Assembly (NCBI GenBank): GCA_001788495.1
Contig: MGCF01000114.1
Location: 1,074 to 65,073, forward strand
Direction of reading: 5' to 3'
DNA: 64,000 nt
From: Candidatus Rokubacteria bacterium RIFCSPLOWO2_02_FULL_73_56
GTDB taxonomy: Bacteria > Methylomirabilota > Methylomirabilia > Rokubacteriales > CSP1-6
Shown here: piece by piece, positions 1 to 64,000 of the stretch
Layout of the letters: each line of letters begins with the position of its first letter
How positions within the stretch are numbered: position 1 is the stretch's first letter
The notes under the pieces: model-generated
Database searches by the model: none
What the model was told of the DNA's origin: nothing
Seen by the model: the letters and a program-made list of their open reading frames with translations, nothing else
Position numbers and translations under genes: made by a program

Positions 1-407
1 TCGACGGTCATCTCGCTCGTCAGCCGCACGCCGCTGCCCGGGACCTCCTCGGCGGCGAGGAGCTTCGCGCGCAGGCGCACCCGGGCGCCCGCGGGCACCG
101 CGTTGGTGAACCGGACGCGGTTCGAGCCGTAGTTGAGGCCGCGGCTCCGGCGGGTGACCTGGAGCAGCGTGGCCGCCAGCCGCGGGACGAGGGAGAGCGT
201 GAGGTAGCCGTGGGCGATGGTCGTGCCGCCGGGCATCTCGCGGCGCGCGCGCTCCACGTCCACGTGGATCCACTGGTGGTCGCCGGTCGCGTCGGCGAAC
301 TTGTCGATCGCGGCCTGGTCCACGACGATCCAGTCCGACGGCCCGAGCTCCCGGCCGACGTGCTGCAGCAGGTCCCTGGGGTACTCGACGGTCAGTGTGG
401 TGGCCAT
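1..407 (-). CDS. MaoC-like (R)-specific enoyl-CoA hydratase / hot-dog fold dehydratase, N-terminal 135 aa; 3' end outside window
   Basis: Reverse-complement translation from ATG at 407-405 gives MATTLTVEYPRDLLQHVGRELGPSDWIVVDQAAIDKFADATGDHQWIHVDVERARREMPGGTTIAHGYLTLSLVP... The DQxxIDxFAxxTGDxQxIHxD...G..IAHG motif is the MaoC dehydratase signature. The frame is open to nt 1. Confidence 0.75.
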   Translation of the reverse strand, partial: MATTLTVEYPRDLLQHVGRELGPSDWIVVDQAAIDKFADATGDHQWIHVDVERARREMPGGTTIAHGYLTLSLVPRLAATLLQVTRRSRGLNYGSNRVRFTNAVPAGARVRLRAKLLAAEEVPGSGVRLTSEMTV

Positions 408-417
408 GCCGGCGATC

Positions 418-1494
418 CTACCGCACCGCCGCCGCGGTCCGGCAGACGTAGATGCTGTTCTGCGGCCCCGGGGCGTCGAACACCTCGACCGTGCCGAAGC
501 CGGCCTCGGCGAGGAGCCGCCGCGCCGCCTGTTCGCCCCACGCGGTGCCGAGCCCCGCGCCGCCCTCGGCGAGGGAGACCGTCATGCAGTGGAGCACGCT
601 CATGCCGTACATGTACGGCGTGAACGGACTGCCGATGTTGTCCTCGAGGCGGCTCGACGCCTTGGGCTCGACCATGAGGTAGATCCCGTCCGGCGCGAGC
701 GCGGCCGCGATGCGGCGGAGCACCGCCGCGGGATCGCGCTGGTCGTGGATCGCGTCGAACGTCGTGACCAGGTCGAAGGCCGGCTCGGCGGGCAGCCGGG
801 TCACGTCGAGCGCCTCGAAGCGCGCGTTGGCGAGCCCCAGGCCGCGCGCCTCCTCGCGGCCGCGCGCGACCGCCTCCTCGCTCCAGTCGTAGCCGACGAA
901 GGTCGAGCGCGGGTACGCGCGCGCCATCACGTTGACCGCGTGGCCCGTGCCGCAGCCCACGTCCGCGACGCGGAGGCCCGCCGCGAGCCGCTCGGGAAGC
1001 CCCTGCGCCACGGGCAGGAAGCCCTTGACCAGGAGCCCGTCGTAGAGGAGCCGCCACGAGGCGTCCTGCGCCTCGGTGAAGTCCGGCCGGTACGCCGCGT
1101 ACGGGACGCCGCCACCCGCACGGAAGCAGTCGATGACCTGCGGCAGGCGCTTGGCGAGCATCGTGAGCGTCTGGCTCGCGGGCGCCAGGTTGCGGCTCGA
1201 CGTCCCCGTCAGGCACGTCGCGTGCTCCGGCGGCAGCGTGAAGCGTCGCGACGTCCGGTCGTACTCGACGACCCCGCCCGTCGCCATGGCCGCGAGCCAC
1301 TCGCGGACGTAGCGCTCGTCGAGCCCCGCGCGCGCGGCCAGCTCCGCGCTCGTCGCCGGGCCCTTGGCGGCCGCCTCGAAGAGGCCGGTCTTGAAGCCGA
1401 TCTGCACCATCAGCGTCAGGAGCCCGCTCGTGTAGAAGCCGAAGAGCTTGCGGGCGAACTCCTGGACGCGCTGCCGGTCGAGCGTGGGCTCCAT
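418..1494 (-). CDS. Class I SAM-dependent O-methyltransferase (family-2-like, with N-terminal winged-helix dimerisation region), 358 aa
   Basis: ORF 418..1689 trimmed to ATG at 1494-1492 (MEPTLDRQRVQEFARKLFGFYTSGLL...). A GGGGAGGG Shine-Dalgarno sits 4-11 nt upstream. The in-frame extension to 1689 is Arg/Pro-rich low complexity. SAM motif I is VADVGCGTGHAV, followed by FDLVTTFDAIHD (motif II/III-like). Stop is TAG at 420-418. Confidence 0.8.
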   Translation of the reverse strand: MEPTLDRQRVQEFARKLFGFYTSGLLTLMVQIGFKTGLFEAAAKGPATSAELAARAGLDERYVREWLAAMATGGVVEYDRTSRRFTLPPEHATCLTGTSSRNLAPASQTLTMLAKRLPQVIDCFRAGGGVPYAAYRPDFTEAQDASWRLLYDGLLVKGFLPVAQGLPERLAAGLRVADVGCGTGHAVNVMARAYPRSTFVGYDWSEEAVARGREEARGLGLANARFEALDVTRLPAEPAFDLVTTFDAIHDQRDPAAVLRRIAAALAPDGIYLMVEPKASSRLEDNIGSPFTPYMYGMSVLHCMTVSLAEGGAGLGTAWGEQAARRLLAEAGFGTVEVFDAPGPQNSIYVCRTAAAVR

Positions 1495-1669
1495 GGTCCC
1501 TCCCCGCGGCCCGGGGCCGGCCGCTGGCCGCACGATAGGGCGACGACCGCCCGCGATCAAGCGGCGGCGGCGCGCGCGAGGAGACCGGCGCAGACGCGCA
1601 CCGACGTCAGGATCGTGACCCTGGGGGACGGCGTGCTGGAGGGGGGAGCCGTCCGGCGCCGGCAAGGAA

Positions 1670-1690
1670 CGTGTCAGACGGTCTGACACG
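1670..1690. promoter_or_regulatory. Perfect 21-bp palindrome CGTGTCAGAC-G-GTCTGACACG, plus a third GTGTCAG half-site at 1695-1701; candidate enhancer/operator (UAS)
   Basis: Read directly: 10-bp inverted arms with no mismatch around a central G, in the divergent intergenic region. Its centre is 94 bp upstream of the sigma-54 -24 GG. Confidence 0.55.
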
Positions 1691-1772
1691 AGTCGTGTCA
1701 GTCAGGCGCCAGGGTGGCACATTGGCATTCGACAACGCAATCTTTCCGGATGGTTGACGATTCGATTGGCTG

Positions 1773-1788
1773 TGGCACCTTGCTTGCT
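1773..1788 (+). promoter_or_regulatory. Sigma-54 (RpoN) promoter, exact -24/-12 consensus TGGCAC-N5-TTGCT
   Basis: tgTGGCACcttgcTTGCTttttt. The GG is at 1774-1775 and the GC at 1786-1787, with the canonical spacing. The local region 1700-1835 is distinctly less GC-rich than its surroundings. Predicted TSS near 1799, ahead of the RBS GGAGGGAGG (1818-1826) and ATG 1834. Confidence 0.6.
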
Positions 1789-1833
1789 TTTTTCGAGCGT
1801 CAGCAGCTTTGCCAGGCGGAGGGAGGTGTCACC

Positions 1834-2031
1834 ATGGCAGAGTTCAAGCGCATCAAGATCCGCGCGACGCTGGCGACGGGCGTCATGCTTCTCACCGACT
1901 CGGACATCGACCGCAGAGTCGCCGAGGTGTGCGCCAAGCTCAAGGACAGCGGCCTGACGCTCGAGGCGATCGAGGCCGAGGAGCAGGCGCCGGTCAATCC
2001 GGAAGTCGCGATCCCCGCGTACGACGGCTGA
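1834..2031 (+). CDS. Hypothetical small protein, 65 aa (MAEFKRIKIRATLATGVMLLTDSDIDRRVAEVCAKLKDSGLTLEAIEAEEQAPVNPEVAIPAYDG)
   Basis: ATG at 1834 is preceded by a strong SD GGAGGGAGG 7 nt upstream and by the sigma-54 promoter. The track start at 1714 lies upstream of the predicted TSS and lacks an SD. The gene is convergent with the giant gene (15 bp between stops). I recognise no family. Confidence 0.5.
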   Translation: MAEFKRIKIRATLATGVMLLTDSDIDRRVAEVCAKLKDSGLTLEAIEAEEQAPVNPEVAIPAYDG

Positions 2032-2046
2032 GCCGGGAGGCGCCCC

Positions 2047-5000
2047 CTACCACCAGCAGCCCGGCTTGGGCGCCGGCTTGGGATCCGGGCGGATGACGAA
2101 GGCCTGGTCGTGGGCCTCGTCGTCCAGGTCGAGGTCATAGTACGGTGCCCACGGACTCGGCGAGCCGAGCGCCTGGCTGGTCCCGTACACGTCCAGGTGC
2201 CCCGCCCAGATGACCAGGCGCGCCTTCAGGATGTTCGCGAGCGTCGACGAGGTGTCGTGGCCGCTCCGGATCGTGTCCCGGTCCTTGCTCTTCTTGCCGG
2301 TCGCGCCCTCGAGCGTGTCGCTGTCGCCGCCGCCCACCAGGTAGTCGTCGCCGTCCCCGCCGTATAGCCGGTCCCGGCCGTCCTGGCCGAACATCACGTC
2401 GTCGCCGGCGCCGCCGTAGAGCGTGTCGTCGCCGGCCGTGACCTGGAAGTCCTCCTGGTCGTGGTCGTCGTGATCGTCGTGGTCGTGGTGCTCGTGGTGG
2501 TGCCACCAGCCGTGGTGGTGCTCGTGGTGCCCGATCTCGGTGAGGTCCTCGACCGCCTCCCACGCCTCGTCGATCGCCCAGCGGTCCTGCCAGCTCGGGC
2601 TGAACGTCGTGCTCACGTTCGGCGCCACCAGCGCGAGGCTGTCCCCGAACATCACGTCGTTGCCGTTGCCGCCGTCGAGCACGTCGTTGCCGAGCGTGAC
2701 GATGTCACCGGCCCCGTGGTGATGCCAGCTGCCGTGGTGCGACCAGTAGTCGTCGTGCCACGCCTGATGGCGGTGGCGGCCATGGTCCTTCCAGCCCCAC
2801 CAGTCGCCGTCCCACCAGTCACCGTCGTGCCAGCGGTGGTGCGGCTTCGAGGCCTTCCCGCCCTCCGTCAGCGTGACGTTCGCCGTCAGGTGGAGCTTCT
2901 GGTCGCCGACCAGGAGGTCGTCGCCGTCGCCGCCCAGGAGGGTGTCGGCGCCGATCGAGATCCGGTCCACGTGGTGGCGGAGCACGTCCTTCCAGGACCA
3001 GCCGCTCTTCACCTGGACGATCTCGTTGCGCAGGTGGTGCTGGATGTCGCCCAGCTCGAGCGCGGCGTGCTCGAGCTCCCCGCCGACGAGCTGGAGGCCG
3101 TCCACCAGGAACTCGAAGTCGTCCACGAGGGCGACCGGCATGGTGAAGTTCTGGGCGAGCACCGTGGAGTCGTCGCCCACCAGCACGTCGTTGCCCGCGC
3201 CGCCGTCGAGGAGGTCGGCGGCGATCGTGATCGTCGCGTCCACGACGGTCTCCTGCTTCCAGATGCCCGACCGCCACAGAGCCTCGGACACGGCGTGGTG
3301 GAGGACGGCCGTGAGGTCCGCGAAGTCGTCGGCGATGTCGAGCAGGTCGCCGGTCAGGCCGATCGCCTGCTCCATGCGCGTGTCCGTGAAGACGAGGGAC
3401 GCCGCGAGCACGGTGGAGTTGTCGCCGACCAGCGTGTCCTCGCCCGCGCCGCCGGTGAGCGTGTCGTTGCCGGCGACCAGGTCGAGGTGCGAGCGGACGT
3501 CCGGCACGACCGAGGCGAACGGCACGAGGTAGCTGCCGTCCGCACGGTGCAGGACGTTGTCCGCCGGGAAGAGCGGGATCCCGCCCAGCACGCCGAGCAC
3601 CGCCGGCAGCGGGTCCACGTCGTGGCCCGGGACCACCGATACCAGGGGCACGAGCGTCGTGCCGTCGGGGCCGAGCACCACGCCGGCGGCGGCCTCCACC
3701 GAGCCGGGGCCGGCGATGAGCCGGAGCGCGTGGACGACGTTCGGCACCGCGCCGTCGCCCGTCACGACCGTGGACCGGTCGCCCACGAGCTGGTCGTCGC
3801 CGTCGCCGCCGTCGAGCACGTCGTCGCCGAGGTCGCCCTCGAGGTAGTCGTTGCCGGGGCCGCCGGTCAGCGTGTCCTCGCCGCGGCCCGCGTAGAGGGC
3901 GTCGTCGCCCGCGCCGCCGTCGAGCACGTCGTCACCGTCCGGCACGAGCGTGACCAGGAACAGCTCGGTGTCCCACCGGTGCGTCCAGTGCTCCCACCAC
4001 CGGACGGGCGCCCGGTCGGGCACCAGGTCGTGGCCCCCGTCGGCGTCGAAGGCGCCCGTGACCAGGATGAGGTCGGCGCCGACGAGCGCGGCCGCGAGCT
4101 CCGGGGTGAGGTCGTCCCAGCGGAGCCCGTCCAGGTCGTACCGGGCCGTGAGCATGCCCACGTCGGTCAGCCAGACGTCGCGGTGCACCGAGCCGTTCGG
4201 GTTGAGCCGGCCCATGCGCTCGATCACGCCCGTGTCGCCCAGCAGGATGTCGTGGCCCGCCTCGCCGTAGAGCGTGTCGTTCCCGAGCTCGCCGTACAGC
4301 TCGTCGTCGCCCGCACCGCCGTAGAGGGTGTCGTCGCCGTCCTGGCCGTGGATCACGTCGGCGCCGCCGAGCGTCGGCGGGCCCGACGTCACCAACGGCG
4401 GCGTCACCGTGAGGTCGACCGTGCCGTTGTCGCCGACGACGATGTCGTTCCCGGTGCCGGCGGTGATGAAGTCGTCCGCCGCGCCGCCGAGGATGATGTC
4501 GTCGTTCGCGCCGCCCTCGATCGTGTCGGGGCCGCCGATCGTCGGGTCGGTCGTCTCCACCCGCGTCACGACGCCGGCGGTGCGCATCACGATCCCGTTG
4601 TCGCCCAGGATCACGTCGAAGCCGGCGCCGCCGGTGAGCAGGTCGCCCTCGGCGCCGCCCAGGATGATGTTGTCGCCGGCGCCGCCCGTGATCGTGTCGG
4701 CACCGCCGATGGCGGGCTCGGTCGTGAACACGTCGCCGCCGACGATCACCTCGCCGTTGTCGCCCAGGATGATGTTGGTGCCGCCCGGCGCGCTGATCAC
4801 GTCGGCGAAGGTGCCGCCCAGGATGATGTTCTGGCCGCCCAGGCTGGTGATGGTGTCCGGGCCGCCGGTGGTCCCGTCCTCGTCGCCCGTGATGACCCGC
4901 GTGACGACGCCGGCCGTCCGGAGCACCGCGCCGTTGTCGCCGAGGACCGTGTTGGTGCCGCCGCCCAGCGTGATCGCGTCGCCCGCCGCGCCGCCCAGGA

Positions 5001-8000
5001 TGATGTTGTCCGCGCCGCCGAGGATCACGTCGGCGCCGCCGATGGCGGGCTCGGTGGTGACCACGTCCCCGTCCACCACCACGTCGCCGTTGTCGCCGAG
5101 CACGATGTTCGTCCCGAACGACGCGTCGATGACGTCGCCGCCGATGCCGCCCAGGATGACGTTCCGGCCGCCCAGGCTCACGATCACGTCGGCGGCGCCC
5201 GTCGTCCCGTCCTCGTCGAACGTCTCCACGCGGGTCACCTGGTGGTCGCCGTCGCGGTACACGATGCCGTTGTCGCCCAGCACCGTGTTGGTCCCGCCGC
5301 GCAGCGTGATCGTGTCGCTGCCGACGCCGCCCAGGATGAAGTTGGTGCTCCCGGCCAGGATCGTGTCGTCGCCGCCGAGGTCGGGCTCGGTCGTCTGGAT
5401 GTCGTTGGCCACCGGCTGGTTCAGGGTCACCTCGCCGTTGTCGCCCAGGAGGATGTTGCTGCTCCCGCTCGCGGTCTCGATCGAGTCCTGGCCCACGCCG
5501 CCCAGGATCACGTTCACGCCGGCCTGGCTCAGGATCGTGTCGTCGCTCGCCGCCAGCGGCCCGAGGTCGGTCGTGAACACCTTCGTGACGTCGCCGAGGG
5601 TCCCGAGCGAGATGCCGCCGTTGCGGTTCACCTGGCCGTTGTCGCCCAGGACCACCGCGGTGCCGCCGCCCAGCGTGATCGCGTCGTTCCCGAACCCGCC
5701 CAGGATGATGTTGTCGCTGCCGGCCAGGATCGTGTCGTCGCCGCCCAGCGTCAGCTCGGTCGTCCAGATGTCGTTGGCGAGCGGCTGGTTCAGGTTCACC
5801 TCGCCGTCGTCGCCCAGGATGATGTTCTGGCTCCCGCCGGTCGCCTCGATGCGGTCCGCGCCCACGCCGCCCAGGAGGATGTTGGTCCCGCCCTGGCTCA
5901 GGATCGTGTCGTCGCCACCCGTCGCGCTCGTCGTGTCGGTGGTGACCACGCGGGTCACCGTGGTGACGAGCTGCCCGAGGGCGTCCAGCGCGCCCGTGCG
6001 GCTCACGTGGCCGTTGTCGCCCAGGACCACCGCCGTGCCGGTCAGCAGCTCGACGTGGTCCTGGCCGAAGCCGCCCAGGATGACGTTGTTGCTGCCGGCG
6101 AAGATCTGGTCGGCACCGCCGAGGTCGAGGTCGGTCGTGAAGACGTCCTCGTCGCCGACCCGGTTCAGGTTCACCACGCCGTTGTCGCCGAGCACGATGT
6201 TGTCGCTGCCGCCCGTCGCCTCGATCGTGTCACCGGCCACGCCGCCCAGGATGATGTTCACCCCGCCCTGGCTGAGGATCGTGTCGGGCCCGCCCGTCGC
6301 GGCCGTGCCATCCGTGGTCCGGACCTGGGTCACGACCCCGGCGGTGCGCGTCACGGAGCCGTTGTCGCCGAGCACGGTGTTCGTGCCCGCGCCCAGCGTG
6401 ATCAGGTCGGATCCTGCGCCGCCCAGGATCGTGTTGGTGGCGCCGCCGGTGATGACGTCGTCGCCGCCGACCGCGAGGTCGGTGCTGAAGATGTCACCGC
6501 CGACGTTCACCTCGCCGTTGTCGCCCAGCACGACGTTGCTGCCCACCGGGGCGTCGAGGAAGTCGCCGGCGACGCCGCCCAGGATGATGTTCACCCCGCC
6601 CAGGCTCGTGATGTGGTCCACGCCGCCCGTGAGCGCGCTGCCGTCCGTCGTGAACACGCGGGTGACGACGCCGCCCGTGCGGAGGACGTGGCCGTTGTCG
6701 CCGAGGACGACGTTGGCGCCGCTGTTGAGCGTGATCGTGTCCTGGCCGAAGCCGCCCAGGATGATGTTGTCCGCAGGGCCGGTGACCGACACGCCCGTGG
6801 CCTCGATGACGTCGTCGCCGCCCAGGTCGAGGTCCGTGGTCTGCACGTCGCCGTCGACGATCACGTCGCCGTTGTCGCCGAGGACGATGTTGCTGCTGCC
6901 CACCAGCGCGTCGATCGTGTCGCCCGCCACGCCGCCCAGGATCACGTTCACGCCGCCCTGGCTCGTGATGTGGTCCACGCCGCCCGTGAGCGCCGTCGTG
7001 TCCGTCGTCGTCACCTGCGTGGTCTGCTCGCTGCCGTCCCGGCGCACCACGCCGTTGTCGCCGAGGACCACGTTGGTGCCCGAGCCGATCGTGATGTCGT
7101 CGGGCCCGAAGCCGCCCAGGATGATGTTGTTGCTGCCCGACTCGATCGTGTCGTGGTCGCCCAGCGCGCCGGGGCCGCTCACGATCGAGTAGATGTCGTT
7201 GCTCACCGGCTGGTTCAGGTTCACCACGCCGTTGTCGCCGAGGATGACGTTGGCGCTGCCGACCAGCGCCTCGATGACGTCCTGGCCGACGCCGCCGAGG
7301 ATCACGTTCACGCCGCCCTGGCTCGTGATCGTGTCGCCGCCGCCCGTCGTGGCCAGCGTGTCGGCCGTCGCGACCTGCGTCGGCGTCTCCGCGCCGTCGC
7401 GGCGGACCACGCCGTTGTCGCCGAGCACGGTGTTGGTGCCGCTGCCCAGCGTGATCTCGTCGGCGCCGAAGCCGCCCAGGATGATGTTGTTCGTCCCTGA
7501 GAAGATGAAGTCCCGGTCGCCCAGGTCGAGCTCCGTGCTCTCGATATCGTTGGCCACCGGCTGGTTCAGGTTCACCTCGCCGTTGTCGCCCAGGATGACG
7601 TTGCGGCTGCCGCCCGTGGCGTCGATCCCGTCCTCGCCCACGCCGCCCAGGATCACGTTGACGCCGGCCGTGACCGTGATCGTGTCGCCGCCGCCCGTGC
7701 CGGCCGTGACGTCGGTGCTCTTCACCTGGTACGGCGTCTCGCCGCCGTCGCGCCGCACCGTGCCGTTGTCGCCGAGCACCGTGTTGACACCGCCGAGCAG
7801 CCGGATCTCGTCGGCGCCGAAGCCACCGAGGATGATGTTGTTGCTGCCCGAGAAGATCTGGTCGTCGTCGCCCAGCGCACCCGGCCCGTCCACGATCGAG
7901 GCGATGTCGTTGGCGGCGGCCTGGTTGAGGTCCACCACGCCGTTGTCGCCCAGGATGATGTTGCTGCTGCCGCCCGTGGCGTGGATCTCGTCCCGGCCCA

Positions 8001-11000
8001 CGCCGCCCAGGATCACGTTGACGCCGGCCGCGCTGGTGATGACGTCGCGGGCGCCCGTCGTGTCGTCCACGTCGGTCGTGGCCACGGTCAGGACGGTCTC
8101 GTCCGGCGCCGGTCCGCGCAGGACCTGGCCGTTGTCGCCGAGGATGACCGCGTTGCCGAGCCCGGTCGTGATCGTGTCGGTGCCGAAGCCGCCGATGATG
8201 ATCGAGCGGCCGCTGTCGCCGCCCTCGATGATGTCGTCGCCGCCGATGCCCGGCGCCACGCTGGCGATGTCGTTGGCGGGCGCCTGGTTGACCGTCACGT
8301 CGCCGTTGTCGCCCAGGATGATGTCGCTGCCCGCGCTGGCCTCGATGACGTCGCCCATGGCGCCGCCGATGATGATGTCGTTCCCGACGCCGCTGGTGAT
8401 CCGGTCCACGCCGCCGGTGGCCGGGTCGATCGAGGTCACGCGCTGCACCACGCCGCCGATCCGCGCGACCAGGCCGCCGTCGCCCAGGATCACGTTGTCG
8501 CCCTGGCCGCCCAGCAGCGTGTCGTTGCCGGCGCCGCCGATGAGGATCGAGCGGTTGCCGAACCCGGCCGCGAGCGCGTCCTCGGAGCCGGTGAGCACGT
8601 CGGCGCCGCCGATGGCGGGCGCGATCGTGAAGACGTCGCCGTCGAGGTCCACCACACCGGAGTCGCCGAGCACCACGTCGCCGCCCAGGCTGGCGGTGAC
8701 GACGTCGCCCGCGGCGCCCGCGATGGCCACGTCGGCGCCGCTGCCGCCGTCGATGGTGTCGAGTCCGCCGCGGGCCGGCAGCAGGGACTCGACCCGGGCC
8801 GGGGCGCCGGCGTCGAAGATCACCCGGGCGTAGTCGCCGACCAGCACGTCGTCGCCCTCACCGCCGAGCAGCGTCTCGCGGATCGGGTCGCCGGCCACGT
8901 CGGCGTTGTCGCCGCCGATGAGGATGTCGTCGCCGAGGCCGCCCGCCAGCGTGTCCACGCCGTCCACGTCCGCCTCCACCGTGACCAGGAGGTACGGATG
9001 GCGCACCGTGCCGGCCGTCACGTCCTCCGGTCCGCCGTGGCCGCGGACGGCCGTGGCCAGCGCCTGGAGCTGCCCGAGCGGCAGGCCGAGGTCCACCGCG
9101 CCCGGGTCGGCGAAGAACAGCAGGCGGCCGCGGTCGCCGACGAGGACGTCGCCGGCGTCGCCGCCGGTGATCACGTCCCGGTCCTTGCCGCCGAACACGA
9201 CGAGCGGCAGCGTCGAGCCGGTGCCGAGGACCGTGTCCTCGTCGTCGGTCACGGCGCCGACCGCCGACGTCTCCGTGATCCGCTTCGTCATCCGGACCAC
9301 GACCAGCGCGCCCGCCGGCGGCGTGGCCGCCGCCGTGAACGTCACGGTGTCCGCGGCCGGGTCCACCACGACACCGTCCAGGTCGGCCAGGTCGACCCCG
9401 TTGACCGACACGCCCACGACCTCGGTCACGCCGGGCTGGAGGTCCTCGCCGACGTGCAGGACGGGCGCCGCATCGTCGAAGGTGAAGGCCTCGGCCACCG
9501 TCCGCACGATCTCCACCTCGACCGACGCGCCGAGGAGCGGGCTCACCAGCAGGCCGATCCGGTCCAGGCCGAAGTCGGCCGAGAACTGGTCCGCCGTGAG
9601 CGCCACGCCGTCGACGGCGACGCTCACGAGGTCGGCCGGCGTGTCCGGGCCGGCGGCGTTCAGGCCGGCCGCCACCGGCACCAGCACGCTGTACTGGCCC
9701 TGCGTGTTCAGCACGAACCGGCCGTCGTCCGCCGCCTGCAGCGACACGGTGACGACGTCGTTCCCCAGGCCCGTGTTGAGCGTGGTCACCGTCTCGACCG
9801 GCTGGCCGCCCTCGGTGGCCGCCGGGCGGAAGTGCGTGTCGTCCACGGTGATCACGTCGGCGCCCGAGCCCGTCCAGATCGTGATGCCGCGCGCGAAGTC
9901 GCCCGCGGCGTCGGCGCGGAAGGTGATGCCGGCGGGCGCCAGGCCGACGATGAAGATCTCGGCGTCGCTCGCGACGTTCGGATCGACGGCCGCCGCCGCC
10001 GCGAGGCTGTCCGTGATCAGCACGCTGCGGCCGGCCGCGCTCGCCTCGTTGCTGATCATCAGCTGGTGGCGGCCGGTGCCGGCGTCGATGTTCAGCGTGC
10101 CGAGGAACGTGCCGAGGTGGCCGGACAGGAAGGCCGGTGTCTCGCCCATGGCCACGTTGGCCGCCGACGACACGTAGATCCACTCGTCGCCGTCGCCGAG
10201 GTCGAGGTTCGTCACCGCCGACGTGCCCGTGACGTTGACGACGTCGTCGCTGCCGAGCCTCACGTCCAGCAGGTCCACGCCGTAGTAGTTGATCCCGTCC
10301 AGCCGCGTCGCGACCGCCACCGTGCCCAGGAGGGCCGAGACGTCCACGAACGCGATGGCGATGTCGCGGTGCTCGCCCCGGAAGCCCAGGTGGTACGTGG
10401 TGCCGTGCTGCTCGACCGCCACGTTGTCCGTGAACGGCAGCGCCGGGTTGGCGTTGTTCGGGTTGAGCACCGCGCTCAGCGCCTCGAGCACCGCCGCCGC
10501 CGAGGCGTTGAACGCGATCGGCGCCGTGGCGAAGTCCTGGGCGACACCCTCGGCGTTGGCGCGGACGAAGTGGAGCACGAAGCTGCCGCCGGTCGCGTCC
10601 ACCGTCAGCGTCTGCACGGTGTCGCGCTCCGTCGTCAGCGCGCCGTCGCGCAGCGTGGCCACGCGCACGTCGGTGGACGCGCCGAGGCCGGCCACCAGCC
10701 CGGTCGTCTCGCGGGTCTCGCCCCACTCGAGCGGCGCGTGGTCGACGCCGGCCTGGCCGCGGATGAACGTCACCCGGTGGGTCACGTCCACACCGGTGCG
10801 GATCGACGACACCTTGAGGTCGTCGAAGCCGTAGAGCGCGCGCAGCCGCTCGGCCACGGCCTCGTCGTCCATCCCGTAGTCGAGGGTGACCAGGGCGAAG
10901 CCGGCGCCGCGCTCCACGAAGTCCGTGGTGGTGTCGGGCAGGCCCGTCTCGGTGCCGTAGCCCGGCGTGCGGAGCCGGTAGGTGCCCGAGGCGGCCTGCA

Positions 11001-14000
11001 CGAAGACCGTCTGGACCTCGGCCACCGTCGGCATGTCGAGGCCGGTCAGCGTGCTGGCGGTCAGGTCGAGCGTGGTGTCGTCGACCGCGTCGCCCGAGTC
11101 GTCGACCACCAGCGTGTCCTCGCCGGCGCCCATGTCCACGGTGAGCAACCCGGTGATCTGGTCCACGTTCTGCTCGTCGTTCGCCACGGTGACCGTGTCG
11201 TCGCCGGCGCCCGTCTCGATGGTGGCGTGGCCCACGATCGTCTCGACGGCGATCGTGTCGTTGCCGGCGCCGCCCCTCACGGTCGTGGAGCCCGCGTGGG
11301 TCGTCTCGACCGTGAAGTGGTCGTTGCCGCGGCCCAACCCGACGCTCACGACCTCGAGGTTCGAGTACGTGATGCCGCCCGGCACGAGGCGGCCGGCCAC
11401 CACCGTGGTGCCGCCCATGCCGAGGCCGGTGATCCGGCTGTCCGTCAGCACGCCGACGTCGTCGGCCGGGCTGTTGGTGTTGTCGACGTACAGCGCGTCG
11501 ACCTGGTCGTCCTCGATCACGCGGAAGTTCAGGTTGAACGGCGCGACGAAGTACAGGTCCTCCGCCACCGGCTGCGTCCCGGTCGGCCAGCCGGTCCGGA
11601 GCGTGACCCGCGTACCGGAGACCAGCGGCGCGTAGGCGGAGTCGATGCCCTCCTCGAAGAAGCCGGTGACGTCCGCGACCGTGTCGCCCGCCTGCACCGG
11701 GTAGGTGACCGCCGGCGCGCCGCCCAGCGCGATGCTCCACGTCCCGGTGCCGGCGCTCAGGATCCGGAACGCCGCCTGGGTCCAGGTCGTGAGCCCGACG
11801 TCCGCCAGCTCGAGGGTGCCGCCCAGGGTGGCCCCGCCCTCGACCGTCTCGCCGGGCGCGGCCAGCACGCTGAAGGTGGCGTTGAACCTGGTGCCGTCCG
11901 TCTTCGTGAGGATCAGGCGGCTGTCGCCCAGGATGCCCACGCGGACCTCGACGTCGAGCGCCGGCGTCTGGGTCCGGATGGCGTCGGCCAGGCGCTCGGC
12001 GATGCTCGACAGGACGGCCTCGCCGGCGCCGATCGGCACCGAGTAGGTCGTGCTCGGGCCACCCGACGCCGTGCCGTCGAGGTCCACGGTCAGCCGCCAC
12101 GTCTCGCCCACCCTGGCGACGCCGTCGAGGGTGACCACCATCCGCGTCCAGTCGAGGCCGCCGAGGCCCGTCTGGACCGGGGTGCCGATGAACTCCGCGC
12201 TGCCGCCCGCCGCCACCTGGAAGGCCACGCTGAACGCCGTGGCCTTCGCCACCGACAGGATGTCGGCGGAGACGGACGCCACGTCGAGCGTCAGCACGCT
12301 CTCGAGGTGGTTCACGGTCAGGAACGTCGCGATGAACGCGAAGTCGTTCATGCGCGGGTCGAAGCCCGGCCGCTCGCCCGTGCGGGCGTTGACGTGCATG
12401 GCGCTCGCGTCCGTGAGGAAGGCGAGGCCGTCGGTGGCGGTCCCGGTGCCGGTCACCTCGCCCTGCGGCAGCGGCAGGTTCTTCTCGCCCGGCAGCAGCA
12501 GCGGGTTGCCGAGGAACCGCTCCTCGCCCACCCGGATGCCGCCGTCGATGACCAGCGGCCCGCGGATCCCGTTCACCCGGCCCTCGAGCGCCGGGAACAC
12601 GAGGGCGTCGCTGCCGTCCACGAAGTCGTCGTCGAGCGCGCGCACGATGACCGTCTGGGCCTGGTTCCAGTCGGTCGTGGTGAACACGAGCTGCGGGGTG
12701 ACGACGGCGCTGCCCAGGCTCTGCGGCAGGACGTTGAGCGTCGCCGTGAAGTCGCCGCCGTGCGCGCGCTCCAGGCTGAGGACGCGGCCGCTGACCGCGA
12801 CGTCCCACGCGCCGGTCGGCAGCTGCTCGCCGAGCTTGCGCGCGACCGTGGCCAGGCTGTCGCCGAACCCGGTCGTGTAGCTGACCGTCGTCACGCCGAC
12901 GCCCGGCACGGTCAGGGTCAGCGTCCAGCGCTCGCCCTGGGCCGTGTGGCCGCCCAGCTCGACGTCCACGGCGCTGAAGAGGCCGGCCACCGTGCCCGGC
13001 GTCCCGGTGACGGTCGCCGTGCCGCGACTGTCGGCCACCGTCGGCGTGATCGACAGGGTCACGGTGAAGTCGACGAGCGCGGTCACCGTGAAGGCCGTCG
13101 AGTCGCCCGCGACCAGGCTCGCCGAGAACGAGAAGTTCAACGGGAAGCCCACGTAGACGAAGCCGTTGACCTGGCTGCGCAGGTCCGCGGCGATCGTCGC
13201 CAGCGTGTCGCCGGCCACGACCGTGTGCGTGACAACCCGCGGCGAGCCGATGGCCGGGGTAAACGTCAGGCGCCACTGCTCGCCCACGGCCGGCAGGCCC
13301 TCGAGGTCGACCGTCTTCACGTTCGACGAGCCGGTCACGGCGGCGGTGCCGCCGAGCGCGGGCAGCGCGATCGAGAAGGCCGAGAAGAAGGCGTCGGGCG
13401 CCGTCACGACGAGGGCGGTCGGGTCGGCCGGGTCGAGGACCGCCGTGAACCGCCGCCCGCCGACCCCGTAGATCCCCGCGGCGGAGTTGATCGCGTTCCG
13501 GAGGCTCAGGGCGATCGTCGCCAGCGTGTCGCCCGGCTGCACCGTGTACGAGAACCCCGGCAGCGCGTTCGACGAGCCGTCGGCCTGCGGCGTGTTCAGC
13601 GTGACCTTCCAGACCTCGCCCGGCGTCGGCGTGCCCTCGAGGTTGACGTACACGCGGGTGGTGGCCGTCTTGACCTGGACCTCGTTGTTCTCGCCGAAGT
13701 TGGCGTTCGGGTCGAAGGCGAGGTCCGCGTTGTAGGTCCGCGTCGCCTGCGGCGCCACGTCCACGATCACGGTGGCGTCGGGCTGGCCCGTGAGGACCAC
13801 CGTGTAGCTGGCGTCCACCGGCTGGTAGGCCGGGAAGTCCGACATGGGCTGGTAGATCTCGAACCGGCTCGTCGAGTCCGGCGTGACCGCCCACGTCGTG
13901 CTGAGGGTGTAGATGCGCTCCTCGGCGTCGTAGGCGGTGATGGTGGCTTCCTGGCCCTTGCCCGTGCCCTCCACGATCTGGATCTTCTTCCCGGCCAGCG

Positions 14001-17000
14001 TGATGGCGTCCGGGTTCGTCTGGTGCAGCTGGAGCGACACGATGAGGTCGTAGGACTGGCCGGGCATCACCCCGCCCTGCCCGTCCGCGAAGTACGTGTT
14101 CGGACGGCCGAGGTAGCGGGTGAAGCTCGCGTAGTCCACGAGGGAGCCGACGCGCAGCTTGTACACGCCGGCGGTGTTGAACGTGTGCTGCAGCAGCGGG
14201 TCCAGCGTCGTGGCGCTGCCCGCGTCGAGGGCGTGCGAGCCGGCCGAGGTACTGCTCGCCAGCACCGAGCCGTTCGGCGCGATCAGCTCGAGGGTTAGCC
14301 GCGCCGTGAAGTCCAGCAGGTCCGTCACCGAGAAGAAGAAGAAGCCGAAGAAGAAGAACGGCACCGGCACCTGGACCGCGCCCTGGATGAGGTTCGCGCG
14401 GTCGATGTCGAACACGCCCTTCACCACGCCGCCGCCGCGCGTGGCGCTGATCCTGAACGGATCGTCGCCGGCCACGGTGACGCCGGCCGCCTTCGCCTTG
14501 TCGATGATGCGGACCTGGCCGGCCGCGAAGTCGCCCGTCTGCAGCTCGGCGCGGAACGGCGCCGCCGCGTCGGCGTTGATCGCGTTGGCCAGCCCCTGGG
14601 CGACCGTGCCGAGCTGGCGCACCGTCGCGTTGCCGAAGGGCGCCAGGAAGCTGTAGGTCCGGCCGTCGATCGTGATCGCCCACGTCTGGCCTTCCTCGTA
14701 CGGGCTGCTCAGCCGCACGACGCCGAGGAGGTAGAAGTCGTCGGCGCTCGCCGTCGAGGCGGTCGTGGTGAAGGCCACCGGCCGGAGCTGGGTCGCCGGC
14801 CCGATCGCGACGGGGGCACCCGTCGCCGACTCCACCACCAGCGCCCCGCCGTCGTTCGACAGCGTGTGCCCGGTCGCGATGAGCGCCGGGAGCGCGAGGA
14901 AGAGGTCCACGATCTGGCTCGTGGTCTGGCCCGCGGACGGCAGCACCGTGTAGTCGACGCCCGCCACCCGCAGCGTCCACGTGTCGCCCTCCTGGGCCAG
15001 CGCCGGGCCGGCGGGGTTGAGGGCCACGCTCTGCGTCCACGCGAGCGGCACCGTGCCGCTGACCGTCGCGGCGGCCGCCGCCGGGTCGCGCGCGATGGCC
15101 ACGTCGAGGGCGAAGGCGGCGCCGCCGGCGACCTTCGAGACGTAGACCGTCGCGCCGGCCGCGAAGGCCGTGTAGCCCGCGAGGCCGTTGGCCTGGCCCG
15201 CGAAGGCGGTGGCCACGGCGTCGGCGACCGCGGCCGGGGTGGCGACCGTGAAGCCCGGCGTCAGCGCGGAGCCGGCCACGCTGAGCGTCCACATGTCGCC
15301 GGCGTTCACGGGGCCGGTCAGGTCGACGCGCAGCGTGGTGGCCGTGCCGACCGACGCGCTGCCGCTCGGCGTGATGGACCGCGCGACCGTGAACGTGCCG
15401 CCGGCGGCGCGGGTCACCGTGAGCGTGTCGCCCGTCCGTAGGATAACGAAGGTGGCGCCGGCCGCGAGGTCGCCCTGGAGGTCCGCCACCACGGCGCCGA
15501 TGGTCGGCGTCGGGCTCGACGGGATCGTGAACGTGCCGTTGACGGGCGTGCCGGACGGCGTCGGCGTCAGCGTGACGTTCCAGACGTCGTCCGCGGTCGG
15601 CGTGCCGGAGAAAGCCAGGGAGGCCGCCGGCTGCTCCGCGCCGACCGTCTGGCTGCCCAGGCCGGCGCCGTCCACCGTCACGCTCAGCGCGACGCCGAAG
15701 TCGTCCGTGGACGCCGTCCGGGTCACGATGATCTGGGCGCCGCGCGCCTCGGCGTCGAAGTCGGCGGCGGCGTCGATGTCGGCGGCCAGGTCGGCCGCCA
15801 CCTCGTCCGGCGTGTCGCCCGGCGCGACCGGGTACGTCGCCACCACGAGCTCGCCGCCGTCCGTCAGCCCCAGCCGCCACGTGTCACCGGCGTCGATCAG
15901 GCTCGGCAGCGTGAACGTCTCCACGCGCACGACGGTCGGCGCGGGCGTCAGCGTCGGCGTCACCGTGTCGGGCTCGGCCGGGCTGGTGATGGACGGCACG
16001 GCCGCCGTGAAGCCGCCGGAGAGCCGGCTGAGCGTCAGAGTGGCGCCGCTCGCGGTCGCGAAGAAGTCCGTGAAGGCGTTGATGGCGTCCCGGAAGCTCC
16101 CGGCGATGGCGTCGATCGTGGGCGAGCCGCTGATCGGCACCTGCGCCGTGTGCAGGGTGGACGCGCCGTCCATGAGCGCGATGGCCCACGTGTCGCCGTC
16201 CACCACGGTGCCGGCCAGCAGGTAGGTCAGCGTGGTGGCCTCGGTCTGGGCCGCCGGCTGCCGGTCGATCGTCAGCGACGCCGTGAACGTGTGCGCGGTC
16301 ACGGCGATGATCGTGATCGCGTTGCCGGAGGCGACCGCGGTGAACGCGCTCGAGGCGTCCACCTGGCCCGCCAGGTCGGTCGCCACGGTGCTCGCGCTGT
16401 CCTCGGTGCTGTCGTACGGATCGCCGGCCACCGTGAGGCGGAACACGTCGGCCGCGTCGACTGCCCCGATCGTGATCACGCGGGCCACCGTCAGGGCGTC
16501 CGTGGCGATCGACGCCACCGGGTCCACCGACAGGGTGACGTCGAAGTCGTCGCCGGAAAGGCGCGTGACGACGACCGTGGCGCCCTCGGCGACGGCGCGG
16601 AAGCCGCTGACCGCGTCGAGCAGGCCGGCCAGCGTCGAGGCCACCGCACTCGGGGTCGCCCCGGAAGCGGTCCTGGTCGCGAGCACGGTGGTGCTCGGAG
16701 CCGGCTCGCCGAGCGTGACGCTCCAGACGTCCGCCGCCTGGAAGCTCGTCGCGATCGTGATCGTGTGGCTCACGACCGACGGCGCGGTCTCCGCCGTGAA
16801 GGCGCCCGACACCGCCACCGAGACGCTCACCGTGAAGCCGGCCGCCTTGCTCACGGTCACCACGGCGCCGCTCGGCGTCACGGTGTAGCCGCCACCGTTC
16901 AGCGCTCCCGCCAGCAGGCCTGCGAGCGTCGCGCCCGAGGTGCTCGGCGCCGTCTGCGTGGTCGTGCGCGTGGGCGGCGTCGCGTCGTCGAGGTCGGTGA

Positions 17001-20000
17001 GCGTCACCGTCCAGTCTTCGCCCGGCCGCACCGCGCCCGGCAGCGTGATCTGGGCGGTCGTGAAGGCGATGGCCGGGACGTCGCCCTGCGACAGCGGCGT
17101 GCCGCCGATGGTCGCCGTGCCCTGCGGGGCGGCGCCGGCAACCGTGAAGGACAGCGTGAACCCGGCCGCGCGCGTGATCGTCAGCGTGTCGCCGAGGCTC
17201 GAGCCCGTGCCGGCGCCGAGCGCGGTGTTCAGCGAGCCGGCCAGCGCGGCGGCGATGCTGGTCAGGGTGTCGCCCACCAGCACCGTCCGGGCGGCCGTGG
17301 TGGCGCCGCCGTCCAGCGTGACCGACCACACCTCGCCGGCGGCCGGCGCGCCCGCCAGCCCCACGTTGGCCGTGCCGAAGGTGATCGGGGTCGTGCCGTC
17401 CGCCGCGAGCGCCTGCGTCGACCGGGTCACCGTGGCGGTCTTCCGGGCCTCCTGGGCGACGCCGTTGACGGTCAGGCCGTGCAGGTTGAAGCCGTTCGGG
17501 TCGGTGATCGTCAACGCGCCGTTGGCCGCGACGGTCACCGTGTACCGCGCCGGCAGCAGGTTCCTGAGACCCGTGCTGACGTCGTCCAGCGAATTGTCGC
17601 CCGGCTGCACCGTGTAGGCGTAGTCCCGGTACCGGAGGCCGAGCGTCCACGTGTCGCCGGCGGCGACACGGCCGTTCGGCAGCAGCGTCACGCTGGTGAA
17701 GAACGGCCCGTTCGGGTCCACCACCGTGCCGGCCGTGGCCGCCGGCGACTGGGCGAACGCCGACGGGTTCAGCATGGCCGCGGTGATCTCGAACGAGTAG
17801 AGGTCGAAGCTGCCGTCGCCCGAGCCCTGGATCCGCGCGAACGGCGTCGAGAAGGTGATGTTCGAGCCGTTGCCGACCTCGGGGTCGAAGAACGTGAAGA
17901 AGTTGTCGCGGTCGTCGATGTCCTGCGCCGCCCCGCCCGCCTGGAGGCTCTCGTTCTCCAGCACCGCCGACGGCGCGAACACGAAGTCGGCCGTCTCGTG
18001 CTGCTCGATCGACACCTGCAGCGTGTAGTCCACGCCGACGGGCAGGCCGGAGGTGAACAGCCAGCTCGTGACCTCGAGGTAGTACCGGCCCGCCTGGGTG
18101 AACGTGAAGGCCAGGAAGTCGTCGAGCCACGTCGTGCTGCCGCCCGCGCCGGCCGTGAGCGGGTCGGAGAAGCCCCGGCCCTGCGCGATGCGGTCGCCGT
18201 TGGCGTTGTAGAGCCTGAGCAGGCTGAGCCACAGGATGCGGTCGCCGAACTCGAACCCGTGGTCGATGTCGAAGCTCGCCTGCACGCCGTTCGACCCGGC
18301 GTCGGCCAGCATCTCCGCCGTGATCTCGAACGAGTAGAAGTCCGGGTCGCCGTTGCCGGTGCCGAGCACGGTCAGGTGCGGCTCGAGCGCGGGGTCGCCG
18401 GTCACGCTGGCGATGTCCGGGTGCGCGTTGCGGCTCCAGTCGCCCAGCCCGAGGTCCTGCGCGGTGAAGGTCGAGTTGTGGAACTGGACCTCGTTGAGCA
18501 CGGCCGTCCCGAAGTCGCCGATGAACTGGTTCGACGCCAGGCTGCCGCCCACCTGCGTGACGTAGCCGTCGCCCAGGAGCACGAACTGGGTGGGCTCGAC
18601 GACAGTCGTCCCGCCGTGCGTCTCGCGGACGAGGACGGTCGGCGCGTCGTCGTCGGTGAGCCGGACGTCCACGGGGCCGGGCTGCGTGACCTCGCCGTTG
18701 GCCCCCGCCGTGTAGACGTAGGTCGCCACGTCGCCGCTCCGGGCGTCCGCGAGCCCCAGCGTCCAGGCGTCGCCGGCCCCGATCACGCCGCTGCCGGCCA
18801 GCGTGATCTGGACCTCGGTGTAGAACGCGGCGCTCGTGGGCGCGAGGGCGGTGCCCGAGCCGCCGGTGAACGACGCCGTGAACGCGCTGCCGTCGTCGGC
18901 CGTCACGTGCAGGACGTTGCCGCTCAGCGTGGCCTCGAACGGCTGGCCGGACGCGTTGACCAGGCCTGCCAGCGTGGCGGCGACGGCGGCGGGAGCGGCG
19001 AGGAACCCGCCGACCGTGCTGTAGATCGACCCGTTGAGGTTCAGGGAGAACAGGGTGCCGCCGAGCGACAGCGAGTCGCCGACGACGGCGTCCACCGACG
19101 TGTAGCGCGCCGTGCCGACATTGGTGAACGTCGCCGTCCCGAAGGTCGTCGCCAGCGAGTCCACGCCGAACGGCGCGTCCGTGTTGGTGAGGGTCAGGAC
19201 GTTGCCCGCCACGCCGGCCGTGTAGGCGGCCGTGAGGTCGCCGGCGACCTGGGCGCCGAGGCCGCGCGCCGCGTCGGCGAGCGTGATCCCGAGGAACTCG
19301 TCGGTCTCCGACGTGATGGCGTGGGCCACGCGCGAGAAGTGGATCCCTTCCCTCTTCGCGTCGTCGACGGCCTGGATCTCGACGACCTTCAGCGTGTTCC
19401 AGTTCCCCGGCGTGAAGGTCAGGACCTGGCTGGCCGCCCACGTGCTGGTGCCGAACTCGCGCACCAGGACCTCGCCGTCGGCCGAGACGGCGACGGTGAC
19501 CGTGCCCACCGGCGCCTTGCTCAGGACCACCGCGTAGGCGTCCGTGGCCGGCAGCGAGCCCGACGGGTTCTCGGAGACCAGGGTGTCGTCGTCGGCGCGC
19601 TGGCTCGTCTCGTCGAACGGCACCACCACGACCTCGGCGGCGTCGTCGTCGATCACCTGCACGGGCAGGCTCGCCAGCGCCAGGCCGTCGTACGGGTCGC
19701 CGTCGTCGGCGTTGGCGCCCTCCACCACCGTGTGCAGGATCGTGATGCCCCGGTGGCCCTCGGCCAGCCCGTCGTCGATGGCCGTCACCGTCACGTGCTG
19801 CGGGATGAACCAGTTGTTCTTGTCGAACAGCAGGGTCACGCCCGCCTCGTTGCCGTTGAGCGCGATGCCGGCGCCGCCCGCCTTCTTCTCGCGCTCACGG
19901 CCCGCGGACGGGGCGGCCGTGATGCGGACGTTCTCCAGCGGGGCCCGCGTGAGCACGATGTCGTAGCTGGCCACCACCAGCTCGTCCGGGGCGGCCGGGT

Positions 20001-23000
20001 TCTCGAACACGCGCAGCGGCCCGCCGCTGAGGCTGAGCAGGACGCCGGCCGTGTCGTTGTCGGCCACCTTGACCGAGAGGTCCGGCACGAACACCGCGTC
20101 GTAGTCCACGTCGGGGCTCGACGCGGTGTGCTCGACGAGGGCGCTGTGGCCGTCGAGGCTCTTGCTCACGACCACCACCGGCTCGCCGTCGTTGCCGCCG
20201 CCCACGCTGAAGGTGTCGCTGCCGCGGCCGCCCTGGATCTCGAGGATCGCGTTCGCGGGCGTGCTCACGATGAAGAACCGGTCGTTGCCCTCGAGCGCGT
20301 CCACCACGATCTTCTCGATGCCGGCGTAGGTGATGGCCAGGCCGGCGCCGAACACGCCCTGGTCGGTGATCACGAAGTCGTCGCCGAACTCCGTGCCGAC
20401 CACGACCAGGGTGTCCAGGCCCTCGCCGCCCTCGATGCGGACCGGCGCGTTGACCGTGTACGAGATGAAGTCCGCGCCCTGGCCGCCGTTGATGGTGGTG
20501 AACGGCGCCAGCGGATCGTCCGGGTTGACGCGCACGAAGGCGCGCACGCGGAAGGTGTCGTCGTCCTCCTCGCCGAAGAGGGCGATCGACGCCGTGTTGT
20601 GGTAGACGGTGAAGCTGTCCTTGCCGAAGCCGCCGAAGAAGATGCCCGGCTTGCTCACGCCGTTCGAGAGGTAGCCCAGCGTCACCCGCGTCGTCTCGAA
20701 GAAGTCGAGGTCGGCGAGGCCGTTGTGCGGGTTCGAGCCGTCGCGCGGCGAGGCGAAGACCTGGCCGATCTGGAAGGTGTCGTCCCCGGCGTCGCCGAAG
20801 ATCGTCGTCGGGGCCAGCGTGTCGTCCAGGATGAAGACGTCGGCGCCCTCGCGGCCGTAGATCGTGAGCGTGCTGTTGATGTCGCCGTCGTAGTTGACGC
20901 GCTCGAAGAAGCCGCCCGCCACGGGCTCGAGGTTCGCGTCCACCTGGAAGGCGGCGACCACGCCGATCCGCGGCGTGACCGTGGGCAGGTTGGCGCGGAG
21001 CAGGAAGAAGTCCGGCCCGTCGGTGCCGTAGACGATGAGCCGGTTGACGCCCAGGTCGTCCGCCGGCGACTCGTCGATGACGTTGATGAGCGCCTTGCCG
21101 GTCGCCGCCAGCCCGATCTCGTAGAGGTCGCTGCCCGCGCGCCCGTGCAGGGTCAGCGGGTGCAGCTCGTCGCGCAGGCCGCTCTGGAAGGTCTGCTGGC
21201 CGTTCTCGTCGTAGTTCACCCGGATCGTGTCGTCGTCCTGGACGCCGTCGCCCGGCCCGCTCTCGGGGTCGAACAGGCCGCCGCCGACCACCGTGGTGCC
21301 GCCGAGCGAGCGGATGTTGAGGACGTCGTCGCCGCCGCCCAGGTCGAGCTCCAGCACGCTGTCCAGCGGCGTGGAGTGTACGAAGAAGGCGTCCACGCCC
21401 TGGCTCAGCCAGACGTCGAGGTTCTCGAAGCCCGTGGAGGCGATGCCGGCGGTCATCCCGGCCGGCGCCGTCATGCCGAGGCCGGTCAGCGAGGCCGCGT
21501 CCAGACGGCCGGTGTTGGGGCCCGCGTCGCCGCTGTCGTAGGCGCGCAGCGTGTCGGCGCCGTCGGCGGCGGCGAGCGTCAGCGGCGCGCTGATGCCGTT
21601 CAGCGTGCTCGTGCCCGTGGGATCGATCAGGTCCGTGCGGCTGCCCACGCGCACGGTGTCGGCGCCCGGGCCCGTGAAGATCGTCGTCGGGCCCGCGATC
21701 GTCATCACGTTGATCGTGTCGGCGCCCATCTGGCTGTCCACGCTGGTCGGGCCCGTGATCGTGGACTGGATGGTCAGCGTGTTGTTGCCCTGGCCCAGGT
21801 GGACGTCGATCTGTTCGAAGGCGAGGTAGCTCATCGAGCCGCCGGCGCCGAAGATGCCGGTGACGAGCGAGCCGGACAGCGTGCCGGTGTTGGTGCCGGT
21901 GTCCTGCGTGTCGTCCACGGTGACGGTCTCGGCGCCGGTCGTCGAGTCCAGGGCGAGCAGCGCGCCGATGCCGTTGGCGTGGCCGAGGACGTTCAGGAAC
22001 TTCAGGCCGTCGGCGTCCGCCTGCACCGCGGGCAGCTCGGTCGTGAGCCACGCGCCCGCCTGGCTGCCCACCGCGAAGCGGTCGGTGCCGCCCTGGCCCA
22101 GGATCGCCGTCGTGCCGCTGATGGCGCGGACGGCGATGCGGTCGTCGCCCCCGCCCGCGTTGATGGTCGTGCCGCCCGTGTGCGTCGTCACCACCGTGAT
22201 CGTGTCGGCGCCGGCGCCCAGGCCGAGGGTCAGGCTCTCGAGGCCCGCGTAGAGGACGTCGCCCGGCATGCCGGTCGGCACCGCGAAGAAGGTCACGACC
22301 ACGTCCGCGTCGGCGTCCGGCCGGACCGACGGCGTCAGCCGGAGGCGGTCGCCGGTCAGCGTGTACTGGCCGGCCGGCAGCTCCAGGCCGTCGATCGTCA
22401 CCTTGACCACCGTGAACGGCGTCACCGGCAGGTCGAACTCCGCGTAATCGGCGTCGCCGAACACGAAGCTCTCGGCGCTCGGCTCGGCGCCGGCCTCCGC
22501 GCCCACGGGCAGGTAGGTCACGACCACGTCGGCGGTCTCCGAGGGCCGGACGGTCGGCCGCAGCGTGATCTGCGTGCCGCTCACCTGGAACTCGCCGGCC
22601 GCCAGCTCGAAGCCGCCGACCGTCACGCTCGGCGTGCCCTGGGGCTCGGCGACCAGGATGAAGGTCGCCGCGTAGCCGGCGCCGAAGACGAAGGCCGCGG
22701 CGTCCGGCGCCTCGCCCTGCACGCGGAGCCGCTGCAGCGTGAGGGCGTGCTCCACCGGGTCGGCCGTCGAGTGGAAGACCGGCTCGCCGCCGCGGTGCAG
22801 GCGCGCCTCGTTCCCCAGGTAGACCTTGGGGTCGCCGGCCGCGTACAGCGCCGGCACCCACTCGCCGGAGCCGGGCGAGGTCTCGACGAGGACGATCTCG
22901 CCGCGCGCGTGGTTCTTCACCTCGAGCCGGTAGACGAAGGTCACGCGCGTGTCCACGAGCGGCTTCGTCGTCGGCGTCACGCTGACGACAGGACGGTTCG

Positions 23001-26000
23001 GGTCGGCCATGCTCACGCTGAAGGTCCCGACGAGCGGCTGGCCGTCGAGCAGGACTTTGAGGAACTGGTCCGGGCGGCCCGCCTTCAGCGTGAACTGCTG
23101 CGTGGCCGCGCCGTCACGCGTGAACGTGAACTCCTCGGTGCGGTTCTTGCCCACCGTCTCGGCCGTGTGGAGCGCGACCGCGCCCAGCGCGTCGAGGACC
23201 AGGTTGCCCTGGCTGTCCACGATCGGCTGGCCGACCTGGAGCGGCTCGTTGCCGAAGTACTGCTGCGGGTCGTCCGCGTCGTGGACGGCCGGCGTCGCGA
23301 TCACGACCGTCACCGTCACCTGGGCGCCCGCGGTCGGCACGGCGCTCGACAGCGTGAGCGTGTTGTCGGTCGCGTTCACGGCGAAGGCCGAGGCGGCCAG
23401 GCTGAAGATCCGCGTGCCGTCGTACACGGTCACCGCGACCTGGTCGGCGGCCCCGAGGTCGTAGGCGAAGCCCGCGACCGTGTCCAGGTCGAGGACGGTG
23501 CCGCCCGGCAGCGAGGCGCGCGTGAAGGCGACCGGCGTGTACAGCGTGCCCTCCGGCACCAGGTCGCCCTGCGCGTCCACCAGGTCGTACACGCGCTCGA
23601 GCCGGTTGTGGATCTGGACCTGGTCGGCGCCGTGCAGGAACGCCGAGCCGTCGCCGTTGAACACCTGGGCGCCGTTCTCGTCGAACACCGGCTCGCCGCC
23701 CAGGTACCGCTGGAAGGCGCCGCCGAGCTGGTAGACGGGCTCGCCGGCCGTGTGCAGCAGCGGGTCGCCCGCCTCGTGCAGCAGCGCCGCGCCGAACGGA
23801 TCGCGCAGCACCTTCGGGTTGCCGAAGGCGTCCTTCGCGAAGAGGTCGACGACCACGTCGCCCGCCGCGTGGACCAGCGGGACGTGCGTGAACGGATCGA
23901 GCACCGGCTCGCCGCCGAAGTAGAGCTCCTGCACCGGCGACTGCCAGTAGGTCGCCACGCCCGCGCCGTGGAGGATCGGGCGGCCCTGCGCGTCGAGGTC
24001 GGCCACCGGGATGCGGTAGGTGGCGAGCGTCGCGCTCACGTCCGTCGCGTCCCCGGTGTTCACGAGGTTCAGCACGTCGGTGCCGCCGCCGCCCGCCGCG
24101 ATCGAGTCGAAGACGCGGACGAAGTCGCGCAGCTCGGTCACGTTGACGGGCACGAGCGACGGGCGGTTGACGCCGGGGAACACGTCCGTCTTGCGCCCGG
24201 AGGCGTCGATCCACAGGTTCACCGCCGACGCGCTCGAGAAGTCGGTGATGAAGCTCCTGGTGTTTTTCGCGCGGATCACGATGTTGTCGATCTCGTACGA
24301 GGCGTCCTGGCCGTTGCGCTCGCCGGCGAACGCCACCGTGGCGTGGTCGCCGGTCGCGGTGAACTCCGCGGTGAAGCTCTGGAACGGCCCGCTCGCCGGC
24401 GCCTGGGACTTGCGCGCCTGGAACTTGACGGCGCCGTCCACGAGCACGGCGAACGAGGTCGGGGCGGTGCCGGAGTCGCTCCCGTACTGCGCGTAGATGT
24501 TCCGGTACTGACCCGTGATCTGGTACGTCACCCCCGGGTTCAGGTTCGCGAGCGTCTGCTGGATCGTCGGGTCGCTGCCGGCCGCGCCGTTGCTGTTCAG
24601 GACGTACGTCTGGTTCGTGACCGTGCTGATCCGGAAGAACGGGAACGTGCCCGTGAACTCGAACGTGAAGAACAGGATGTTGCTCCGCCAGCCGCCGTTG
24701 CCGTCGATGTTGAAGGTGCTGAACCCGCCCGCGGTGCCGTTGAGCGGCACGAAGTCGTCGAAGTCGCCGTTGGTGGCGATGTCCGTGCCGAGCTGCTCGA
24801 ACACCTTGTCGAAGCTCGTGTCCACGTAGACCTGCTTCACCGGCCCTTCCTGGCTCGAGTCCGCGGGCACGATGACCGGGATGCCGGTGGACGTCGCGAG
24901 GTCGGTGATCTCGTTGCCCTCGGCGTCGAAGTAGAGCGGGGCGCCGGCGGCCAGGCCGTTGGCGGTCTTGTGCTTGCCGAACTCCGCCACGCCCTTCTCC
25001 TGGACGAGCTTCTCGACGATCGCGCCGCCCTCGTCGAGCACGACCGTCCGCGCCTGCAGCGCCGAGCCGTTGCCGGCGACGGCGTCCGTGTCCTTGAGGA
25101 TCGGCACCATCGTCGCCCTGAAGTAGAGCGTGCCGTCGCTGGCGACGAACGGGTGCGCGAAGTCGTTGACGATGCCGGTGGTGCCGAGCGGCACGAGCAC
25201 GATCTTCGCCGTGAGGAACGGCTGCAGGAACGCCTCGTCGTCGCGCACCGGGTCCGGGTGCTCGCTGAGCGCGGCGTCGCCGTCCACGGTGAGGCGGTCG
25301 ATGATCTGGGCCAGCCGGTCGTCCGGCGCCTGCACGGTGATGACGTCGTTGCCGTCGCCGCCGTTGACGTGCGTCGGCCCGCCGACGGACTTGATCTGGA
25401 TGGTGTCGTTGCCGCCGCCCGCCCAGATCAGCACGCTGGTGCCGGCCGGCGTCTCGGTCACCGTGAAGTTGTCGGCGCCGTCGTCGGCGGCCTTGCCGGG
25501 GGAGGCCGAGCGCCCGTCGGCCAGCCGCAGCTCGACGTTCTCGATACCGCCGAGCTCGACGCCGTGATAGACCGTCGTGTCCTGCGCCGCCTTGCCGCCG
25601 GCCGGGATGCCGAGGCCCGCGCCCTCGAGGCTCAGCACCGTGTCGAAGATCGGGGCGCCGTTCTCGTCGTGGTCCGGCCCGAAGATCGGGATGCCGTCGT
25701 TGCGCAGCTCGCCCGCCTCGTCGACGACGCCGTCGGCGTCGTCGTCGATCCCCGGCAGGCCCGGCACGAAGCGCGGGATCTCGCCGATCTGCGTCATCCG
25801 CTGCGTGGTGCGCAGCCGCAGCTCGCCGGCGGGCGAGGTCCCCTCCTGGTTGTGGTAGATCACGCGGTCGCCGTCCGTCTCGAACTGGTCGCCGCCGTTG
25901 ATGGTCAGGCGGCCGCGGATCTCGGAGGCGTCGAGGCTCCGGTCGGCCTTGAAGGCGAACGGCAGCGGATCGACCTCGACCGGCGGCGGCTGGATCAGCT

Positions 26001-29000
26001 TGAACCGCGGCTCCAGGCGCCCGATCCGGTAGGTCAGGGTGAGCGTGCCGACGTTGATCTCCACCTGCCGGTTGAAGAGGAGCGCGAAGAAGAAGTCGAA
26101 CCGCACCAGCGCCGAGATGTCCTCCGCGGTCGCCGAGACGCTGGCGAACGGCAGGAACGCCCGGAGCGACGCGTTCCACGCCCGGAGGTAGGCGTCCACC
26201 ACCGACCGGCCCGCCGCGTCCACCGCCGCCGCCACGTTGCCGTCGACGGCCGCGAAGTGCGGGAAGAGCGGGCCGCCGCGGCCGAGCCAGTCGAAGATGT
26301 CGACCGTGAACCGCACGTTGTGCAGCGGGAACGTGAACTCGTCGAACACGAGCTCCGGCGGCAGCGGCACCTCGAACGGCGGCGGCGTGTAGGTGAACGG
26401 CGGCGGATCGAAGATCAGCGTGGGCGCGTCGCCGCCGATGTGGATGGTGTCGTCGCCCGAGCCGCCGGTGATGATCGTCTCGAAGTCGTCGCCGGTCGAC
26501 AGGATGTAGATCTCGTCGTCGCCGCCGGCGCCGTCCACCTCGACCGCCTCGATCCCCGTGAAGGTCACGATGCGGCCGGCGCCCGCCACGTAGGTGTCGG
26601 TCACCACGAACACGTCGCCGATCGGCGTGCCGACGATGATGATCGTGTCGATGCCCGGGCCGCCGTTGATGAACACGGGCGCGTTCTGGAGGTAGTCGTA
26701 GCGGTTCGAGCCCGTGCCGCCGAACAGGTCGGCCAGGTTCGTGATCTCGTCCGGGTTGTCCGCGTTCTCCTTCAGGACCAGGAAGGTCTTGAGGAGGAAC
26801 CGGTCGTTGCCGCTTCCGCCGTGCAGGTACAGCTTGCCGCGGTTGTGGTTGACCTCGAAGCGGTCGTTCTGGCCGTCGCCGAGCACGAACAGGGTGGCCG
26901 TGTTGCCGTTCGTCATGTTCTGCGTGTCGGCCACGGGCACGCCGTCCGGGAACTCCAGCGTGCGGTTGCCCGGGTCCGGGATGAGCGGCACGGTGCCGAT
27001 GACGATCTCGTCGTCGCCGCTGCCCATATCGATGATCGTCACCACCGCGGTGTCGTTCGACAGCACGCGGTCGGCGCCGCCCAGCGTGTAGATCTCGGCG
27101 CGCTCCATGCCGCGGTAGGTGATCAGCATGGACGACACCTCGGTGGCCTGGATGAAGCCCACGCGGAAGGCGCCGCTGCCCGTCGCGTTCAGCGTGATGC
27201 GGTCGGACTGGTTCGTCCCGTACACGATCACCCGGTCCACGCCGGAGCCGCCGCCGCTGTCCACGATCTCGACCCGCGCCGTGCTGTCGAGGGTGACCGT
27301 GACCACGTAGTGCTCGGCGAACTGGTTCACCTCGTTGCCGCGCGCGTCGAGGATGGCCCGGCCCTGCCACGGCGTCACGCGGCGGGCCACGCCGCTGACG
27401 AAGATCGTGTTGTCGGAGTCGTTCACGACCATCGTGTTGTTGCCGATGCCGCCCGTGAGGATGGCGACCTCGAAGAGGCCGGTGATCGACTCCACGGTGG
27501 CGCCGGCCCACCGGTCGCCGTTGCCCGTGGCCCGGAAGGACGGATCCTGCTCGTTGCGGATCCGGGAGACCAGCGACGTCTCGTCCGGGAACCCGCCGGC
27601 CGCGTTGGCGAACCTGCTGGTGCCGTTGTCTGCGCGCAGCTCGCCGGTGACGAAGGTGTCGCCGTAGAGGCCGAAGTCGGTGTCCTGCGTCTCGACCAGC
27701 GTGTCGGTGTCGGCCACCGGGCTGGCGTCGAAGAAGCGGTCGAGGCCCAGGCCGCCCGTCACGCGGTCGCTGCCGGTGCCGCTGTCGAGCACGTCGTTGA
27801 ACGGCGAGCCGATCAGCGTGTCGTTGCCGCTTCCGCCGAGCAGCACCACGGCCACGAGGTCCGGGTACACGGGCGCCACGCTCGGGTCGTCGTCGCCGAG
27901 GCCCGAGGCGTCCAGCGTGTCGTGGCCGCCGAGCGCGTCCACGATCAGCGTGTCGCCCTCGCCCCGGACCGTGTCCTGGACGAACACGTCGAGCACGCCG
28001 GCCTGGATGACCCGGATGTCCACGACCACGCCGTTCGCCACGTTGTTGCCCGACACCGTGTACTGGTCGTTGCCGGACGTGCCCTCGATCCGGACCGTGT
28101 CGGCGGCGCGGTCGTCGGCGATGCTGACCACCGGCGTGTTCACCACGACGCCCGAGGACGTCGTCACCGGCGTCGTCGTGCCCGTGTCGGTGATCACCTT
28201 GCCCGTCTTCACCGTGACCGTGGTCACCGTCGAGCCCACCAGACTCCTGATCGTGATGTCGTCGGCGCCGGCGCCGGCGTCGATGATCAGGTCCTCGATC
28301 GAGTTGCCACGGATGGAGGCGGTCACGGCCGCGCCGCTGAGCCGCGCCACCTCGATGGCCGCCCCCGCCGGCTTGGAGATCCTCAGGATGTCGCCGTCCG
28401 GGGTGGCGATGACGATGAGCGCGTCGCGGCCAATCCCGCCCTGGACGGTGTTGTGGGTGATGCTCTGCAGCGTCCAGCGGATGGCATCGTCGTCGCCGCC
28501 GGCGTCGATGACGTCGTTGCCGCCGCGGCCGTCGATCAGGTCGCTGCCCGTGCCGCCCGTGATCGTGTCGTTGACGGCCCCGCCGAAGAGCTGGTCGTTG
28601 CCGGCACCGCCGGTGATCACCGCCGCGCCGGGGCCGTTGTGCCGGATGAAGTCGTCGCCGTCGCCGCCCTGCATCTCGGCCGTCGGCGTGGCCTCGCCGG
28701 TCTCGAGGTAGTCCGCGTCGCCGTCACCGAACAGCCGCGCGTGGCCGGTGCCCTCGTAGACCAGCGCGTCGGTGCCGGGACCGCCGTGGAGCTCCACCGG
28801 CACCCGCACGCCCTCGCGGACGAGGATCGTGTCGGAGCCGCCCTCGCCGAAGGCCACGATCTTCTTGACGCCCGTGTAGATCTTCTCGCGGCCGCTGAAC
28901 TTGACCTTGAGGGTCTCGCCGCTGACCGCGTCGCCCTCGACGTGCTCGATGATGTAGATCTCGTTGGCCTCGCCCTCGCCGATGCCGCGGACCGAGTTGC

Positions 29001-32000
29001 GGGAGCCCATGTTCAGCCACAGCTCGCCGTTGCCGGCGTTGCCGCCCGTGAAGCGCTTCCAGCTCTCCGGGTCGCCCGGCGTGCCCTGGTTGCCGGCCAG
29101 GAACACCGGCTTGGGCAGCTCGACGTAGCCGAGGGTGAAGTCCATCGTGACGGAGACGTCGAAGAACAGGAAGGAGATCGAGGCGCGGGCGTGCACGTTG
29201 ACCGGCACGCGGCCCGCGCCCTCGGCGGTCACGCTGAAGGCGATGCTCACGGTGCCGAAGTTGAGGCCGAACGCCCGCAGGCCGACGCTCGCGCTGGCGA
29301 TGACGCCGAACCGGTAGAACTCGGTCACCGGGTTCTGGTCGAGGAAGACCTGGACGTGGAACTCGCCGACGAGCCCGAAGCTGCGCGAGCCGAGGACGAC
29401 CTCGCCGTCGAGCTTGATGTTGAACCAGCCCTTGGAGTTGAACCAGCCGCCGGCCGACAGCGTGGCGATCCCGAAGAAGTCGATGCCCACGCCGAAGGCG
29501 ACCACCCACTCCCCCGTGCCGATGAACTGCGTGGACTGCGTCACCCCGCTGCCGACCGTCACGTACTGGTTGCCGCCGATCTGGACCAGGAAGTTCGCCT
29601 CGAACCGCAGCACGTCGAGGAAGTTGACCTCGCCGTGCAGGGCCAGGCGGAAGGAGCGGGCGCCCACCGTGACGCCGGCGAGCGTGCGGGCCGCGCCCGA
29701 CGTGTTGAGGTGCAGCTGGCCGGACGCCTGGATCTTGAGGATGCCGAACATGTTGGCGTCGATCGACACGTCCAGCACGAGGGCGAGGCCGGGGTTGGCG
29801 TCGCCGTAGACGCCCGCGCCGCCGCGCGCCGCGATCAGGATCGGCCCCAGCTGCAGGGTCACGTCGAACTCGAGGACGAAGGCCTGGTTGCGGATCGTGA
29901 TGTCGATGGAGCCCGAGGCCTTGACGAAGCCGAGGAACTCCACCTCCCCGGCCAGGTGCAGCTTGAAGCCGCTCGGCACCGCGCGGTCGCCGAGCAGCGG
30001 CAGGGTCTTGGTGAAGTTCGCCGTGTTCAGCTCGAGCGTCGCCTCCGCGTTGAAGCTGATGCCCAGGCTGCCGCCGAGCCCCGCCCCGATGTGGAACTCG
30101 GCGTAGAGCACGAGGCCGTCGCCGTCGATCCGCATCCCGGCGCTGACGTCGACGGAGCCGATCGGGCTCAGGACCAGCGAGGCCTCGACCGCGACCTCGA
30201 TGTGGTCCGGCGCGATCACCATCTCGAACCGGCCCTCGATGATGAGGATGCTGGCGATCGTCATCCGGCCGCGGACGATCAGCAACAGGCCCGGGTCGAT
30301 GTCCACCGGGCCGAGGGCGATGTCGCCCGCGTCGGCATCGCCCGGGTTCGCCTGCCCGGCCTGGAGCTTGGTGGCGAGCAGCCCCGCCGCCGGGTCGGTC
30401 GGGCTCGCCACCACGCCGGCCTCGAACCGGGTCAGGAAGCTGGTCAGGGTGAAGGGCGACCCGAAGGTGTTGATCGCGAGGATGATGTGGCCGGCCAGGC
30501 TGACGCCGGGGATGATGCCGCCGGCCTGGAGGGCCAGGGTGGCGCGGCCGACGAGGCCCGGGTTCAGGCCGGCGATGGTGCCGGCCGGGTCGTAGTCGAG
30601 GTACAGCGTGAAGTCGAGCGAGCCCGAGAGCGAGCCGAGGAACGCGATGTTGGTGCTCACCGCGCCGGCGATCCGGATCGCGTCCTCGCTGCCGCTGAAG
30701 CTGATGAAGCCGTTCAGCGTGATCGCGTCGAACAGCGTGATCGAGCCCTGGACCAGGGCGAACGCGTAGAACTCGCCCGTCTGGTCGAAGTTCGGGTCCT
30801 GCTGCGTGCCCGTGAGGTCCGGCCGCGACTGGAAGATCACGATCGAGGTCGGGAAGTCGTCCGGCAGCACGGCCAGGAACGACTCCGGCACGTCGAACAC
30901 CTGGTCCTTGAGGGTCGTGTTGAGGACGACCACGACCTCGCCGTGGAACGAGAAGATGTTCGCCGGCAGCACGCCGTTGACGTCGTCGCCCGCGCTCGCG
31001 GGCACCCCCACGCCGAGCTCCACGTTCAGCATCGCCGCCACGCCCGGGATGGCGTTCTGCTCGGGGCCCGAGCGCGCGCCCACCGCGTCGATGATCAGCA
31101 GGCCGATGAAGCGGCCCTCCACGAGGCCCAGCACGCTGCCCGCGGCCGTGACGAACAGCTCGAAGCGCTCCGGGTTGAACCGCAGCAGGAAGCCGCCGCC
31201 CATCTCGAAGAAGACCTGCTCCGGGTCGCCGGGGGCGGTGATCTTGAGGCCGCCCACGATCTCGATGGCGAAGGAGACCGGCGCCAGGTCGTAGCTGCGC
31301 GCCTCGCTCCGGACCACGTAGATCTCCGCGCCGTTCTTCTCCGTCGCCTTCTCGATGAAGAGCTGGCGCTTGTCGGCCAGCTTGACCTTCCACTTCGTGT
31401 CCGTCACGCCCTCGATCGTCGCGTTCTGGAGCTGCTCGGCCGTGAGCACCGCGAAGGGCTCGAGCTTGAGCTTCTGGCCCGACAGCAGCGTCAGCGTCTG
31501 CTCCGCGTCGAACGCGTCGAGGATGCCGTCGGCGTCCGGGTCGTGCGTGAACGTGGCCGACGACGTGAGCAGCGAGATCAGCGAGGCCGGCAGCGGCACC
31601 GGGTTGAACCGGTCGGTCGGCAGGCCCGTGAGCGAGGCGGTCGGGGTGGCGACGATCACGCCGCCCGGGATGCCCTCGAGCGAGATGCGCTCGTGCTGCA
31701 TGCGGTCGGTGGTGTTCACCTGGAGCAGCGCGCTGCCCTGCAGGTACACGCCGTACTGCTCGAGGAACTCGAAGTTGGTCGAGAAGGCGGCCACGCCCCA
31801 GAACTCGATGTCGGCCAGGCTGTCGCCCGTCTCCAGCACGAAGTGCGCGGCGCCGGAGGCGATGTTGCCGAGCTTGATGACCTTGATCGTGCCGGACGCG
31901 GAGAGCTCGAACCGCAGCCGCGTGCTGCTGTCGGGCATCGTGCGCTCGCCGATCTCGAGGCTCACCTTGCCGCGGATCTCGAGGATCGGCTCCTCGAACA

Positions 32001-35000
32001 GGTCGGCGAAGCGCAGCGTCATGCCGCCCGAGATGTCGATGAAGAAGACGCGGTTCTGCGGCTGGCTCGCGGTCGAGGTCTCGAGCCGCTCGATGACCTG
32101 GAAGGTCTCGGTCTCGCCGGTGCCGAGGTTGCCGGCCTCGTCCGCCCACGAGCCGGCCACGAACCCGACGCTGACCGTGCCCGGCACGAACTGGCCCGTG
32201 AGGTAGTAGCGGACCGTCCGCGCGTCGGCGAGAAGCGTCGGCGCCTTGCCGGCGTCGAGCGCGACCGCCGTCGGGCCCGGGCCGAGGGCCGTGCCGCCCA
32301 GCGCCAGCTCGTCGCCGTCGAGGCTGGCGGCGTCGAGCGCCACGCTGCCGGCGCTGTTGAAGCGGACGTCGATGTACGTGCCGCCCGCGAGGGGGACCAC
32401 GCGGTCCGCCTCGACGACGCTCGGGACGTCCCCGCCGTTGACCGTGTAGGCCCACGCCCCGCTCGCGTAGACGAGCGTGAGCTGCTGGCCCTGGGCGAGG
32501 CCGACCTTCTCCACGCGGTAGCGGTACAGGCCCGGGGTCGCCGTCTCGCCGCTGGCGCCGGGGGCCTGCCCGAGCGCCGTGAGCGTGACGCCGGACTCGA
32601 CGATGGTGAACTCGTCGATCGTCGCGGTCCCGATCGAGGCCGTGCTCAGCGTCGGCGTCTCGCCGAACGGCACCTCGATCACGAGGTCGGTGAGGCCCGG
32701 GTCCGGGTTCTGGTCGAACACGTTGACCGTGCGCTCCGCGAACAGCGGGATCGGCTCGCCCGCGCCGTCGAGGAAGGCCACGCTGCCGCCGATGAACTCG
32801 AGCGTCACGTCGCCCGTGGTGGCGCCGGTGTAGAAGTACCGGAACGTCCAGTCGCTGCCGACGTGGCTCACCAGCACCGGCGCGCGGCCCGCGTCGAGCG
32901 TCACGTCCGCGCCCGACACGCTGAACTCGGGCGCCAGGTCGGTCACCGAGGCCGGGTCCAGCGACGCCGCGTACGCCGGCACCGTGTAGGTCACGTCGAA
33001 GAAGCTGCGGCCGTTCAGGTCGTCGGTGCCCGTGATCGAGCCGGCCGGCGGGTCGATCAGGTCCGCCGTCAGCTGCTGGACCACGAAGCGCTCGGTCTCG
33101 GCCAGCGTCGGGATGCCCGCCGGCTCGATACGCGGCTGGCCGTCGAGGTCCAGGGTCTCGGCGTCGGCCGACTGGACGGCGCCGGCGACGAAGCTCACCT
33201 CGACCGTGCCCGGCACGAAGGCGCCGGTCACGTAGTAGCGGAACACGCTGGTGCCGGCCAGCGGGGTCGGGGCGGCCGCCGCCAGGAGCGCCACCGTGCC
33301 GAGGCCCGGGCCGCCCAGGCCGAACTCCGGAGCGGCGTCGGTGATGCTCTCGAGGTCGAGGACGTCCCCGCCCGTCGGGGTGAGCCGCACGTCCAGGTAG
33401 CCGATGTTCGGCGTCGCGACGCCGCCCACCAGGAAGTCCTCGGGCGCCACCGGGCCCGTGAAGTCGTTGACCACCGACCACGTGCCGCGCGTGAAGGTGG
33501 CGGTGACGGCGCCGGAGGCCGCGAAGGCGCCCGTGACCTCGTAGCGGACCGTCGCGCCGTCGCCCAGCACCACGGGGGCGGCGCCGCGGCTGATCGCCAC
33601 GCTGCCGAGGCCGGCGCCGCCGAGCGTGACCTCGTCGAAGTCCGCCAGCGAGGCCGGGTGCAGCTGGACGCCCGTGCCCACCGGGAACGGCACGTCGATG
33701 AACGTGGCGACCACGATGAAGGCCGCCTCCGGATCCTCGACGTCGCCCAGCGCCACCAGCTCCGTGGAGCTCCCGGGATCGACCGACACCGCGCCCTCGG
33801 CGTCGGTCACCGACCACGTGCCGTGGGTGAAGGTCGCCGTCACGGCGCCCGTCGCGGCGAAGGCGCCGGTGACGGCGTAGCGGACCGTCGCGCCGTCGGC
33901 GAGGACCCGCGGCGCCACGCCGGTGTCGATCGCCACGCTGCCGAGGCCGGCGGCGCCGGGATCGAGCGTGAACTCGTCGAAGTCCGCGAGCGACGCCGCG
34001 TCGAGCCGGAAGCCCGCGGCCACCGGGAACGGCACGTCGATGAAGGTCTCGGTGACGACGAACGCGTCGCCGACCGCGCCGAGCGTGAGCGTCGTCGCGG
34101 GCCCGGCGGCGTCAGTGACGGCGAAGCCGCGCGCGGCGCTCTCGGTGAGGAACGTGACCGCGACGTCGCCGGCCACGTAGGTGCCGAGCGTCCAGTACCG
34201 GAACACGTAGGTGGTGCCCTGCTGGCGGAGCAGCAGCGGCGCCTGCGTGCTGTCGAGCGCGACCTGGCCCGAGAAGGTCCCGGTCAGCGTGAACTCGGGA
34301 TCGAGGTCCACGACCGACGCCGCGTCGAGCGTCGTCCCGACCGGCACCACGATGGCGACGTCGAGGTAGCCGCGGTCGTTCAGCTCGCGCGCGCCGCTGA
34401 CGCCGCCGTCGGCGGGCCCCACGAGGTCGGCGGTCGGGCCGAGGACCGTGAAGCCCTCCGTCTCGCCCAGGTTCGTGTCGCCGGCCAGGGTCGCGAACGC
34501 GCCGCCCTGGAACACGACGCCGACCGCGCCCGTGCCGAAGTCGCCGAGCAGGAAGTAGCGGTAGCGGCCGCCGCCCAGGGCGAGCGGCGACTGCGCGTCG
34601 AACGCGACGCCGGCCGCCGCCGCGCCACCGAAGGTGAACTCGCCGCCGTCGATGGTGGCCGGGTCCAGCGTGCCGCCCACCGTCGGCTGGAACGTGACGT
34701 CGACGTACGTCCGCTCGTTGGTGTGGGTCGGCTTCTGCGCGGGATCGGGGTCGTTCAGGTTGCGCGTGGCCACCGCGCCGGCCGGGTCGAAGATCGACCA
34801 CGTGCCGCGGTCGAAGGTGGCGGTGACCGCGCCCGTGCTCGCGAACTCGCCGAGGATGCGGTAGCGGACGGTCGTGCCGTCGCCGAGCACCCGCGGCGCC
34901 ACCGTCGTGTCGATCGCCACCGACCCGAGGCCGGCGCCGCCCAGCGTGAACTCGCCGAAGTCCGCGAGCGTGGCCGGGTCGAGCTGGAAGCCCGCGGCCA

Positions 35001-38000
35001 CCGGGAACGGAATGTCGATCGACACGCCGAAGTGCATGAACGCGCGGTCCAGGACCACGTCGCCCAGCGTGATCGTGACGTCCGGCCCGGCCGGGTCCGT
35101 CGTGATCACGGACGTCGCGGTCTCGATCACCGACCACGTGCCGCGCGTGAAGGTCGCGGTGACGGCGCCGGTGGCCGCGAAGGCGCCCGCGATCCGGTAG
35201 CGCACGGTGCGCCCGTCGGGCAAGAGCTCGGGCGCCACGCCGGGGTCGACGGCCACCGTGCCGAGGCCGGCGCCGCCCAGCACGAACTCGCTCACCGCGA
35301 GCGGCGAGCCGGAGAAGGCCAGCGACGTGACGTCGAGGTGGAAGCCGGTCGCGACGTCCGGGAACGGCACGTCGATGGCGATCGGCACGTCCTCGATCAC
35401 GATGAAGCCGGCATTCGGGTCGTCCACGTCGCCGAGCGTCACCGTGACGTCGTCGCCCTCGGCGTCCAGCAGCGACCAGCTGCCGGCGATGAACGTGGCG
35501 ACCACCGCGCCGGCCTGGAGCGCCTGGGTCAGCGTGTAGCGGTACGTGCTGCCGCCGACCGGCGTCGGCGCGGCGCCCGTCAGCGCGGCGCTGCCGGCGC
35601 CGGGGCCGCCCAGCGTGAACTCCGGCGCCGCGTCCAGGATCGAGGCCGGGTCGAGGGCCAGCCCGCTCGGGTGGGCCGGGAACGTCACGTCCACGAAGTC
35701 CACGCGCTCGTCGCCGGTGAAGCTCAGCACCGGCGCGCCGCTGTCGTCCGCGATCAGCGACAGGGCGCCGGGCGTGAAGCTCACGATCACGTCGCCGGCC
35801 ACGAGCGCCTGGCTCAGCGTGTACCGGTAGATCGGCGAGGCCGCCGTCCCGCCCGGCTGGAGCACCGGCGTGCCGGTGACGGTCGAGCCGCCCAGCCCCG
35901 CGCCGCTCAGGGCGAACTCCGGCTCGGCGTCGGTGACCGTGCCCGCGTCGACCGCGAGCCCGCTCGGGTGCTCGGGCAGCTGCACGTCGACGAAGGCGTC
36001 GCCCGCGTGGTCGCCGAGGTTGGCGGAGGCCGGCTCGAGCACCGGGTCGATCAGCGACCAGGTGCCGGTCGTGAAGGTCACCGTCAGCTCCCCTTCCGCC
36101 AGCGGCTGCGTCAGCGCGTAGCGGAACGTCGTCCCGCCGCGGTACTCCGGCGTGCCGGTGATCGAGGCGCCGCCGGAGAGCGCGTCGCCGCTCAGCACGA
36201 ACTCGTCGCCGGGGTCGGTGACGGACGCCACGTCCATCACGAGCCCGCCGGGCGGCGTCGGGAACGTGATGTCCACGTACGACGCGAGCGGCGCCTGGCC
36301 CAGGTTCTGCGTCATCAGCGGGCCGGCCGGGTCGACGAACGACCAGGCGCCGTCCAGGAACTCGACCGTCACCACGGTGGCGATGAAGGCCGGATCGGCG
36401 TCGCCGGTGCTGCCGAGCGTCGCCGTGAACGGCGAGCCCGAGTCCACCGAGGCGTCGCCGACCGCGTCGAGGACCGACCAGGTGCCGCGGGTGAACTCGG
36501 CGGTCACCGCGCCCGTCGGGGCGAAGGCGCCGGTGATCCGGTAGCGGACCGTCGTGCCGTCCGCCAGCACCACGGGCGCGGTGCCGTGGTCGATGGCCAC
36601 CGTGCCGAGCCCGGCGCCGCCGAGCGTGAGCTCGTCGAAGTCCGCCAGCGAGGTCGGGTCGAGCGTGAAGCCCGCGGCGACGGGGAACGGCACGTCGATC
36701 ATCACCGCGTCGCCGAGGCCCAGGCCGTCGCCGGCGATCGGGTACCGGACGTCGCCGGTCTGGGTGACGGACGGCGTGCGGGTCGGATCGGCCTGGACCG
36801 TCTTCGCGGCGAACGACCAGGCGGACGGCGTGAACGTCACCGTCGCGAGCGTGCCGGCGGGGATGGGGCTGGTCGTGGTCACCTCGAACCGGAACGTCCT
36901 CGGGCCCACCTGGCTCGGCGGCTGCGCGGTGAGCGTGGCGCCGCCCGACACCGCGATGCCCGGGTCGCCGTCGAGGATCGAGCGCGGGTCGAGGAGGAAG
37001 CCGGCCGGCACGCGGAAGTCCACGTCGATGGTGCCGCGGGTCGTCTGGCCGGAGAGCGCCGTCACCAGCGGCGAGGCGCCCGCCGCCGCCGTGGAGTCCG
37101 CCTGCGACCAGCTGCCGGGGACGAGGACGACCACCAGGTCGCCGTCGGCGAAGGCGCCCGCGACCACGTCGTAGGTGAACGTGGCGCCCGTCGTGTGCAC
37201 CGGCGCGCCGAGGACGGCCGTCCCGAGGCCGGCGCCGCCCGGCGTGAACTCGGCCGCGGCGTCCGTCACCGAGCCCGGGTCGATCGCGTGGCCGCCGGTG
37301 GGGAACGTGACCGACAGCGTCGTCTGCCCGGACGTCACCGGGATCGTCTGCACCGCCTGGCCGTAGGCCGGGTCGGTCGCGAGCGTCAGCACGAACTCGG
37401 GCGCCGCGTCGGCGATGGACGCCGGGTCGATCGTGAAGCCGGCCGGCGCCGCCGGGAACGTCACGTTCAGGAAGAGCGGCTCGGCCAGGTCCGCCACGAG
37501 GTCCGGCGCGGCCACCGTGCCCGGCAGGGCGCGGTACGCCCAGGTCGCCGGCAGGAACGTGAGCGAGACGTCGTCGCCCGCGAACGTGCCGCCGAGCCAG
37601 TACCGGACCTGGCGCGCGCCCTCGTGCAGGACCACGGGCGCCTGCCGCGTGTCGAGCACGACGTCGCCCAGGCCCGGGCCGCCCAGCCGGAACTCCGCCC
37701 CGAAGTCCGTGATGGACTCGAAGTCGAGCACGAAGCCCTGCGGGGGCGCCGGGAAGGTGACGTCGAGGTAGTTGCGCCCGTTCAGCGCCGAGACGTCGAT
37801 GCCCGAGCCGTTGGCCGGGTCCGTCGTGTTGGCGGTCGCGCCCTCGACGCGCACGCTCAGGTCGTCCACCGTGTCGAGGCCCACGTTGCCGCGGCTGTCG
37901 CGCCAGCCGGCGCCGGTGCCCGCGTCGAAGGCCAGGAAGTCGACCACCACCGTGCCGGGCGCCCAGGCGACGGCCGCCGCGTCCGCGCGGTAGCGGAAGC

Positions 38001-41000
38001 GGTTCACGCCCTCGTTGGTCAGGCGGACGAAGAAGTCGGCGTCGCTCTCGCCGCCGTTCTTGGCCACCACCGTCGGCACCAGGACGCCGGTCGTCTCGTC
38101 GGGCACCATGGCGATCGGCACCGGCGTGCCGCCGAAGTGCAGCGGGCCGCCCGTCGCCGCCGCCGCCACCGTGAACTCGTCGCCCGCGTCCAGGATCGAC
38201 GCGTAGTCGAGGCCGCTGCCGGGCGGCGCCGAGAACTGGACGTCGAGGTAGAGCGGCCGCGGGGTGGCCACCGTGAGGTCGCGATCGGCGTCGAGGACGG
38301 CGACGTCCACGGCCGTCCGGCCGTTGAACGGCGCGCTGACCGTCGCCCGCGGCGCCACCACCGTGAACCGCCCCTCGCTGGCCGCGCTCGGGCCCGCGCT
38401 GTCGCGCCAGCTCCCCAGCGGGAAGGCGACGATGACCTCGCCCAGCGCGAAGTCGCCCTCGAGGTAGTAGCGGAACACGTTCGTGCCGGGCAGCCGGGTC
38501 GGCGCCACCGACGCGATCGTGACCCCCGTGCCGCCCGCCCCGCCCAGCGTGAAGTCGTCGGTGCCCAGCGTCGCCGTGTCCACCGTCCGGTTGGCCGTCG
38601 GCGCCAGCAGCACGTCGATGTAGCCGCGCGAGATCGTCGCCGAGCTCACCACGGTCGGCACGCTCGGGTTCGGCACCGGGTCGCCGGTCGCCAGCTCGAT
38701 CGCCACCCAGCTCGTGTCCACCGGCGTCAGGGTCACGTTGCCGCTCGCGTTCTGGCCGATCACCCAGTACCGGAACGTGTGCGTGACGTCGTCGATGAGG
38801 ATGGGCGACTGGCCCGGGTCGAGGCTCAGGCTGCCGCCCGCCGACGCCACGTCGAACTCCCGGCCGAGGTCGGTGATCGAGGCCTCGTCCAGGCGGTGGC
38901 CGCTCGGCACGCCGAACGTGACGTCGAGGGAGCCGCGTCCGTTCAGCTCGCCGATGGCGATGCCGTCGCCGCTCCGCGGGCCGGCCAGGCTGGCCGTCGG
39001 GGTGAGCGGTGGCAGGTCGGGCACCGCGAACGCGACCTCTTCGCCCGAGGCGTTGCGGAAGCCCATCTTCAGGCGGCCGTCGATGGTGAGGATGCGGACC
39101 TGGTCCGGGATGTCGGCCAGGAAGAGCACGGTCACGTCGCCGCTCGACACCCGCGACAGGTCGGCGTAGAGGCGCCCGCTCACGCTGATCTGGTCGGCGG
39201 CGAAGTTCAGGGTCCCGATGATGAGGAACTTGCCGTCGGTGCTGATCTTGATCGTCACCTGGCCGTTGAAGAGCTGCTGGGAGGTGTAGATCGAGAAGAT
39301 CTTGGCCGAGCCGGTGATGGTCATGGGCGCCGTGAACGCCGCCAGGAAGCCGTTCATCGACGGGTTGGCCTTCACGATCAGGTACTGCGCGGCCACCTGG
39401 GCCTTCACCGTGGACAGCCAGTTGTCCACGCTCACGTTGGCGGGCAGCGCGAAGTCGGGGCCGCGCAGCTGCTCGGGCTGGTCGATCGACGGCAGCGTCT
39501 TGAAGAACTCCACGCCGGCCGTGAAGTCGTTCATGGAGAGGCCGGTGTTGGGCTCGAGCAGGATGCCGGTCGGCAGGCTGGCCGACAGGAACACCGTGAG
39601 CGGGCCGAGCTCGGACAGCGCGAAGCGGATGTTCACGCCGATCGAGCCCGCGATCTTGAAGCCGCCCTCGACGCCCACGAAGAACACGCGGTCGGCCACC
39701 GGCGTGGTCGTGTCGATCGGCTCGATGATCCGGCCGCCCGCGTCGAGCTTCAGGATGCCGCCGATCAGCGTGGCGCTCAGCTCGCCGCCGAACACGTTGC
39801 CCTTCACGGACACGCCGATGGCCGCGATGTCCACGATCGGGAACTCGCCGCGGAGCAGCTTGCCGACGTCGATCTTGACGCCGTCGATCGAGCCGGAGAA
39901 CTCCACGCCGGCCATGCCCTGGATGCCCGTCACGCTCGCCGACAGCGTCAGCACGAAGTTGGCCGGGTCGGCCTGGATGTCCGGCCACTCGATGCCGATG
40001 GCGGTGATGCGGACCGGCAGCCAGCTCGGCCACTTGAAGCTGTCGCCGCTCGCCCCGCCCACCGAGAGGAACACGCCGAAGCCCGGCCGCGTCTGGAACG
40101 AGCCGTCACCGAGGAAGGCGAAGTTCCGCGCCTCGCCCGCGATGACGACGCTGCCCACCTTCACCTCGGCGCCGACCGACTGGAAGCTGACCAGCGGCTC
40201 GTCGTCCGCGGCGCCCGTGTCGATGCTGAAGCCGCGCGCGGTCAGCGTGAGGAACGAGCCGAGCGTGATCCGCATCGTGTCGGCGTCGAAGCGGAACGCC
40301 GAGACCCTGCCATCCTCGAACTCGAGGGTGGCTCGCATCGCCTCGGTGTCCGGCCGGCCCGGCAGGTCGGTCGGCTCGGAGCCCACGCGGTCGCTGATCG
40401 TCGCCGAGATCGGGCGGCCCGGCAGGAACCGCACGCCGCCCGTCGCGAAGAAGATGTTGCCGTCGAAGTCCACCGCCTGGCCGAAGGTCACGCCGAAGTT
40501 CTGGACGCCGATCCTGAGATCGTCGAACTCCAGGATCGAGCCGAACTTGATGCCCGCCCCGGCGCCCGGCCCGCCCGGCCGCCACGTCAGCTCCGCCTCG
40601 CCCAGCCGGAAGCCGTTGTCGTAGACGACGAGGCCGGGGATGCGACGGTCGTCGGCCGGGTTGTTCGGCGTGTCGTTGTCGTCGGTGAACGGCTCGATGG
40701 AGCCCGTCACGCCGAACGACGGGAACGTGATGGCCGCCGCGTTGACGACCACCAGCTCCTGCGGCTTGCCGCCGTGGTCGGCGGCCTTGTAGGCCGGGTC
40801 GTAGGCGATCCGGATGCCCGAGCCCGTCACCCGCACGACGTTCGGGACGAGGACCTCGAGGGTCGCGATGCTGAGGCTGAACTTGCCCGGCACCTCGAAG
40901 GCCGCGAGGAGCCCGGCCGGATCGCTGATCGCCTGCACCGCCTTCATGACGTCGATCTGGACGTCGAAGGTGCCCAGGATGCCGGTGAGCACCGCCGAGA

Positions 41001-44000
41001 TCCCGCTGTTGCTCTGCCCGGCCGCCGCCGACGTGCCGCCGAAGCCCAGGCTGGCCGTGTTCACCTCGATGGCCACCGTCAGCGTGAGCTTGCCGCCCTT
41101 GAAGGACGTGCCGGCCAGGCTGATGGACGGGCCCTCGAGGGAGAGCGGCCCGAGGCTGATCGCGTTGCTCGCCGTCGCGGCCGCCTGCGTGTCGCTGGCG
41201 ATCGTGAAGGCGGCCACGGCGCGGCCGGCGTCCACGAACGTGCTGGGGCCGGTCTGCACGCGCCAGGACGGCGTCGGCGTCACCACGCCCACCACCAGCG
41301 CCGGGAACTCGATGGTGACGGCGCCGTTCACCCACATCTGGTTGGTCGCGACGCTGGCCTTCGGCGTCAGGAAATACCGGAACGTCGTCGCGTTGAGCTG
41401 CAGCGGATCCGGCGTGCCGGTGACGTAGCCGTTGGTCAGGTCGAGGTTGGCGGCGCCGGGGCCGGAGATGCGGATCTCGTCGCCGTCGATCCCGACCAGC
41501 GCGCCGGCCACGCCGGGCACGAACGTCACGTCGATGTACGGCCGCGCCGTCAGCGTGCGGAGGTCCGCCACCACGCCGTTCTGCGGGCTGGCGAGCGTCG
41601 CGACCGGGACCGGCGGCGGCGTCGGGGCCGGGCCGCTCGGCGGCGCCGGCGGGAGCACCACCACCGAGAACTGCTCGATCTCGCTCTGGTTGCTGGCGCC
41701 GCGGGTGTCGCGGAACGAGCCGGCCAGGAACTGGACCTCGACGGTGTCGTACGGGTCGAGCGGGTCGTCCGCGAAGGCGCCGGTGAAGCGGTAGCGGAAC
41801 AGGTTCGGGTTGTTCGGATCCGGCTGCTCGGCGGCGCCGTTGACGTCCACGCCCGCCGCCGCCGCGCCGACCAGCAGGAACTCCGGCGTGTCGTCGGTGA
41901 TCGAGTCGGCGTCCAGCCCCACCCGGTTGACGTCGTTGAACAGGACGTCGATGGAGCCGCGCGCGTTCAGCGTGGCGCGGTCGATCGCCTGCATCGTGAA
42001 CGGCGACTTGAGGTCGGCCGTCGGCGGCCGCAGCGAGGTCGTGGGCGGCGCCGTCGTGAGGCCGACCGTGTCGAAGATCTCGAAGCCGTTGACCCGGATG
42101 TCCTGCAGCTGGAAGCCCGCGCCGCCGCCGATCGCGAAGCGGGCCGAGCCCTTGAGGCTGAAGACCTCCTGGATCGAGCCGTCGATCGGGATGCTGATGG
42201 CGATCTCGGCGTCCGGGATGTCCACGTCGAGCCGCCCGTTCGGCAGCCGGGTGAACCGCACCGTGCCGCTGATGGTCACCAGGTCGGCCGCGCTGACCAC
42301 GAGCTTCGCGCCCGGCGTCACCACGCCCTGCTCGTTGACGCCGGCCTCGAAGACCTCGATCGCCGCGCCGGTGGCGAACGGCATCGTGATGGTGTTGACG
42401 CCCGGCTCGCCCGGCTCGTCCACCTGGCCGTTGCCGTTGTTGTCCACGCCGTCGTCGGGCAGCGAGACGGCGTCGGTCACCGGGCGCCCGGTCTGGTTGA
42501 TGAGCACGCGCAGCGTGCCCGTCACCGTGAGCGGGTCGAGGCCGACCAGGCCCGCGCGGCCGTAGGCGAAGAGCGCGAAGGTGTCGTCGGTCTGGTTGGC
42601 CTCGTCGTTGAGGAACTTGACGACGCCGACCTTGGCCTGGGTGACCAGGATCCCGATCGCGTCCGGGTTGACCGAGTCGTCGGCGAGCCGGTAGGGCCCC
42701 AGCCCGAGGAAGATCTCGACGTCGGCGGCGCCGTAGAAGAACTTGTCCTTCACGTCGTCGCCGTCGGTGTCCTGGCTGATCACCGTGAAGTCACCGGTCA
42801 GGCTCAGGAAGTCGCCGAACGAGATGCTCACGTCCGTGAGGCTCAGCGCGAAGGTCTCCCGGGCGACCTGGACGCGGATCGCCTGGCCGGCCACCGTGAC
42901 CGTCTCGTTGACGTCCTGGCTCGTGGTGTTGATGCCGAGCGTGACGTCGCTGCCGACCTGCAGGAAGTCGCCGGGCGTCTGGATGTCGAAGGTGCCCCGG
43001 AACACGCCCGCCACGCCGCCCGAGTTGGCCACGCCCACCGTCGCCGGCGTGATGATGAGCGCGCCCTGCCCGTCGGTCAGCTCGACGCTGCCGAGGAGAC
43101 CGCCGTCGAACAGGACGTGGACGTCGGTGGCGGCGACGCGCACGACCTTCGGCGCCGCCGGGCCGACCCCGAGCGTGATCTGCTCGAACTGGAAGTTGCC
43201 CTCGAGCGTGAAGGCGGTGCCGCCCACGTAGATCACGAGGTCCACGTCGGTGGCCGTCAGCCGGAAGTACGGGCCGGCCGGCAGCGTGAGCACGGCGGGC
43301 TCGCCGGCCTCGTCCACGGTGCCGTCGTGGTCGTCGTCCTGCCCGTTGGCGTCGAGACCCGGGATCGCGAACGTCTCGTTCACCGCCGTGGCCGCCGTGT
43401 TGATGGCGACGCCGAGGTCCACGTTGGTGAGCGCCACGCCGAAGGTCGTGTCGCCCAGGCTGAAGCCGAGGCCCGTGAGGGTGAACTCGGCGGCCACGCC
43501 CGCGTTGTTGACGAAGATCAGGCCGTTCGGCGTCTGGATGCCCGGGGTCGCGCGGTCGGCCGCCGAGCCCGTCTGCAGGCTGAACACCGGCGGGTCGCCG
43601 AGCGAGAAGTCGAGGTCGCCGACGGCGATCTTGATGGCCGTGGTGCCGTTCGGGCGCGTCGCCTGCTCGAAGAAGATGTCGGCGGCGATGCTCACGCCCG
43701 TGACGCCCAGGGTCACCCGGCCGCTGGCGCGCAGCAGGCGCTGGTCGAAGGCCAGCGGCATCGACGAGGCCGGGCCGGTCGGGACGACCAGGAAGCCGTC
43801 CGGCGAGCCGTTGGCGTCGGCGTCGAACTTCGTGAGGTCCACCACCGGCACCGGCGTCCCGGGCGCGGCCGCCGAGTCGCTCGAGCCGTTGACCTCGACC
43901 GTCATGCCCGTCGCCGAGAGCGTGACGCCGGTCACTCCGACCAGCTCGACCGAGCCGGTGGCCCTGAGCGCGTAGAAGCTGCGGGTGGCCGGCGTGGCCG

Positions 44001-47000
44001 AGACCGGCTTCATGAGGGCCAGGCCGAACTCGACGTCGCTGAGCGTGACGCCGATGGCGCCCGCGGTGGCCGGCGTGTCGGCGCCGTCGATCACGCCGTC
44101 GCCGTTCTCGTCCACCCAGTACGGGCCGCCCATGCCCACGAACGCGTTGACGTTGCTCGCGCCGATCTTGAGCAGGCTCACGCGCGTGGTGCCGGGCACG
44201 CCGACCAGCGTCGCGTCCAGCTCCCAGCCTTTCTCGAAGGCGAAGGCGCCGCTGACGTGGACGAACTCGCCGATGGTGAGGGTCACGAAGCCGGTGGCGC
44301 GCACGAAGCGGCCGGTGAAGGCGAGGAAGATCTGGTCGGCCGGGGCGGGGCCGGTGCGGACGCTGAGGCCGCTCGGCCCGAAGGTGGTGACGAAGTTGAC
44401 GGGGGCCGGGATCGAGCCGGGAGGCCCGCGCGACTCGTTGATCTCGATCGTGAGCTGCTGGACCGACACCGTGAGGCCCTGGATCCCGACCAGCTCGACC
44501 GAGCCCACGGCCTTGAGGGCGAAGAAGCTGACGAGCCGGTCGGCCGGGGCCACGATGGCCGGGGCGCCGGGGGCGCCGGGCGAGGTCGGCTTCATGAGCG
44601 CCAGGCCGAACGAGTCCACGGTGACGGCCAGCCCCATGGCGCCGTCGGCGGCCGGCGTGTCGGCGCCGGTGATCAGGCCGTCAGCATTGCTGTCCACCCA
44701 GTACGGGCCGCCGACGCCCACGAAGGCGCGCACGTTGCTGGCGCCGAGCGTCATCAGCGTCACGTCGCGGTGCGTGCCGTCGGCCAGCGTCACGTTCCGG
44801 GTCGCCCCCTGCTCGAAGGCGAAGCTCCCCGTGACGAACACGAACTGGTCGATCTGGATCGTGACCGAGCCCGACGCGCGGAGCAGCCGGCCCGAGAAGG
44901 CGAGATCGATCACGGGCGCCGGGGCCGGGCCGGTCGCGATGCCGAGCTTGCCGCCCGGCAGCCGCGTGAAGTCCACCACCGGGATCAGCACGCCCGGGGT
45001 GGCGCTGTCGCTGGCGCTGTTGACCTCGACCTGCAGCGTGCCCGCGAGCGTGAAGCCCTCGATGCCGACCAGGGAGGCGCTGCCCCGCGCCTTGAGCGCG
45101 AAGTAGCTCCTGGTCGAGGCCGGCGCCGGCGCCGTCACCACCGGCCGCATCAGGGCCAGGCCGAACTCCACGTTCTGCAGCGCCACGCCGAGCGCGCCGT
45201 TGGCGCCCGGATCGTCGGCGCCGTCGAAGCGGCCGTCGCCGTTCTCGTCCGGGTCGCCGATGCCCACGAAGATGTTGATGCCGCTGCCGCCGATCCTGAG
45301 CGCCGACACGCGCGTGGTCGCGGTCGCGCCCACCGGCGTCACGAAGAGGTCGGCGCCCTTCTCGAAGGCGAAGTTCCCGCTGACGTAGACGAAGCCGTCG
45401 ATCTGCACCGTGGCCGACGCGAACAGGCGGAGCAGCGGGCCGTTCATCGCGAAGGTCACCGCGCTCGGGCCCGTGCCCACGACGAGGTCGTCGCCGAAGG
45501 CGCCGGCGTCGGCGAAGCGGAGCGCTGTCGCCCAGTCGAGCGGGGCCGGCGGCGTGGGCGTGCCCGAGGACTGGTTGATCTCGATCTGGAGCGTGTGCGC
45601 CGTCAGCGTGAAGCCGTCGACGCCGACGAGACCGGCGCCCGCGATCGTCGAGGACACCGCCAGCCAGGACCGCGGGTCGGCCGGCCCGACCGCCGGCAGC
45701 GCCGGCTTGAGGATCGCGACGGCCAGCGTGCCGTGGTCGATCGCGAAGCCCACGCCGTTGACGCCGAGGAACAGCTCGTGGCCGTCGTCGTTCGGGTTGA
45801 TCTCGAGGAACAGCGTCGTGAGCGTCGCGTTGTCCAGGTCGAGCGTGCCGTTGCCGTCGAGGTCCACGTCCACCGTGCGCGTCTCGAAGGCGAACCCGAT
45901 CTGGCCCGACACGAAGCCGAACAGGTCGATCTCGGCCAGGCCGGAGGCGCGCAGCACGTCGCCCGTGAAGGCGATCGGGTGGTCGACGCCGTCCACGTCC
46001 TCGACGATGAGGTCGTCGGGGCCGTCCTGGCCGAAGACGGCGTCGCCGTTCAGGTCGAGCGCGGTCGTCCAGTCGAGCCCGGGGATGGTGCCGGCGGTCG
46101 TCGAGCCGCGGTTGATCTCGACGGTCAGCTCGACCAGCGTCAGCGTCAGGCCCTCCACGCCGACGAAGCCGCCGTCCTCGATCTCGGCCGTCAGCGCCAG
46201 CCACGACCGCGGATCGGCGGGGCCGCTCGCGGGCAGCGCCGGCCTGAGCGCCGCGAGCACGAGCACGCCGCCGCCCACCCGGATGCCGACGCCGCCGGGC
46301 ACGCCGACGAAGACGTCGTCGATCGTCAGCGCGAAGGTCACCAGGCTCGCGTTGTCGAGGTCGCGCGTGCCGTTGCCGTCGAGGTCCACGTCCACCGTGC
46401 GGCTCTCGAACGCGAACCCGGCCTGGCCGCTGACGAAGCCGAAGACGTCGAAGGCGATCTCGCCGGTGGCGCGCAGCCGGTCGTCGGTGAAGTCGATCGT
46501 GAAGCCGCCGACGGTGAGCGCGTCGTCGGTCGCCTCGCCGAACGTCCCGTCGCCGTCGAGGTCGAGCGCGGTCGCCCAGTCGAGCGCCGCCGGCACCGGC
46601 GTCGGGGCCGTGGCCGCGCCGCGGTTCATCTCGACGCCCAGGCTGTTGACGACGACGGTCAGCCCGTCCACGCCCACGAACGCCCCGCCCTCGAGCGAGG
46701 CGCCGAGTGCCAACCAGCTGCGCGTGTCGGCGGGATCCGCCGGCCGGAGGGTGGCCAGGGCGAGCGTGCCTTCCGCGATCGAGAAGCCGATGCCCGGGGC
46801 GCCGATGAAGAGCCCTTCCGAGCCGTTCCCGGCGTCGCCGTCGTCGGGCAGGATCCGGAGCGCGAACGTGGTCAGCGTCGCGTCGTCGAGGTCCCCGCCC
46901 GGCGCCGGCGCGAAGGCGCCGCCGTCGACGTCGGCGTCCACCGTCCGGCTCTGGAACTGGAAACCGACCTTGCCCCGCACCAGGCCGAACACGTCGAGCG

Positions 47001-50000
47001 AGAGCACGCCGGAGGCGCCCAGGACCGGGCCCGTGAAGTCGATCGTGACGCCCGCGACGACCAGCAGGTCGCTCGTCGGCTCGCCGGACGGGATGCCGTC
47101 CTCGCCGAACGTCCCGTCGTCGTCGAGGTCCAGCGCCGCGCGCCAGTTGAGCGCCTGCGCCGCCACCTCGTCGCCGGCCGCCGGCGTCGGGTCGAAGACG
47201 CCGCTCGCCGTGTTGATCTCGAAGGTCACGCCGAGCACGCTGATCGCGAGCCCATCGATGCCGCCGTCGTCGAAGGTGGCGCTGCCCACCGCGCCCTTCA
47301 GCGCCAGCCAGCTGCGCGTGTCGGTGGCGCCGCCCGTCGGGGCCAGCGGCTTCAGCGCGGCGAGGGCCAGCGAGCCGGCGTCGATCTCGAAGTGCACGCC
47401 GTTCGGGTCGCCGACGAAGAGCTGCAGGTCGCTGAGCCGGAAGGTCAGCAGCGAGGCGTTCACGAGGTCCGTCGCCGGGGCCGGCAGGTCCACGTCCACC
47501 CGGCGGACGACGACCTCGAAGTGCGCGCTGCCCGTCACGACGCCGAGGATGTCGAGGTTGGTCAGGTCGCCGGTGACGGCCAGCCGCTCGCCCGTCAGCG
47601 TGATCGGCGCGCCGAGCACGATCACGGCGTCCGCCGGCTCGCCGGCCACGAAGGCGCCGCCCTCGTCGAGGTCGAGCGCCGTCGTCCAGTCGAGCGGGGT
47701 CGGCGGCGTGCTCGGCGCCGTCACCACGCCGCTCGCCATGTTGAGCTCGATGGCGACGTTGGCGATGTCCGCCGTGACGCCCGGGAGCGTGAGCGAGGCG
47801 GCGAGGTTCTCGGCCTGGACGGCCACCCAGCGGCGCGGGTCCACCACGGCGCCGGGCGCCGGGGCGAGGGCCGCGATCCGCACCGTGCCGTCGGAGATCG
47901 TCACGCCGAAGCCCGCCACGCCCACCGCCAGCGAGAAGGTCTCTGGATCGGTCGGCAGCGCCTCGTCCAGGCTGAGCCCGAAGGTGATCAGCACGGCGTT
48001 GTCGAGGTCGCGGAGCGTCGTCGGGGACCCCGGCGTCGTCGGCGTGAAGCCGGGCACGCCGTCCACGTCGGCGTCCACGATGTCGCGGGTCACCTCGAAC
48101 CGGGCGGCCCCGGTGACCAGGCCGAAGATGTTGAGCCCGGTCAGGTCGCCCGCCACCTTCAGGACGTCGGCCGTCAGCGTGATCGCGGAGCCGCCCACGC
48201 TCACCGGGTCGAAGCCGAACGCCCCGGCGTTCTCGTCGAGGTCGACCGCCGTCGTCCAGTCGAGCGCCGTGGCCGTGGCCGGCAGCGTCGCGCTGGCGCG
48301 GTTGACCTCCACGACGAGGTTGACGACCGAGGCCGTCACGCCCGGCAGCGACAGGGTCGCGCCGATCCCGCTCGCCTGGAGCGCCATCCAGCGCCGCGTG
48401 TCCGACGGGTCCGCGGGCGCCAGCGTCGCGATCCGCACGCTGCCGCCCGTGATGGCCACGCCGAAGCCCGACACGCCGACCGCCAGCTGGATGTTGGTCA
48501 GCGCGAAGGTCAGGAGGACCGCGTTGTCGAGGTCGCCGCCCGGGGCCGGGGCAAAGCCGCCGCCGTCGACGTCGACGTCCACGACCTCGCGCTGCACCTC
48601 GAAGTGCGCGCTCCCGCTGACGAGCCCGGCGATGTCGAGGTTGTTCAGGTCGCCGCTGACCACGAGCGCGTCGCCGGTCAGGGTGAGGATCTGGCTGGCG
48701 ACCACCAGGCGGTCGTCCGCGGCCTCGCCGAAGAGCCCGTCGCCGTCGAGGTCGAGCGCCGTCGTCCAGTTCAGCGCCTGCGTCGTCGCCGGCAGGGTCG
48801 CCGTGCCGCGGTTCACCTGGATGACGACGTTGCCGAGCGAGGCGCCGAGCAGCCCGCCCACGTTGAGCGAGGCGCCGAGGCCGCTCGCCTGCACCGCCAG
48901 CCACCGCCGCGTGTCGAGCGTGGAGGCCGGGGCCAGCGCCGCGATGCCCACCGAGCCGCCGGTGATCGACACGCCGAAGCCGGAGAGGCCGACCGTCAGG
49001 CTCAGGGTGCTGAGGCCAAAGGTCAGCAGCGTCGCGTCGTCGAGGTCGCGGGTGCCGTCGTGGTCGACGTCCACGTCCACCGTGCGCATGACCAGCTCGA
49101 AGGTCGCCGAGCCCGTCACGAAGCCGACCACGTCGACCGCGAGCTGGCCGACGACGCGGAGCAGCTCCCCGTCGTGATCGATCGTCAGCTGCGACGACCC
49201 GCCGAGCGTCACGATCGTCGCGACCACCGGGTCCGGCGCGAAGACCGCGTCGTTCTCCTCGAGATCGACGGCGCGCGTCCAGTCGAGCGCCACCGCGTTG
49301 ACGGGCTGGCTGACCGTCCCCGCCCCGTCGCCGTCGAACACGCCGGCGGCGCGGTTGACCTGGACGGACAGCGTGGTCGCGGTCAGCGTCAGGCCCGGGA
49401 TGCCCTCGAAGCCGGCGCCCGAGATGTCGGCCGTCATCGCGAGCCAGCTGCGCGTGTCCGTCGAGCCGGGCGCCAGCGTGCCCGGCGTGAGCGACGCCAG
49501 CGCGAGCCGGCCGCCCGTGACGCGGAAGCCCACGCCCGGCACGCCGATGAAGACGTCCGTGACGCTCAGGCCCAGCGTGACCAGGCTGGCGTTGTGGAGG
49601 TCGCCGCCCACGCCCGGCGTGAAGGTGCCGTCGGCGTCGACGTCCACGTCCACCCGCTGCGACTCGAAGGCGAAGCCGACCGTGCCGGACACGAGGGCGA
49701 AGAGGTCGATGTCCACGACGCCGGTCGCCCGCACGAAGTCGCCGGTGAAGTCGATCGTCTGACCGGCAACCGTCAGCGGCGTGGCGAGCGCCGCCGTCCA
49801 GTCGAGCGCGACGGCCGCGACCTCGTCGCCGCTCGCCGGCGCCTCCGGGGTGGGATCGAGCACGCCGCTCGCCCGGTTGATCTGCACCGCCGCGCTCAGC
49901 ACGTCCAGCGTCAGGCCGTCGAGGCCCAGGAAGCTGGCGCCGCCCACCGCGGCCTTCAGGGCGACGAAGCTGCGGCGGTCCGTCACCACCGTGGGGGCCG

Positions 50001-53000
50001 CGGGCGCCTTGGCCTCGAGAAGGGCGAAGGCGAAGTCCACGCCGGTCAGCGCCAGCCCGGTCGCGCCGGGGGTGCCCGCCGGCCCGTTGACGCCCGCGAA
50101 GGCGCTCACGCCGGTCGCGCCCAGCGTCAGCAGGTCGGCGGCGACGGGCGCCGTGCCGCCGGGGAGCGTCGCCTGGGTCGAGCGCTTCTCGAACTCGAAG
50201 GTGCCGCTCACGAAGAAGAACCCGAACACGCCGAGCTCGATCGTGCCCTTCGCCCGCAAGAGGGTCCCGGCCGCGCCCGGGAAGTCGAGCGTGATCGAGT
50301 TGCCGCCGCCGGTGTTGACCGCGAGCGGCGTCGTGGCGAAGTCGACGACCGCGCTGTTCGCGCCGGCACTGCTCGTGCCGCCGCCCTGGTTGATCTCGAT
50401 GCTCAGGTCCGTCACGCCGACGGTCAGCCCGTCGATGCCCAGGAACGTGGCGCTGCCGACCGTCGCCCGGAGCGCCGTGAACGTCCTGAGGTCGGTCGGC
50501 ACGGCGGGCGCGGCCGGCCGGGTCCGGCTCAGCAGCGCCAGCGCGAAGCCCACGTCGTGCAGGCTGAGCCCGACCGCGGCGGGCGTGCCGCCGTTGAGGC
50601 CGGCGAAGGCGTCCACGTGGCTGGCCCCGATTCGCAGCGCCTGCACGCTGATCGGCTCGGCGTCCCCGACCACCTGCACCGTCGTCGTGCTCTTCTCGAA
50701 CGCGAAGTTGCCGCTGACCTGGAAGAAGCCGTAGACGTCCAGCGCGAGCGTGCCCTCGGCGCGGATCAGCGTGCCCGCGGCGCCGTCGAAGTCGAGCGTG
50801 ACGAAGTCACCGGGATTCGGGCCCGTCGCCACGTCCATCGGCGCCGCGCCGAAGTCCACCACCGTGGTGTTGGCGGCGCCGTTGAGCGTGCCGCCGCCCG
50901 AGTTGACGTCCACGTGCAGTCCGGTCGCGCCGATCGTCAGGCCGTCGATCCCGACGAAGTGCACGCTGCCCACGCTCGCCGTCAGGGCCGTCCAGGTGCG
51001 GAGGTCCGTCGGCGTCAAGCCGGCGGCCGGCGCCCTGGCCTTGAGGAGCGCCAGGCCGAACTCCACGCCGGTCAGCTCGAGCCCGATCGCGCCGTCGTTG
51101 CCGGCCGGTCCGTTGACGCCGGCGAAGGCGTTCACGCCGGTGGCGCCGACGGTGAGGCGCTCGACCTGCACCGTCGAGGGCGTTGTGCCGTCGGTGACCG
51201 TGACGGAGGCCGTCTCCGACTTCTCGAAGGCGAAGCTGCCGTCGAGGAACACGAAGCCGAGGACGGCCAGGTCCACCGTGCCCGCCGCGCGGAGCAGGCT
51301 CCCCTGGGCGCCGTCGAAGTCGATGACCTCGGTGTTGCCGCCCCCGGTGTTCACGGTGAGGGGCGCGGCCGCGAAGTCCACCACCGTCGTGTTCGCCTCG
51401 GCGCCGTTCAGGCCGCTCCCGCGGTTGACGTCGAGGTGGAAGTCGCTCACCGCCACGGTGAGGCCCTCGACGCCCACGACGCGCGCCTCGCCGATGCTCG
51501 CCCGGAGCGCCAGCCACTTCCGGAGATCGGTCGGCGGCGTGAGCACCAGCGGATCGATGACGGGACTCATCATGGCGATCCCGAACTCCACCTGACGGAG
51601 CGCCAGGCCGAGCGCCGTGCCGTTCAGCTCCTGCGACTCGCTCGGGTCGATGAGGCCGTTGCCGTTGGCGTCCGCCCCCGTGGGCACCCCGTTGCCGTCG
51701 AGATCGGTGAAGTACGGACCGTTGATCCCGACGAACGCGCCGAGGTCGCTGCCGCCGACCGTGACGAGATCGACGTCCGCCGACCCGCCGCCACTCAGGC
51801 CCACCACGCGATGCGGGAGCTGCTCGAAGGCGAAGTTCCCGTCGAGGTACACGAAGCCGGCGAGGGCCAGGTGGCCGTTGGTCACCGTGACGCGCAGGAA
51901 CGGACCGGCCGGGATGTCGACCGTCACGCCGTCGATCTCCGTCACGGCCAGGGTCGTCTGGTTGAGCGTGAGCCCGAACGTGCCGCTCACCTCGAAGCCG
52001 TCGATGTCCGGCCCGGCCACCAGGTCGATCGACAGCGTCCCGGCGAGCCCGCCCGGCGACGCCTCGGGCCCGGTCGTCGGCGCGGTGAGCTTGAAGGCGC
52101 CGCGGCCGTTGGCCAGCTCGACGATCCGCGTGGGCCCGGCCGTCAGCGTCAGCTCGACGTCCCGCGCCGTCACCATGATCACGGTCGCGGCGCCCTCGGT
52201 GGTCTTCCGCAGGCGGAACTGGCCCTGGAGGTGCTGGCCGAACGCGTCGAGCCGGCCGCCGAACTCGATGACGAGCTCGGGCGCGACCGGGCCGAAGAGG
52301 TTCTGCGAGTCGACGATGATCCGGAAGTTGCCCTCCGCCGCGAACGGGAAGCCCGCGATCGGATCGCTCGTCAGCGACGCCGTGAACGGCAGGTCGACGT
52401 GCAGCTCGGCCCTCGGCGTGATCGCGAAGAGGCTGCCGATCGGCGTCGCGATCAGGGCGGGCAGCGTGATGCGCCCGTCCACGGCCGGCGCCGTCGGCGC
52501 GAAGGCCACGTCGGCGCCGGCCTGGAGGAAGATCCGCCCGTTGTCGACGCCCGCCGCGAAGCTCCCGACGGCCAGGCCCAGGTCGATCGCGCTGCCGTCG
52601 ATGGTGATCGTGGCGCCGATATGCTCGATCTCGACGAACGCGTCCGCCGCGCTGAGCCCGCTCGTCAGCAGGTTCGAGAGGTTCAGGCCGAAGACCACGT
52701 TGAACTCGAAGTCGGCCTCGAGGTGGATCTCGGCGGCGGCGGTCACCGCGACCAGCGACCCGCCGAGCACGTCGTCGAAGCTCAGGTCGAAGTCGAAGCT
52801 CGGGTTGATGCGGACGGCGATCTGGAACTGCAGCTCGATCCGCCCGCCCTCCGTCACGAGGGCGGCGCCGATGCCCGAGCCCTGGATCTTCCGCTGGGTC
52901 TCGCCGAGCACGACGTCGAACAACCCGCGCAGCGAGGGCGACTCGCTCGCCGCCGTGCGCGCGTCGAAGTAGGCCTCCACCGCGTCGTGGAGCCTCAGCA

Positions 53001-56000
53001 GGTCGCCGATGCCCGGGGAGCTCGGGCCCACCAGGAGCCGGTTCACGCTGAGGCCGATGAGCGGCAACGGCTGGTCCAGGGCGTCGATGCCGAGGATCGC
53101 GTCGCCCAGGCTGTCCATGTGCCCGAGGAGGTCGAGGAACACCTGCTGCAGGTCGACGTCGAGGAGCTCGACCAGCAGCTCGGCGATCGGGTCCCCGGGC
53201 GCGGGGGCGATGTCGAAGTCGAGCGGGCTGGCGATGTCCTCCCACGAGAAGATCAGGCCGACGTCGACGAGGGTGAGCGGCTTGCTCAGGCCCGGGAGCA
53301 GCGCGGCGACGCCGAACGTGCCCGCGAAGACCACGTCGGTCGCGGCCGGGTTGCCCTCGACCGCGAGCGTGAAGTTGCTCGCGTCGAAGTCGGCCAGCTC
53401 GTGCGGCCGGAGCTTGCCGGGCGCCTCGCCGGTGAGCGCGTCGACGCGCGGGTCGTGCAGGTCGAGGCCGAGCCGCACGGCCGGATCGATCGTGACGGTG
53501 GCGTTCGTCAGCTGGAGCTCGATGAACCCGAAGGCGCCCGCCCCGCTCAGCGCGCCGATGGTGATGTGGGTCACCTCGATCTCGGGCCCGCCGAAGGCCT
53601 CCGTGTCGACGAAGAACCCGCCGTCGTCCACGCCGACCAGCATGTGGACGACCATGTCGAGGCTCAGCTCCATCGAGCCCCGGATGGACACGAGGCCGCC
53701 GAGCAGCGAGAGGTCGAGGCCCGGCCGGCCGCTGAACGACGTGACCACGGTCATGTCGAACCGGGTGCCGGCGGCGTCCTCGATGAGCGTCACGTTGTCC
53801 GGGACGGCGTCGAGGTCGTCGAGCGCCTGGCGGAGGGCCGCGGGGCTGTCGATGCTGACGCCGATCTGGTCGAGGACGCCGGCGAGCAGCCGGCCGATGA
53901 GCGTGTCGGGGTTCGTCACCGGAGTCAGCGCCGCCGCCCGCCCGCCCCGCTTCGCCACCTCCGGGAGGCCCAGGCGCTCGCGCTCGGCCGCCGCCGCCGC
54001 GCGCTCCGCCTCCTGCGCCACGAGGTCGCCGAAGGTCGCGCCGGCCTGGCCGGGCGGCAGCGGCACCGGCCGCACCGGCGGATGGTTGCCGCTGACGGCC
54101 TGCCCGAGCGCCGGCACCATCGCGATGTTCTGGGAGCCGAGCGCGTCGCCGAGCTGGTTCACCAGCGCCAGCGAGTTCAGGCCGGAGCGGAACGCCCCCA
54201 GCACGCCGCCCGGGACGTCGAGCTGGCGCTCGCTCGGATCGACGTTCTCGTACCGGACGGTGAGCACGATGCCGAACTCGCCGCCGATCCGGATGACGCC
54301 CGCCGCGCCCGCGCCGCCCGTCAGGACCGCGTCGCCGTCCTGGCCGACGATCAGGAGGCCGTCGGTGCCCGTTCCGCCGTCGTAGCGGATGCCGCCCGAC
54401 ACCCGGACGCGGCTGTCGATCTGCAGCCGGTCGTCGCCGCCGCGGCCCTCGACGACGATGCGCTCGATCGTCGTGAGCTGCTGGCTGCTGACGACCGCGC
54501 CGTCGACGATGACGTTGACCAGGCGCGGGTTGACGGCGTCGAGCTTCAGCCCGAGCTCGTTGTCCCCGTCGTTGCCGCGGACCGTGAGGACGGCCTCGCG
54601 GCCGAGGAGCGCCGCGGCGCCCTCGAGCTCGAACGCCCCGCGGCCCAGCGTCGCCACGACGAGCGTCCCGCCGACCGTCCGGCCGTCGACGATCGTCGTC
54701 TCCGGCGCGTACTGGATGTCGTTGATCGGCATGTTCGGCAGGCCGAGGCCGAGCTCCGTCCAGGTGAGGTTGTTGACGCCGCCGCGCAGGACGACCGTCG
54801 CGGCCGGCTGGATCGCGCCCCCGCCGCTGCTCTCCCGGATCGGGCTGTCCGGGAGCGCCGGCGCCGTCGTGTCGAAGCGCGCGAGCTTCGCCGCGAACAG
54901 CGCGGAGACCGCGGCGTTCGCCTCGAGCACCTCGACGATGCGCCTGGCGGTCGTCGCGGCGTTGACCCGGAAGGTGAGCGTCCGCGTGGGGGCGTCCCAC
55001 GCGACGGTCTCGAGGCCCGCGGCCACGCCGGCCTCGTAGCGCACCGTGACGTCCACGAACTCCACGGCCTGGTTGCGCGCCGTGAACGTGACGTCGTTGT
55101 CGGGCCCCGCGGACAGGAGGGTGCCGGTCACGATGCTCGCCGGGAGGGACGACGGATAGCCGTCGCTGTTCGACGGGTCGCCCACGGGGTTGATCGCCCG
55201 GAACACCCCGTCGTTGACCCCCACCAGCAGCACATCCACCGGGCGCTGGTCGCTGCGCACGCCGCGGCCGTCGTTCAGGAGGCTCAGCAGCGTGTCCCCA
55301 CGGACGGCGGCGAGCGTGCCGCGGAGGACCGCCCCGTCGATGACGCCGCCGACGCCGCTGTCGCGCCGGGGCGCGCCCGCCGCGAGGAAGCCGAGGTCCT
55401 CGAGGGCGAGCGAGCTGTTGAGCCGCACCAGCGTGAAGGCCGTGGCGTCGGCCGTGGCCAGCCGCAGGTGGTCGGCGCCCTGGAGGGTCACGTTCACGCG
55501 CACGGGCCCCACGCCGCCCAGCCTGGAGGCGTCCTGGATCGCCGTGATCACGTCCTGGACGGTGTGCGCCGCGGTCAGGTCGACGCCGAAGGTGCTGCCG
55601 TCGCCGAGCGTGATGGACAGCGACGGGCCCGCGGTGGGCGCGGTCACCTTCGCGAGCGCCAGGCCGCGCACGCGCTCGACCGGCAGCGCGCCGCTGCGGG
55701 CCGCCGCGCCGGTGATGTCCGCCCAGGTGGTGCCCCCGTCGGTGGTGGCGTACACGTGCGCGTCGTCGATCGCGTAGGCGATCCGCCAGTTCGACGGGTC
55801 GACGACGAGGCGCGTGATGCGGCCGGCGTTCGCGATGCTGACCTCGGCGCCGAAGCTGTTGACCAGGTTGTTGGGCCCGACGCCGGCGGGTCGCACGGCG
55901 ATCCGGTTCTCCCGCGCCTCGTAGATCACGTCCGAGGCGTCGGTGCCGTCGGCGGCCCGGACGCCGAACGCCAGCGCCGTGATCGGGAACCCGCTCGGCT

Positions 56001-59000
56001 GCGGCGCGCGGATGCGCGTCACCGTCTGCCCGCCGTCGAAGCTCTCGTAGAGGCCGCGGTTGCCGACCAGGAGGCGGAGCGCATCGACCGGGCTCAGGGC
56101 CATCGGCAGCGGGATCCGGAACTCGCTCCGTTCCTCGGCGTCCATGCCCGCCAGCCTCACCCGCAGGGAGTCCGCAGCCAGGTGGGGGCCGTCGGCGAAG
56201 GTGAGGTTGACGTTCTGGTCGTTGTAGTGCTTGACGAAGAAGAAGCGGAAGTCGTTGTTGGTCGTGTAGAAGTACGCCTCGGTCGAGGTCGAGCCGGCCG
56301 GGCCGTTGACCGCCGTGCGCACGTCGTTGGCGGTGGACACGGTGGTCCGGACGCTGACGAGCAGCGTCCGGGTCTGCGCGTTGTAGCTGGCCGTCTCCGT
56401 CCCTTCCGCGTGGTCCACGAACCGGACCGTCACGCCGTTCCACCGGGCGCCGACGACGGCGGCCTCGAAGGTCATCGCGTTGTTGCCGGCCCCGCTGGCG
56501 GGCACGACCAGCGTCGCCTTCGCGCCGTTCGTGCCTCCCGCCGTCACGGCCGGTGTGTCGCCGCCGGCGAAGGTCCCGCTGCCGTCGTGGTTCGCGTCGC
56601 CGGCGCCGCGCGCCGCCGTGAAGGTGCCCTCGGTGGTGATCAGCGCGATGACCTGATCGGCCGTCGTGCCGGCCGTCAGCTGGATGCCGAGGGTCGGCGT
56701 CGCGCCCGCCGTGAAGGACACGTGGACGGGGCCCACGCCGATGTCCTGGACCGAGACGGTCAGGTTGTTCAGGTCCGCGCCGCCGCGGTTGGCCACGAGC
56801 ACGATGGCGTTGCTCGGGCCGGCCGGGTTGAGCTCGCCGACCGCGCGCAGGGCATCCAGCCCGCCGGTGGCGCCGGCCACGGGCGGGGCGACCGTGGTCA
56901 CGTCGATGGTCCCCGCGCCCGTGTCGGGGCCGGCGGGCGGCAGCAGGACGAACGGTCGGAGGTCGAGCCCCGCGAGCGACGTGTTGCCGTCGCCGGCGCC
57001 CACCGTCAGGAAGTCGCCGGCCGAGTCGCTGACCAGCTGCTGCTGGGAGGCCGCGTCCTGGGCGCCCGTGATGAAGGTGTCGTTGAGCGGGTCGTAGCCC
57101 AGGCTGTAGAGCTCGCCCAGCGCCAGGTTGCCGCCGAGGACCTGCCAGTACCGCGCCGAGGGCGGCCCGTGCGGGTTCACGAGACGGGCCAGGCCGCCGT
57201 CGTTGGCCTGGAGCACGTTGCCCGCCCCGTCGAAGACCATCGTCCGGGCGTCGGAGTGCGGCGCCGTCCCCGTGACGTAGACCGGCGGCTGCTCGACGAG
57301 GCTCCAGGCGAGCCCGGCGTCCGAGACGCCGCTGTCGTTGATGTTCGCCGTGGCGTTGCCCAGTGCGGCGCCGGTGTAGCGGAAGACCGTGCCGCCGTTG
57401 GTCGCCACGGCGCCGGCGACCGTGCGGAAGATCGCCTTGTGCGTCGTGCCGTCGGGGCCGTTCGGGACGTTCTCGAGCTGGGCGAAGTTCCGGCCTCCCG
57501 GCACGGTCACGGGGATGTCCACGGTGCGCTGGCCGAGCCCGTCGAAGCTGGCGCCCGCGAGGTAGGCGATGCGATAGATGTACGTCTGGCCGGGGACGAG
57601 CTGCCCGCCCGCCGGGAACGACGCGTGCCCCACGGGGACGTTGAAGAACCTGACGGTGATGCCGGCCACGCTCGGCGGCGCGTACACGCTGGTGAGGACC
57701 CGGGCCGGGGGCAGCGTCGCGTCGGCGGCGAGGTCGACGATCCGCGTCGCGAGCACCGGGACCGTCGGGCCGAGCGGGTCCCGGCGCAGCTGGTGGAAGA
57801 TCTCGCCGTTCAGCTTGGTCCGCCAGATGATGCGGCCCACCGTGCCCGCCGGACCCTCCGGGAGGTTGGTGAGGACGACGGCGTCGTCGGCGCCGCCGAC
57901 GACGACCGAGAACTCCGGCGACGGCGAGCTCACCTGGCCGTCCGCGGCGACGAACGAGATCCGATAGCGGTACGTGCCGGCGGCCAGAGCGCCGCCGAGG
58001 TTCGCGGCGGTCGCCGTGGTGTTCGGCAGCAGGTCCGCCGGGGCGTTCTGCAGACGGTCCCAGAGGATCGGCTCGGTCAGGAGCGCCGCGTCCGACATCG
58101 CGTCGTCGACCGACGCGCCGTCGGCCACGCGCCGCTCGGCGACCAGGTGGTACTCGCCGTCGGGCAGCGCGTCCAGGCCCGCTCCGCCCGGGAACGCCGC
58201 GGGCGTGACGCCGACGTTCCACGTCCGGTAGACCTTCCAGGCGACCACGTTCGAGCCCGCGGGGAAGCCCGTCGGCGCCGTGATCCGCACGGTCTGGTTG
58301 CCGCCGCCGAGGTCCACGCGGATCCGGTCGGAGGCGACCATCTCGCGGCCGTCGGCGTTCACGTACGTGATCCGGTAGTAGTACCGGCCGTTCGCCGCGA
58401 GCGCGCCGCCCGCCTGCGGGTCGAGCGTGAAGGCGTCGGCGTCCGGGAGGGCGGCCGCGCGCCCGGTCGGCTGGAACGAGCCGGTCGCCTGCCGGCCGAC
58501 CACCTCGGTCGTGGTACCGGCCGTCGTGTCCACGCGGAAGATGCGCCCGTCGAGCTGCAGCGTGTGCTCGAAGCCGGGCGTGGCGACGTTGGTGTCGCCC
58601 GCGATGAGGAACACGTTGGGGTTGCCGGGATCGGCGACGAAGGCGAGGTGCAGCCCCCACTGGCCGCCGGGGTTGAGCCCGAGCGGCGTCGGCGCGTCGT
58701 CCTGGATCTCCAGCGTGACCGGGCCGTTGTCCACGAACGTCCACGTGCCGCGGGCGCCCAGCGTGTCGTTCGTGTTGGCCGACGTGAGGACGCGGTTGAG
58801 CTGCGCGCCCTTGACGCCGGACGGGGGCGCGACCACCGCGTAGACCGTGGTCGCGTGGACGTTGGCCGGGTCGAGCGAGGGGCGCCCGTCCGGCTCCAGC
58901 ACGAAGCTCGCGGCGAACACGATCCGCCCCGCGTCGAGCCCGCGCGTCGTGAAGTCGTACGTGCGGTTCACGGCGGCGACGACCTCCTCCACCCGGGTGA

Positions 59001-62000
59001 CGCCGGTCTGGAGGTTGACGGTCAGGGTCTTCGCGACCGCGTCGTACTCGACGCTCTCCCGTCCGGCGAACCTCGCGAGCCTGTAGATCACCCGGAGGCC
59101 GTCGAGGTCGGCGCCGTTCCGTGCGGCCGTGTACCGGATGGACTCCACCAGCCCGGACGCGGGCGCCGCCACGCCGCCGCCCGCGGTCACGGCGGCCCGG
59201 TTCAGGGCGGGGACGGTGTCGCCGCCGACGACGGTCGCCGTGAACGGCGGCAGCGCCATCGCGTTGATCGCGGCGGCGACGTGGCTCGCGGTCGTGACGC
59301 CGCTCTGGATCTGCACGGTGATCCGGTTGGTGGCGGCGTCGTAGCTCGCCGTCTCGTTGCCGACCGTGACGCTGTCCACGTACTCGACCGTCAGCCCGTC
59401 GAACGCGGTCCCGGTGCGGTTCGCCGAGAACCGCACGGAGCCGAGCACGCCCGTGGACGCCGTCGTCGCGCCGCCGCCCGCCGTGACCGCGCCGCTCGGG
59501 CCGCCGCCGGCGACGACCGTCACGTTCGGGCCCGCCAGGGAGGCGGTGAAGGGCCGCACGTTCGCCAGCGCCGTCACGACCTGGTTCAGGGTGGAGACGC
59601 CGCTCGCGACGGCGAGCGTGAGCCGGTTCGTCGCCGCCTCGTAGCCCGCCCGCTCGTTGCCGGCCGTGACCGTGTTGACGAACTCGACCGTCAGCGCGTT
59701 GAGGTCGGCGCCCGTCCGCACGGCCGTGAACCGGAGGGTGCCGCCCGCGCCGCCCAGGATCCCGGTCGAGAGCGCGCCCGCCCCGCCCGCCGTCGGGACC
59801 GCGCCGTTGCGGATCGCGACCGTGACCGTGACGTCGGCGAGGGCCGCCCCGTACGCCGGGCTCGGCAGCCGGTTGATCGCGTCCACCACCTGCTGCGCCG
59901 TGGTCACGCCGCTCTCGATGCGGACGGTCAGCCGGTTGGCCACCGGGTCCCAGGTGGCCTGCTCGTTGCCGGCCGCCACGCCGCCGACGTACTGGATGGC
60001 GAGCCCGTTGAACGCCGCGCCGTTGCGGCTCGCCGTGACGCGCACCGTCGTCCCGGCCACCACCTCGCGCTCGCCGACGAAGGCCGCGTCGAACGCGCCC
60101 GCGGTGACCTGCGTGAGCGCCGCCGGCGCCGGCATCGTGCTCACCGCGGCGCCGGGCCCGCCGAGCGTCGCGACGAACGGCCGCTGGTCCGTGATGGCGG
60201 CGGCCACCTGCCCCGGGATGGTGCGGCCGTCCTCGATGACGACGCTCAGCACCCGGGTCGCGGGATCGTAGTGCGCCCGCTCGTTGCCGGCCGTCACGCC
60301 GCCCACGTAGGTCACGGTGAGATTGTCGAAGGCCGCGCCGGGCTGCCGCGCGGTGAAGCGCAGGCTGCCCGCGACCCCCGACGCGTTCGCGGCGACGGCG
60401 CCGCCGAAGGTCACCGTCGGGGTCGTCCCGACGCCGAGCGCCGCCGTCAGATCCACGACCGCGGCCGTGTAGTCGGCCGTCGGGGCGGCGAGGCGGTTCA
60501 CGGCCGCCCGGACGTCGCTGGCGCGCGACTGGCCGTCCTCGAGCGTGACCCGGAGGAGGTGCGTCCCCGCGTCGTAGGTCGCGCGCTCGCCGCCCCGCGT
60601 CGCGCCGCCGACGAACTCGACCCGCAGGCCGTTGAACTGGGCGCCGTTGCGCGTCGCCGTGAAGCGCACGCCGGCCAGGTCGCCCACGGCCGCGGTGCCG
60701 AGGTCGCCGCCCCGGGTCACGACGGTCGGCCCGCCGACGTTCACGGGCGCGTCGGGGGCGGCCGGCACGAGCGTAGCGGTGAACGCGGGCTGGGCCGTGA
60801 GCGCCGCCACGACCTGGGCGGGCGTCGTCCGCCCGTCCTCGATCGCGACCCGCAGCGTCTTCGTGTCGGGGTCGTAGCTCGCGCGCTCGGCCCCGGCCGT
60901 GGTGGCGTCCACGTAGACGACGCGCAGGCCGTCGAGCGCGGCGCCGTCGCGCACCGCCGTGAACTTGACCGCGCCGAGCAGGCCGAACGCGGGCGCGCCC
61001 ACGCCGGGCGTGACGGCCGCCGCGGCCACCACGCCCGTGGTCACCGTCGTCGTCGAGGCGACCGCGGCCGCCGTGTAGCCGGGCGCCGCCATCGCGTTCA
61101 CGGCGACGATGACCTGGTCGGCGCTCGAGACGCCCGCGGCGATCTGGACCGTCAGGGTGTTCGTCGCCGGGTCGTAGGTCGCGCGCTCCTTGCCCTGCTC
61201 CGCGCCGTCGACGTACGCGACCCTGAGGTTGTTGAACTGCGGCCCGGTGCGCGTGGCGGTGAAGAGGATCGCGCCGAGGGCGCCCGCGGAGGCCACGCCC
61301 GTGCGGCCGTCCTTCGTGACCTCCGTCGGCGCCGTCACGTCCACGACGACGCCGTTCGTCGCGTCGGGCGCCTTCGGCGCCGCGGTGAAGGGCCGCAGGT
61401 TCGTGACGGCGGCCGCGACCTGGGTCGGGGTCGACACCCCGGGCTCGAGCGCGATGGTCAGCGACGCCGGCGTGCCGGCGGCGGGCGCCGTGTAGGTCGC
61501 CCGCTCGTTGCCCGCCGTGACCCCCGCCACGTACGTGACCCGGAGGCCGTCGAAGTCGGCGCCGCCGGCCCGGGCCGTGAAGCGCACGGCCCCGAGCGTG
61601 CCGGCCGAGGTGCCGGCGGTGCCGCCCGCCGTCACGTCGTTGGCGACGCCGTCGGTGACGGCCAGCGCGCCCGTGAACGGCAGGCCCGGCATGCGGTTGA
61701 CCGCGGCGATGACCTGGCTCGCGAGCGACACCCCGTCGGCGATCCGGATGGTGAGCTCGTGGGTGGCCGGGTCGTAGGCGGCCGTCTCCTGGCCCGCGGT
61801 GGCCCCGGCGACGTAGGTGACGCGCAGGCTGTCGAAGGTCGCGCCGAACTTCGTCGCCGTGAACTGCACCCGCGGGCGCGTCCCGACGGCGAACGCCGCG
61901 GCTCCCCCGGGGGTCGTCACGACGAGCAGGCCCGAGTCGGCGACGCCGACCGTGCCGTCGGCGCCGTCCGGGGCGGCCGTGAAGGGACGCTGGGGGTTGA

Positions 62001-64000: not shown

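Follow-up and report, generated by a model that had tools for sequence, protein, structure and literature searches.

Sigma-54 promoters have as their hallmark TGGCAC-N5-TTGCW, with GG at -24 and GC at -12. The closed complex formed there by the sigma-54 holoenzyme opens only via ATP hydrolysis by an enhancer-bound AAA+ activator. In the best known systems the activator recognises a characteristic site: the consensus is TGCACC-N5-GGTGCA for NtrC, TGT-N10-ACA for the upstream activator-binding site (UAS) of NifA, and GT-N7-AC for NorR. We know of no promoter that has been studied before in the Rokubacteria/Methylomirabilota lineage.

In this work we analysed a stretch of 64,000 nucleotides from a Candidatus Rokubacteria contig (the window). 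An earlier note had proposed that a small open reading frame in it is expressed from a sigma-54 promoter, under the control of an activator (bEBP) bound at a palindromic UAS. Our comparison with related loci indicates that the element at 1773-1788 is, with high probability, a true sigma-54 (RpoN) promoter served by an activator-binding site further upstream. For the full reading, a functional promoter that is activated by a bEBP from upstream dyads and that serves the 65-aa ORF, we estimate a probability of about 0.8.

The window has a G+C content of 72% and contains a single intergenic region, the 339 bp between the divergent gene and the small ORF. Around positions 1700-1800 the G+C content drops from about 75% to 54%, and this dip, followed by the Shine-Dalgarno sequence and the ATG, fits a layout of promoter, leader and coding sequence (Table 1). 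The 65-aa protein and the adjoining methyltransferase are both identical to proteins of Candidatus Rokubacteria MAGs (contig MGCJ01000141, GCA_001790345.1). Nearly all of the remaining window is filled by a giant ORF on the minus strand (2047-63909; 20,620 aa, or 22,240 aa as called on contig L002), in which repeated modules number in the hundreds and which also has an RTX-like GGxGxD region and a His-rich stretch at the C-terminus. Only the window lineage has this giant gene; in relatives its place is taken by ordinary genes. The small ORF had been described as lying in the 3' flank of the giant gene. The two are indeed convergent there, but the link appears to be incidental, and we rejected a functional connection because relatives of the locus lack the giant gene.

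Table 1. Positions of the sequence features of the intergenic region and the genes on either side, in window coordinates
Feature	Positions	Strand	Remarks
Divergent gene	418-1494	minus	Rv2258c-like winged-helix and SAM-methyltransferase protein
Sigma-70-like element TTGATC-N17-TATCGT	1532-1560	minus	Read from the sequence; context, outside the sigma-54 unit
Distal dyad CGGCA-AGGAACG-TGTCA	1660-1676		Scores 9/10 at -113; 24 bp upstream of the proximal dyad
Perfect 21-bp palindrome CGTGTCAGAC-G-GTCTGACACG	1670-1690		10-nt arms, 1-nt centre
Proximal dyad TGACA-CGAGTCG-TGTCA	1684-1700		Candidate bEBP-binding UAS; conserved TGRCA-N7-TGYCA
Pentamer pair TGGCA-CAT-TGGCA	1715-1727		Between the candidate UAS and the promoter
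Spacer block GCAATCTTTCCGGA...TTGAC	1737-1758	plus	Conserved in the window group; may bind a DNA-bending or auxiliary protein
Sigma-54 -24/-12 element TGGCAC-CTTGC-TTGCT	1773-1788	plus	Exact consensus match; GG 1774-1775, GC 1786-1787
Predicted transcription start	1798-1800	plus	Standard sigma-54 geometry, 12 nt after the C of the -12 GC (1787)
Shine-Dalgarno sequence GGAGGGAGG	1818-1826	plus	GGAGGTG kept 5-9 nt before the ATG in all relatives
65-aa ORF (MAEFKRIKIRATL...AYDG)	1834-2031	plus	Gene that the promoter would serve

The main reading is carried by the conservation of the promoter element. The spacing of TGGCAC-N5-TTGCT is exact, and the element lies on the coding strand, 61 nt before the ATG of the small ORF. 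Exact TGGCAC-N5-TTGC occurs once in the window, against 0.07 expected per shuffled window. For phylogenetic footprinting we used the upstream regions of exact and diverged copies of the locus from 15 distinct lineages, with protein identities of 34-98%. TGGCA[CT]-N5-TTGC[TG] is kept 56-75 nt before the ATG in 15/15 lineages. When the upstream regions are anchored on the element, pairwise identity is 94% at its 11 specified positions versus 36% in 59 flanking positions, a level that looks essentially random. Each locus has one copy of the pattern, and the roughly 400 kb of Rokubacteria DNA searched contain no other on either strand. Contigs L012 and L013 retain GTGGCA-CT-GCTTGCT despite an upstream region that is about 65% identical and a different upstream gene. 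In addition, three lineages that were fetched after the motifs had been defined fit the predictions for both the -24/-12 element and the upstream dyad discussed below. Both claims, that this is a -24/-12 element and that it is the promoter of the small ORF, are therefore upheld by the footprint. Transcription is predicted to start near 1799, which would leave a 5'UTR of about 35 nt, and a consensus scan of 1300-2300 detected no sigma-70-type promoter.

The same comparison shows mosaic recombination with its breakpoint at the promoter/CDS junction (L011 2697-3233; L012 385-787; also L013). In L011 the upstream region differs from that of the window at 1 of 339 nt, yet the CDS has a dS of 0.30. 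In L012 and L013, on the other hand, the CDS is near-identical to that of the window and the upstream region is only about 65% identical; the upstream gene there is not the one in the window and encodes an AMP-binding C-terminus.

Upstream of the promoter, the perfect 21-bp palindrome reported by the earlier note is present and centred at 1680, 94 bp from the -24 GG. The reported third half-site, CGTGTCAG, can also be found at 1694-1701, where it forms with 1683-1691 a second, overlapping perfect palindrome, CTGACACGA-G-TCGTGTCAG. The proposal that the palindrome is the UAS holds in part. There is an inverted repeat at UAS distance, but the conserved unit is the dyad at 1684-1700 and not the 21-bp palindrome. 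A perfect palindrome with arms of at least 10 nt is by itself not unusual in a window of 72% G+C, in which four distinct ones occur versus about 1.9 in Markov simulations. Only the copy at 1670-1690 is intergenic. The other three lie inside the giant gene (17650-17670, 25722-25744 and 57882-57904; arms 10-11 nt); such palindromes, for example CGTGTCGCCG-G-CGGCGACACG, are G+C-rich and coding, and their number is as chance expects.

The palindrome is unchanged only in window-type contigs (L001-L011). Its positions are non-palindromic in L012, L013, L019 and more distant relatives, and the sister lineage L012/L019 reads CGGATCAGTCGCGCTGGCACC there, which is not a palindrome. Searching 185,579 species-representative genomes for GTGTCAGAC-N-GTCTGACAC gave three matches, in the unrelated taxa Planctomycetales, Dermatophilaceae and Corallococcus; this number is at or below chance, and no regulon copy is among them. 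We also considered whether the palindrome is an intrinsic terminator, and rejected this because it has no T tract and there is no upstream convergent gene.

TGNCA pentamers accumulate in this region, with six of the window's 30 falling in 1655-1790 against 0.06 expected, and they recur every 12 bp at 1660, 1672, 1684 and 1696. The proximal dyad consists of the right half of the palindrome together with the third half-site, and is centred 12 bp nearer to the promoter than the palindrome is. This places its centre about 81 bp upstream of the T in TGGCAC and roughly at -107 from the predicted start. A match to TGRCA-N7-TGYCA of at least 8/10 is found in every lineage, usually as the single such match in 200 nt. 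Its left arm lies at -79/-80 or at -88 to -92 from the T of TGGCAC, two distance classes that differ by about one helical turn. The probability of such a dyad in shuffled sequence is about 0.01 per lineage; since the motif came from the very sequences tested, this value is post hoc. The dyad of many relatives reads TGGCAC-N5-GTGCCA and so resembles a -24/-12 element, which means that part of its conservation could have another cause.

A second, distal dyad lies further upstream in the window. A corresponding pair is seen in L020, where the dyads stand at -113 and -90, and in L012/L019 the distal dyad is degenerate. The palindrome at 1670-1690 overlaps both dyads of the window, taking in the right arm of the distal one and the left arm of the proximal one (TGTCA-N7-TGACA). 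Given this layout of two dyads in the window and likewise in L020, the perfect palindrome is best read as the place where two tandem dyads meet. We suggest TGRCA-N7-TGYCA as a candidate activator-binding motif.

It could be asked whether the dyad is instead the operator of a conventional dimeric HTH regulator, either a repressor or a class-I activator, perhaps acting on the divergent methyltransferase gene, next to a sigma-54 promoter that is real. Many HTH families typically use dyads of about 17 bp, the genes on either side of the site are divergent in the window, and no bEBP is encoded nearby. However, the distance of the dyad is locked to the -24 element (-79 to -92) and not to the upstream gene. 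It stays constant while that gene varies in identity, orientation and distance, being a divergent Rv2258c-like methyltransferase gene, a different divergent methyltransferase gene, or a co-directional AMP-binding or hypothetical gene. A dyad whose distance is fixed to the promoter while the neighbour changes would belong to the control region of the small ORF. The methyltransferase gene, moreover, seems to have a sigma-70-like promoter of its own, at a distance of more than 100 bp. We suppose that TTGATC-N17-TATCGT serves this gene; it lies about 40-65 bp upstream of the methyltransferase start and scores below the threshold of our consensus scan. L020 has a counterpart in the same arrangement, TTGATC-N17-TATTGT. 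Finally, sigma-54 promoters need an activator, and the dyad is the sole conserved one at UAS distance. For these reasons we consider an HTH operator unlikely.

A further alternative takes the upstream TGGCAC-like elements not for activator sites but for extra sigma-54 sites that act as a tandem or decoy promoter. In L012, L019, L021 and L022 the dyad reads TGGCAC-N5-[GA]TGCC, which fits a relaxed -24/-12 pattern. The window itself has TGACAC-GAGTC-GTGTC, which excludes a second sigma-54 site there, because GA and GT stand where GG and GC are required and both invariant dinucleotides are thus destroyed. The same or a partial loss of the dinucleotides is seen in L031, L023, L027, L024 and L035. 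The changes between lineages are also mostly symmetric (TGACA/TGTCA versus TGGCA/TGCCA), as would be expected for a dimer site. All this makes extra sigma-54 sites a very improbable explanation. Separately, we examined the first TGGCAC of the pentamer pair (1715-1720) as a second promoter and rejected it; the stretch 1715-1727 is not a second -24/-12 element because there is no GC at the right spacing for -12. The pentamer pair is kept as CGGCR-CAA-TGACA in L012/L019.

We therefore return to the sigma-54 promoter activated by a bEBP from the dyads. According to this reading, the sigma-54 holoenzyme would bind the -24 GG and the -12 GC as a closed complex that is unable to open alone. A bEBP encoded elsewhere in the genome would bind TGRCA-N7-TGYCA dyads as dimers about 80-115 bp upstream of -24, here at 1684-1700 and, in the window lineage, also at 1660-1676. 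It would then form an ATPase ring and, with the DNA in between looped out, contact the closed complex; the block at 1737-1758 may help to bend this DNA. The open complex would produce a short mRNA from about 1799 that encodes the 65-aa protein and is probably monocistronic, because the convergent gene ends 15 bp after the stop codon of the small ORF. We infer the binding of sigma-54 and the bEBP, the DNA looping, the transcription start and the signal dependence from sequence and comparison; the dependence on a bEBP would follow from the obligate activator requirement of sigma-54.

The spacer block is nearly invariant between the window and L012/L013, whose upstream regions are otherwise about 65% identical, and L020 retains it as AGTCTTTCCGGA..TTGAC. 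Other lineages have at its place either ATC-N8-TTGC or the IHF-like TTTCAAGGGGTTA. The latter is found in three lineages and matches the IHF consensus WATCAANNNNTTR at 12 of 13 positions, while the block of the window is a poor IHF match. It is reasonable to suppose that the spacer block is a site for a bending protein.

The cognate activator would have to be encoded at some distance. As the earlier note had stated, there is no bEBP gene in the window: neither GAFTGA nor ESELFGH occurs in any frame, and the same is true of the RpoN box. None of these three signatures was found in the approximately 385 kb of locus DNA that we scanned. Within 10 kb of the locus there is no rpoN or bEBP gene in any relative examined, and no Sigma54_activat Pfam match among the called neighbours. 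When we searched with a pseudo-consensus RpoN C-terminal query, the 120 listed of 6006 matches were from other phyla only, namely deltaproteobacterial, myxococcal and Nitrospirae fragments. The literature on Rokubacteria yielded no explicit statement on sigma-54. KEGG places the two-component sensors that respond to nitrogen, zinc/lead and acetoacetate in NtrC-family systems that depend on sigma-54. A published genome survey describes sensors of all three kinds in Rokubacteria (Becraft et al. 2017; PMC5712423). By analogy, these sensors are an indirect hint in favour of sigma-54 systems in this group.

The leader between the predicted start and the ATG gave no sign of a structured RNA, with nothing credible in an Rfam scan of 1400-2200 and a fold that is not significant (z = -1.8). 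The leaders of distant lineages have a common TGGTACTCCGTACC element (GGTAC-N3-GTACC) soon after the predicted start (L023 2971-2987; L031 1814-1830; L038 454-470; also L021, L022 and L027, in the last of which it is duplicated). Its fold energy is not significant, and the window leader is without it. That both motifs are due to chance, or are conserved for a reason other than sigma-54 such as a leader-RNA element transcribed from further upstream, is hardly credible: a perfect palindrome with 10-nt arms is alone at chance level in the window and no Rfam family is needed for the region either way, but the asymmetric TGGCAY-N5-TTGCK stands at the same place in 15 lineages amid saturated flanks, and a leader-RNA element is opposed by the missing upstream sigma-70-like promoter, the lack of an Rfam match and the weak fold.

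The 65-aa ORF is a real gene under purifying selection, with a dN/dS of 0.17-0.21 against close relatives. A profile search shows a family of about 48 clusters, with proteins of 63-65 aa and nine invariant residues (M1, F4, R6, A11, L19, L36, E47, E50 and Y63). Those family members that carry organism names are Rokubacteria. Among 1.84 billion representatives, HMMER identified only five true relatives; matches to the repeat proteins P0017-P0019 were rejected as low-complexity or repeat. The protein has no Pfam, NCBIfam or Foldseek match, and a comparison with PDB sequences gave only weak matches at chance level (best E 0.049). The AlphaFold model is of moderate confidence (pLDDT 75), with one helix (residues 22-37) between extended segments. 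In one family member of 146 aa, P0015, the small-protein module is tandemly duplicated within one polypeptide. This duplication leads to the suggestion that the 65-aa protein may act as a dimer.

In relatives the module of promoter and ORF faces a gene for Memo (AmmeMemoRadiSam protein B, TIGR04336), MaoC or the AmmeMemoRadiSam radical-SAM enzyme. For most lineages the small ORF adjoins AmmeMemoRadiSam genes and is convergent to them (L027 10203-12645; L001 7242-8075; also L021, L031 and L038). The neighbour is protein B (TIGR04336) and, in L027, the radical-SAM enzyme TIGR04337, which is interrupted by an intein. MaoC, phosphodiesterase and GAF genes come next after the AmmeMemoRadiSam genes. 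This linkage may be functional or may be simple synteny. One could imagine that the 63-65-aa protein serves the AmmeMemoRadiSam system as a dedicated partner or substrate and is made only on a signal through an undescribed bEBP that recognises TGRCA-N7-TGYCA. The invariant C-terminal Tyr, the conserved Glu and the adjacency to protein B and/or the radical-SAM enzyme can be cited for this, and we regard it as a long shot. To our knowledge, the function of the AmmeMemoRadiSam system is still unknown.

The locus provides a comparatively validated example of a candidate sigma-54 promoter and enhancer in the uncultured, large-genome Rokubacteria/Methylomirabilota. The TGRCA-N7-TGYCA motif can be used to seek the cognate bEBP and its regulon in MAGs. 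It would also seem that the expression of an orphan small protein found throughout the lineage is important enough to be kept under tight, signal-dependent control.

Among known systems, the locus can be compared most directly with the enterobacterial glnAp2/NtrC. Both have a TGGCAC-N5-TTGC promoter, and in both there are two 17-bp dyad sites about 100-140 bp upstream of the start, with whole-helical-turn phasing and, as proposed here, activation by looping. The dyads differ, since TGRCA-N7-TGYCA is not an NtrC site and no NtrC-type dyad TGCACC-N5-GGTGCA occurs in 1495-1833. The target is also different, being a 65-aa orphan protein here and not a metabolic operon. With nifH/NifA and pspA/PspF, in which an IHF site lies between the UAS and the promoter, the locus shares a conserved A/T-containing block in the spacer. 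It has no TGT-N10-ACA, and the palindrome offers a single TGT...ACA pair, TGT-N11-ACA (1672-1688). norV/NorR resembles the locus in having several adjacent sites, comparable to the three to four regular half-sites found here, and by analogy this half-site array could nucleate a higher-order activator oligomer. The site sequence is unlike GT-N7-AC, however, and the multi-site array is limited to the window lineage and L020, with one dyad in the other lineages. The architecture is thus an ordinary sigma-54/UAS arrangement and adds nothing mechanistically to the sigma-54 paradigm. What appears to be new is where it is found, in uncultured Rokubacteria, together with the motif of the dyads and the orphan small protein under its candidate control.

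Follow-up and report, generated by a model that had tools for sequence, protein, structure and literature searches.

A giant Rokubacteria protein carries a long super-repeat array predicted to fold as a three-turn variant of the RTX beta-roll

Introduction

What kind of structure is encoded where a glycine- and aspartate-rich unit recurs along thousands of bases of a single bacterial gene, and what might such an array do for the protein that carries it? Both questions are raised by a 64,000-nt stretch of DNA (the window) from a Candidatus Rokubacteria metagenome-assembled population. A first-pass annotation of the window had proposed a beta-roll of extreme size made of about 28 copies of a ~55-aa super-repeat rather than of tandem nonapeptides, with copies similar enough in DNA for homologous recombination to alter their number. 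Our literature searches returned no description of either this super-repeat or giant genes of Rokubacteria, and a survey of giant genes (10.1101/2023.11.21.568195) does not mention the phylum. Here we describe the anatomy, predicted fold, distribution and copy-number variation of the array, and weigh what it may be for.

Results

The array lies on the minus strand within a giant open reading frame that runs from 2047 to past 64000 and whose product has at least 22,250 aa (Table 1). No in-frame stop occurs in 63910-64000, and the frame stays open for another 4.8 kb in locus L042. An exact 49-mer from the window end led to two loci, in both of which the giant ORF is open to the locus end; the gene call on the ENA contig, a protein of 22,240 aa, is likewise cut by the contig end. 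Third-position GC is 0.98-0.99 across the whole giant ORF, and GC per codon position in the repeat-bearing frame (2047..63909) is 0.67/0.48/0.99. Long plus-strand ORFs over the array were rejected as shadow frames, their antisense codon-position GC pattern being reversed. The 20,620 aa encoded in the window contain no BIg, cadherin or Calx-beta domain; neither an Ig-like or cadherin extender domain nor any other Pfam domain was found in ~18,000 aa of the giant protein, and an Rfam scan of the window gave no match.

Table 1. Features of the giant gene and its repeat array, in window coordinates.
Feature	Position	Strand	Details
Giant coding sequence	2047..64000	-	20,620 codons from first in-window GTG; window truncates 5' end
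C-terminal tail, 771 aa, canonical RTX nonapeptide blocks	2050..4362	-	HemolysinCabind 168 bits (823-aa C-terminal query)
His/Trp-rich inserts in C-terminal tail	2449-2529 and 2713-2841	-	
Tandem RTX block in C-terminal tail (example)	3784-3918	-	
Degenerate C-terminal flanking unit, aa 19859-19916, transition to canonical RTX tail	4162..4335	-	unit HMM, 16 bits
Solid array, 25 units of 52-69 aa (aa 18384-19849), 12.5 A/B di-units of ~118 aa	4363..8760	-	unit HMM, 38-75 bits
Five di-units modelled, aa 19209-19797 (589 aa)	4519..6285	-	AlphaFold2 pLDDT 89.5, pTM 0.89, 60 strands
Polymorphic di-unit, 333 nt (111 aa), in frame	4827..5159	-	present in window and 2 other assemblies, absent from 5
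Three di-units modelled, aa 18622-18978 (357 aa)	6976..8046	-	AlphaFold2 pLDDT 92.7, pTM 0.93
Degenerate N-terminal flank, two weak units, aa 18319-18382 and aa 18237-18262	8764..9201	-	unit HMM, 8.3 and 1.8 bits

An HMM built from the units resolved 25 solid and three weak copies, 28 in all, in agreement with the number first proposed. The limits proposed with it (4306-9226) were too generous at the N-terminal end, where ~470 nt (8761-9226) hold only degenerate units. Nor is a single ~55-aa repeat the right description: the unit is ~58 aa long, and two unit types alternate, so that the true period is the ~118-aa di-unit. Copies of the motif LGD[NDSG]G, 24 in all, lie 52-69 aa apart. Autocorrelation of the protein peaks at lags of 120, 237 and 357, with further peaks at 60, 18 and 9. 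The periodicity expected at the DNA level is there as well, with autocorrelation peaks at 360, 711 and 54 and TRF periods of 336, 360 and 375 nt (77% match). Array copies are 57-77% identical in DNA, with a longest exact repeat of 35 nt, and 36-73% identical in protein; they are old and diverged.

Type A units read GGVNVILGGVGxDxIxAxGGSxNIILGDNGxV, followed by a short tail, and type B units GSNNIILGGFGxDxITLGxGTNxVLGDNGxVxRxGxxVTxVxTTDxxxxTGG. Of the 12-13 A units, only 6-7 carry the tail LNQPxANDI, which the first-pass annotation had taken for a general feature of the unit. Each ~58-aa unit would make up three turns of the roll: four RTX-like nonapeptides (xxGxGx(D/N)xU, GGxGxDxIx, xxGxGx(D/N)xU and LGDNGxUxx) account for two, and a variable ~20-aa element, predicted to be a loop in type A and a beta-hairpin in type B, for the third; a di-unit would thus make six turns. 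Over 1,466 aa there are just 19 canonical nonapeptides, roughly one to a unit and none of them in tandem runs. They are flanked by degenerate versions (xxGGxNxUx, xxGSxNxUx, LGDNGxVxx), and every four nonapeptides are followed by an insert of ~20 aa, an arrangement other than the tandem xUxGGxGxD nonapeptides in blocks of about 6-8 described for RTX proteins (PMC6891781). The array is rich in Gly (20.5%), Asp (11.2%), Thr (10.9%) and Val (10.8%), lacks Cys, and is acidic, with 200 Asp and Glu against 36 Lys and Arg and a net charge of about -164. In the Rokubacteria protein the second arc usually has Asn in place of Asp, and calcium occupancy may therefore be partial or one-sided.

Despite this unusual layout, the array is related to RTX repeats. 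Taken alone (4519-8763, minus strand, 1,415 aa), it scores 33.4 bits against PF00353 (HemolysinCabind; gathering cut-off 23) with E = 4.4e-8 over 6 stretches, a weak match compared with the 168 bits of the C-terminal tail. Profile A1 matches the CyaA RTX domain (E = 3.5e-11) and, at about 1e-3, the beta-rolls of serralysin and lipase; only the profile did so, since a phmmer search of PDB sequences with three di-units as a single sequence found no chain. NCBIfam has no specific model for the array, which gave only far sub-threshold matches to RTX equivalogs. AlphaFold2 models of three and of five di-units are both all-beta, with six short strands per unit and a strand every ~9 residues, and the 589-aa model has no segment with pLDDT below 50. 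In Foldseek searches the best matches were 3p4g, 6sus and 7usl_C. The first, region IV (RIV) of the Marinomonas primoryensis ice-binding RTX adhesin MpIBP, was found with probability 1.00, target-normalised TM 0.60-0.63, rmsd ~5 A and 12% identity, and the CyaA RTX domain with probability 0.96-0.99. The models thus predict a continuous all-beta solenoid, a parallel two-sheet right-handed beta-roll. The proposal of a beta-roll built from a super-repeat rather than from tandem nonapeptides is borne out by the profile scores, the models and the structural matches alike, and the array is a large member of an unnamed three-turn RTX beta-roll variant.

Repeats of this type are widespread, and their annotation is only generic. 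Our di-unit profile retrieved 3,397 cluster representatives across several phyla, and proteins with ~58-aa units occur in Planctomycetota, Verrucomicrobiota, and Alpha- and Gammaproteobacteria under names such as 'calcium-binding protein / Ca2+-binding RTX toxin-like'. Examples are MEZ6122879.1 (Planctomycetaceae), WP_097929398.1 (Monaibacterium marinum), HVZ63437.1 (Lacunisphaera sp.) and locus L025 of Litoribrevibacter euphylliae. Across 3,119 units of 246 other proteins the consensus is DtIxxGxGx[DN]x[IV]xGGxGxDtIxxGxGx[DN]x[VI]lGDnG, which amounts to two 18-residue RTX-type turns. Asp is found at position 19 in 97% of these units and Asp or Asn at positions 10 and 28 in 85-87%; the tails (columns 36-55) are least conserved. 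The extreme size claimed for the array holds against characterised beta-rolls, all of them far shorter, but not within the family, where 8 of the 246 retrieved proteins have more units (maximum 56).

The C-terminal 823 aa, scanned against GTDB representative genomes, had no close relative there, a Pirellulales MAG at 31% identity being the best hit, and copy number within the species was therefore compared on metagenome contigs. Two alleles emerged, both known from short-read metagenome assemblies, with Ns and frame breaks in the NCBI copy of the locus. The long allele, with 24 LGDxG units, is that of the window, L030/L036 and L038; the short allele, with 22, is that of L027/L032, L028/L033, L029/L034, L035 and L037. 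They differ by exactly one di-unit, lost cleanly and with an identical junction in all five short-allele assemblies. Units 21 and 23 share a run of 15 identical nt, TCATCCTGGGCGGCA, in their SLGG(R/Q)N(V/I)ILGG motif, and it is there that the crossover falls. As the recombining di-units share only about two-thirds to three-quarters of their DNA sequence (67% ungapped, 76% in codon alignment), the long allele is ancestral and the short one a deletion.

Outside the deletion the alleles differ at only 5-15 codons over the remaining ~3,040. About as many of these changes are synonymous as non-synonymous, and their number is too small to demonstrate purifying selection; we make no claim of selection. 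An apparent strain divergence of ~1%, mostly synonymous (55-64 blastn mismatches), was discarded after codon-exact comparison, the alignment having run on in a shifted repeat register. Copy number does change, as had been suggested; the premise that the copies are alike enough for efficient homologous recombination failed, since 57-77% identity together with a 15-base crossover points to short-homology recombination or slippage.

Downstream of the array the canonical RTX blocks give way to a ~100-aa C-terminal tail ending in ...KPGCWW. RTX repeats followed by a C-terminal tail are the layout of type I secretion substrates (PMC6891781), and the giant protein is probably extracellular. Within 10 kb downstream of the gene we found no type I secretion genes (ABC transporter, membrane-fusion, outer-membrane). 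In a Pirellulales relative whose C-terminal architecture is the same, the adjacent ~4 kb downstream contain no secretion genes, and in one relative the neighbouring genes are HlyD-like and SecA-like, not classical T1SS.

Discussion

The array most likely functions, in our judgement, as a rod that calcium stabilises and whose length can be tuned, within a giant protein that is secreted. With moderate confidence we propose that a long parallel beta-roll, continuous and derived from RTX, is formed near the C-terminus and acts as a spacer whose length is set by the number of di-units. At the low calcium concentration of the cytosol so acidic a segment would be disordered; outside the cell its Asp- and Asn-bearing turns would bind calcium and fold into a rigid rod, with an estimated length of ~36 nm (25 units x 3 turns x ~0.48 nm). 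Such a rod would serve as a stiff spacer, possibly also as a folding ratchet in export, and the hairpins and loops that recur along it at regular intervals may offer a surface for binding. Recombination or slippage between units of like type would change its length in quanta of one di-unit (~2.9 nm).

Might the array instead be mainly an adhesive surface, with the B hairpins and the LNQPxANDI loops of the A units forming a repetitive ligand-binding face? Its nearest solved fold is an RTX adhesin's ice-binding domain, and MpIBP region IV reportedly binds ice with one flat face of its calcium beta-roll. The abundance of Thr and of Asn/Asp would suit such a role, as would the exact coincidence of the units' variable parts with the third turn, which protrudes. 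Those same tails, however, are the least conserved part of the units across the family, unlike a shared ligand site; identity to MpIBP RIV is low, no domain match suggests a ligand, and most assemblies tolerate the loss of one di-unit. We therefore regard a primarily adhesive array as rather unlikely.

Somewhat less likely still is that the array serves chiefly for export, as an outsized Brownian ratchet driven by calcium, which would fold outside the cell from its C-terminus and pull a chain over 22,000 aa long through a type I duct. Its acidity and its position just upstream of the canonical RTX blocks speak for such a role. Vectorial C-to-N folding of RTX repeats acts as a ratchet, larger passengers need the repeats for efficient translocation, and repeat number rises with protein size (PMC6891781). 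Yet type I secretion genes are missing from the 10 kb downstream, and the one relative with export-like neighbours departs from the classical system. Moreover, the arrays of relatives lie mid-protein or N-terminally (in relative P0104, aa 22-3399 of 4,022), which fits a structural role better.

That the periodicity or the copy-number difference is an artefact, of a non-coding shadow frame or of repeats collapsed by the assembler, is very improbable and largely refuted: spurious long ORFs do arise on both strands at 72% GC and all sequences are short-read assemblies, one with Ns and frame breaks, but the frame is open for more than 66 kb with normal GC1 > GC2 and the antisense ORFs reversed, its product has hundreds of homologues, the 15 bases shared at the junction of such dissimilar di-units are far below assembly k-mer sizes, and assemblies from both JGI and ENA pipelines yield the same junction in five cases and the long form in three.

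Returning to the calcium-stabilised rod, we put forward tentatively, as a possibility short of an even chance, that the ~58-aa unit of four nonapeptides plus hairpin defines a distinct, unnamed calcium beta-roll subfamily with the longest continuous beta-rolls known (by our estimates ~36 nm here and up to ~80 nm in a Planctomycetaceae protein). The A/B di-unit would be its structural and evolutionary quantum, and recombination between units of like type would tune a cell-surface rod in ~3-nm steps, a molecular ruler on a megadalton protein from uncultured Rokubacteria.

In the regular three-turn RTX beta-roll variant that the array exemplifies, today's domain libraries register nothing more than a weak HemolysinCabind match. 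Thousands of large 'calcium-binding proteins' from several phyla nevertheless contain it, and a dedicated family model would improve their annotation. If confirmed experimentally, these would be by far the longest continuous calcium beta-rolls, and such arrays could serve protein engineering as modular, calcium-switchable rods. The natural loss of one di-unit is a concrete example of a beta-solenoid varying in length by recombination between diverged repeats. With 22,250 codons or more, the carrier gene ranks among the largest of bacteria, in a phylum not noted for such genes.

The array shares with canonical RTX domains (PF00353; serralysin/alkaline protease, CyaA, HlyA) its Gly/Asp-rich 9-residue turns, with GGxGxDxUx once per unit, a Pfam score above gathering, profile matches to CyaA and serralysin, a predicted two-sheet roll and acidity. 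Canonical RTX proteins carry 4 to ~50 tandem nonapeptides in blocks of 6-8 with irregular linkers between them (PMC6891781). In the array, by contrast, about 150 nonapeptide-equivalents are organised as alternating A and B units, and between blocks of four nonapeptides stands a regular ~20-aa element, through which the roll is predicted to carry on.

MpIBP RIV, the best structural match, is likewise a non-canonical beta-roll, continuous rather than divided into blocks as predicted for the array, and it also lies just upstream of a canonical RTX/T1SS region. Its 12 repeats, however, are uniform and 19 residues long (xGTGNDxUxUGGxUxGxUx), and calcium sits on only one side of the roll. The array, roughly six times longer, has a 52-69-aa three-turn repeat of two alternating types and lacks the 19-residue repeat, and sequence searches gave no match to 3p4g.

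Closest are the other proteins with ~58-aa units, which share the unit consensus and have arrays of 17-56 units. Two alternating unit types are also found in Litoribrevibacter and apparently in P0104, whereas A units with the LNQPxANDI loop occur in only 6 of 247 retrieved proteins. The Rokubacteria carrier is several times larger than theirs, and its copies are diverged, whereas those of Litoribrevibacter look near-identical by eye. In overall architecture the giant protein differs from RTX adhesins (LapA, SiiE, FrhA, MpIBP) in that its window-encoded part has no Ig-like or cadherin extender domains. It resembles them, and the giant proteins of Chlorobium chlorochromatii and Omnitrophota, in being very large and repetitive and in ending with C-terminal RTX repeats, and as in these proteins, variation in length through the repeats is plausible.

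Results

Anatomy of the array

The repeats are evident by eye in the minus-strand translation, where the marker motif LGD[NDSG]G recurs every 52-69 aa, 24 times in all. With a unit HMM we recognized 25 solid units and three further weak ones flanking them, a total of 28 that agrees with the approximately 28 copies reported in the first-pass annotation. That annotation had described a super-repeat with a single-unit period. The units, however, alternate between two types, A and B, and therefore the real period is a di-unit of ~118 aa. Periodicity appeared in the protein at lags of 120, 237, and 357, as well as 60, 18, and 9, and was clear also at the DNA level (lags 360, 711, and 54; TRF periods of 336-375 nt), as anticipated. 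The LNQPxANDI tail, previously taken for a general feature, was confined to only 6-7 A units. In composition the array is strongly acidic (D+E 200, K+R 36), rich in Gly, Asp, Thr, and Val, and devoid of Cys.

Features of the window and of a compared locus (amino acid numbers refer to the giant ORF unless given as lengths)
Feature	Position (nt)	Strand	Amino acids	Remarks
WHD_Rv2258c + SAM-methyltransferase protein gene	418-1689	-		downstream of giant gene
65-aa ORF (MAEFKRIKIRATL...)	1835-2032	+	65 aa long	conserved, convergent with giant gene
Giant ORF	2047..63909	-	20,620 aa long	ORF listing of window
His/Trp/Asp-rich inserts	2449-2529; 2713-2841	-		between canonical RTX blocks
Predicted beta-roll repeat array	4306-9226	-		within giant ORF
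Solid units of array	4363-8760	-	18384-19849	unit HMM
Deletion in short allele	4827-5159			333 nt, in frame
Upstream RTX-like block	~26400-29300	-	~11,700-12,500	weaker
Upstream repetitive blocks		-	1-3000, 3500-7000, 7000-10900, 11500-12500, 13500-14700, 15000-17400	internally repetitive
Giant homologue, Litoribrevibacter euphylliae KCTC 52438	L025 15604-21703		>5,015 aa long	21 units

Predicted structure and role

AlphaFold2 models of three di-units (pLDDT 92.7, pTM 0.93) and of five (pLDDT 89.5, pTM 0.89) were both all-beta; in them each unit contributes six short strands and thus three turns of a two-sheet roll, and the B-unit tail forms a hairpin. When compared with the PDB using Foldseek, the models matched best the calcium beta-roll of MpIBP region IV (3p4g; probability 1.00, target-normalised TM 0.60-0.63), with CyaA RTX structures likewise among the top matches, in support of the beta-roll initially proposed. 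A profile search against the PDB retrieved the CyaA RTX domain (E = 3.5e-11) together with serralysin and lipase beta-rolls; no PDB chain was matched with a single array sequence, and NCBIfam held no model specific for the array. HemolysinCabind was the sole Pfam family detected there (33 bits over 1,415 aa), and it scored 168 bits on the 823-aa C-terminal tail that bears the canonical RTX blocks. The family consensus, from 3,119 units of 246 other proteins, reads DtIxxGxGx[DN]x[IV]xGGxGxDtIxxGxGx[DN]x[VI]lGDnG, with a variable stretch of ~20 aa behind it; it corresponds to four nonapeptides, making two RTX-type turns of 18 residues each, and a linker.

The best-supported reading is that the giant protein is exported and that its array forms a rod, a beta-roll stabilised by calcium. 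Assuming a 0.48 nm rise per turn, we estimate its length at ~36 nm. Such a rod would serve as a rigid spacer and perhaps also as a folding ratchet, its length being adjustable by di-unit steps. The hairpins and loops protruding from the array might conceivably bind a ligand instead, but their columns are the least conserved of the whole family. As for export of the proposed rod, the C-terminal RTX layout, the sole pointer to a route, suggests type I secretion. No secretion genes occur within 10 kb downstream of the giant gene, where metabolic genes are found (MaoC dehydratase, Memo, hydantoinases, cytochrome c).

Copy-number polymorphism

The array exists in two natural forms, in line with the expected changes of copy number. 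The window, JGI 3300025167, and ENA ERZ4903125 have 24 LGDxG units; ENA ERZ27254809 and ERZ27254873 and JGI 3300025325, 3300025327, and 3300025289 have 22. One clean deletion of a di-unit, joining units 21 and 23 inside SLGG(R/Q)N(V/I)ILGG, distinguishes the alleles, which elsewhere differ at merely 5-15 codons. The two di-units at the deletion share only 67% (ungapped) to 76% (codon-aligned) identity, and therefore the long form is ancestral and the short one a deletion. The crossover falls in a 15-nt identical run. The copies are less alike in DNA than first claimed: the di-units have diverged (57-77% identity in DNA, 36-73% in protein), the longest exact repeat being 35 nt at an offset of 360. 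An artefact behind the repeats or the copy-number difference is largely excluded. The identical junction recurs in five assemblies, and assembler collapse at a 15-nt match is implausible.

The giant carrier gene

The single ORF containing the array shows GC of ~0.67/0.48/0.99 by codon position along the whole gene. Long plus-strand ORFs across the array are shadow frames, ruled out by their reversed GC1 < GC2 pattern. No in-frame stop occurs between 63909 and the window end, a JGI contig overlapping that end (L042) keeps the frame open for 4.8 kb more, and the gene called on an ENA contig encodes 22,240 aa and likewise runs off the end of its contig. Therefore, the protein comprises at least ~22,250 aa, its 5' end still open in all sequence reached, and the gene, with at least 22,250 codons, is among the largest in bacteria.

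At least six internally repetitive blocks make up the ~18,000 aa that precede the array, and these gave no Pfam matches. The sequence that L042 adds at the N-terminus resembles Gly/Ala/Thr/Val-rich beta-helix repeats. A second, weaker RTX-like block lies far upstream, with canonical nonapeptides (HemolysinCabind 30 bits) and distant similarity to the C-terminal array (23-27% identity). Unusual low-complexity inserts such as HHRWHDGDWWDGDWWGWKDHGRHRHQ and HHEHHHGWWHHHEHHDHDDHDDHDQED are possible metal-binding sites. The last residues of the protein are ...KPGCWW. In a public MAG copy (L026/L031; NCBI GCA_001790345.1, MGCJ01000141.1), a run of Ns interrupts the sequence and the repeats no longer keep the reading frame. 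That record lists no gene at this place, which leaves the giant gene effectively unannotated in it.

Both small genes adjoining the giant gene have exact matches in Candidatus Rokubacteria MAGs (e.g. OGK98113.1 in GCA_001790345.1), which assigns the locus to that group. The 65-aa product matched no family; an identical protein occurs in 82 blocks of the public assembly collection, and three Rokubacteria MAGs annotate it as 'hypothetical'. The methyltransferase-domain protein is 358 aa long in the MAG annotation, under the name 'transcriptional regulator'.

Discussion

The di-unit profile retrieved 3,397 cluster representatives among 1.84 billion proteins, 495 of them at E <= 1e-30. Source names for such proteins are generic ('calcium-binding protein' or 'Ca2+-binding RTX toxin-like protein'). 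Among 246 family proteins retrieved, eight exceed the Rokubacteria array in units, the largest having 56 (Planctomycetaceae MEZ6122879.1), 52, 51 (Monaibacterium marinum WP_097929398.1), and 49. A units with the LNQPxANDI loop are rare (6 of 247 retrieved proteins). Unit number varies far more among distant relatives than between the Rokubacteria alleles: a Pirellulales protein with matching C-terminal architecture has ~4-5 units. Among relatives that share the A/B di-unit, the closest (L001; ENA ERZ25039522 contig_70746; ~50% identity, ~28 units) is broken into numerous small gene calls in three reading frames, a pattern suggestive of frameshifts introduced by long-read assembly and not of genuine pseudogenisation. 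The L. euphylliae homologue likewise alternates two unit types. After its gene come two membrane-fusion genes of the HlyD family, encoding a GAF and a Peptidase_M50 domain, respectively, and a SecA-like ATPase gene, an unusual candidate export set unlike the classical ABC/MFP/TolC.

The region is of a known kind, the RTX beta-roll, and falls formally within PF00353. Its regular three-turn super-repeat, in which two unit types alternate, is a widespread and so far undescribed variant; we found no paper on it or on giant genes of Rokubacteria. To a specialist the structure will seem plausible rather than surprising, and what deserves note is how long the array is, its di-unit polymorphism, and how large a gene carries it. 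MpIBP RIV forms a continuous non-canonical roll of 12 repeats of 19 residues (PMC6891781). The same RTX review puts the nonapeptides of canonical RTX proteins at 4 to ~50, grouped into blocks of 6-8 that irregular linkers separate (PMC6891781), whereas the present array holds ~150 nonapeptide-equivalents.

Follow-up and report, generated by a model that had tools for sequence, protein, structure and literature searches.

A conserved C-terminal RTX module with distinctive His/Trp/Asp loops in a giant protein of Candidatus Rokubacteria

The giant gene and the His/Trp-rich segments of its C-terminal module

The window, that is, the whole 64,000-nucleotide stretch of DNA that was analyzed, originates from a metagenome-assembled genome (MAG) of Candidatus Rokubacteria, an uncultured soil/groundwater bacterium, and contains a giant ORF on the minus strand (2047..63909), which encodes at least 20,620 amino acids. 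No in-frame stop codon was found across 63910-64000, upstream of the giant ORF, indicating that the 5' end of the gene, and with it the N-terminus of the protein, lies beyond base 64000 and outside the window. In a related ENA contig from the same organism, the giant ORF encodes at least 22,240 amino acids and likewise runs to the contig end. Genes encoding a methyltransferase, a MaoC protein and a Memo protein are located downstream of the giant ORF, and the adjoining methyltransferase is identical to OGK98112.1, OGL10049.1 and OGL24947.1. No genes for type I secretion (ABC transporter, HlyD-type adaptor or TolC-type channel) were found within the window, which ends before the upstream flank of the giant gene. 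A 1,679-aa ORF located antisense to the giant gene was rejected as an artefact of a GC-rich gene.

The body of the giant protein is repetitive. Pfam searches over this body of more than 20,000 amino acids detected essentially nothing besides the RTX repeat, and no Ig-like or cadherin Pfam domains were recognized in it, the N-terminus being outside the window. His makes up 1.07% and Trp 0.72% of the whole protein, in which Cys occurs only once.

The last 799 residues (translation of 2047-4446, minus strand) matched the Pfam family HemolysinCabind (PF00353) in 10 stretches with a score of 152.6 bits, compared to a cut-off of 23, and this region, carrying tandem GGxGxDxUx repeats above the Pfam gathering threshold, belongs to the RTX family by sequence. 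The sequence-only reading had reported His/Trp-rich peptides in the range 2452-2851 and had described them as inserted between the last RTX blocks. The quoted peptides were found to be exact, but to be encoded on the minus strand; the range covers two segments, termed A and B, together with the intervening RTX block, and GGxGxD nonapeptide blocks flank both segments (motifs at aa 20326, 20413, 20499 and 20517). Translation of the same range on the plus strand gave a meaningless poly-Val frame, which was discarded. The features of the C-terminal region are as follows.

2050..4086, minus strand: conserved C-terminal module, the last 679 aa, in which long helical hairpins separate the RTX beta-roll turns
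3247..3288, minus strand: loop C, SEALWRSGIWKQET, topologically equivalent to segments A and B, with 2 Trp and no His in this protein
2890..2952, minus strand: RTX block preceding segment A, beginning GADTLLGGDGDDLLVGD
2704-2847, minus strand: segment A (loop A), KPHHRWHDGDWWDGDWWGWKDHGRHRHQAWHDDYWSHHGSWHHHGAGD, aa 20355-20402, a loop of 48 aa that contains 12 His, 9 Trp and 8 Asp
2796..2826, minus strand: 15-nt tandem duplication in segment A, encoding DGDWW twice (TRF: period 15, 2.1 copies, 93% matches)
2629..2691, minus strand: RTX block separating segments A and B, beginning GNDVLDGGNGNDVMFGD
2530..2601, minus strand: predicted helix preceding segment B, SPSWQDRWAIDEAWEAVEDLTEIG (AlphaFold2, fragment residues 499-520)
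2446-2535, minus strand: segment B (loop B), IGHHEHHHGWWHHHEHHDHDDHDDHDQEDF, that is, (IG)HHEHHHGWWHHHEHHDHDDHDDHDQED(F), aa 20459-20488, a 30-aa loop
2458..2501, minus strand: 9/18-nt tandem repeat of HD/HDD codons in segment B (TRF, 85-88% matches; period 9 with 4.9 copies, period 18 with 2.4 copies)
2305..2433, minus strand: terminal RTX block, GDDTLYGGAGDDVMFGQDGRDRLYGGDGDDYLVGGGDSDTLEG, the best conserved stretch of the module
2050..2304, minus strand: C-terminal 85-aa tail, ending in PKPGCWW and holding the sole Cys of the protein

The 85-aa tail is the presumed site of the secretion signal, to which the sequence-only reading assumed the segments to be close.

Histidine accounts for 25% of segment A and for 43% of segment B. 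Segment A contains the motifs HRWHDGDWW, WW..W.W and W.DDYW.HH and terminates in HHGAGD, and segment B contains 13 His, 2 Trp, 8 Asp and 3 Glu (37% Asp+Glu) and no Lys or Arg. Compared to the background of the whole protein, the binomial probability was 1e-13 for the 12 His and 7e-11 for the 9 Trp of segment A, and 2.5e-18 for the 13 His among the 30 residues of segment B; chance is ruled out as the cause of the enrichment. Only five 30-residue windows with six or more His+Trp were found in the entire protein, all of them within the last 660 residues. The calculated charge changes from +9 at pH 5 to -2 at pH 7 for segment A and from +3 to -9 for segment B, and the RTX scaffold around both segments is strongly acidic, with a calculated charge of approximately -72 at pH 7.

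The tandem DNA repeats within both segments suggest that part of the segment length results from recent slippage. The 3'-terminal 2.4 kb of the gene was 99.5% identical to GCA_001790345.1, and was 99.5-99.9% identical without any indel across three independent assemblies (NCBI, ENA and JGI). Segment length was constant among four assemblies, whose concordance ruled out both an assembly artefact and a strain-variable contingency repeat. One strain variant carried nine nucleotide changes inside 19 nucleotides of segment A, yet altered the amino acid sequence only by R>E and Q>R; the exchanges among His codons were synonymous. These substitutions, which spare His, and the lack of indels indicate that the constraint acts on the residues and not on the DNA repeat.

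Conservation of the loops among homologues

A search with the last 419 aa identified approximately 30 true relatives (31-58% identity, 53-95% coverage), nearly all of which were metagenome fragments. Those located on long contigs were the 3' ends of giant genes that had been split by the gene caller, and in one case (P0020) a fragment exceeding 8,127 aa was found upstream. Alignment A1 comprised 31 homologues of the last 679 aa with 36-60% identity. Genome contigs were scanned as well; no relative was found with a single query sequence, and the scan with alignment A2 yielded 80 loci, 78 of which were generic RTX proteins. Two more relatives were obtained from the genome scan, in Burkholderiales/betaproteobacterial MAGs, and both carry His/Trp/Asp-rich inserts at equivalent positions. 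A profile search of 1.84 billion representative proteins gave 250,985 matches, dominated by generic RTX proteins; about two dozen of the best 150 matched the whole module, and this search contributed 16 further, more diverse module members.

In the alignment, pairs of RTX turns (xGNDxLxGGxGNDxLxGD) alternate with helices, and each of the variable loops C, A and B directly precedes the re-entry of the chain into the next RTX unit. In order to characterize these loops, amino acid composition was pooled over 48 sequences of the conserved C-terminal module (approximately 650 aa), including the two from the Burkholderiales MAGs. Loop A (23-64 aa) contained 17.6% His, 10.8% Trp, 22.9% Asp+Glu and 1.6% Cys; loop B contained 17.1% His and 6.5% Trp; and loop C, which is rich in His, Trp and Asp in a subset of the homologues, contained 11.5% His, 6.1% Trp and 4.0% Cys. 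In comparison, the module outside these loops contained 2.9% His, 1.3% Trp and 0.4% Cys, and two other variable loops used as controls contained 0.9-2.5% His, 0.2% Trp and 0% Cys. Thus Cys is also enriched in the His/Trp loops, at 1.6-4.0%, relative to both the remaining module and the control loops. In some relatives, the His runs are bracketed by Cys, as in AFCHHHDHGC and SACHHHHDCGGC, which contain the motifs CHHHDHGC and CHHHHDCGGC.

The sequence-only reading had named absence of the segments from homologues as the outcome that would count against it. All 47 relatives examined were instead found to keep a loop rich in His, Trp and acidic residues at the position of loop A, and many also keep one at the position of loop B. 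At least two Trp were present in loop A of 44 of the 48 sequences, and at least three His in the same number. Length and sequence vary among relatives to the extent that the loops cannot be aligned in detail; nevertheless, short motifs are recurrent in loop A: the loop has D.W.D.DW.D close to its beginning, followed by the cluster WW..W.W and by W.(D/E)(D/E)YW.H, and finishes with HHG(A/P)GD. Loop B is more variable, with at least three His in 19 of 41 sequences, and the loop or its entire unit is absent in several relatives (P0012, P0016, P0023 and P0025). The His/Trp bias is therefore family-wide and confined to three topologically equivalent loops, whose presence, composition and position are conserved across phyla. 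Since homologues retain the loops, the segments are characteristic of a protein family rather than a peculiarity of one gene.

Histidine is nevertheless not retained in every relative. Loop A contains no His in P0032 and a single His in P0029, and a Lys-rich subgroup (P0222, P0233 and P0170) has fewer His while retaining the Trp cluster of loop A. In the most distant relatives, Trp and acidic residues are better retained than His. The scarcity of His in P0032, P0029 and the Lys-rich subgroup suggests that the ancestral constraint was perhaps on Trp and charge rather than on metal ligands.

Predicted structure and relation to known RTX proteins

The structure of the 679-aa module was predicted with AlphaFold2 using 32 sequences (mean pLDDT 81.3, pTM 0.86). 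In the model, the RTX blocks form beta-roll ladders of short strands with pLDDT above 90, and long helices were predicted at fragment residues 235-271, 318-353 and 499-520. Confidence fell below 50 at residues 420-441 and 453-456, inside segment A (fragment 414-461), and at residues 522-545, inside segment B (fragment 518-547). A weakly supported helix was predicted over QAWHDDYWSHH. A second AlphaFold2 run with a deeper alignment (419 aa, 41 sequences) did not raise the confidence of the loops and gave the same picture, with pLDDT of about 40-55 for segments A and B in the two runs (below 50-56 in segment A and below 50 in segment B). The loops are thus predicted to be flexible and to be carried on a confidently predicted scaffold.

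Foldseek comparison of the model to the PDB returned RTX beta-rolls only, including the CyaA RTX751 structure (7usl_C, E = 2.7e-6), and the model as a whole had low TM-scores; as modeled, the module adopts the parallel beta-roll fold of RTX proteins. PDB sequence searches gave only matches with E > 1, to cholera toxin A, for segment A alone, and nothing for segment B alone. NCBIfam matches on the module were all far below their cut-offs and all on RTX repeats. Consistent with the earlier suggestion that such segments are not a normal part of RTX C-termini, no Pfam, NCBIfam or PDB entry was found to cover segment A or B, the two family databases matching only the nonapeptide repeats, and a literature search retrieved no description of His/Trp-rich inserts between RTX blocks.

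The module shares with the RTX beta-roll domains of PF00353, such as those of Bordetella CyaA and the serralysin-type proteases, its GGxGxD blocks, acidity, C-terminal location and CyaA-like predicted fold. It differs from them in that helical hairpins (35-40 residues) and the His/Trp/Asp loops come between single pairs of RTX turns, and no such loops and hairpins were found in solved or curated RTX families by Foldseek, PDB and NCBIfam searches. A second likeness is to RTX adhesins of the LapA and MpIBP type, with which the giant protein shares its huge size, long repetitive body and C-terminal RTX region, and which have a distal ligand-binding region (PMC7493085). Genes for HlyD-type membrane-fusion proteins were found downstream of or adjacent to three relatives (L002, L006 and L007), and no ABC transporter or TolC gene was seen in these three neighborhoods. 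Unlike in RTX adhesin systems, the neighboring genes of the relatives are unusual and encode a GAF-HlyD protein, an M50-like protein and a short SecA-like protein; in addition, the body lacks recognized Ig-like extenders, and the region where an N-terminal retention module would be expected is outside the window. RTX blocks and His-rich metal-binding loops are each already familiar, and what is described here is a conserved and hitherto uncharacterized C-terminal RTX module with distinctive His/Trp/Asp loops.

Possible functions of the loops

The loops most likely bind transition metals or metal-bearing mineral surfaces in a pH-tuned manner at the probable tip of a fibre, an interpretation that we hold tentatively on the basis of composition, structural models and analogy. 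Segments A and B would be solvent-exposed, flexible loops that project from a Ca-stabilized scaffold of beta-rolls and helical hairpins, which would make up the C-terminus of a giant, secreted fibre protein, and the property under selection may be loop composition rather than exact sequence. Metal ions are typically coordinated by combinations of His, Cys and Asp. Among the roles put forward in the sequence-only reading (metal binding, pH sensing, and a membrane or glycan anchor), the composition of the loops, the rise in Cys and the predicted flexibility favor metal binding: dense His imidazoles and Asp/Glu carboxylates, with Cys in some relatives, would be placed among clustered Trp, and their likeliest role would be to coordinate divalent transition metals (Zn, Ni, Cu, Co or Fe), or mineral surfaces bearing such metals, in a reversible and multivalent manner, to which Trp could add hydrophobic or cation-pi contacts. 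As the loops change sign in calculated charge from pH 5 to pH 7, any binding would be expected to vary with pH over the values encountered in soils and aquifers, so that pH might tune it.

Type I secretion substrates exit the cell C-terminus first, and their beta-rolls fold upon contact with extracellular Ca2+; the C-terminal region of RTX adhesins is the part farthest from the cell. We infer from this order of export and from the distal location of the adhesin C-terminal region that the giant protein would be exported and that its module, displaying loops C, A and B, would be located at the outer tip of a very long fibre. The ligand-binding parts of RTX adhesins are indeed located at the distal end (PMC7493085).

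The His-rich loops of PA4063 and ZnuA provide an analogy for such a role. These are His/Asp/Glu-rich flexible loops on a folded scaffold, several of them on one face, which are disordered until metal (zinc) binds and which hold Zn2+ loosely, with micromolar affinity (PMC8561739). Segment B is very similar to them in composition, and segments A and B fall within the class of His-rich loops (His/Asp/Glu-rich, flexible in the apo form) by composition and by low pLDDT in two models. There is, however, no homology, and ZnuA and PA4063 are small periplasmic chaperones or binding proteins whose loops lack Trp clusters, whereas the loops described here are carried by a giant, presumably extracellular RTX protein. 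Several observations count against metal binding. The loop composition is suggestive only, His is not universal, loop B is lost in some relatives, the segments contain slippage repeats, and the window lacks secretion genes. Furthermore, the acidic RTX scaffold would bind Ca2+ anyway, so the need for additional cation sites is not obvious.

A rather unlikely, though still plausible, alternative is that the loops act through their Trp clusters, WW..W.W and W.(D/E)(D/E)YW, which would stack on the sugars of polysaccharides or insert at a membrane or other hydrophobic interface, with His and Asp serving only to solubilize or tune the loops. The plausibility of such an aromatic or glycan anchor derives from the retention of Trp where His has been lost (P0032, P0222 and P0170) and from the better retention of Trp and acidic residues in distant relatives. 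Trp is also retained as broadly as His in loop A (at least two in 44 of 48 sequences), its short motifs recur at fixed positions in the loop, and the loops would be located at what is presumed to be the distal end of a fibre resembling an adhesin. Against this, no lectin, carbohydrate-binding or membrane-insertion domain was detected in the module by Pfam and NCBIfam, the disordered and highly acidic loops are unlike known sugar-binding sites, and the enrichment of His and Cys would be left unexplained.

We assign a lower probability to the possibility that the loops, in which His, aromatic residues and Gly abound, are 'stickers' through which fibres or their tips become cross-linked in response to a change in pH or metal, building up a matrix or sheath. 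The content of His, Trp/Tyr, Gly and Asp, the charge reversal between pH 5 and 7 and the disorder predicted by AlphaFold2 all fit such a switch. Squid-beak His-rich proteins are among the His-rich structural or adhesive proteins that are secreted and respond to pH or metals. The His-rich coiled coils of mussel glue are likewise secreted, rich in His and aromatic residues, and pH- and metal-responsive in assembly and adhesion, and zinc-dependent assembly of His-rich secreted proteins has been documented (PMC13022425). However, the mussel and squid proteins are eukaryotic, contain many repeats per protein and have another architecture, so that the likeness is in composition only and the support is by analogy. 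Neither does the giant protein contain a regular GHGxY-type repeat, and just two or three short loops in a protein of more than 20,000 aa imply a low valency, which argues against self-association.

Somewhat less probable again is that the loops have no function, being permissive parts of the scaffold in which slippage-prone codon repeats have gathered and low-complexity expansion is tolerated. The tandem DNA repeats inside both segments, the range of lengths (23-64 aa), the sequences that cannot be aligned in detail and the loss of loop B in some relatives would be expected from such expansion. What argues against it is that enrichment of residues as rare as His, Trp and Cys recurs at these three loops in relatives of 30-40% identity from different phyla, that the other variable loops are not enriched, and that substitutions preserve His among strains without indels. 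In addition, the mutational bias of a high-GC genome does not favor His or Trp codons.

It is very unlikely that the loops are an aid to export or folding, keeping the terminal RTX units unfolded and soluble in the cytoplasm or pacing their Ca-driven folding on exit. Their acidity and predicted disorder, and a location between beta-roll units expected to emerge and fold first, are consistent with such an aid; on the other hand, well-studied RTX proteins manage without loops of this kind, the Trp clusters and Cys would be unexplained, and secretion genes are absent from the window. A catalytic zinc site of the zincin type (HExxH, present as HEHHH in segment B) is effectively refuted, since HExxH is missing from the closest homologue (P0001, which has HHEEHW) and from most other relatives; the single match is expected from composition and lies in a low-confidence loop of the AlphaFold2 model, and no peptidase family was matched in Pfam or NCBIfam.

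Binding of metals or metal-bearing surfaces may also be envisaged on a larger scale, although we regard the following extension as improbable. Loops C, A and B could jointly form a 'metal and aromatic claw' at the outermost end of fibre proteins that exceed 22,000 residues and represent a new class, present in Rokubacteria and Burkholderiales of soils and aquifers, which would grip Fe/Mn oxide minerals or scavenge trace metals at a distance and would be switched by pH. Such fibres might be exported by an unusual machinery built from HlyD, M50-like and SecA-like proteins rather than through a classical type I system.

Almost no annotation exists for giant RTX-type surface proteins from uncultured bacteria of soil and groundwater, and the His/Trp loops are the sole part of the conserved module whose chemistry suggests a specific, testable activity, namely metal or mineral binding that is possibly gated by pH. 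If the loops were inert, the finding would be a compositional curiosity only. If they do bind metals, the module would be a natural Ca2+-folded scaffold that displays metal-binding loops, and the loops would offer an initial lead to the function of this entire protein family.

Features of the C-terminal module

Two features of the conserved C-terminal module, the last 679 residues of the giant RTX-type protein, were found at its two ends, and a third lies within its His/Trp-rich 48-residue loop (segment A).

Window 3946-4002, minus strand: Trp/His-rich stretch RWWEHWTHRWDTELFLVTL (residues 19970-19988), at the start of the module

The RWWEHWTHRWDTELFLVTL stretch is kept in part by relatives, as W..W(E/D)T.L.LV.L, and was predicted with moderate confidence in the structure model; because of this partial conservation and prediction confidence, it is probably a structural element rather than a loop.

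In segment A, the NCBI MAG version of the window gene differs from the window by 9 substitutions in 19 nt (2764-2782, minus strand), while the surrounding 2.4 kb carries just 3 others. Such clustering resembles a short tract of recombination or gene conversion.

The last four codons of the giant ORF (2050-2061, minus strand) encode GCWW, so that the protein ends in ...PKPAPKPGCWW, and the Cys, third from the end, is the only one among at least 20,620 residues. A C-terminal Gly-Cys followed by zero to two residues was also present in several relatives (e.g., ...KGCKK and ...GC at the stop), and this Gly-Cys could be a conserved tag for lipidation, cross-linking or sorting.

Genes downstream of the giant gene

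Window 1834-2031, plus strand: 65-residue ORF (MAEFKRIKIRATLATGVMLL...), convergent with the giant gene at its 3' end

This ORF, which carries no family assignment, stops at 2031, 16 bases short of where the giant gene terminates (2047), and a gene call for it was present on all three related contigs.

A similar gene set follows the giant gene in three loci of relatives from different lineages.

L002, 12023-20460
L006, 5412-12285
L007, 9610-16032

The set encodes a GAF-HlyD-type membrane-fusion protein, an M50-peptidase-like membrane protein, a short SecA-like ATPase (domains SecA_DEAD, PP_bind and P-loop_SecA) and a second HlyD-type protein, with additional SapC and PqqD-like genes in L002. 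These genes may constitute a dedicated, non-classical export system; the set was absent downstream of the giant gene within the window.

Body and size of the giant protein

In a Pfam analysis of approximately 20,000 residues (window 3910-63909, minus strand), nothing but a few RTX repeats scored above threshold, and matches to LysM, KTSC and DUF3613 in the protein body were marginal or partial. The N-terminal part of the ORF consists of repeats of approximately 95 residues, of the form 'VRFTA.RNGA.F.GL.V.YV.G..AGNE.A.YD....L.V.I..G.TTA.QV..A.N'.

No stop upstream of the giant ORF (2047-63909, minus strand) was found in window positions 63910-64000; the upstream edge of the window cuts the ORF, and the sequence at this edge is mid-repeat. 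On related contigs the giant gene encodes at least 22,240 residues and still reaches the contig end. A protein of this size would rank with the largest bacterial proteins.

What the first reader, a model, noticed from the sequence alone, without database searches (positions are those of the whole stretch)
12646..18496. PPC-like beta-sandwich domains followed by ~16 repeats containing a LysM-like YTVxxGDTLxxIA core
The string FSYTVQPGDTLATIALSLRNAIN is strikingly close to the LysM helix-1 consensus (YTVKKGDTLWSIA), but it sits inside a ~100-aa repeat that also has an upstream G[DE]xW[LV]TL strand. It may be a LysM-derived glycan-binding module or a convergent motif. Together with the PPC-like, DUF642-like and Calx-beta units it suggests a carbohydrate-binding or surface-binding region.
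Basis: partly seen in the sequence, partly recalled or inferred. Interest (0 to 1): 0.55.

Follow-up and report, generated by a model that had tools for sequence, protein, structure and literature searches.

The report
Phage-sheath-like repeats nested inside beta-sandwich domains
The repeats are real but are not LysM sugar-binding domains: they are an unnamed small domain related to the outer knob of phage tail-sheath proteins, inserted as ordered arrays into loops of other domains in a giant (>20,000 aa) secreted-type bacterial protein.

Summary
The finding lies inside one 20,620-codon ORF on the minus strand (window 2047-63909). It is an RTX-type giant protein, probably from a Candidatus Rokubacteria/Methylomirabilota genome.

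The quoted string and the ~100-aa repeat are real: 17 copies in the protein, 14 of them inside the stated coordinates. Only 3 copies carry the strict LysM-like core and 6 a loose one.

LysM similarity is local and below threshold. Pfam scores are at most 18.6 bits per repeat against a cutoff of 20.9, covering profile positions 1-15 of 43. hhalign probability is 7-48% over 24-25 columns. The AlphaFold model (pLDDT 86) has four strands, one long helix and four strands, not beta-alpha-alpha-beta.

The whole domain instead matches the outer domain (residues ~82-182) of contractile-phage tail-sheath proteins and a podophage nozzle protein, by fold and by sequence profile (PDB E down to 8e-6; PHROG 'tail sheath' E 2e-19 for a family member).

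It belongs to an unannotated family: 1,618 cluster representatives from many phyla, all 'hypothetical'.

The arrays are nested. Eleven copies sit inside a loop of the second PPC-like domain, a layout conserved in at least 31 other proteins. Three copies sit inside another beta-sandwich unit.

Function is inferred: a structural or surface-display module, not a LysM-type glycan binder.

The parts
2047..63909 (-). Giant ORF of 20,620 codons. The reading frame stays open upstream to the window edge, so the protein is longer.
   Evidence: Pfam recognises only RTX repeats in it.
17935..18417 (-). PPC-like beta-sandwich domain A, intact (aa 15165-15325). It is well conserved, with invariant Asp, His and Thr positions.
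17701..17877 (-). N-terminal strands of PPC-like domain B (aa 15345-15403), lying before the array.
   Evidence: It matches positions 13-39 of domain A (iE 3e-4). The spliced alignment scores z = 12.2. The same junction is present in fragment P0153.
14440..17700 (-). Nested array of 11 repeat units (aa 15404-16490, about 99 aa each) inserted in a loop of PPC-like domain B.
   Evidence: The bracket is conserved in other proteins. Unit order is conserved with P0048.
13990..14439 (-). Remainder of PPC-like domain B (aa 16491-16640), including a poly-Phe loop FFFFGFFFF (aa 16518-16526).
13855..13986 (-). Small conserved unit KKIQIVEGTGKGQEATITAY... (aa 16642-16685) that follows the cassette in homologues as well.
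   Evidence: It aligns with P0056 and P0023. The only Pfam hit is a weak SH3_KIN17_C match, E 0.034.
13666..13860 (-). N-part of a second host beta-sandwich unit (aa 16684-16748). It is 'Calx-like' by motif only.
   Evidence: The spliced alignment crosses the junction with two intact neighbouring units, z 7.7 and 6.5. Pfam does not call it Calx-beta.
12715..13665 (-). Three repeat units (aa 16749-17065). These are the copies with the strict LysM-like core and include the quoted string (window 13486-13554).
   Evidence: The structure model is of the first unit.
12595..12714 (-). C-part of the second host unit (aa 17066-17105: ...LVFTTTDWNQAQTVIVRALDDD...).
11530..12153 (-). Two further repeat units (aa 17253-17460), outside the finding's coordinates.
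18790..19098 (-). One upstream repeat unit (aa 14938-15040), outside the finding's coordinates.
2050..9909 (-). C-terminal region (aa 18001-20620) holding the RTX nonapeptide repeat block.
   Evidence: Pfam HemolysinCabind, 172.6 bits in 11 stretches.

Best explanation
The repeat is a ~100-aa alpha+beta module: four strands, one long helix, four strands. It belongs to a large unannotated family and is related to the outward-protruding domain of contractile-phage tail-sheath proteins and to a domain of podophage nozzle proteins. It is not a LysM domain.

The YTVxxGDTLxxIA string is one strand, a GDT helix N-cap and the first turns of the single helix. It resembles only the first third of LysM.

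In this giant RTX-type protein the module is used as an insert. Eleven ordered copies loop out of the second PPC-like jelly-roll domain and return to it. Three copies loop out of a neighbouring beta-sandwich unit.

The layout [PPC-like A][PPC-like B split by about 8-12 repeats] is a conserved cassette in big multi-repeat proteins of many phyla.

Inferred, not shown: the protein is exported by a type I system. Once outside the cell each repeat folds on its own, and the two halves of the host domain pair up and pin the ends of the array together. This would make a closed, protruding loop of beads. The loop would serve as surface display or low-specificity contact, or as bulk and protection for the fibre. 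It would not act as a LysM-type peptidoglycan or chitin binder.
For: Real repeat and real family. The profile search of 1.84 billion representatives gives 1,618 proteins at E<=1e-3 and 148 at E<=1e-30, with up to 31 copies per protein. Named members are only 'hypothetical' or generic, from Planctomycetota, Verrucomicrobiota, Proteobacteria, Gemmatimonadota, Actinomycetota, Thermodesulfobacteriota and Methylomirabilota. No Pfam or NCBIfam model covers the domain.

Fold: AlphaFold2 gives pLDDT 86.4 and pTM 0.81, with E-E-E-E-H(16 aa)-E-E-E-E.

Phage link by structure: the best PDB matches are the sheaths of A-1(L), Milano and 7-7-1 (TMq 0.52-0.58, E from 6e-4). Many BFVD virion proteins match at TMq 0.54-0.68.

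Phage link by sequence: the window-repeat profile reaches nozzle gp23 at E 5.5e-5 over profile positions 16-93. The family-wide profile reaches Sf14 sheath at 8e-6 (profile 4-90, residues 82-182), gp76 at 3e-5, and 7-7-1, Phi92, PhiTE and Milano sheaths at 4.5e-4 to 3.5e-3. Family member P0008 hits PHROG 165 'tail sheath' at E 2e-19 on profile positions 93-177.

[quoted passage not shown] It is itself an insertion into a beta-sandwich domain and protrudes outward (PMC3004832).

Nesting: z 12.2; z 7.7 and 6.5. Conservation of the cassette: 31 proteins have an N-fragment running into repeats, 24 of them with the intact domain A just upstream. Twelve brackets are closed, with 6-11 detected repeats over 824-1,421 aa. 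Ordered array.

Secreted-type context: 11 RTX stretches near the C-terminus.

Against LysM.
Against: The window's own repeats reach phage proteins only modestly on their own (E 5.5e-5 to 0.3; no PHROG sheath hit). The strong links go through the family profile or other members.

Foldseek TM-scores of 0.5-0.68 indicate a similar but not identical fold.

The spliced host-domain model is of low to moderate confidence (pLDDT 59.5). No model of the whole cassette could be made, so loop closure is inferred from sequence colinearity only.

No unsplit B-type domain was found to serve as an empty-site control.

No type I secretion genes can be seen, because the gene fills the window.

Nothing here tests binding, so a glycan-binding role by a non-LysM mechanism is not excluded.
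Confidence: 0.6

Rival explanations
1. The repeat is a diverged LysM-derived module that has gained extra strands and still binds peptidoglycan or chitin-type glycans.
For: The family consensus contains YTVxxGDTLxx[VI]Axx L. Pfam LysM accumulates 30-49 bits summed over many copies in the window protein and in family members. The LysM proteins Ecp6 and 4uz2 appear as weak PDB hits. hhalign probability reaches 47.6% with the family profile.
Against: No single copy passes the Pfam cutoff, and alignment never goes beyond LysM position 15-20 of 43. The second helix, the conserved Asn spacing and the GQxLxIP strand are absent. The predicted fold has one long helix and eight strands. No LysM structure is in the top 50 fold matches. 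The G, D and T of the motif are each present in only about half of 955 family copies. The full-length similarity goes to phage sheath and nozzle domains instead.
Confidence: 0.07
2. The repeats are specific protein- or cell-surface-binding modules, by analogy with T4 gp18 domain I, which contacts the baseplate and the retracted tail fibres. The array would then be a multivalent adhesin head and not just a scaffold.
For: The homologous phage domain is surface-exposed and makes protein contacts (PMC3004832). Similar folds occur in phage tail fibre, baseplate and nozzle proteins. The order of units in the array is conserved between distant relatives, which suggests that the units are not interchangeable.
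Against: Family-wide conserved positions are core-type only, with no conserved polar or aromatic surface patch. Copies within one array are only 18-37% identical. No ligand can be inferred.
Confidence: 0.25
3. The apparent nesting is an artefact. On this reading the short N-terminal PPC-like fragments are degenerate remnants or independent small motifs, and the repeats are simply in-line spacers between separate domains.
For: The N-fragment match is short (about 27-40 residues; iE 3e-4 in the window). The spliced-domain model is only of moderate confidence. No whole-cassette structure exists.
Against: The two halves are colinear and together cover the whole of domain A (z 12.2). The same N-fragment, repeats, C-remainder order recurs in 12 closed and 19 open cases from different phyla, with fragment boundaries meeting at profile positions ~40-45. 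An independent second case of nesting exists in a different host unit. In the model, strands from both halves are predicted as beta strands at pLDDT 70-90.
Confidence: 0.1

Closest known systems
Outer (protruding) domain of contractile-phage tail-sheath proteins. Examples: T4 gp18 domain I type; PHROG 165; PDB 9c39/9c3b Sf14, 9hz7 7-7-1, 8fop/8fqc Milano, 8kee A-1(L), 9cb9 PhiTE. Also the corresponding domain of podophage nozzle gp23 (8i4m).
   Same: About 90-100 aa, a beta-barrel-like sheet plus a single helix. Sequence-profile matches are near full length (E 8e-6 to 3.5e-3; 2e-19 for a family member against PHROG 165), and fold matches reach TMq 0.5-0.68. It is surface-exposed and occurs as an insertion into a beta-sandwich host domain.
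   Different: Here there is no sheath core (no domains III/IV equivalents). The module is amplified into ordered tandem arrays of 3-11 copies inside a bacterial giant RTX-type protein. The strand count in the model is 8, against the 6 described for T4 domain I. T4 gp18 itself was not among the hits, so equivalence to its domain I is inferred from residue position and the published description.
LysM domain (Pfam PF01476)
   Same: A strand followed by a G-D-T-L helix N-cap and an IAxx amphipathic helix start. This gives a local match to LysM positions 1-15/20.
   Different: There is no second helix, no conserved Asn at LysM spacing and no C-terminal GQxLxIP strand. The domain is twice as long, has eight strands, and scores below the Pfam cutoff per copy. 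Genuine LysM controls score 44-73 bits over the full length.
PPC / bacterial pre-peptidase C-terminal domain and the clostridial collagenase collagen-binding domain (PF04151; PDB 1nqj, 1nqd, 4hpk)
   Same: The two host domains share the N-terminal T..G..GD..D.Y.F motif. PPC is the only recurrent Pfam hit in orthologous copies. The model is an all-beta sandwich whose best PDB matches include 1nqj and subtilase C-terminal jelly rolls.
   Different: All scores are below curated thresholds. The domain is about 160 aa, against about 70 profile positions in Pfam PPC. One copy is split by a ~1,090-aa insertion. Collagen binding is not implied.
Giant RTX repeat adhesins secreted by type I systems, such as Marinomonas MpIBP, Pseudomonas LapA and Salmonella SiiE (from general knowledge, not tested here)
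   Same: A very large protein with a C-terminal RTX block, long arrays of ~100-aa repeats, and no other recognisable enzymatic domains.
   Different: In those adhesins the extender repeats are in-line all-beta Ig-like domains. Here the repeats are alpha+beta modules looped out of host domains. The organism is an uncultured Rokubacteria-type bacterium, and secretion was not shown.

Membership tests
LysM (PF01476) | Match to the 43-position profile above the gathering score (20.9 bits) over most of its length | tested here: not met
   Best single repeat scores 18.6 bits and always covers profile positions 1-15. Family members cover 1-14 to 1-20. Ten controls score 44-73 bits over 1-42/43.
LysM (PF01476) | beta-alpha-alpha-beta fold | tested here: not met
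   The AlphaFold2 model (pLDDT 86.4) is E-E-E-E-H-E-E-E-E. No LysM structure is in the top 50 Foldseek PDB hits.
LysM (PF01476) | Second helix with conserved Asn, and C-terminal G[QT]xLxIP strand | tested here: not met
   hhalign aligns only LysM columns 3-27 of 49, with probability 7-47.6%. In the family consensus the Asn is 9 residues after the I of IA, within the same helix.
LysM (PF01476) | Binding of GlcNAc-containing glycans | not testable with these tools
   This needs a binding assay.
Phage tail-sheath outer domain (PHROG 165 region ~93-177; T4 gp18 domain I type) | Beta-barrel-like sheet plus one alpha-helix, about 90-100 aa | tested here: met
   Model; Foldseek matches to sheath proteins and virion proteins; published description in PMC3004832.
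Phage tail-sheath outer domain (PHROG 165 region ~93-177; T4 gp18 domain I type) | Significant near-full-length sequence-profile similarity to that region of sheath proteins | tested here: met
   Family profile: E 8e-6 to 3.5e-3, profile positions 4-90 against residues 82-182. P0008 against PHROG 165: E 2e-19. For the window repeats alone the result is weaker: nozzle 5.5e-5, sheaths 0.007-0.3.
Phage tail-sheath outer domain (PHROG 165 region ~93-177; T4 gp18 domain I type) | Embedded in a sheath protein with the conserved sheath core domains | tested here: not met
   No sheath core is present. The surroundings are PPC-like units, other beta units and RTX repeats. The relation is at the level of the domain only.
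PPC (PF04151) / collagenase CBD-like | Pfam match above the gathering score (25.9 bits) | tested here: not met
   13.7-14.1 bits in the window copy. Ten of 24 orthologous copies match at E<=1, best 6.4e-4.
PPC (PF04151) / collagenase CBD-like | Beta-sandwich or jelly-roll fold resembling ColG CBD or protease C-terminal domains | tested here: inconclusive
   The model has pLDDT 59.5 and pTM 0.60. Best PDB hits are 3afg, 1nqj, 5fax and 1wmd at E 3e-3 to 6e-2 with low TM. The profile reaches only collagenase CBDs in the PDB, at E 0.07-0.2.
RTX / type I secretion substrate | Block of GGxGxDxUx nonapeptide repeats near the C-terminus | tested here: met
   HemolysinCabind scores 172.6 bits in 11 stretches in aa 18001-20620.
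RTX / type I secretion substrate | Cognate ABC transporter, membrane fusion protein and outer membrane factor genes, and demonstrated secretion | not testable with these tools
   The gene fills the window. Only a methyltransferase lies downstream.
   No hit at E<=1 in aa 14001-18000, at E<=0.01 in aa 10001-14000, or at E<=10 for the isolated units.
Flagellin hook IN motif / FliD-type domain (my own lead from memory) | Pfam PF07196 match, or a clear fold match to FliD | tested here: not met
   No Pfam hit. There is only a weak Foldseek hit to FliD 9m6h: E 0.029, TMq 0.46, rmsd 12.

The most novel reading that the evidence does not exclude
A previously undescribed supra-domain cassette of about 1,500 aa is shared by giant surface proteins of at least eight bacterial phyla. 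In it a jelly-roll (PPC-like) domain is split by an ordered array of about 10 modules homologous to the outer knob of phage tail sheaths. The two halves of the host domain would act as a clasp that closes the array into a protruding loop after C-to-N type I export. This would also document an exchange of a virion surface module between phages and bacterial giant proteins.
Probability: 0.35. Interest if true: 0.6.

Novelty: new variant of a known kind. Interest (0 to 1): 0.45.

Why it matters
The result removes a tempting mis-annotation. Pfam LysM accumulates above-threshold summed scores on these proteins (30-49 bits) without any real LysM domain, so automatic pipelines may label them peptidoglycan-binding.

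It also defines an unannotated but widespread domain family: about 1,600 cluster representatives and up to 31 copies per protein. It ties that family to a phage virion surface domain.

Finally, it reveals a conserved nested architecture, a repeat array inside a split beta-sandwich. That is an unusual way to build a giant extracellular protein, and it gives a concrete, testable structural prediction of loop closure. The finding does not open a long-standing question, and the biological role remains inferred.

Tried and rejected
**Searches that found nothing**
- Word-seeded homologue searches found almost nothing for the three-repeat block (1 hit) and nothing for the repeat alignment. Only the exhaustive profile search revealed the family.
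- The genome-collection scan with the three-repeat block found no relative, and the alignment was too divergent for pattern design.
- The exact-sequence look-up of the downstream methyltransferase was not on record. The organism was instead inferred from 89% identity to a Rokubacteria MAG.
- A regex harvest of LysM domains from the fetched loci gave none.
- Literature searches found no prior description of this repeat or of giant Rokubacteria genes.

**Libraries not available**

**Ideas tested and dropped**
- I misread two sequences as unsplit B-type PPC-like domains. Alignment showed they are C-side junctions preceded by a repeat tail, so no empty-site control exists.
- The idea that the repeat is related to the protein's N-terminal repeat type was rejected (hhalign probability 1%).
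- The flagellin-IN/FliD lead was not supported.
- The Calx-beta and DUF642 labels were not supported by Pfam.

**Correction**
- My notebook at first counted 12 nested units. The correct number is 11.

Full report
**Context**

The window is almost entirely one ORF on the minus strand, 2047-63909. It has 20,620 codons and a GC content of about 72%. The frame stays open upstream of the listed GTG to the window edge, and that stretch still reads as one of the protein's N-terminal repeats. The true protein is therefore longer.

Across the whole protein, Pfam recognises only RTX nonapeptide repeats: 172.6 bits in 11 stretches in the last 2,620 residues, plus a few near aa 12,000.

The gene downstream is a methyltransferase, 89% identical to one in a Candidatus Rokubacteria MAG. 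Other Rokubacteria/Methylomirabilota MAGs follow at 72-80%. The source is therefore most likely a member of that group.

The finding (12646-18496) corresponds to aa 15138-17088.

**Observation**

The quoted string is at aa 16786-16808. An iterated self-profile finds 16 repeat copies with domain E-values of 4e-10 to 2e-26. A seventeenth copy is evident in the alignment. The copies are distributed as follows:
- 11 lie in one array (aa 15404-16490).
- 3 lie in a second block (aa 16749-17065).
- 2 lie further on (aa 17253-17460).
- 1 lies upstream (aa 14938-15040).

Fourteen of these are inside the stated coordinates.

The copies are 18-37% identical, and no DNA-level tandem repeat is present.

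The motifs are far above chance and confined to this region:

| Motif | Copies | Shuffle mean |
|---|---|---|
| G[DE]xW strand | 12 | 0.14 |
| Loose GD[TS] core | 6 | 0.38 |
| Strict LysM-like core | 3 | 0.00 |

The strict core occurs only in the three-unit block.

**Is it LysM?**

The evidence says no:
- Pfam LysM reaches 30.4 bits on the 4,000-aa segment only by summing weak pieces. Single repeats score 14.6-18.6 bits against a cutoff of 20.9, and always on profile positions 1-15 of 43.
- The same partial pattern (positions 1-14 to 1-20) is seen in other family members.
- Against a profile of those ten, hhalign gives 7% probability for the window repeats and 47.6% for a 955-copy family alignment. 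It aligns 24-25 columns, LysM columns 3-27, which means beta1 plus helix 1 only.
- AlphaFold2 on the unit that carries the quoted string, using the 17 units as the alignment, gives pLDDT 86.4 and pTM 0.81. The order is E3-11, E18-26, E32-34, E38-41, H48-63, E74-78, E81-89, E94-100, E106-111. That is one long helix and eight strands, not beta-alpha-alpha-beta.
- No LysM structure appears among the top 50 Foldseek matches in the PDB.

The shared element is a strand, a GDT helix N-cap and an amphipathic helix start.

**What it is**

An exhaustive profile search of 1.84 billion representative proteins finds 1,618 proteins at E<=1e-3, 552 at <=1e-10 and 148 at <=1e-30, with up to 31 copies per protein.

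The named members are 'hypothetical', 'beta strand repeat-containing', 'calcium-binding' or 'FG-GAP-like'. They come from Gemmatimonas, Gaiellaceae, Thermodesulfobacteriota, Planctomycetota, Zavarzinia, Methylomirabilota, Methylophilaceae and Prosthecobacter. Neither Pfam nor NCBIfam covers the domain. Co-occurring domains are RTX repeats and, in one protein, RHS repeats with a C39 peptidase.

The family consensus from 955 copies is G...G[ED]xWx[VLI]x[LVI]...YTVxxGDTLxx[VI]AxxLAxxIN...[YF]xA...G...F. The conserved positions are core-type residues, and G, D and T of the motif are each present in only about half of the copies.

**The phage link**

The best structural matches are:
- The tail-sheath proteins of cyanophage A-1(L) (E 6e-4, TMq 0.57, 22% identity), Agrobacterium phages Milano and 7-7-1, and more weakly FliD.
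- Many phage virion proteins in BFVD at TMq 0.54-0.68: structural, tail fibre, baseplate, tail tubular B and sheath proteins.

The sequence evidence agrees:
- The window-repeat profile reaches the nozzle protein gp23 of cyanophage P-SCSP1u at E 5.5e-5 over profile positions 16-93.
- A profile of 56 diverse family copies reaches Sf14 sheath at 8e-6 (profile 4-90, residues 82-182) and gp76 at 3e-5. It reaches the nozzle at 1e-4, 7-7-1 at 4.5e-4, Phi92 gp130 at 1.2e-3, PhiTE at 2.2e-3 and Milano at 3.5e-3, always at sheath residues ~82-182. LysM proteins match only profile positions 27-52.
- Family member P0008 hits PHROG 165 'tail sheath' at E 2e-19 on profile positions 93-177.

[quoted passage not shown] It is an insertion into the beta-sandwich domain II, protrudes outward without inter-subunit contacts, and touches the baseplate and the retracted fibres (PMC3004832). 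Equating the matched region with T4 domain I is my inference from position and description. T4 gp18 itself was not among the hits.

**Architecture**

The first PPC-like domain (aa 15165-15325) is intact. Its positions 13-39 match aa 15356-15382 (iE 3e-4), and its positions 68-119 match aa 16541-16590 (iE 4e-3). Splicing aa 15345-15403 to aa 16491-16640 gives an end-to-end alignment with domain A (score 104, z 12.2 against shuffles). The 11-unit array therefore lies inside a loop of the second PPC-like domain.

An orthologous fragment, P0153, shows the same N-side junction.

An AlphaFold2 model of the spliced domain is of moderate quality only (pLDDT 59.5, pTM 0.60). It is all-beta and uses strands from both halves. 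Its best PDB matches are subtilase C-terminal jelly rolls and the ColG collagen-binding domain.

A profile of 24 intact copies reaches only collagenase collagen-binding domains in the PDB (E 0.07-0.2). PPC is the only Pfam family recurring among those copies, in 10 of 24 with best E 6e-4. 'PPC-like' is therefore a fair label for a remote similarity.

**The layout is conserved**

Among the top ~150 family proteins:
- 31 have an N-terminal PPC-like fragment running straight into repeats.
- 24 of those have the intact domain just upstream.
- 12 close the bracket within the available sequence, with 6-11 detected repeats over 824-1,421 aa. Most span 930-1,110 aa; the window's array spans 1,087 aa.
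- About 20 more show only the C-side, being cut by contig ends.

The first two units map to array positions 1 and 2 in several relatives at 40-49% identity. With P0048 almost the whole array is colinear. The array is therefore old and ordered, not a recent expansion.

A second, independent case of nesting exists in the window. The three-unit block lies between aa 16684-16748 and aa 17066-17105, which when spliced align across the junction with two intact neighbouring units (z 7.7 and 6.5; intact against intact scores 79). Pfam does not recognise those host units as Calx-beta.

**Mechanism (inferred)**

The protein has the hallmarks of a type I secretion substrate. From general knowledge, such substrates are exported unfolded, C-terminus first, and fold outside the cell with calcium.

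If that holds here, the C-part of the split host domain would emerge first, then the repeats, and last the N-terminal strands. Those strands would complete the sandwich and pin both ends of the array together. The result would be a closed, bead-like loop projecting from the fibre axis.

The conserved residues are core-type only. I therefore favour a structural, surface-display or low-specificity contact role. A specific binding role in variable loops is the main rival. None of this was tested here.

**Novelty**

Giant RTX proteins and the sheath outer domain are both known. What is new here:
- The assignment of this unannotated family to the sheath/nozzle domain class.
- The demonstration that LysM annotation of these proteins is spurious.
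- The conserved split-domain cassette with a nested repeat array.

Literature searches found no description of it. I rate it a new variant of a known kind, of moderate interest.

Noticed in passing
window 63910-64000 (minus strand, upstream of the listed GTG start): The reading frame has no stop up to the window edge, and the translated stretch (…IRFDAVRGGVEFDGTHIRF…) continues the N-terminal repeat pattern. The giant protein is therefore longer than 20,620 aa and its true start lies outside the window.
   Followed up: partly
window 54874-63909 (aa 1-3012): A different ~100-aa repeat occurs in 20 copies (consensus …G.RFTA.R.GA.F..L.V.YV.G.TAGNE.A.YD…L.V.I..G.TTA.QVVAA…PFTA). Pfam finds no match, and it is unrelated to the finding's repeat (hhalign probability 1%).
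   Followed up: partly
window 14332-14358 (aa 16518-16526): A poly-phenylalanine loop, VPVPFFFFGFFFFSV, lies in the C-part of the split PPC-like domain, close to the insertion site. Tandem Repeats Finder reported it as (AGA)9. It has low pLDDT in the model, and a homologue (P0056) has an aromatic-rich loop at the same place. It may be a hydrophobic contact or membrane-touching loop; this is unexplained.
   Followed up: no
window 2713-2847 and 2446-2529 (aa 20355-20399 and 20461-20488): Two His/Trp/Asp-rich tracts (…HHRWHDGDWWDGDWWGWKDHGRHRHQAWHDDYWSHHGSWHHHG… and …HHEHHHGWWHHHEHHDHDDHDDHD…) lie between the RTX block and the C-terminus. They could bind metal.
   Followed up: no
window 418-1689 (minus strand): The downstream gene encodes an Rv2258c-like winged-helix plus SAM-methyltransferase protein, 89% identical to one in Candidatus Rokubacteria GWA2_73_35 (MGBU01000098.1). 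This is the basis for the taxonomic assignment of the window.
   Followed up: yes
protein P0069 against aa 12974-15594 (window 17128-24990): A 3,065-aa protein fragment in public data is 99.2% identical over 2,637 residues, so the same gene has been assembled elsewhere as a fragment. P0016 (Methylomirabilota, 'calcium-binding protein, partial') and P0048 are colinear, orthologue-like proteins at 37-48% identity.
   Followed up: partly
protein P0084 (family member, not in the window): The same repeat family also occurs in a protein with RHS repeats, a C39 peptidase domain and DUF6973. The module is therefore not restricted to RTX-type giants.
   Followed up: no
window 7981-14298 (+), 8858-15880 (-) and 15884-19441 (-), in other frames: Long ORFs of 1,185-2,340 aa overlap the giant gene in other frames. 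They are the expected by-product of 72% GC content and not separate genes.
   Followed up: no
window 17935-18417 (aa 15165-15325) and orthologous copies (alignment A3): The intact PPC-like domain is much better conserved than the repeats. Ten positions are invariant across 24 proteins from several phyla (T16, D26, D50, D52, W63, G93, Y131, L133, H140, F145), including a FDIDHGF motif. This suggests a metal site or another functional site worth examining.
   Followed up: no

Follow-up and report, generated by a model that had tools for sequence, protein, structure and literature searches.

In RTX adhesins, tandem repeats rigidified by Ca2+ serve as extenders (PMC7493085), and the BIg-like extenders compared here, those of MpIBP region II, LapA, SiiE, MhLap and AhLap, are discrete Ig-like beta-sandwiches of 10-15 kDa with Ca2+ in the inter-domain linkers (PMC7493085, PMC4083281). 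The array described below resembles them in its many tandem copies of a beta-rich repeat, in acidic Ca2+-type motifs recurring at the repeat period, in belonging to a giant, Cys-poor, acidic protein with an RTX nonapeptide end, and in its presumed nature as a stiff spacer folding outside the cell. In contrast, its unit has ~18 kDa and no Big, cadherin or Ig signal in Pfam, its six predicted strands of 12-19 residues form one sheet with those of the neighbouring repeats, and its acidic motifs, present in only about half of the copies, are found within the repeat, on the tip of a hairpin and in the excursion.

Asp/Gly-rich loops that are likely Ca2+ ligands are shared with the RTX beta-roll (PF00353), FG-GAP, dockerin and thrombospondin type 3 repeats: the array loops DENGDGVIDGAD, DSNADGLITGAD and DENGDGRFDGAD conform to the EF-hand pattern of 12 residues, and DLDGDG to DxDxDG. 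In the array such motifs are confined to short loops, and the scaffold that carries them is a different one. The array contains no GGxGxDxUx nonapeptides, and its V-D-V-D-V-D run forms part of the end of a beta-strand and not of a beta-roll turn. AsmA-like proteins are built as a long-stranded meander with a hydrophobic face (PMC10345924). With AsmA/TamB/YhdP and VPS13-type proteins the array shares a long continuous antiparallel meander with one hydrophobic face, growth by strands added perpendicular to the long axis, and about 5-6 strands per repeat plus a longer connecting element. It differs in having no sequence or profile relationship to them, in its six strands per unit instead of five, in an excursion that appears packed on the hydrophobic face that theirs leave open, and in residing in an RTX-type exported protein rather than in an inner-membrane-anchored periplasmic bridge.

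A tandem array inside a giant RTX-type protein

The array lies on the minus strand of the window (the whole 64,000-nucleotide stretch of DNA analysed), inside an ORF listed with 20,620 aa (Table 1). This size is a lower bound, as the frame stays open to window base 63999, so that the gene continues past the right-hand limit of the window and its N-terminal part is not included. The GC3 of the array frame (98.4%), together with that of the whole ORF, identifies the minus-strand frame as the true one. There is a single Cys in the 20,620 aa and none in the array, whose net charge is -186. The C-terminal region, composed of ~118-aa repeats with GGxGxD nonapeptides, matches HemolysinCabind in Pfam (E 3.8e-43), the NCBIfam RTX models and, among PDB sequences, the RTX part of CyaA; the C-terminus lies ~80 aa beyond the last RTX block. 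On the basis of this RTX region, the giant protein may be secreted and anchored at the surface, any retention module and the type I secretion genes lying beyond the window. The domain searches along the whole ORF in the window (20,620 aa) brought up neither an adhesive nor an enzymatic domain.

Iterated HMM searches delimit 15 full tandem copies (R1-R15) of 166-200 aa each, about 2,700 residues in all, with a signal far above chance. An earlier note on this DNA had described a large regular array of 17 repeats of ~175 aa, or ~2,900 aa. The tandem repetition is real, and the motifs listed with it (GNFAFE, VDVDVDGGG, VDVDLDGNG and DTRSWLA) are all in place in the minus-strand translation. The 17 repeats nevertheless resolve into 15 canonical copies, one partial copy and degenerate flanks, the higher count probably having come from GxFxFE-like occurrences such as GNFQFEQ at residue 6904, within the degenerate continuation. 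The array is also neither free-standing, being a segment of the giant protein, nor uniform: it comprises two subtypes (A and B), and pairwise identity among copies is only 20-60%, which indicates old duplications under selection. Residues 6740-7040 and about 3880-4020 are degenerate repeat material, the latter resembling the later part of the repeat in BLAST comparisons.

Table 1. Features of the giant ORF and its repeat array, in window coordinates
Feature	Residues (aa)	Position	Strand	Evidence or remark
Giant ORF	20,620 as listed	2047..63909	(-)	GC3 98.9% over whole ORF
Degenerate lead-in	~3880-4020	51850..52272	(-)	self-BLAST, chunks at aa 3801 and 3901
Canonical array R1-R15	4021-6739	43693..51849	(-)	HMM E 1e-29 to 1e-58; alignment
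Type-A block R1-R4	4021-4740	49690..51849	(-)	GxFAFE/GTFEFE; Asp ladder absent
EF-hand-like loop DANGNGLIDPSE, R1		51637-51672	(-)	
Type-B block R5-R12	4741-6174	45388..49689	(-)	Asp ladder, D[TP]R[SR]W, L[DN]W
Asp ladders, R5-R12 other than R11		49627-49653, 49054-49080, 48556-48582, 48052-48078, 47473-47499, 46915-46941, 45847-45873	(-)	
DxDxDG loop DLDGDG, R10	5783-5788	46546..46563	(-)	excursion, after LDWATAL
Repeat R11, modelled singly	5827-6000	45910..46431	(-)	AF2, coevolution ladders
Asp ladder VDVDLDGNG, R11	5839-5847	46369..46395	(-)	strand 1 end and first-hairpin tip
Type-A block R13-R15	6175-6739	43693..45387	(-)	GxFAFE and 12-residue EF-hand-like loops
12-residue EF-hand-like loops DENGDGRFDGAD, DSNADGLITGAD, DENGDGVIDGAD		within R13-R15	(-)	
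Degenerate C-terminal continuation	6740-7162	42424..43692	(-)	internal HMMs E 1e-23 to 1e-28
One clear partial copy	7043-7150	42460-42783	(-)	E 1e-23
C-terminal RTX-type region	~18,200-20,540	2290..9312	(-)	Pfam, NCBIfam RTX models, PDB CyaA, self-BLAST

Conserved elements and acidic loops

The DTRSWLA element that had been ascribed to each repeat is indeed the best conserved one when written as D-x-R-x-[WFY], and occurs in 13 of the 15 copies rather than in all. The proposed GxFAFE core holds strictly in R1-R3 and R13-R15 and gives way to variants elsewhere (GFAFE in R5, R11 and R12, GTFEFE in R4), the first Phe alone being invariant in this region. With [VIA]D[VAL]D[VLA][DPN] as its pattern, the Asp ladder is confined to eight copies, R5-R12, where it takes the form VD[VA]D[VL][DP] and sits at the tip of the first hairpin; by regular expression, five of these eight also have a DxDxDG-type loop in the long excursion. 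Weak Pfam matches to FG-GAP and EF-hand_5 fall onto loops of this type. An EF-hand-like 12-mer is found in four copies (R1 and R13-R15), and the remaining three of the 15, R2-R4, have neither ladder nor EF-hand-like loop. The earlier reading of a GxFAFE motif followed by an Asp ladder throughout, with one Ca2+ site per repeat, is not supported by the distribution of these motifs.

Among 733 repeats of the wider family, 24% have the ladder and 32% the DxDxDG loop, both being optional decorations and not the core of the family. They are found together 115 times against 57 expected, twice the expectation, and D14-D19 and D19-D26 covary (728 repeats), as ligands that share a single site should. 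The clustered carboxylates most likely bind Ca2+, and the rod would probably be stabilised by it. Ca2+ is not, however, the general folding principle of the repeat, since R2-R4 and most family members are devoid of acidic motifs.

Predicted structure and coevolution

The AlphaFold2 model of a single repeat (R11; pLDDT 96.8, pTM 0.87) consists of six antiparallel strands of 12-19 residues each (residues 3-15, 25-43, 49-63, 76-90, 95-111 and 159-170) and a 45-residue excursion (112-158). When three repeats were modelled together (R10-R12; pLDDT 89.6, pTM 0.82), the last strand of one repeat and the first strand of the next were separated by 3 residues only. The last strand would thus hairpin straight into the following repeat, the 15 or more repeats giving one meander of ~90-110 strands and not a string of beads, and the array is predicted to be one long continuous beta-sheet rod. 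A beta-sandwich, for which a check had been suggested, is not what the models show, the unit being a six-strand, long-stranded meander that runs into its neighbour. In every strand hydrophobic and polar residues alternate strictly, with a Gly stripe at mid-strand, and the outward face is mostly T, S, G, D, E and N.

Coevolution within 728 repeats (Meff 687) recovered all five intra-repeat hairpin ladders. The top coupling is A81-W127 and the second L64-L125, and many others likewise connect excursion residues (W127, L125, V124, F153, I151, L149) with hydrophobic-face positions of strands 1-5, so that this face is at least largely covered. In 479 consecutive repeat pairs, R159(n)-E9(n+1) ranks 10th and T163(n)-S5(n+1) 14th; they form a ladder joining adjacent repeats. 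Each repeat also has 4-5 conserved Phe clustered along its short-turn edge, for which no cover was found in the coevolution data.

Possible roles of the array

With a probability of roughly 55%, we regard the array as a stalk, a structural extender within a giant surface protein that would be secreted in the manner of RTX / type I substrates. Each ~175-aa repeat would give six long antiparallel strands to the shared sheet, whose strictly hydrophobic face would lie under the conserved excursion of 45 residues that links strand 5 to strand 6 (motif [LIV]-[DN]-[WFY], then short hydrophobic strands), bending of the sheet at the mid-strand stripe of Gly and small residues probably providing extra burial. 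The long loops would all be on one edge of the sheet, stapled by a conserved polar cluster (D-x-R-x-W / N-R-A-S-G / [DN]-W), and roughly every second copy would bear on this edge the clustered carboxylates (the VDVDxDG...DLDNA hairpin tip, DxDxDG and EF-hand-like 12-mers). Given its net charge and lack of Cys, we propose that the segment remains unfolded while it is exported and that extracellular Ca2+ would then let it fold and become stiff, so that the distal parts would be held out by roughly 45-55 nm, a predicted rod length (6 strands x ~4.8 A x 15-19 repeats) that we infer, as we do the secretion route and the spacer role.

It is unlikely, although it deserves consideration first among the alternatives, that the array is itself the adhesive surface, a multivalent binding ribbon instead of a passive spacer, in which a repetitive ligand, for example a polysaccharide, the envelope of another cell or the surface of a mineral or metal oxide, would be bound by the long, flat polar face rich in Thr, Ser, Gly and Asp and by the edge with the acidic loops. 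The dominance of T, S, G, D, E and N on the outward face of all strands, the charge of the array, the acidic motifs along one edge, the failure of the domain searches to show a separate domain for ligand binding in the rest of the protein, and a host that is probably a soil Methylomirabilota/Rokubacteria bacterium would all agree with such a role. However, polar-face residues are less conserved than those of the core and the loop staple, most family members do without the acidic motifs, which argues against a conserved binding function, and none of the data points to a ligand.

Less probable still is a self-assembling matrix or S-layer-like scaffold, in which Ca2+-dependent lateral or edge-to-edge association of sheets would yield fibres or sheets outside the cell. 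A polypeptide of >20,000 aa would hardly be expected as the subunit of a lattice, the high pTM of the monomeric models suggests a self-sufficient fold, and oligomerisation is indicated by none of the data, even though secreted S-layer proteins of RTX type are known (e.g. Caulobacter RsaA), the sheet is amphipathic and the short-turn-edge Phe cluster has no coevolution partner. Same-position couplings between neighbouring repeats could also be read in this way, but correlation of subtypes is the simpler reason for them.

The continuous antiparallel meander of very long strands with one strictly hydrophobic face, a building principle also found in AsmA-like proteins, raises the idea of a bridge-like hydrophobic conduit, with an open groove as in the AsmA/TamB/VPS13 repeating beta-groove proteins, carrying lipids or other hydrophobics over tens of nm, outside the cell or from cell to cell. 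The only weak likenesses returned by Foldseek, single-layer long-stranded sheets (outer-membrane barrels), would be compatible with it. We regard it as improbable, since the coevolution data set the excursion on the face that a groove would leave open, AsmA, TamB and DUF490 are absent from the Pfam results for array and repeats, hhalign gives E. coli TamB a probability of 0.7%, the PDB matches of Foldseek include no repeating-beta-groove structure, and six strands with a same-side excursion are found here against five strands with a crossing loop in the repeating-beta-groove unit.

Finally, a membrane-inserting beta-barrel or pore, in the outer membrane of the producer or in a target membrane (a toxin-like RTX function), is very improbable, for although the top weak Foldseek matches are TonB-dependent receptors, porins and autotransporter barrels (E 1e-4 to 0.1), with the same all-next-neighbour antiparallel topology of long strands, turns that are short along one edge and loops that are long along the opposite one, and aromatics near both, these matches are local, with TM-scores of 0.15-0.32 and rmsd of 9-25 A, so that the sheet is not curved like a barrel, the last strand finds its partner in the following repeat and closes no barrel, the hydrophobic face coevolves with, and is covered by, the repeat's own excursion, and a unit repeated 15 times in tandem, giving ~90 strands with Ca2+-type loops, is unlike any known barrel.

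A new repeat family

The description of the family as unrecognised in the earlier note was borne out by all the searches. Pfam on the entire array gave nothing but a DUF3613 signal, sub-threshold per stretch, and on 48 repeat sequences taken singly (E<=1) it gave no adhesin family, including SdrD-B and DUF11, a clear match to which had been named as grounds for refutation. No match was obtained for the array in NCBIfam or for the repeat in a profile search against PDB sequences. With the single-repeat model (pLDDT 97), Foldseek against the PDB reached at best E 0.11 with TM<=0.32, outer-membrane beta-barrels being the sole structures retrieved, and against viral models it gave no significant match. 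The repeat family is thus new, and its fold is probably new as well, within a known kind of protein. We see in the repeat a widespread, undescribed building block of giant surface proteins, and not a new kind of system. The family comprises 1,596 clusters at 50% identity, with members from several phyla, all annotated as "hypothetical", in proteins of up to 7,900 aa, and relatives of the repeat, too, belong to giant genes that have RTX regions further downstream.

The giant gene and its repeat array

The frame of the giant ORF is free of stop codons from the listed GTG start (63909) to the edge of the window (63910-64000, minus strand), and the codons upstream of that start (VVFDAGVATQAIRFDAVRGGVEFDGTHIRF) extend the ~100-aa repeat pattern of the N-terminus, so that the gene must be longer than the window (>20,650 aa) and its N-terminus is missing. 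GC3 is 98.9% in this frame (98.4% in the array), and by this measure it stands out as the coding one among the numerous long spurious ORFs in DNA of 72% GC. The alternative-frame ORFs at 34112-40033, 44681-48904 and 50807-63514 (minus strand) and 45410-49177 (plus strand), of 1,255-4,235 aa, overlap the real gene and were rejected as by-products of the 72% GC and 99% GC3. Among its 20,620 residues the giant protein contains a single Cys, located in the terminal PGCWW; the net charge of the array is -186.

An HMM seeded with one repeat unit and then iterated on the giant protein converged on 15 full tandem copies (R1 to R15), the canonical array. The earlier note had counted seventeen repeats with several quoted motifs; the motifs are all found in the sequence and the tandem array is real, but with 15 canonical units, a partial copy and degenerate flanks the figure over-counts the canonical units and under-counts the repeat-like zone as a whole. 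The copies are old, with 20-60% pairwise identity, and belong to two types. A 12-residue EF-hand-like loop (e.g. DENGDGVIDGAD) is inserted in R1 and R13-R15, and a DLDGDG-type loop was recovered by regular expression in five of the eight type-B copies, with the near-match DLDEGG in R8. The truly conserved positions, in the numbering of R11 (the repeat modelled alone), are F6, G43, A60, D73-x-R75-x-W77, N107, [LIV]-[DN]-[WFY] at 119-121 and G164.

Features of the giant gene and its neighbour (nucleotide positions in the window; amino acid positions in the listed ORF)
Feature	Nucleotides	Amino acids	Strand	Remarks
Class I SAM-dependent methyltransferase	421-1689		minus	Downstream neighbour of the giant ORF; Pfam Methyltransf_11/12/25/31 and WHD_Rv2258c
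Giant ORF	2047-63909	20,620 in total	minus	Single ORF
~118-aa super-repeat, ~15 copies	~3900-9312	~18,200-20,000	minus	RTX-like GGxGxD units (…NIILGGxGxDxI…LGDNGxV…); CyaA RTX blocks matched in PDB
~110-aa repeats, about 25-30 in tandem	~32260-42310	~7200-10,550	minus	YLDVTFxxPxGxxLDxxSIxDxxxEFxLxGxGxGxV...FRYxLxGxFxxGxVxVxFxxGxW; without Pfam or PDB match
Partial copy of the repeat		7043-7150	minus	E 1e-23
Degenerate relatives of the repeat		6740-7040 and about 3880-4020	minus	HMM / self-comparison
Canonical array, 15 full tandem copies	43693-51849	4021-6739	minus	166-200 aa each; HMM E 1e-29 to 1e-58
Type A (R1-R4, R13-R15)				GxFAFE (GTFEFE in R4); without Asp ladder
Type B (R5-R12)				VD[VA]D[VL][DP] ladder, DLDNAxL on return strand, D[TP]R[SR]W, L[DN]W
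~100-aa repeats, about 16 in tandem	~58960-63909	1-1650	minus	xxRFTAxxxGxxxxGLxVxYVxGxxAGxExAxYDxxxxxLxVxIxxGxTTAxQVxxAxN; without Pfam, NCBIfam or PDB match

Searches for a named family

The same note had regarded the family as unrecognised and had named SdrD-B-like and DUF11 repeats as the matches that would speak otherwise. This view is borne out, since neither was found with Pfam and the searches of the array against NCBIfam and of the repeat profile against PDB sequences were likewise empty. SdrD B-repeats and CnaB-type domains are ~110-aa beta-sandwiches with EF-hand-like sites; no SdrD_B/CnaB-type match was obtained in hmmscan of the whole array (E<=0.01) or of 48 single repeats (E<=1), and DUF11 (PF01345) was absent from the Pfam scans of both. 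Scanned singly at E<=1, the 48 repeats matched no adhesin repeat family in Pfam. FG-GAP, FG-GAP_3 and EF-hand_5 gave weak matches in two repeats each, which we attribute to the DxDxDG-type loops, the matched positions not being reported by the scan. RTX nonapeptide repeats (PF00353) are tandem GGxGxDxUx units that form a beta-roll, and as the Pfam scan found none within aa 4001-7000 the array is not of this kind. The only Pfam signal on the whole array was DUF3613 (PF12266), with a summed score of 34.5 bits (cut-off 25) and no single significant stretch; its best stretch covers profile positions 17-42 only (26 of 66), over the RRWLAVQASG element, and it was matched in 6 of the 48 repeats (best E 0.001). 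We rejected this identity, what is shared being a short motif of ~26 residues and not a domain.

Predicted structure and coevolution

The AF2 models were built from an alignment of 48 sequences for the single repeat (pLDDT 96.8, pTM 0.87) and from 25 three-repeat rows for R10-R12 (pLDDT 89.6, pTM 0.82). The beta-sandwich fold for which the earlier note had proposed structure prediction did not emerge: the predicted unit of ~175 aa is a continuous, strict up-down meander of six strands, 12-19 residues each, with no sandwich bead. In the models one edge of the sheet is shared by the tight turns: those of strands 2-3 and 4-5, and the one that leads from the last strand into the following repeat across only three residues. 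The other edge holds the long loops. Here strands 1 and 2 are joined by the Asp-ladder hairpin, strands 3 and 4 by a Pro/Ala-rich loop with D-x-R-x-W at its end, and strands 5 and 6 by an excursion of 45 residues that contains three short strands. In the column statistics every strand shows strict hydrophobic/polar alternation, and its parity shifts at a mid-strand stripe of Gly or small residues (E9-T12, T53-G-G-S56, S100-N101 and S163-G164-T165), suggesting that the sheet is amphipathic and probably kinked along its length.

Compared with the PDB by Foldseek, the three-repeat model matched only outer-membrane barrels (E about 1e-4, TM about 0.2, rmsd 18-28 Å) and the single repeat gave nothing under E 0.1 (TM <=0.32); no match was obtained against viral models. 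In an outer-membrane beta-barrel the first and last strands are paired and the hydrophobic face is exposed to lipid. This identity was rejected given the low structural similarity (TM <=0.32, rmsd 9-25 Å), the pairing of the last strand with the next repeat, which leaves no closure, and the contacts of the hydrophobic face with the protein's own excursion, as seen by coevolution.

For the latter analysis, 983 repeat instances were taken from 163 family proteins, and mean-field direct-coupling analysis (DCA) of the 728 non-redundant ones (Meff 687) recovered every one of the five hairpin ladders predicted by AF2 (index sums about 43, 95, 143, 190 and 266). The top coupling is between A81, the conserved Ala of strand 4, and W127, the Trp of LDW, followed by L64-L125, and many others join V124, L125, W127, A130, L149, I151 and F153 of the excursion to hydrophobic-face residues of strands 1-5. 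These couplings indicate that at least much of the hydrophobic face is covered by the protein's own excursion. Lower-ranked couplings of uncertain precision between the long-loop and the short-turn edge (e.g. W79-V172, R77-G170 and G47-I108) give a hint that the sheet is folded over on itself. Across the repeat boundary, DCA of 479 concatenated consecutive repeat pairs placed R159(n)-E9(n+1) at rank 10 and T163(n)-S5(n+1) at rank 14, in a common antiparallel register, which directly supports a beta-sheet that is continuous from one repeat to the next.

Acidic motifs and putative metal sites

The array was scanned for D-x-[DNS]-x-[DNS]-G-x-[ILV]-x-x-x-[DE] (EF-hand-like) and DxDxDG loops. Four EF-hand-like 12-mers agree with the pattern (R1 and R13-R15), and the eight DxDxDG-type matches comprise five in excursions, two overlapping the ladders of R11 and R12 and one in the R1 insertion. 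The acidic motifs lie within the repeats, and three of the 15 copies (R2-R4) have none. In type B the alternating V-D-V-D-V/L-D would form the end of strand 1 in the predicted structure, its Val/Leu side chains directed toward the hydrophobic face and its Asp side chains toward the opposite one, and is followed by a G-x-G turn and by D-L-D-N-A on the return strand, so that up to five carboxylates would be clustered at a single hairpin tip. The DxDxDG loop of the excursion is predicted on the same edge as this tip. Across 733 repeats of the family, 24% carry the Asp ladder and 32% the DxDxDG loop; both are present together twice as often as expected (115 observed, 57 expected), and the Asp positions covary. 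Such co-occurrence and covariation would fit the ligands of an optional metal site, and from the motifs we infer that the repeats may bind Ca2+.

Relatives and their fragmentation

A word-indexed homologue search returned only 27 unannotated fragments, which would wrongly make the family look rare; the exhaustive profile (HMM) search found 1,596 cluster representatives (50% identity) at E<=1e-3, 423 of them at E<=1e-30, including proteins of 4,000-7,900 aa that contain as many as 29 copies. The named relatives, all "hypothetical protein", are from Pseudomonadota, Opitutales and Gaiellaceae MAGs and one TARA ocean sample; the named genomes gave no match in a protein-pattern scan or with a degenerate LDWTTALDLD DNA pattern. 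Pfam domains rarely co-occur in the relatives: one has RTX repeats, and two have a marginal Peptidase_M10 match (HExxH region, near the gathering score) near the N-terminus. Relatives in several phyla and the RTX association show the repeat to be a module that recurs in giant proteins linked to RTX. The papers on giant genes that were consulted do not describe it.

Many of the word-search fragments end in Arg-rich out-of-frame tails and are thus pieces of giant genes broken by frameshifts; gene calls of 500-900 aa at one locus (L001) have such tails. At a second locus (L002) IS21, Mu-type and DDE transposases disrupt the giant gene, and a third (L003) has colinear ORFs of 3,101, 5,572 and 3,568 aa with RTX downstream. 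No secretion genes were seen at these loci, which hold only giant-gene fragments, transposases and the one RTX-containing continuation. Frameshifts, short-read assembly and insertion-sequence (IS) elements systematically break up such genes in public assemblies, so that databases underestimate both how many there are and how large they are.

Proposed role of the array

In RTX adhesins, Ca2+-rigidified repeat regions act as extenders (PMC7493085; see also PMC8286594). As in a BIg-type extender region, at least 15 tandem copies are combined here with RTX blocks near the C-terminus. The architecture of RTX adhesins is that of a tandem array making up a large part of the protein, followed by RTX repeats and a C-terminal secretion signal. 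However, each BIg-type repeat is a discrete 10-15-kDa Ig-like beta-sandwich whereas the present repeats are predicted as a continuous six-strand meander; the array has no Big, cadherin or Ig Pfam match, and its acidic sites lie within the repeats and not at inter-domain linkers, unlike the Ca2+ between the repeats of RTX-adhesin extenders. Structurally, the array does not belong to that extender family. Stalks of tandem repeats in giant secreted RTX-type proteins are of a known kind, and the repeat family is undescribed; its predicted architecture, a continuous meander of long strands that has a covering excursion and an optional Asp-ladder/DxDxDG edge, has no match in the libraries searched.

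By analogy with these adhesins, we consider that the array would serve as an extender in a giant acidic protein that is poor in Cys and has RTX blocks at its end, with a probability of roughly 0.55. The array would leave the cell in an unfolded state, fold on the outside and form a stiff rod of ~43 nm for the 15 repeats, or ~55 nm with the degenerate flanks (6 x 4.8 Å per repeat). The array could otherwise be a multivalent binding ribbon, which we find unlikely, or a self-assembling scaffold, for which the chances seem somewhat poorer still. A hydrophobic conduit in the manner of the repeating beta-groove proteins is improbable: the column statistics do show a hydrophobic face, but coevolution places the excursion on it and so argues against a fully open groove, and hhalign of a repeat profile (A3) with E. 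coli TamB gave a probability of 0.7%, the sequence relationship to AsmA/TamB (DUF490) being rejected on this value and the lack of a Pfam match. Equally improbable is a related form of this idea, in which a single uninterrupted antiparallel sheet of ~100 strands and ~50 nm, without a solved counterpart, would have its hydrophobic face only partly covered, leave a continuous hydrophobic track along the conserved Phe cluster of the short-turn edge and shuttle lipids or other hydrophobic molecules outside or between cells. If true, the bridge-like lipid-transfer proteins would have an extracellular analogue here, with an origin separate from the AsmA/VPS13 lineage. The array would count as a new system only if its hydrophobic face turned out to be a functional channel. 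A membrane-inserting barrel is the least credible reading, as the excursion on the hydrophobic face argues against exposure to lipid.

Most of the sequence of giant bacterial surface proteins is dark. The repeat occurs in ~1,600 clusters in several phyla, in proteins that reach 7,900 aa as called and >20,000 aa here, and has no counterpart in Pfam, NCBIfam or PDB; once it was defined as a family, thousands of residues could be annotated in each of many metagenomic giant proteins. As an extender, a stalk made of one continuous sheet would be a design unlike the Ig-bead extenders studied so far and, if its Ca2+ dependence is confirmed, would show that a new scaffold, too, follows the rule of exclusively extracellular folding.

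Other segments of the giant protein and its neighbour

RTX nonapeptide blocks, at about aa 11,750-12,060 and ~18,300-20,540, are the only recognised domains of the giant protein. The HemolysinCabind family (PF00353) was found at aa ~12,025 and ~18,300-20,540 with Pfam, NCBIfam and PDB and at aa ~11,750-11,840 with PDB, and the final block stops ~80 residues short of the C-terminus. The rest of the protein had no match beyond RTX in Pfam, NCBIfam or PDB sequences, the latter giving CyaA-type RTX blocks only. Near the C-terminus (window ~2047-2500) a His/Asp-rich stretch, HHEHHHGWWHHHEHHDHDDHDDHD, directly precedes the last RTX block, with a His/Trp-rich stretch, HHRWHDGDWWDGDWWGWKDHGRHRHQAWHDDYWSHHGSWHHHG, a little upstream; both may be metal binders.

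The true product of the downstream methyltransferase gene is likely ~358 aa long. Its nearest named relatives (~80% identity) are from Methylomirabilota/Rokubacteria MAGs. A protein with 100% identity to it is encoded on a 6-kb short-read contig (ENA ERZ4903070:k141_47723), which starts within the C-terminal 1,002 aa of the giant gene.

Relatives of the N-terminal ~100-aa repeat occur at aa ~2200-2500 and 2800-2950, and a ~100-aa repeat of similar look is seen again at aa ~15,400-17,270. The non-repetitive stretches at aa ~10,560-11,560 and ~3300-3880 (window ~29230-32230 and ~52270-54010) resemble the array in their amphipathic long-strand sequence and in GxAHFVLE-like and LQVNTxD-like motifs, and may be very degenerate relatives of the repeat, the HMM giving no match there. 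Finally, the listed ORF has BNR/Asp-box-like motifs (SLDGGRTF, SEDRGRSW) at aa 63-143 (window ~63480-63720), where Pfam gave a weak match to Sortilin-Vps10 (E 0.009), and further SxDxGxTW-like motifs around aa 2,600-3,000; these may be marks of beta-propeller segments.

Follow-up and report, generated by a model that had tools for sequence, protein, structure and literature searches.

The window, by which we mean the whole stretch of 64,000 nucleotides analysed (contig MGCF01000114.1 of Candidatus Rokubacteria bacterium RIFCSPLOWO2_02_FULL_73_56), contains on its minus strand 20,650 codons of a giant open reading frame (2047-64000) that ends in a stop codon at 2047-2049 and runs past the right edge. 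The missing N-terminal 2,022 aa were obtained from an overlapping metagenome contig (Ga0209751_10000207, here L001; 99.96% DNA identity to the window), which led to a complete protein of 22,672 aa with a mass of 2.3 MDa, a pI of 4.2 and one cysteine, encoded by a gene that at 68 kb ranks among the longest bacterial genes. The GC content at the three codon positions is 0.69, 0.50 and 0.99, and the GC3 of 99% in this frame indicates that it is coding; the plus-strand ORFs and another minus-strand ORF (50807-63514) were attributed to the 99% GC3 and discarded. At residues 28-49 of the reconstructed N-terminus, NCBIfam NF012209 detects a LEPR-XLL motif (30.3 bits against a cut-off of 17) that reads EALEPRLLLSGDP. 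The C-terminal end carries RTX-type calcium-binding nonapeptide repeats and, after them, an acidic tail rich in His and Trp (2308-4365, minus strand), with four stretches matching Pfam HemolysinCabind (56.4 bits, cut-off 23) and partial NCBIfam matches to RTX_toxin and serralysin; the last 2,000 aa have a pI of 4.05, 17.6% glycine and 12.3% aspartate. Directly upstream of the gene lies an HlyD-like membrane-fusion gene, with a second HlyD-like gene further up, and the neighbouring upstream ATPase is a short SecA-like protein of 646 aa. The N-terminal sequence shows no hydrophobic signal peptide, and the protein is probably exported by a type-1-like system that does not depend on a Sec signal peptide. 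The route is uncertain, as the 3.9 kb upstream contain no visible ABC transporter or TolC gene and the SecA-like ATPase is found instead.

Among several repeat classes in this protein, we were interested in a unit of the form RFTA...GNERAxYD...LTVxIxDGxTTxxQV, which can be read directly in the minus-strand translation of 58906-63909 and which the initial annotation had described as a tandem array without a recognised family. The repeat is real, as seen in the translation, with an HMM built from the copies and with a single copy as phmmer query. The complete protein, as reconstructed with Ga0209751_10000207, holds 23 copies, and the window holds one edge-cut copy, 15 tandem copies and three isolated copies, all encoded on the minus strand within the one ORF. 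Copy 5 (63745-63975; HMM i-E 5e-20) has lost its N-terminal end at the window edge and is whole in L001 (protein residues 2030-2108). It is followed by a BNR-like insert of 113 aa (63406-63744, minus strand), which was found by translation and motif scan, contains the motifs SLDGGRTF and SEDRGRSW and weakly resembles the F510_1955 glycosylhydrolase family of NCBIfam (32 bits, cut-off 175). Copies 6-20 then stand head-to-tail in a block at 58873-63405, with 90-105 aa and an HMM i-E between 3e-26 and 1e-36 each. Copies 6-10 occupy 63103-63405, 62809-63093, 62488-62802, 62209-62478 and 61891-62190; copies 11-15 occupy 61615-61875, 61294-61602, 60988-61284, 60694-60984 and 60388-60684; and copies 16-20 occupy 60085-60378, 59779-60051, 59461-59751, 59164-59451 and 58873-59154. 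Copy 5 is set apart from this block by the insert, and the array continues past the right edge. Both isolated sites noted before were confirmed, namely divergent copy 22, which lacks its C-terminal third (56302-56478; HMM i-E 2.3e-12, phmmer 7.7e-5), and divergent copy 23 (54862-55092; HMM i-E 1.2e-9, phmmer 1.3e-3), and divergent copy 21 (56521-56811; HMM i-E 6.6e-10, and 1.2e-19 with the A1 profile on the full protein) brings them to three in the window. Copy 21 sits just upstream of copy 22.

When one self-masked copy was used as phmmer query, 21 other copies were matched (i-E 1e-3 to 5e-21), and fifty shuffled queries matched none. Protein identity between copies is 30-60%, and Tandem Repeats Finder reported nothing in the array at the DNA level, where the copies are too divergent for it. 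Within the main array, identity follows a period of two copies (44-47% at even lags against 40-42% at odd lags), suggesting that the array grew by duplication of two-copy blocks, with neighbouring copies kept dissimilar. This pattern, together with the arrangement of the 23 copies in four blocks with BNR-like and Fn3-like segments between them, agrees with the proposal that the module was reused by duplication and insertion. Conservation falls mainly on residues of the hydrophobic core and on glycines in turns, along with the polar residues N/D18, E33, Y37 and D38; cysteine, histidine and any catalytic-looking motif are absent from the conserved positions.

Searches with the whole protein and with each copy against Pfam-A, as well as searches of NCBIfam and, with two profiles, of PDB sequences, gave no match that accounts for the repeat. 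A confident match to an Ig-like or cadherin-like family, the outcome that would have spoken against a novel family, was found neither in Pfam nor in the PDB profile searches nor by Foldseek against the PDB. Peanut lectin (E=0.26-0.4) and OspA (E=0.017) appeared with the PDB profiles and were rejected as partial matches over 36-41 residues each, and a similarity to HMA was rejected as a partial hairpin or helix match. The Y-D...L-x-V hairpin of the repeat matches positions 7-26 of the Pfam KTSC profile (PF13619), which summed over copies gives 20.6 bits in the window protein (searched as a 5,000-aa chunk) and 25.9 bits in P0003, a database fragment of the same gene. This candidate was also rejected, with 20 of the 58 profile positions matched, E=0.26 for the best single copy and no full-length match above 25 bits, and an automatic 'KTSC' label on the repeat would mislead. 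Structure prediction, which the initial annotation had proposed as a check, led to a compact domain with a core pLDDT of 86-92 in AlphaFold, in which four strands are followed by a 9-residue helix and a fifth strand. An all-beta sandwich is absent from the models, and the helix indicates that the repeat is neither Ig-like nor cadherin-like. Two-repeat models contain the same fold twice, joined by short linker strands, at a pTM of 0.60, with a pLDDT of 62-68 in four of five models and an uncertain inter-domain geometry. With Foldseek, two repeat models matched no PDB entry at an E-value below 0.38.

The module also occurs outside this protein. An exhaustive profile search, also suggested at the outset, detected the repeat at E<=1e-3 in 897 representative proteins. 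It was needed since low-complexity candidates rich in A, G, T and V swamped the word filter: a word-indexed search with the repeat profile gave zero matches, and with the 1,511-aa array P0003 was the sole match. When a 400-aa piece of the array was compared to GTDB representative genomes, no relative turned up. About half of the best 150 of the 897 proteins are large flagellin/FlgL and FliD proteins (approximately 70 match flagellin N- and/or C-terminal regions and approximately 14 match FliD ends), in which the repeat lies between Flagellin_N and Flagellin_C or between FliD_N and FliD_C, and the remainder includes giant LEPR-XLL proteins, several with N-termini such as LEPRIMLSA. Named flagellar examples come from Pirellulales (Planctomycetota), and BLASTP against the window array gave E=3e-18 for a Pirellulales flagellin and E=4e-18 for a Pirellulales FliD. 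The central flagellin region is the surface-exposed part in characterised flagellins. A published structure or function was found neither for these flagellar central domains nor for the repeat of the giant proteins. Judged by these profile matches, the repeat belongs to an uncurated domain family shared by flagellin/FlgL, FliD and giant LEPR-XLL proteins.

From the tandem arrangement, the predicted fold and the distribution of relatives, our best reading, to which we assign a probability of roughly 0.55, is that the repeat represents an uncurated family of surface domains that serves a giant adhesin-like exoprotein as a tandem extender, most likely in a structural role. Each unit is predicted to consist of an independently folding domain of approximately 85 residues and, after it, a linker of 10-20 residues rich in Gly and Thr, and the domains are presumably exposed at the surface. 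The 15 tandem and 8 dispersed copies would act as an extender of the beads-on-a-string type, keeping the other modules (the BNR-like and Fn3-like segments together with the long repeat regions at the C-terminus) spaced and at a distance from the cell. Such a role is suggested by other LEPR-XLL proteins of the same gene context, in which cadherin and Big_9 repeats stand in place of the repeat, as would be expected if the repeat occupies the extender position.

A different and unlikely explanation is that the repeat is a divergent form of Pfam Flagellin_IN (PF07196, 'flagellin hook IN motif'), and thus a known family below the detection threshold. Both occur in the same flagellin, FlgL and FliD proteins, and the segment from strand 4 to the helix, LTVxIxxGxTTAxxVxxA[IV]N, resembles the IN motif: in both, a strand, a turn and a helix lead up to a hydrophobic-Asn pair, which is I-N in many family members. 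The beta-domain of Sphingomonas flagellin p5, for which alginate binding has been reported, contains an IN motif (PMC9751261). When the repeat family was aligned with the IN-motif alignment by hhalign, P=2.3e-4 was obtained; the probability was only 44%, however, and the 26 aligned columns (strand 4 and the helix) cover a quarter of the domain. PF07196 matched one of the 19 window copies at E=0.069, did not reach its gathering threshold (22.7 bits) in any of them and gave no match on the whole protein; among 67 family members only two matched at E<1, and 65 stay below Pfam thresholds. An in-house IN-motif HMM likewise gave only sub-significant matches in the giant protein, mostly in the repeat's own helix. 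Against an identity of the two also speaks that IN-motif matches in flagellar relatives adjoin repeat instances rather than coincide with them (1 of 81 overlaps), and that the repeat has approximately 85-95 conserved positions compared to 55 in the shorter IN model.

The arrangement could also be read, though we consider this doubtful as a whole, as a mobile 'surface-coat' domain exchanged across phyla between flagellar axial proteins (flagellin, FlgL, FliD) and giant LEPR-XLL exoproteins. BNR-like blades alternate with the arrays, which could therefore be loop insertions between the blades of a BNR-type propeller, echoing the out-and-back insertion in flagellins, rather than a linear stalk, and export would proceed by a SecA-like/HlyD-like system, for which no description was found, and not by a classical ABC-type type 1 system.

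That the repeats are instead multivalent ligand-binding modules, lectin-like or matrix-binding, so that the array acts by avidity and not by length, appears improbable. The conserved N/D18, E33, Y37 and D38 could form a putative binding site, which would favour ligand binding over a purely structural role: conserved polar residues lie in turns (N/D-G before strand 2 and G-N-E before strand 3) and Y-D lies in strand 3. The alginate binding by the central beta-domain of p5 mentioned above points in the same direction, and exposure on flagellar filaments would suit adhesion. Nevertheless, lectin and carbohydrate-binding families gave only partial matches at chance level, and a tandem run of fifteen almost uniform copies is more usual for spacers than for binding sites. 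Lateral self-association, with a coat on flagellar filaments and the copies of the giant protein bundled into fibres or a surface layer, is in our view quite improbable. In other bacteria, outer domains of flagellin are known that make contacts with one another along the filament, the module is shared by filament, junction and cap proteins of a single organelle, and alternating A/B subtypes could pair between molecules, but this alternation is equally explained by the duplication history of the array. Finally, the reading of the region as an artefact, be it a non-coding or mis-assembled GC-rich repeat, as the long spurious ORFs in several frames at 72% GC might suggest, or a divergent Ig-like or cadherin-like repeat, is already refuted by the GC3 of 99% in a 68-kb frame without a stop, the same sequence on three independent metagenome contigs (93-100% protein identity; 99.96% DNA identity for L001), the 40-70% difference between copies, which rules against a collapse in assembly, the homologous domains in hundreds of other proteins, and the predicted alpha/beta topology with no Ig or cadherin match.

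The repeat family has at least 897 representative members, and neither a Pfam or NCBIfam model nor a solved structure was found for it. Through it, giant secreted proteins of several phyla are connected with the exposed portions of planctomycete flagellar filaments, junctions and caps, and its curation would annotate large 'dark' stretches in very long proteins and giant flagellins. From a structure one could learn whether a fold other than Ig can act as extender in an adhesin, and the conserved SecA-like/HlyD-like gene pair may merit study as an export system.

Compared to known systems, NF012209 (LEPR-XLL) covers approximately 24 N-terminal residues only and says nothing on the repeat. Giant RTX adhesins (LapA, SiiE, MpIBP) use Ig-like (BIg) and cadherin-like repeats as extenders, and they share with the host protein units of approximately 100 aa, long tandem arrays and an acidic, Cys-poor protein ending in RTX repeats. 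Their repeats are all-beta sandwiches without sequence or Foldseek similarity to the host repeat, for which a five-stranded sheet with a helix is predicted. The central domains of planctomycete flagellin/FlgL and FliD proteins, in contrast, are homologous over the whole unit of approximately 90 residues, with profile positions 1-93 matched in many of them, and here the repeat also occurs in tandem, in sets of 2-6 copies. These copies interrupt a flagellar subunit between its conserved terminal helices, whereas the host protein is non-flagellar, extends over 22,672 aa and carries 15 copies in one run.

Translation of the minus strand from 58906 to 63909, in DNA of ~72% GC around the repeat region, led to an unbroken protein in which a unit of the form G-x-L-G-x-V-R-F-T-A ... 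G-N-E-R-A-x-Y-D ... L-T-V-x-I-x-D-G-x-T-T-x-x-Q-V ... F-T-A recurs about every 100 residues. An HMM made with the obvious copies placed 15 copies head to tail between 58873 and 63405, a copy truncated by the window edge at 63745-63975, and three weaker copies at 56521-56811, 56302-56478 and 54862-55092, all on the minus strand. The initial annotation had put at least 16 tandem copies at 58906-64000 and two isolated ones elsewhere; array and isolated copies are indeed present, but the array lies on the minus strand and runs past the window, its first copy within the window is split off by a BNR-like insert (63406-63744, minus strand), and the isolated copies number three. As a non-circular control, phmmer with one repeat copy as query and its own site masked recovered 21 further copies in the protein, whereas 50 shuffled queries recovered none, so that translation, HMM placement and control agree that the ~100-aa tandem repeat is real. 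Identity between copies is just 30-60% at the protein level, and Tandem Repeats Finder detected nothing in the array. GC by codon position in the array (0.70/0.58/0.99) indicated that the giant frame is coding; the ORF list has it as a single minus-strand frame from 63909 to a stop at 2047, and it is actually open up to the window edge. Also listed were a second frame of 4,235 aa on the same minus strand (50807-63514) and numerous plus-strand ORFs (between 59357 and 63874), 80-200 aa long, that overlap the array in antisense. GC composition accounts for the remaining long ORFs on either strand, since a GC3 of 99% leaves frames other than the coding one with few stops or none; these candidates were therefore rejected as genes and are not for annotation.

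A metagenome scan led to contig Ga0209751_10000207 (L001), which shares 4,658 bases with the window's right end (99.96% identity) and continues upstream; two more contigs carry the same sequence (protein identity 100% and 93%). The giant frame starts with an ATG at L001 position 3935 and encodes 22,672 aa (2.3 MDa, pI 4.2) with one cysteine, located in the terminus PKPAPKPGCWW. A LEPR-XLL motif (NCBIfam NF012209) was detected at the N-terminus with 30.3 bits, above the cut-off of 17, and no hydrophobic signal peptide is visible in the N-terminal sequence. The C-terminal part holds RTX nonapeptide repeats (Pfam HemolysinCabind, 56 bits; RTX-family matches partial) followed by an acidic His/Trp-rich tail; beyond the RTX repeats, Pfam explained almost nothing over 22,650 residues. 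In the last ~280 residues (window 2050 to ~2900, minus strand), His, Trp and Asp are exceptionally frequent, e.g. HHRWHDGDWWDGDWWGWKDHGRHRHQAWHDDYWSHHGSWHHH and EIGHHEHHHGWWHHHEHHDHDDHDDHDQ; this stretch may bind metal or serve as an anchor. The C-terminal half (window ~2050-34000, minus strand) contains several further long repeat classes, none with a Pfam match: one of ~170-190 aa (DxRxWxAL...VGIDGLT...VNxxxG), one of ~100 aa (ITDxxxEFxLxGxGLG...VRYxxTGAFAxxGAVTAxFTxGTWS) and one of ~90 aa (W.V.L...Y.V..GDT...IA..LA..IN), for which a partial LysM match was spurious. The repeat studied here amounts to 23 copies in four blocks of the full protein, with two copies at residues 1407-1584, three at 1807-2108, 15 at 2221-3729 and three at 4416-5070. 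Between the blocks, a motif scan found segments with BNR-type S-x-D-x-G-x-T-W/F motifs and, in the same region, four Fn3-like Y-x-Y-R-I modules; Pfam detected neither. Scattered S/T-x-D/N-x-G-x-x-W/F motifs and propeller-like segments were noted at window 63406-63744, at ~55746 and at L001-encoded residues ~1340-1780. As the arrays interleave with BNR-like blades, they could be loop insertions between the blades of one BNR-type propeller.

Upstream of the giant gene, L001 encodes a SecA-like ATPase (646 aa, 1055-2995) and, directly after it, a HlyD-like membrane-fusion protein (~300 aa, 2775-3824). The former has the DEAD motor, preprotein cross-linking and second nucleotide-binding domains, is ~250 aa below canonical SecA length, and is closest to proteins of Rokubacteria/Methylomirabilia genome bins (66% identity); taken with the GC content, this similarity suggests a source in Methylomirabilota. 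Of 66 genome loci whose downstream sequence is long enough, 50 keep the pair, from many phyla (besides L001, the pair was noted at L006, L013, L017, L054, L079 and others), and in seven loci a LEPR-XLL protein gene follows it. Three Desulfobacter-type loci with this context have the LEPR-XLL protein directly next, both Pfam-scanned examples of which carry DUF4347 together with cadherin and Big_9 repeats. The pair may form a dedicated export module. For the giant protein we infer a type-1-like route, given its RTX repeats, its composition and the neighbouring HlyD-like gene; the short upstream sequence covered (3.9 kb) showed neither an ABC transporter nor a TolC gene. The downstream gene (418-1689, minus strand; 423 aa), combining an Rv2258c-like winged-helix (HTH) and a class I SAM methyltransferase domain, has no evident link to the giant gene.

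That the repeat matches no recognised family, as originally annotated, held in every comparison. Pfam gave just scattered sub-threshold matches per copy and, across 67 diverse family members, at most five matching any one family; NCBIfam had no match on the repeats, and PDB sequences yielded nothing significant with the window-repeat profile (best E = 0.41) or the 67-sequence family profile (best E = 0.017, a 38-residue hairpin of OspA). The summed sub-threshold signal for KTSC (PF13619) reached 20.6 bits in the window protein and 25.9 bits in P0003, a JGI fragment of the giant gene, but spans just 20 of the profile's 58 positions; its source is the Y-D...L-x-V hairpin and not a KTSC domain, which was rejected. 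P0003 carries a precomputed KTSC label in the public collection, which arose as numerous partial matches to the hairpin were summed to 25.9 bits; this label is likely a mis-annotation and could spread. With the window's own copies as input alignment, AlphaFold led to a compact one-repeat model (mean pLDDT 79.5, core 86-92, pTM 0.71) of four strands, a 9-residue helix, a strand and then a linker strand, and a two-repeat model showed the same fold twice. The predicted fold, with its helix, is not an Ig-like or cadherin-like sandwich; the initial annotation had named a confident match to such a family as the contrary case. Foldseek against the PDB gave nothing better than E = 0.38; in a viral model library, uncharacterised large Caudovirales proteins were best (E = 6e-4 to 1e-2, TM 0.56-0.67), a likeness between models that is suggestive and uninformative on function.

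An exhaustive profile search gave 897 representative proteins at E<=1e-3 (376 at E<=1e-10). Among the top 150, ~70 matched flagellin N- and/or C-terminal regions (both ends in 62), with Flagellin_N and Flagellin_C in every Pfam-scanned example, and ~14 matched FliD terminal regions (both ends in 9). The central region of both types holds 2-6 repeat copies. The exposed outer domains of characterised flagellins are built from this region (see also PMC6248924). A Pirellulales flagellin and a Pirellulales FliD each matched the window array with BLASTP E ~1e-18. Among the other ~66 are proteins 4,000-7,000 aa long whose N-termini read LEPRxLLS; the named ones are a hypothetical protein from Opitutales and 'beta strand repeat-containing' proteins from Thermodesulfobacteriota.

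The simplest reading, to which we give a probability of roughly 55%, is that the repeat acts as an extender in the giant exoprotein and as surface decoration in flagellar proteins. In the giant protein, on this view modular, secreted and adhesin-like, it would take the extender's place as a chain of small stable domains providing reach and spacing; in flagella, it would decorate the surfaces of filament, junction and cap. Conservation in the repeat falls on hydrophobic core residues and on glycines in turns, with no Cys, His or catalytic-looking motif. In the main array, identity at even lags (46, 44, 47%) exceeded that at odd lags (42, 42, 41%), indicating two alternating subtypes; the array probably grew by two-copy block duplication, with neighbours staying dissimilar. 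A divergent Flagellin_IN domain (PF07196), a matter of classification and not of role, is a minority option: profile-profile comparison gave 44% probability for the strand-4-to-helix segment alone, and membership was not obtained at any threshold tried. Multivalent ligand binding by the repeats seems somewhat less probable still and lateral self-association improbable. An artefact or an Ig-like repeat is effectively refuted.

The module that the giant exoprotein shares with planctomycete flagellar proteins appears to represent a domain family that is undescribed and uncurated, its predicted alpha/beta fold being non-Ig; in the literature on giant flagellins, Flagellin_IN and LEPR-XLL we found it described nowhere. 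Giant acidic RTX-type exoproteins with tandem ~100-aa extender repeats are an already known kind, the host here being a LEPR-XLL protein of unusual length. Flagellin_IN occurs at other positions in the flagellar proteins that carry the repeat, only one of 81 IN matches overlapping a repeat instance, and the IN-motif region may be a shorter, distant relative of the repeat.
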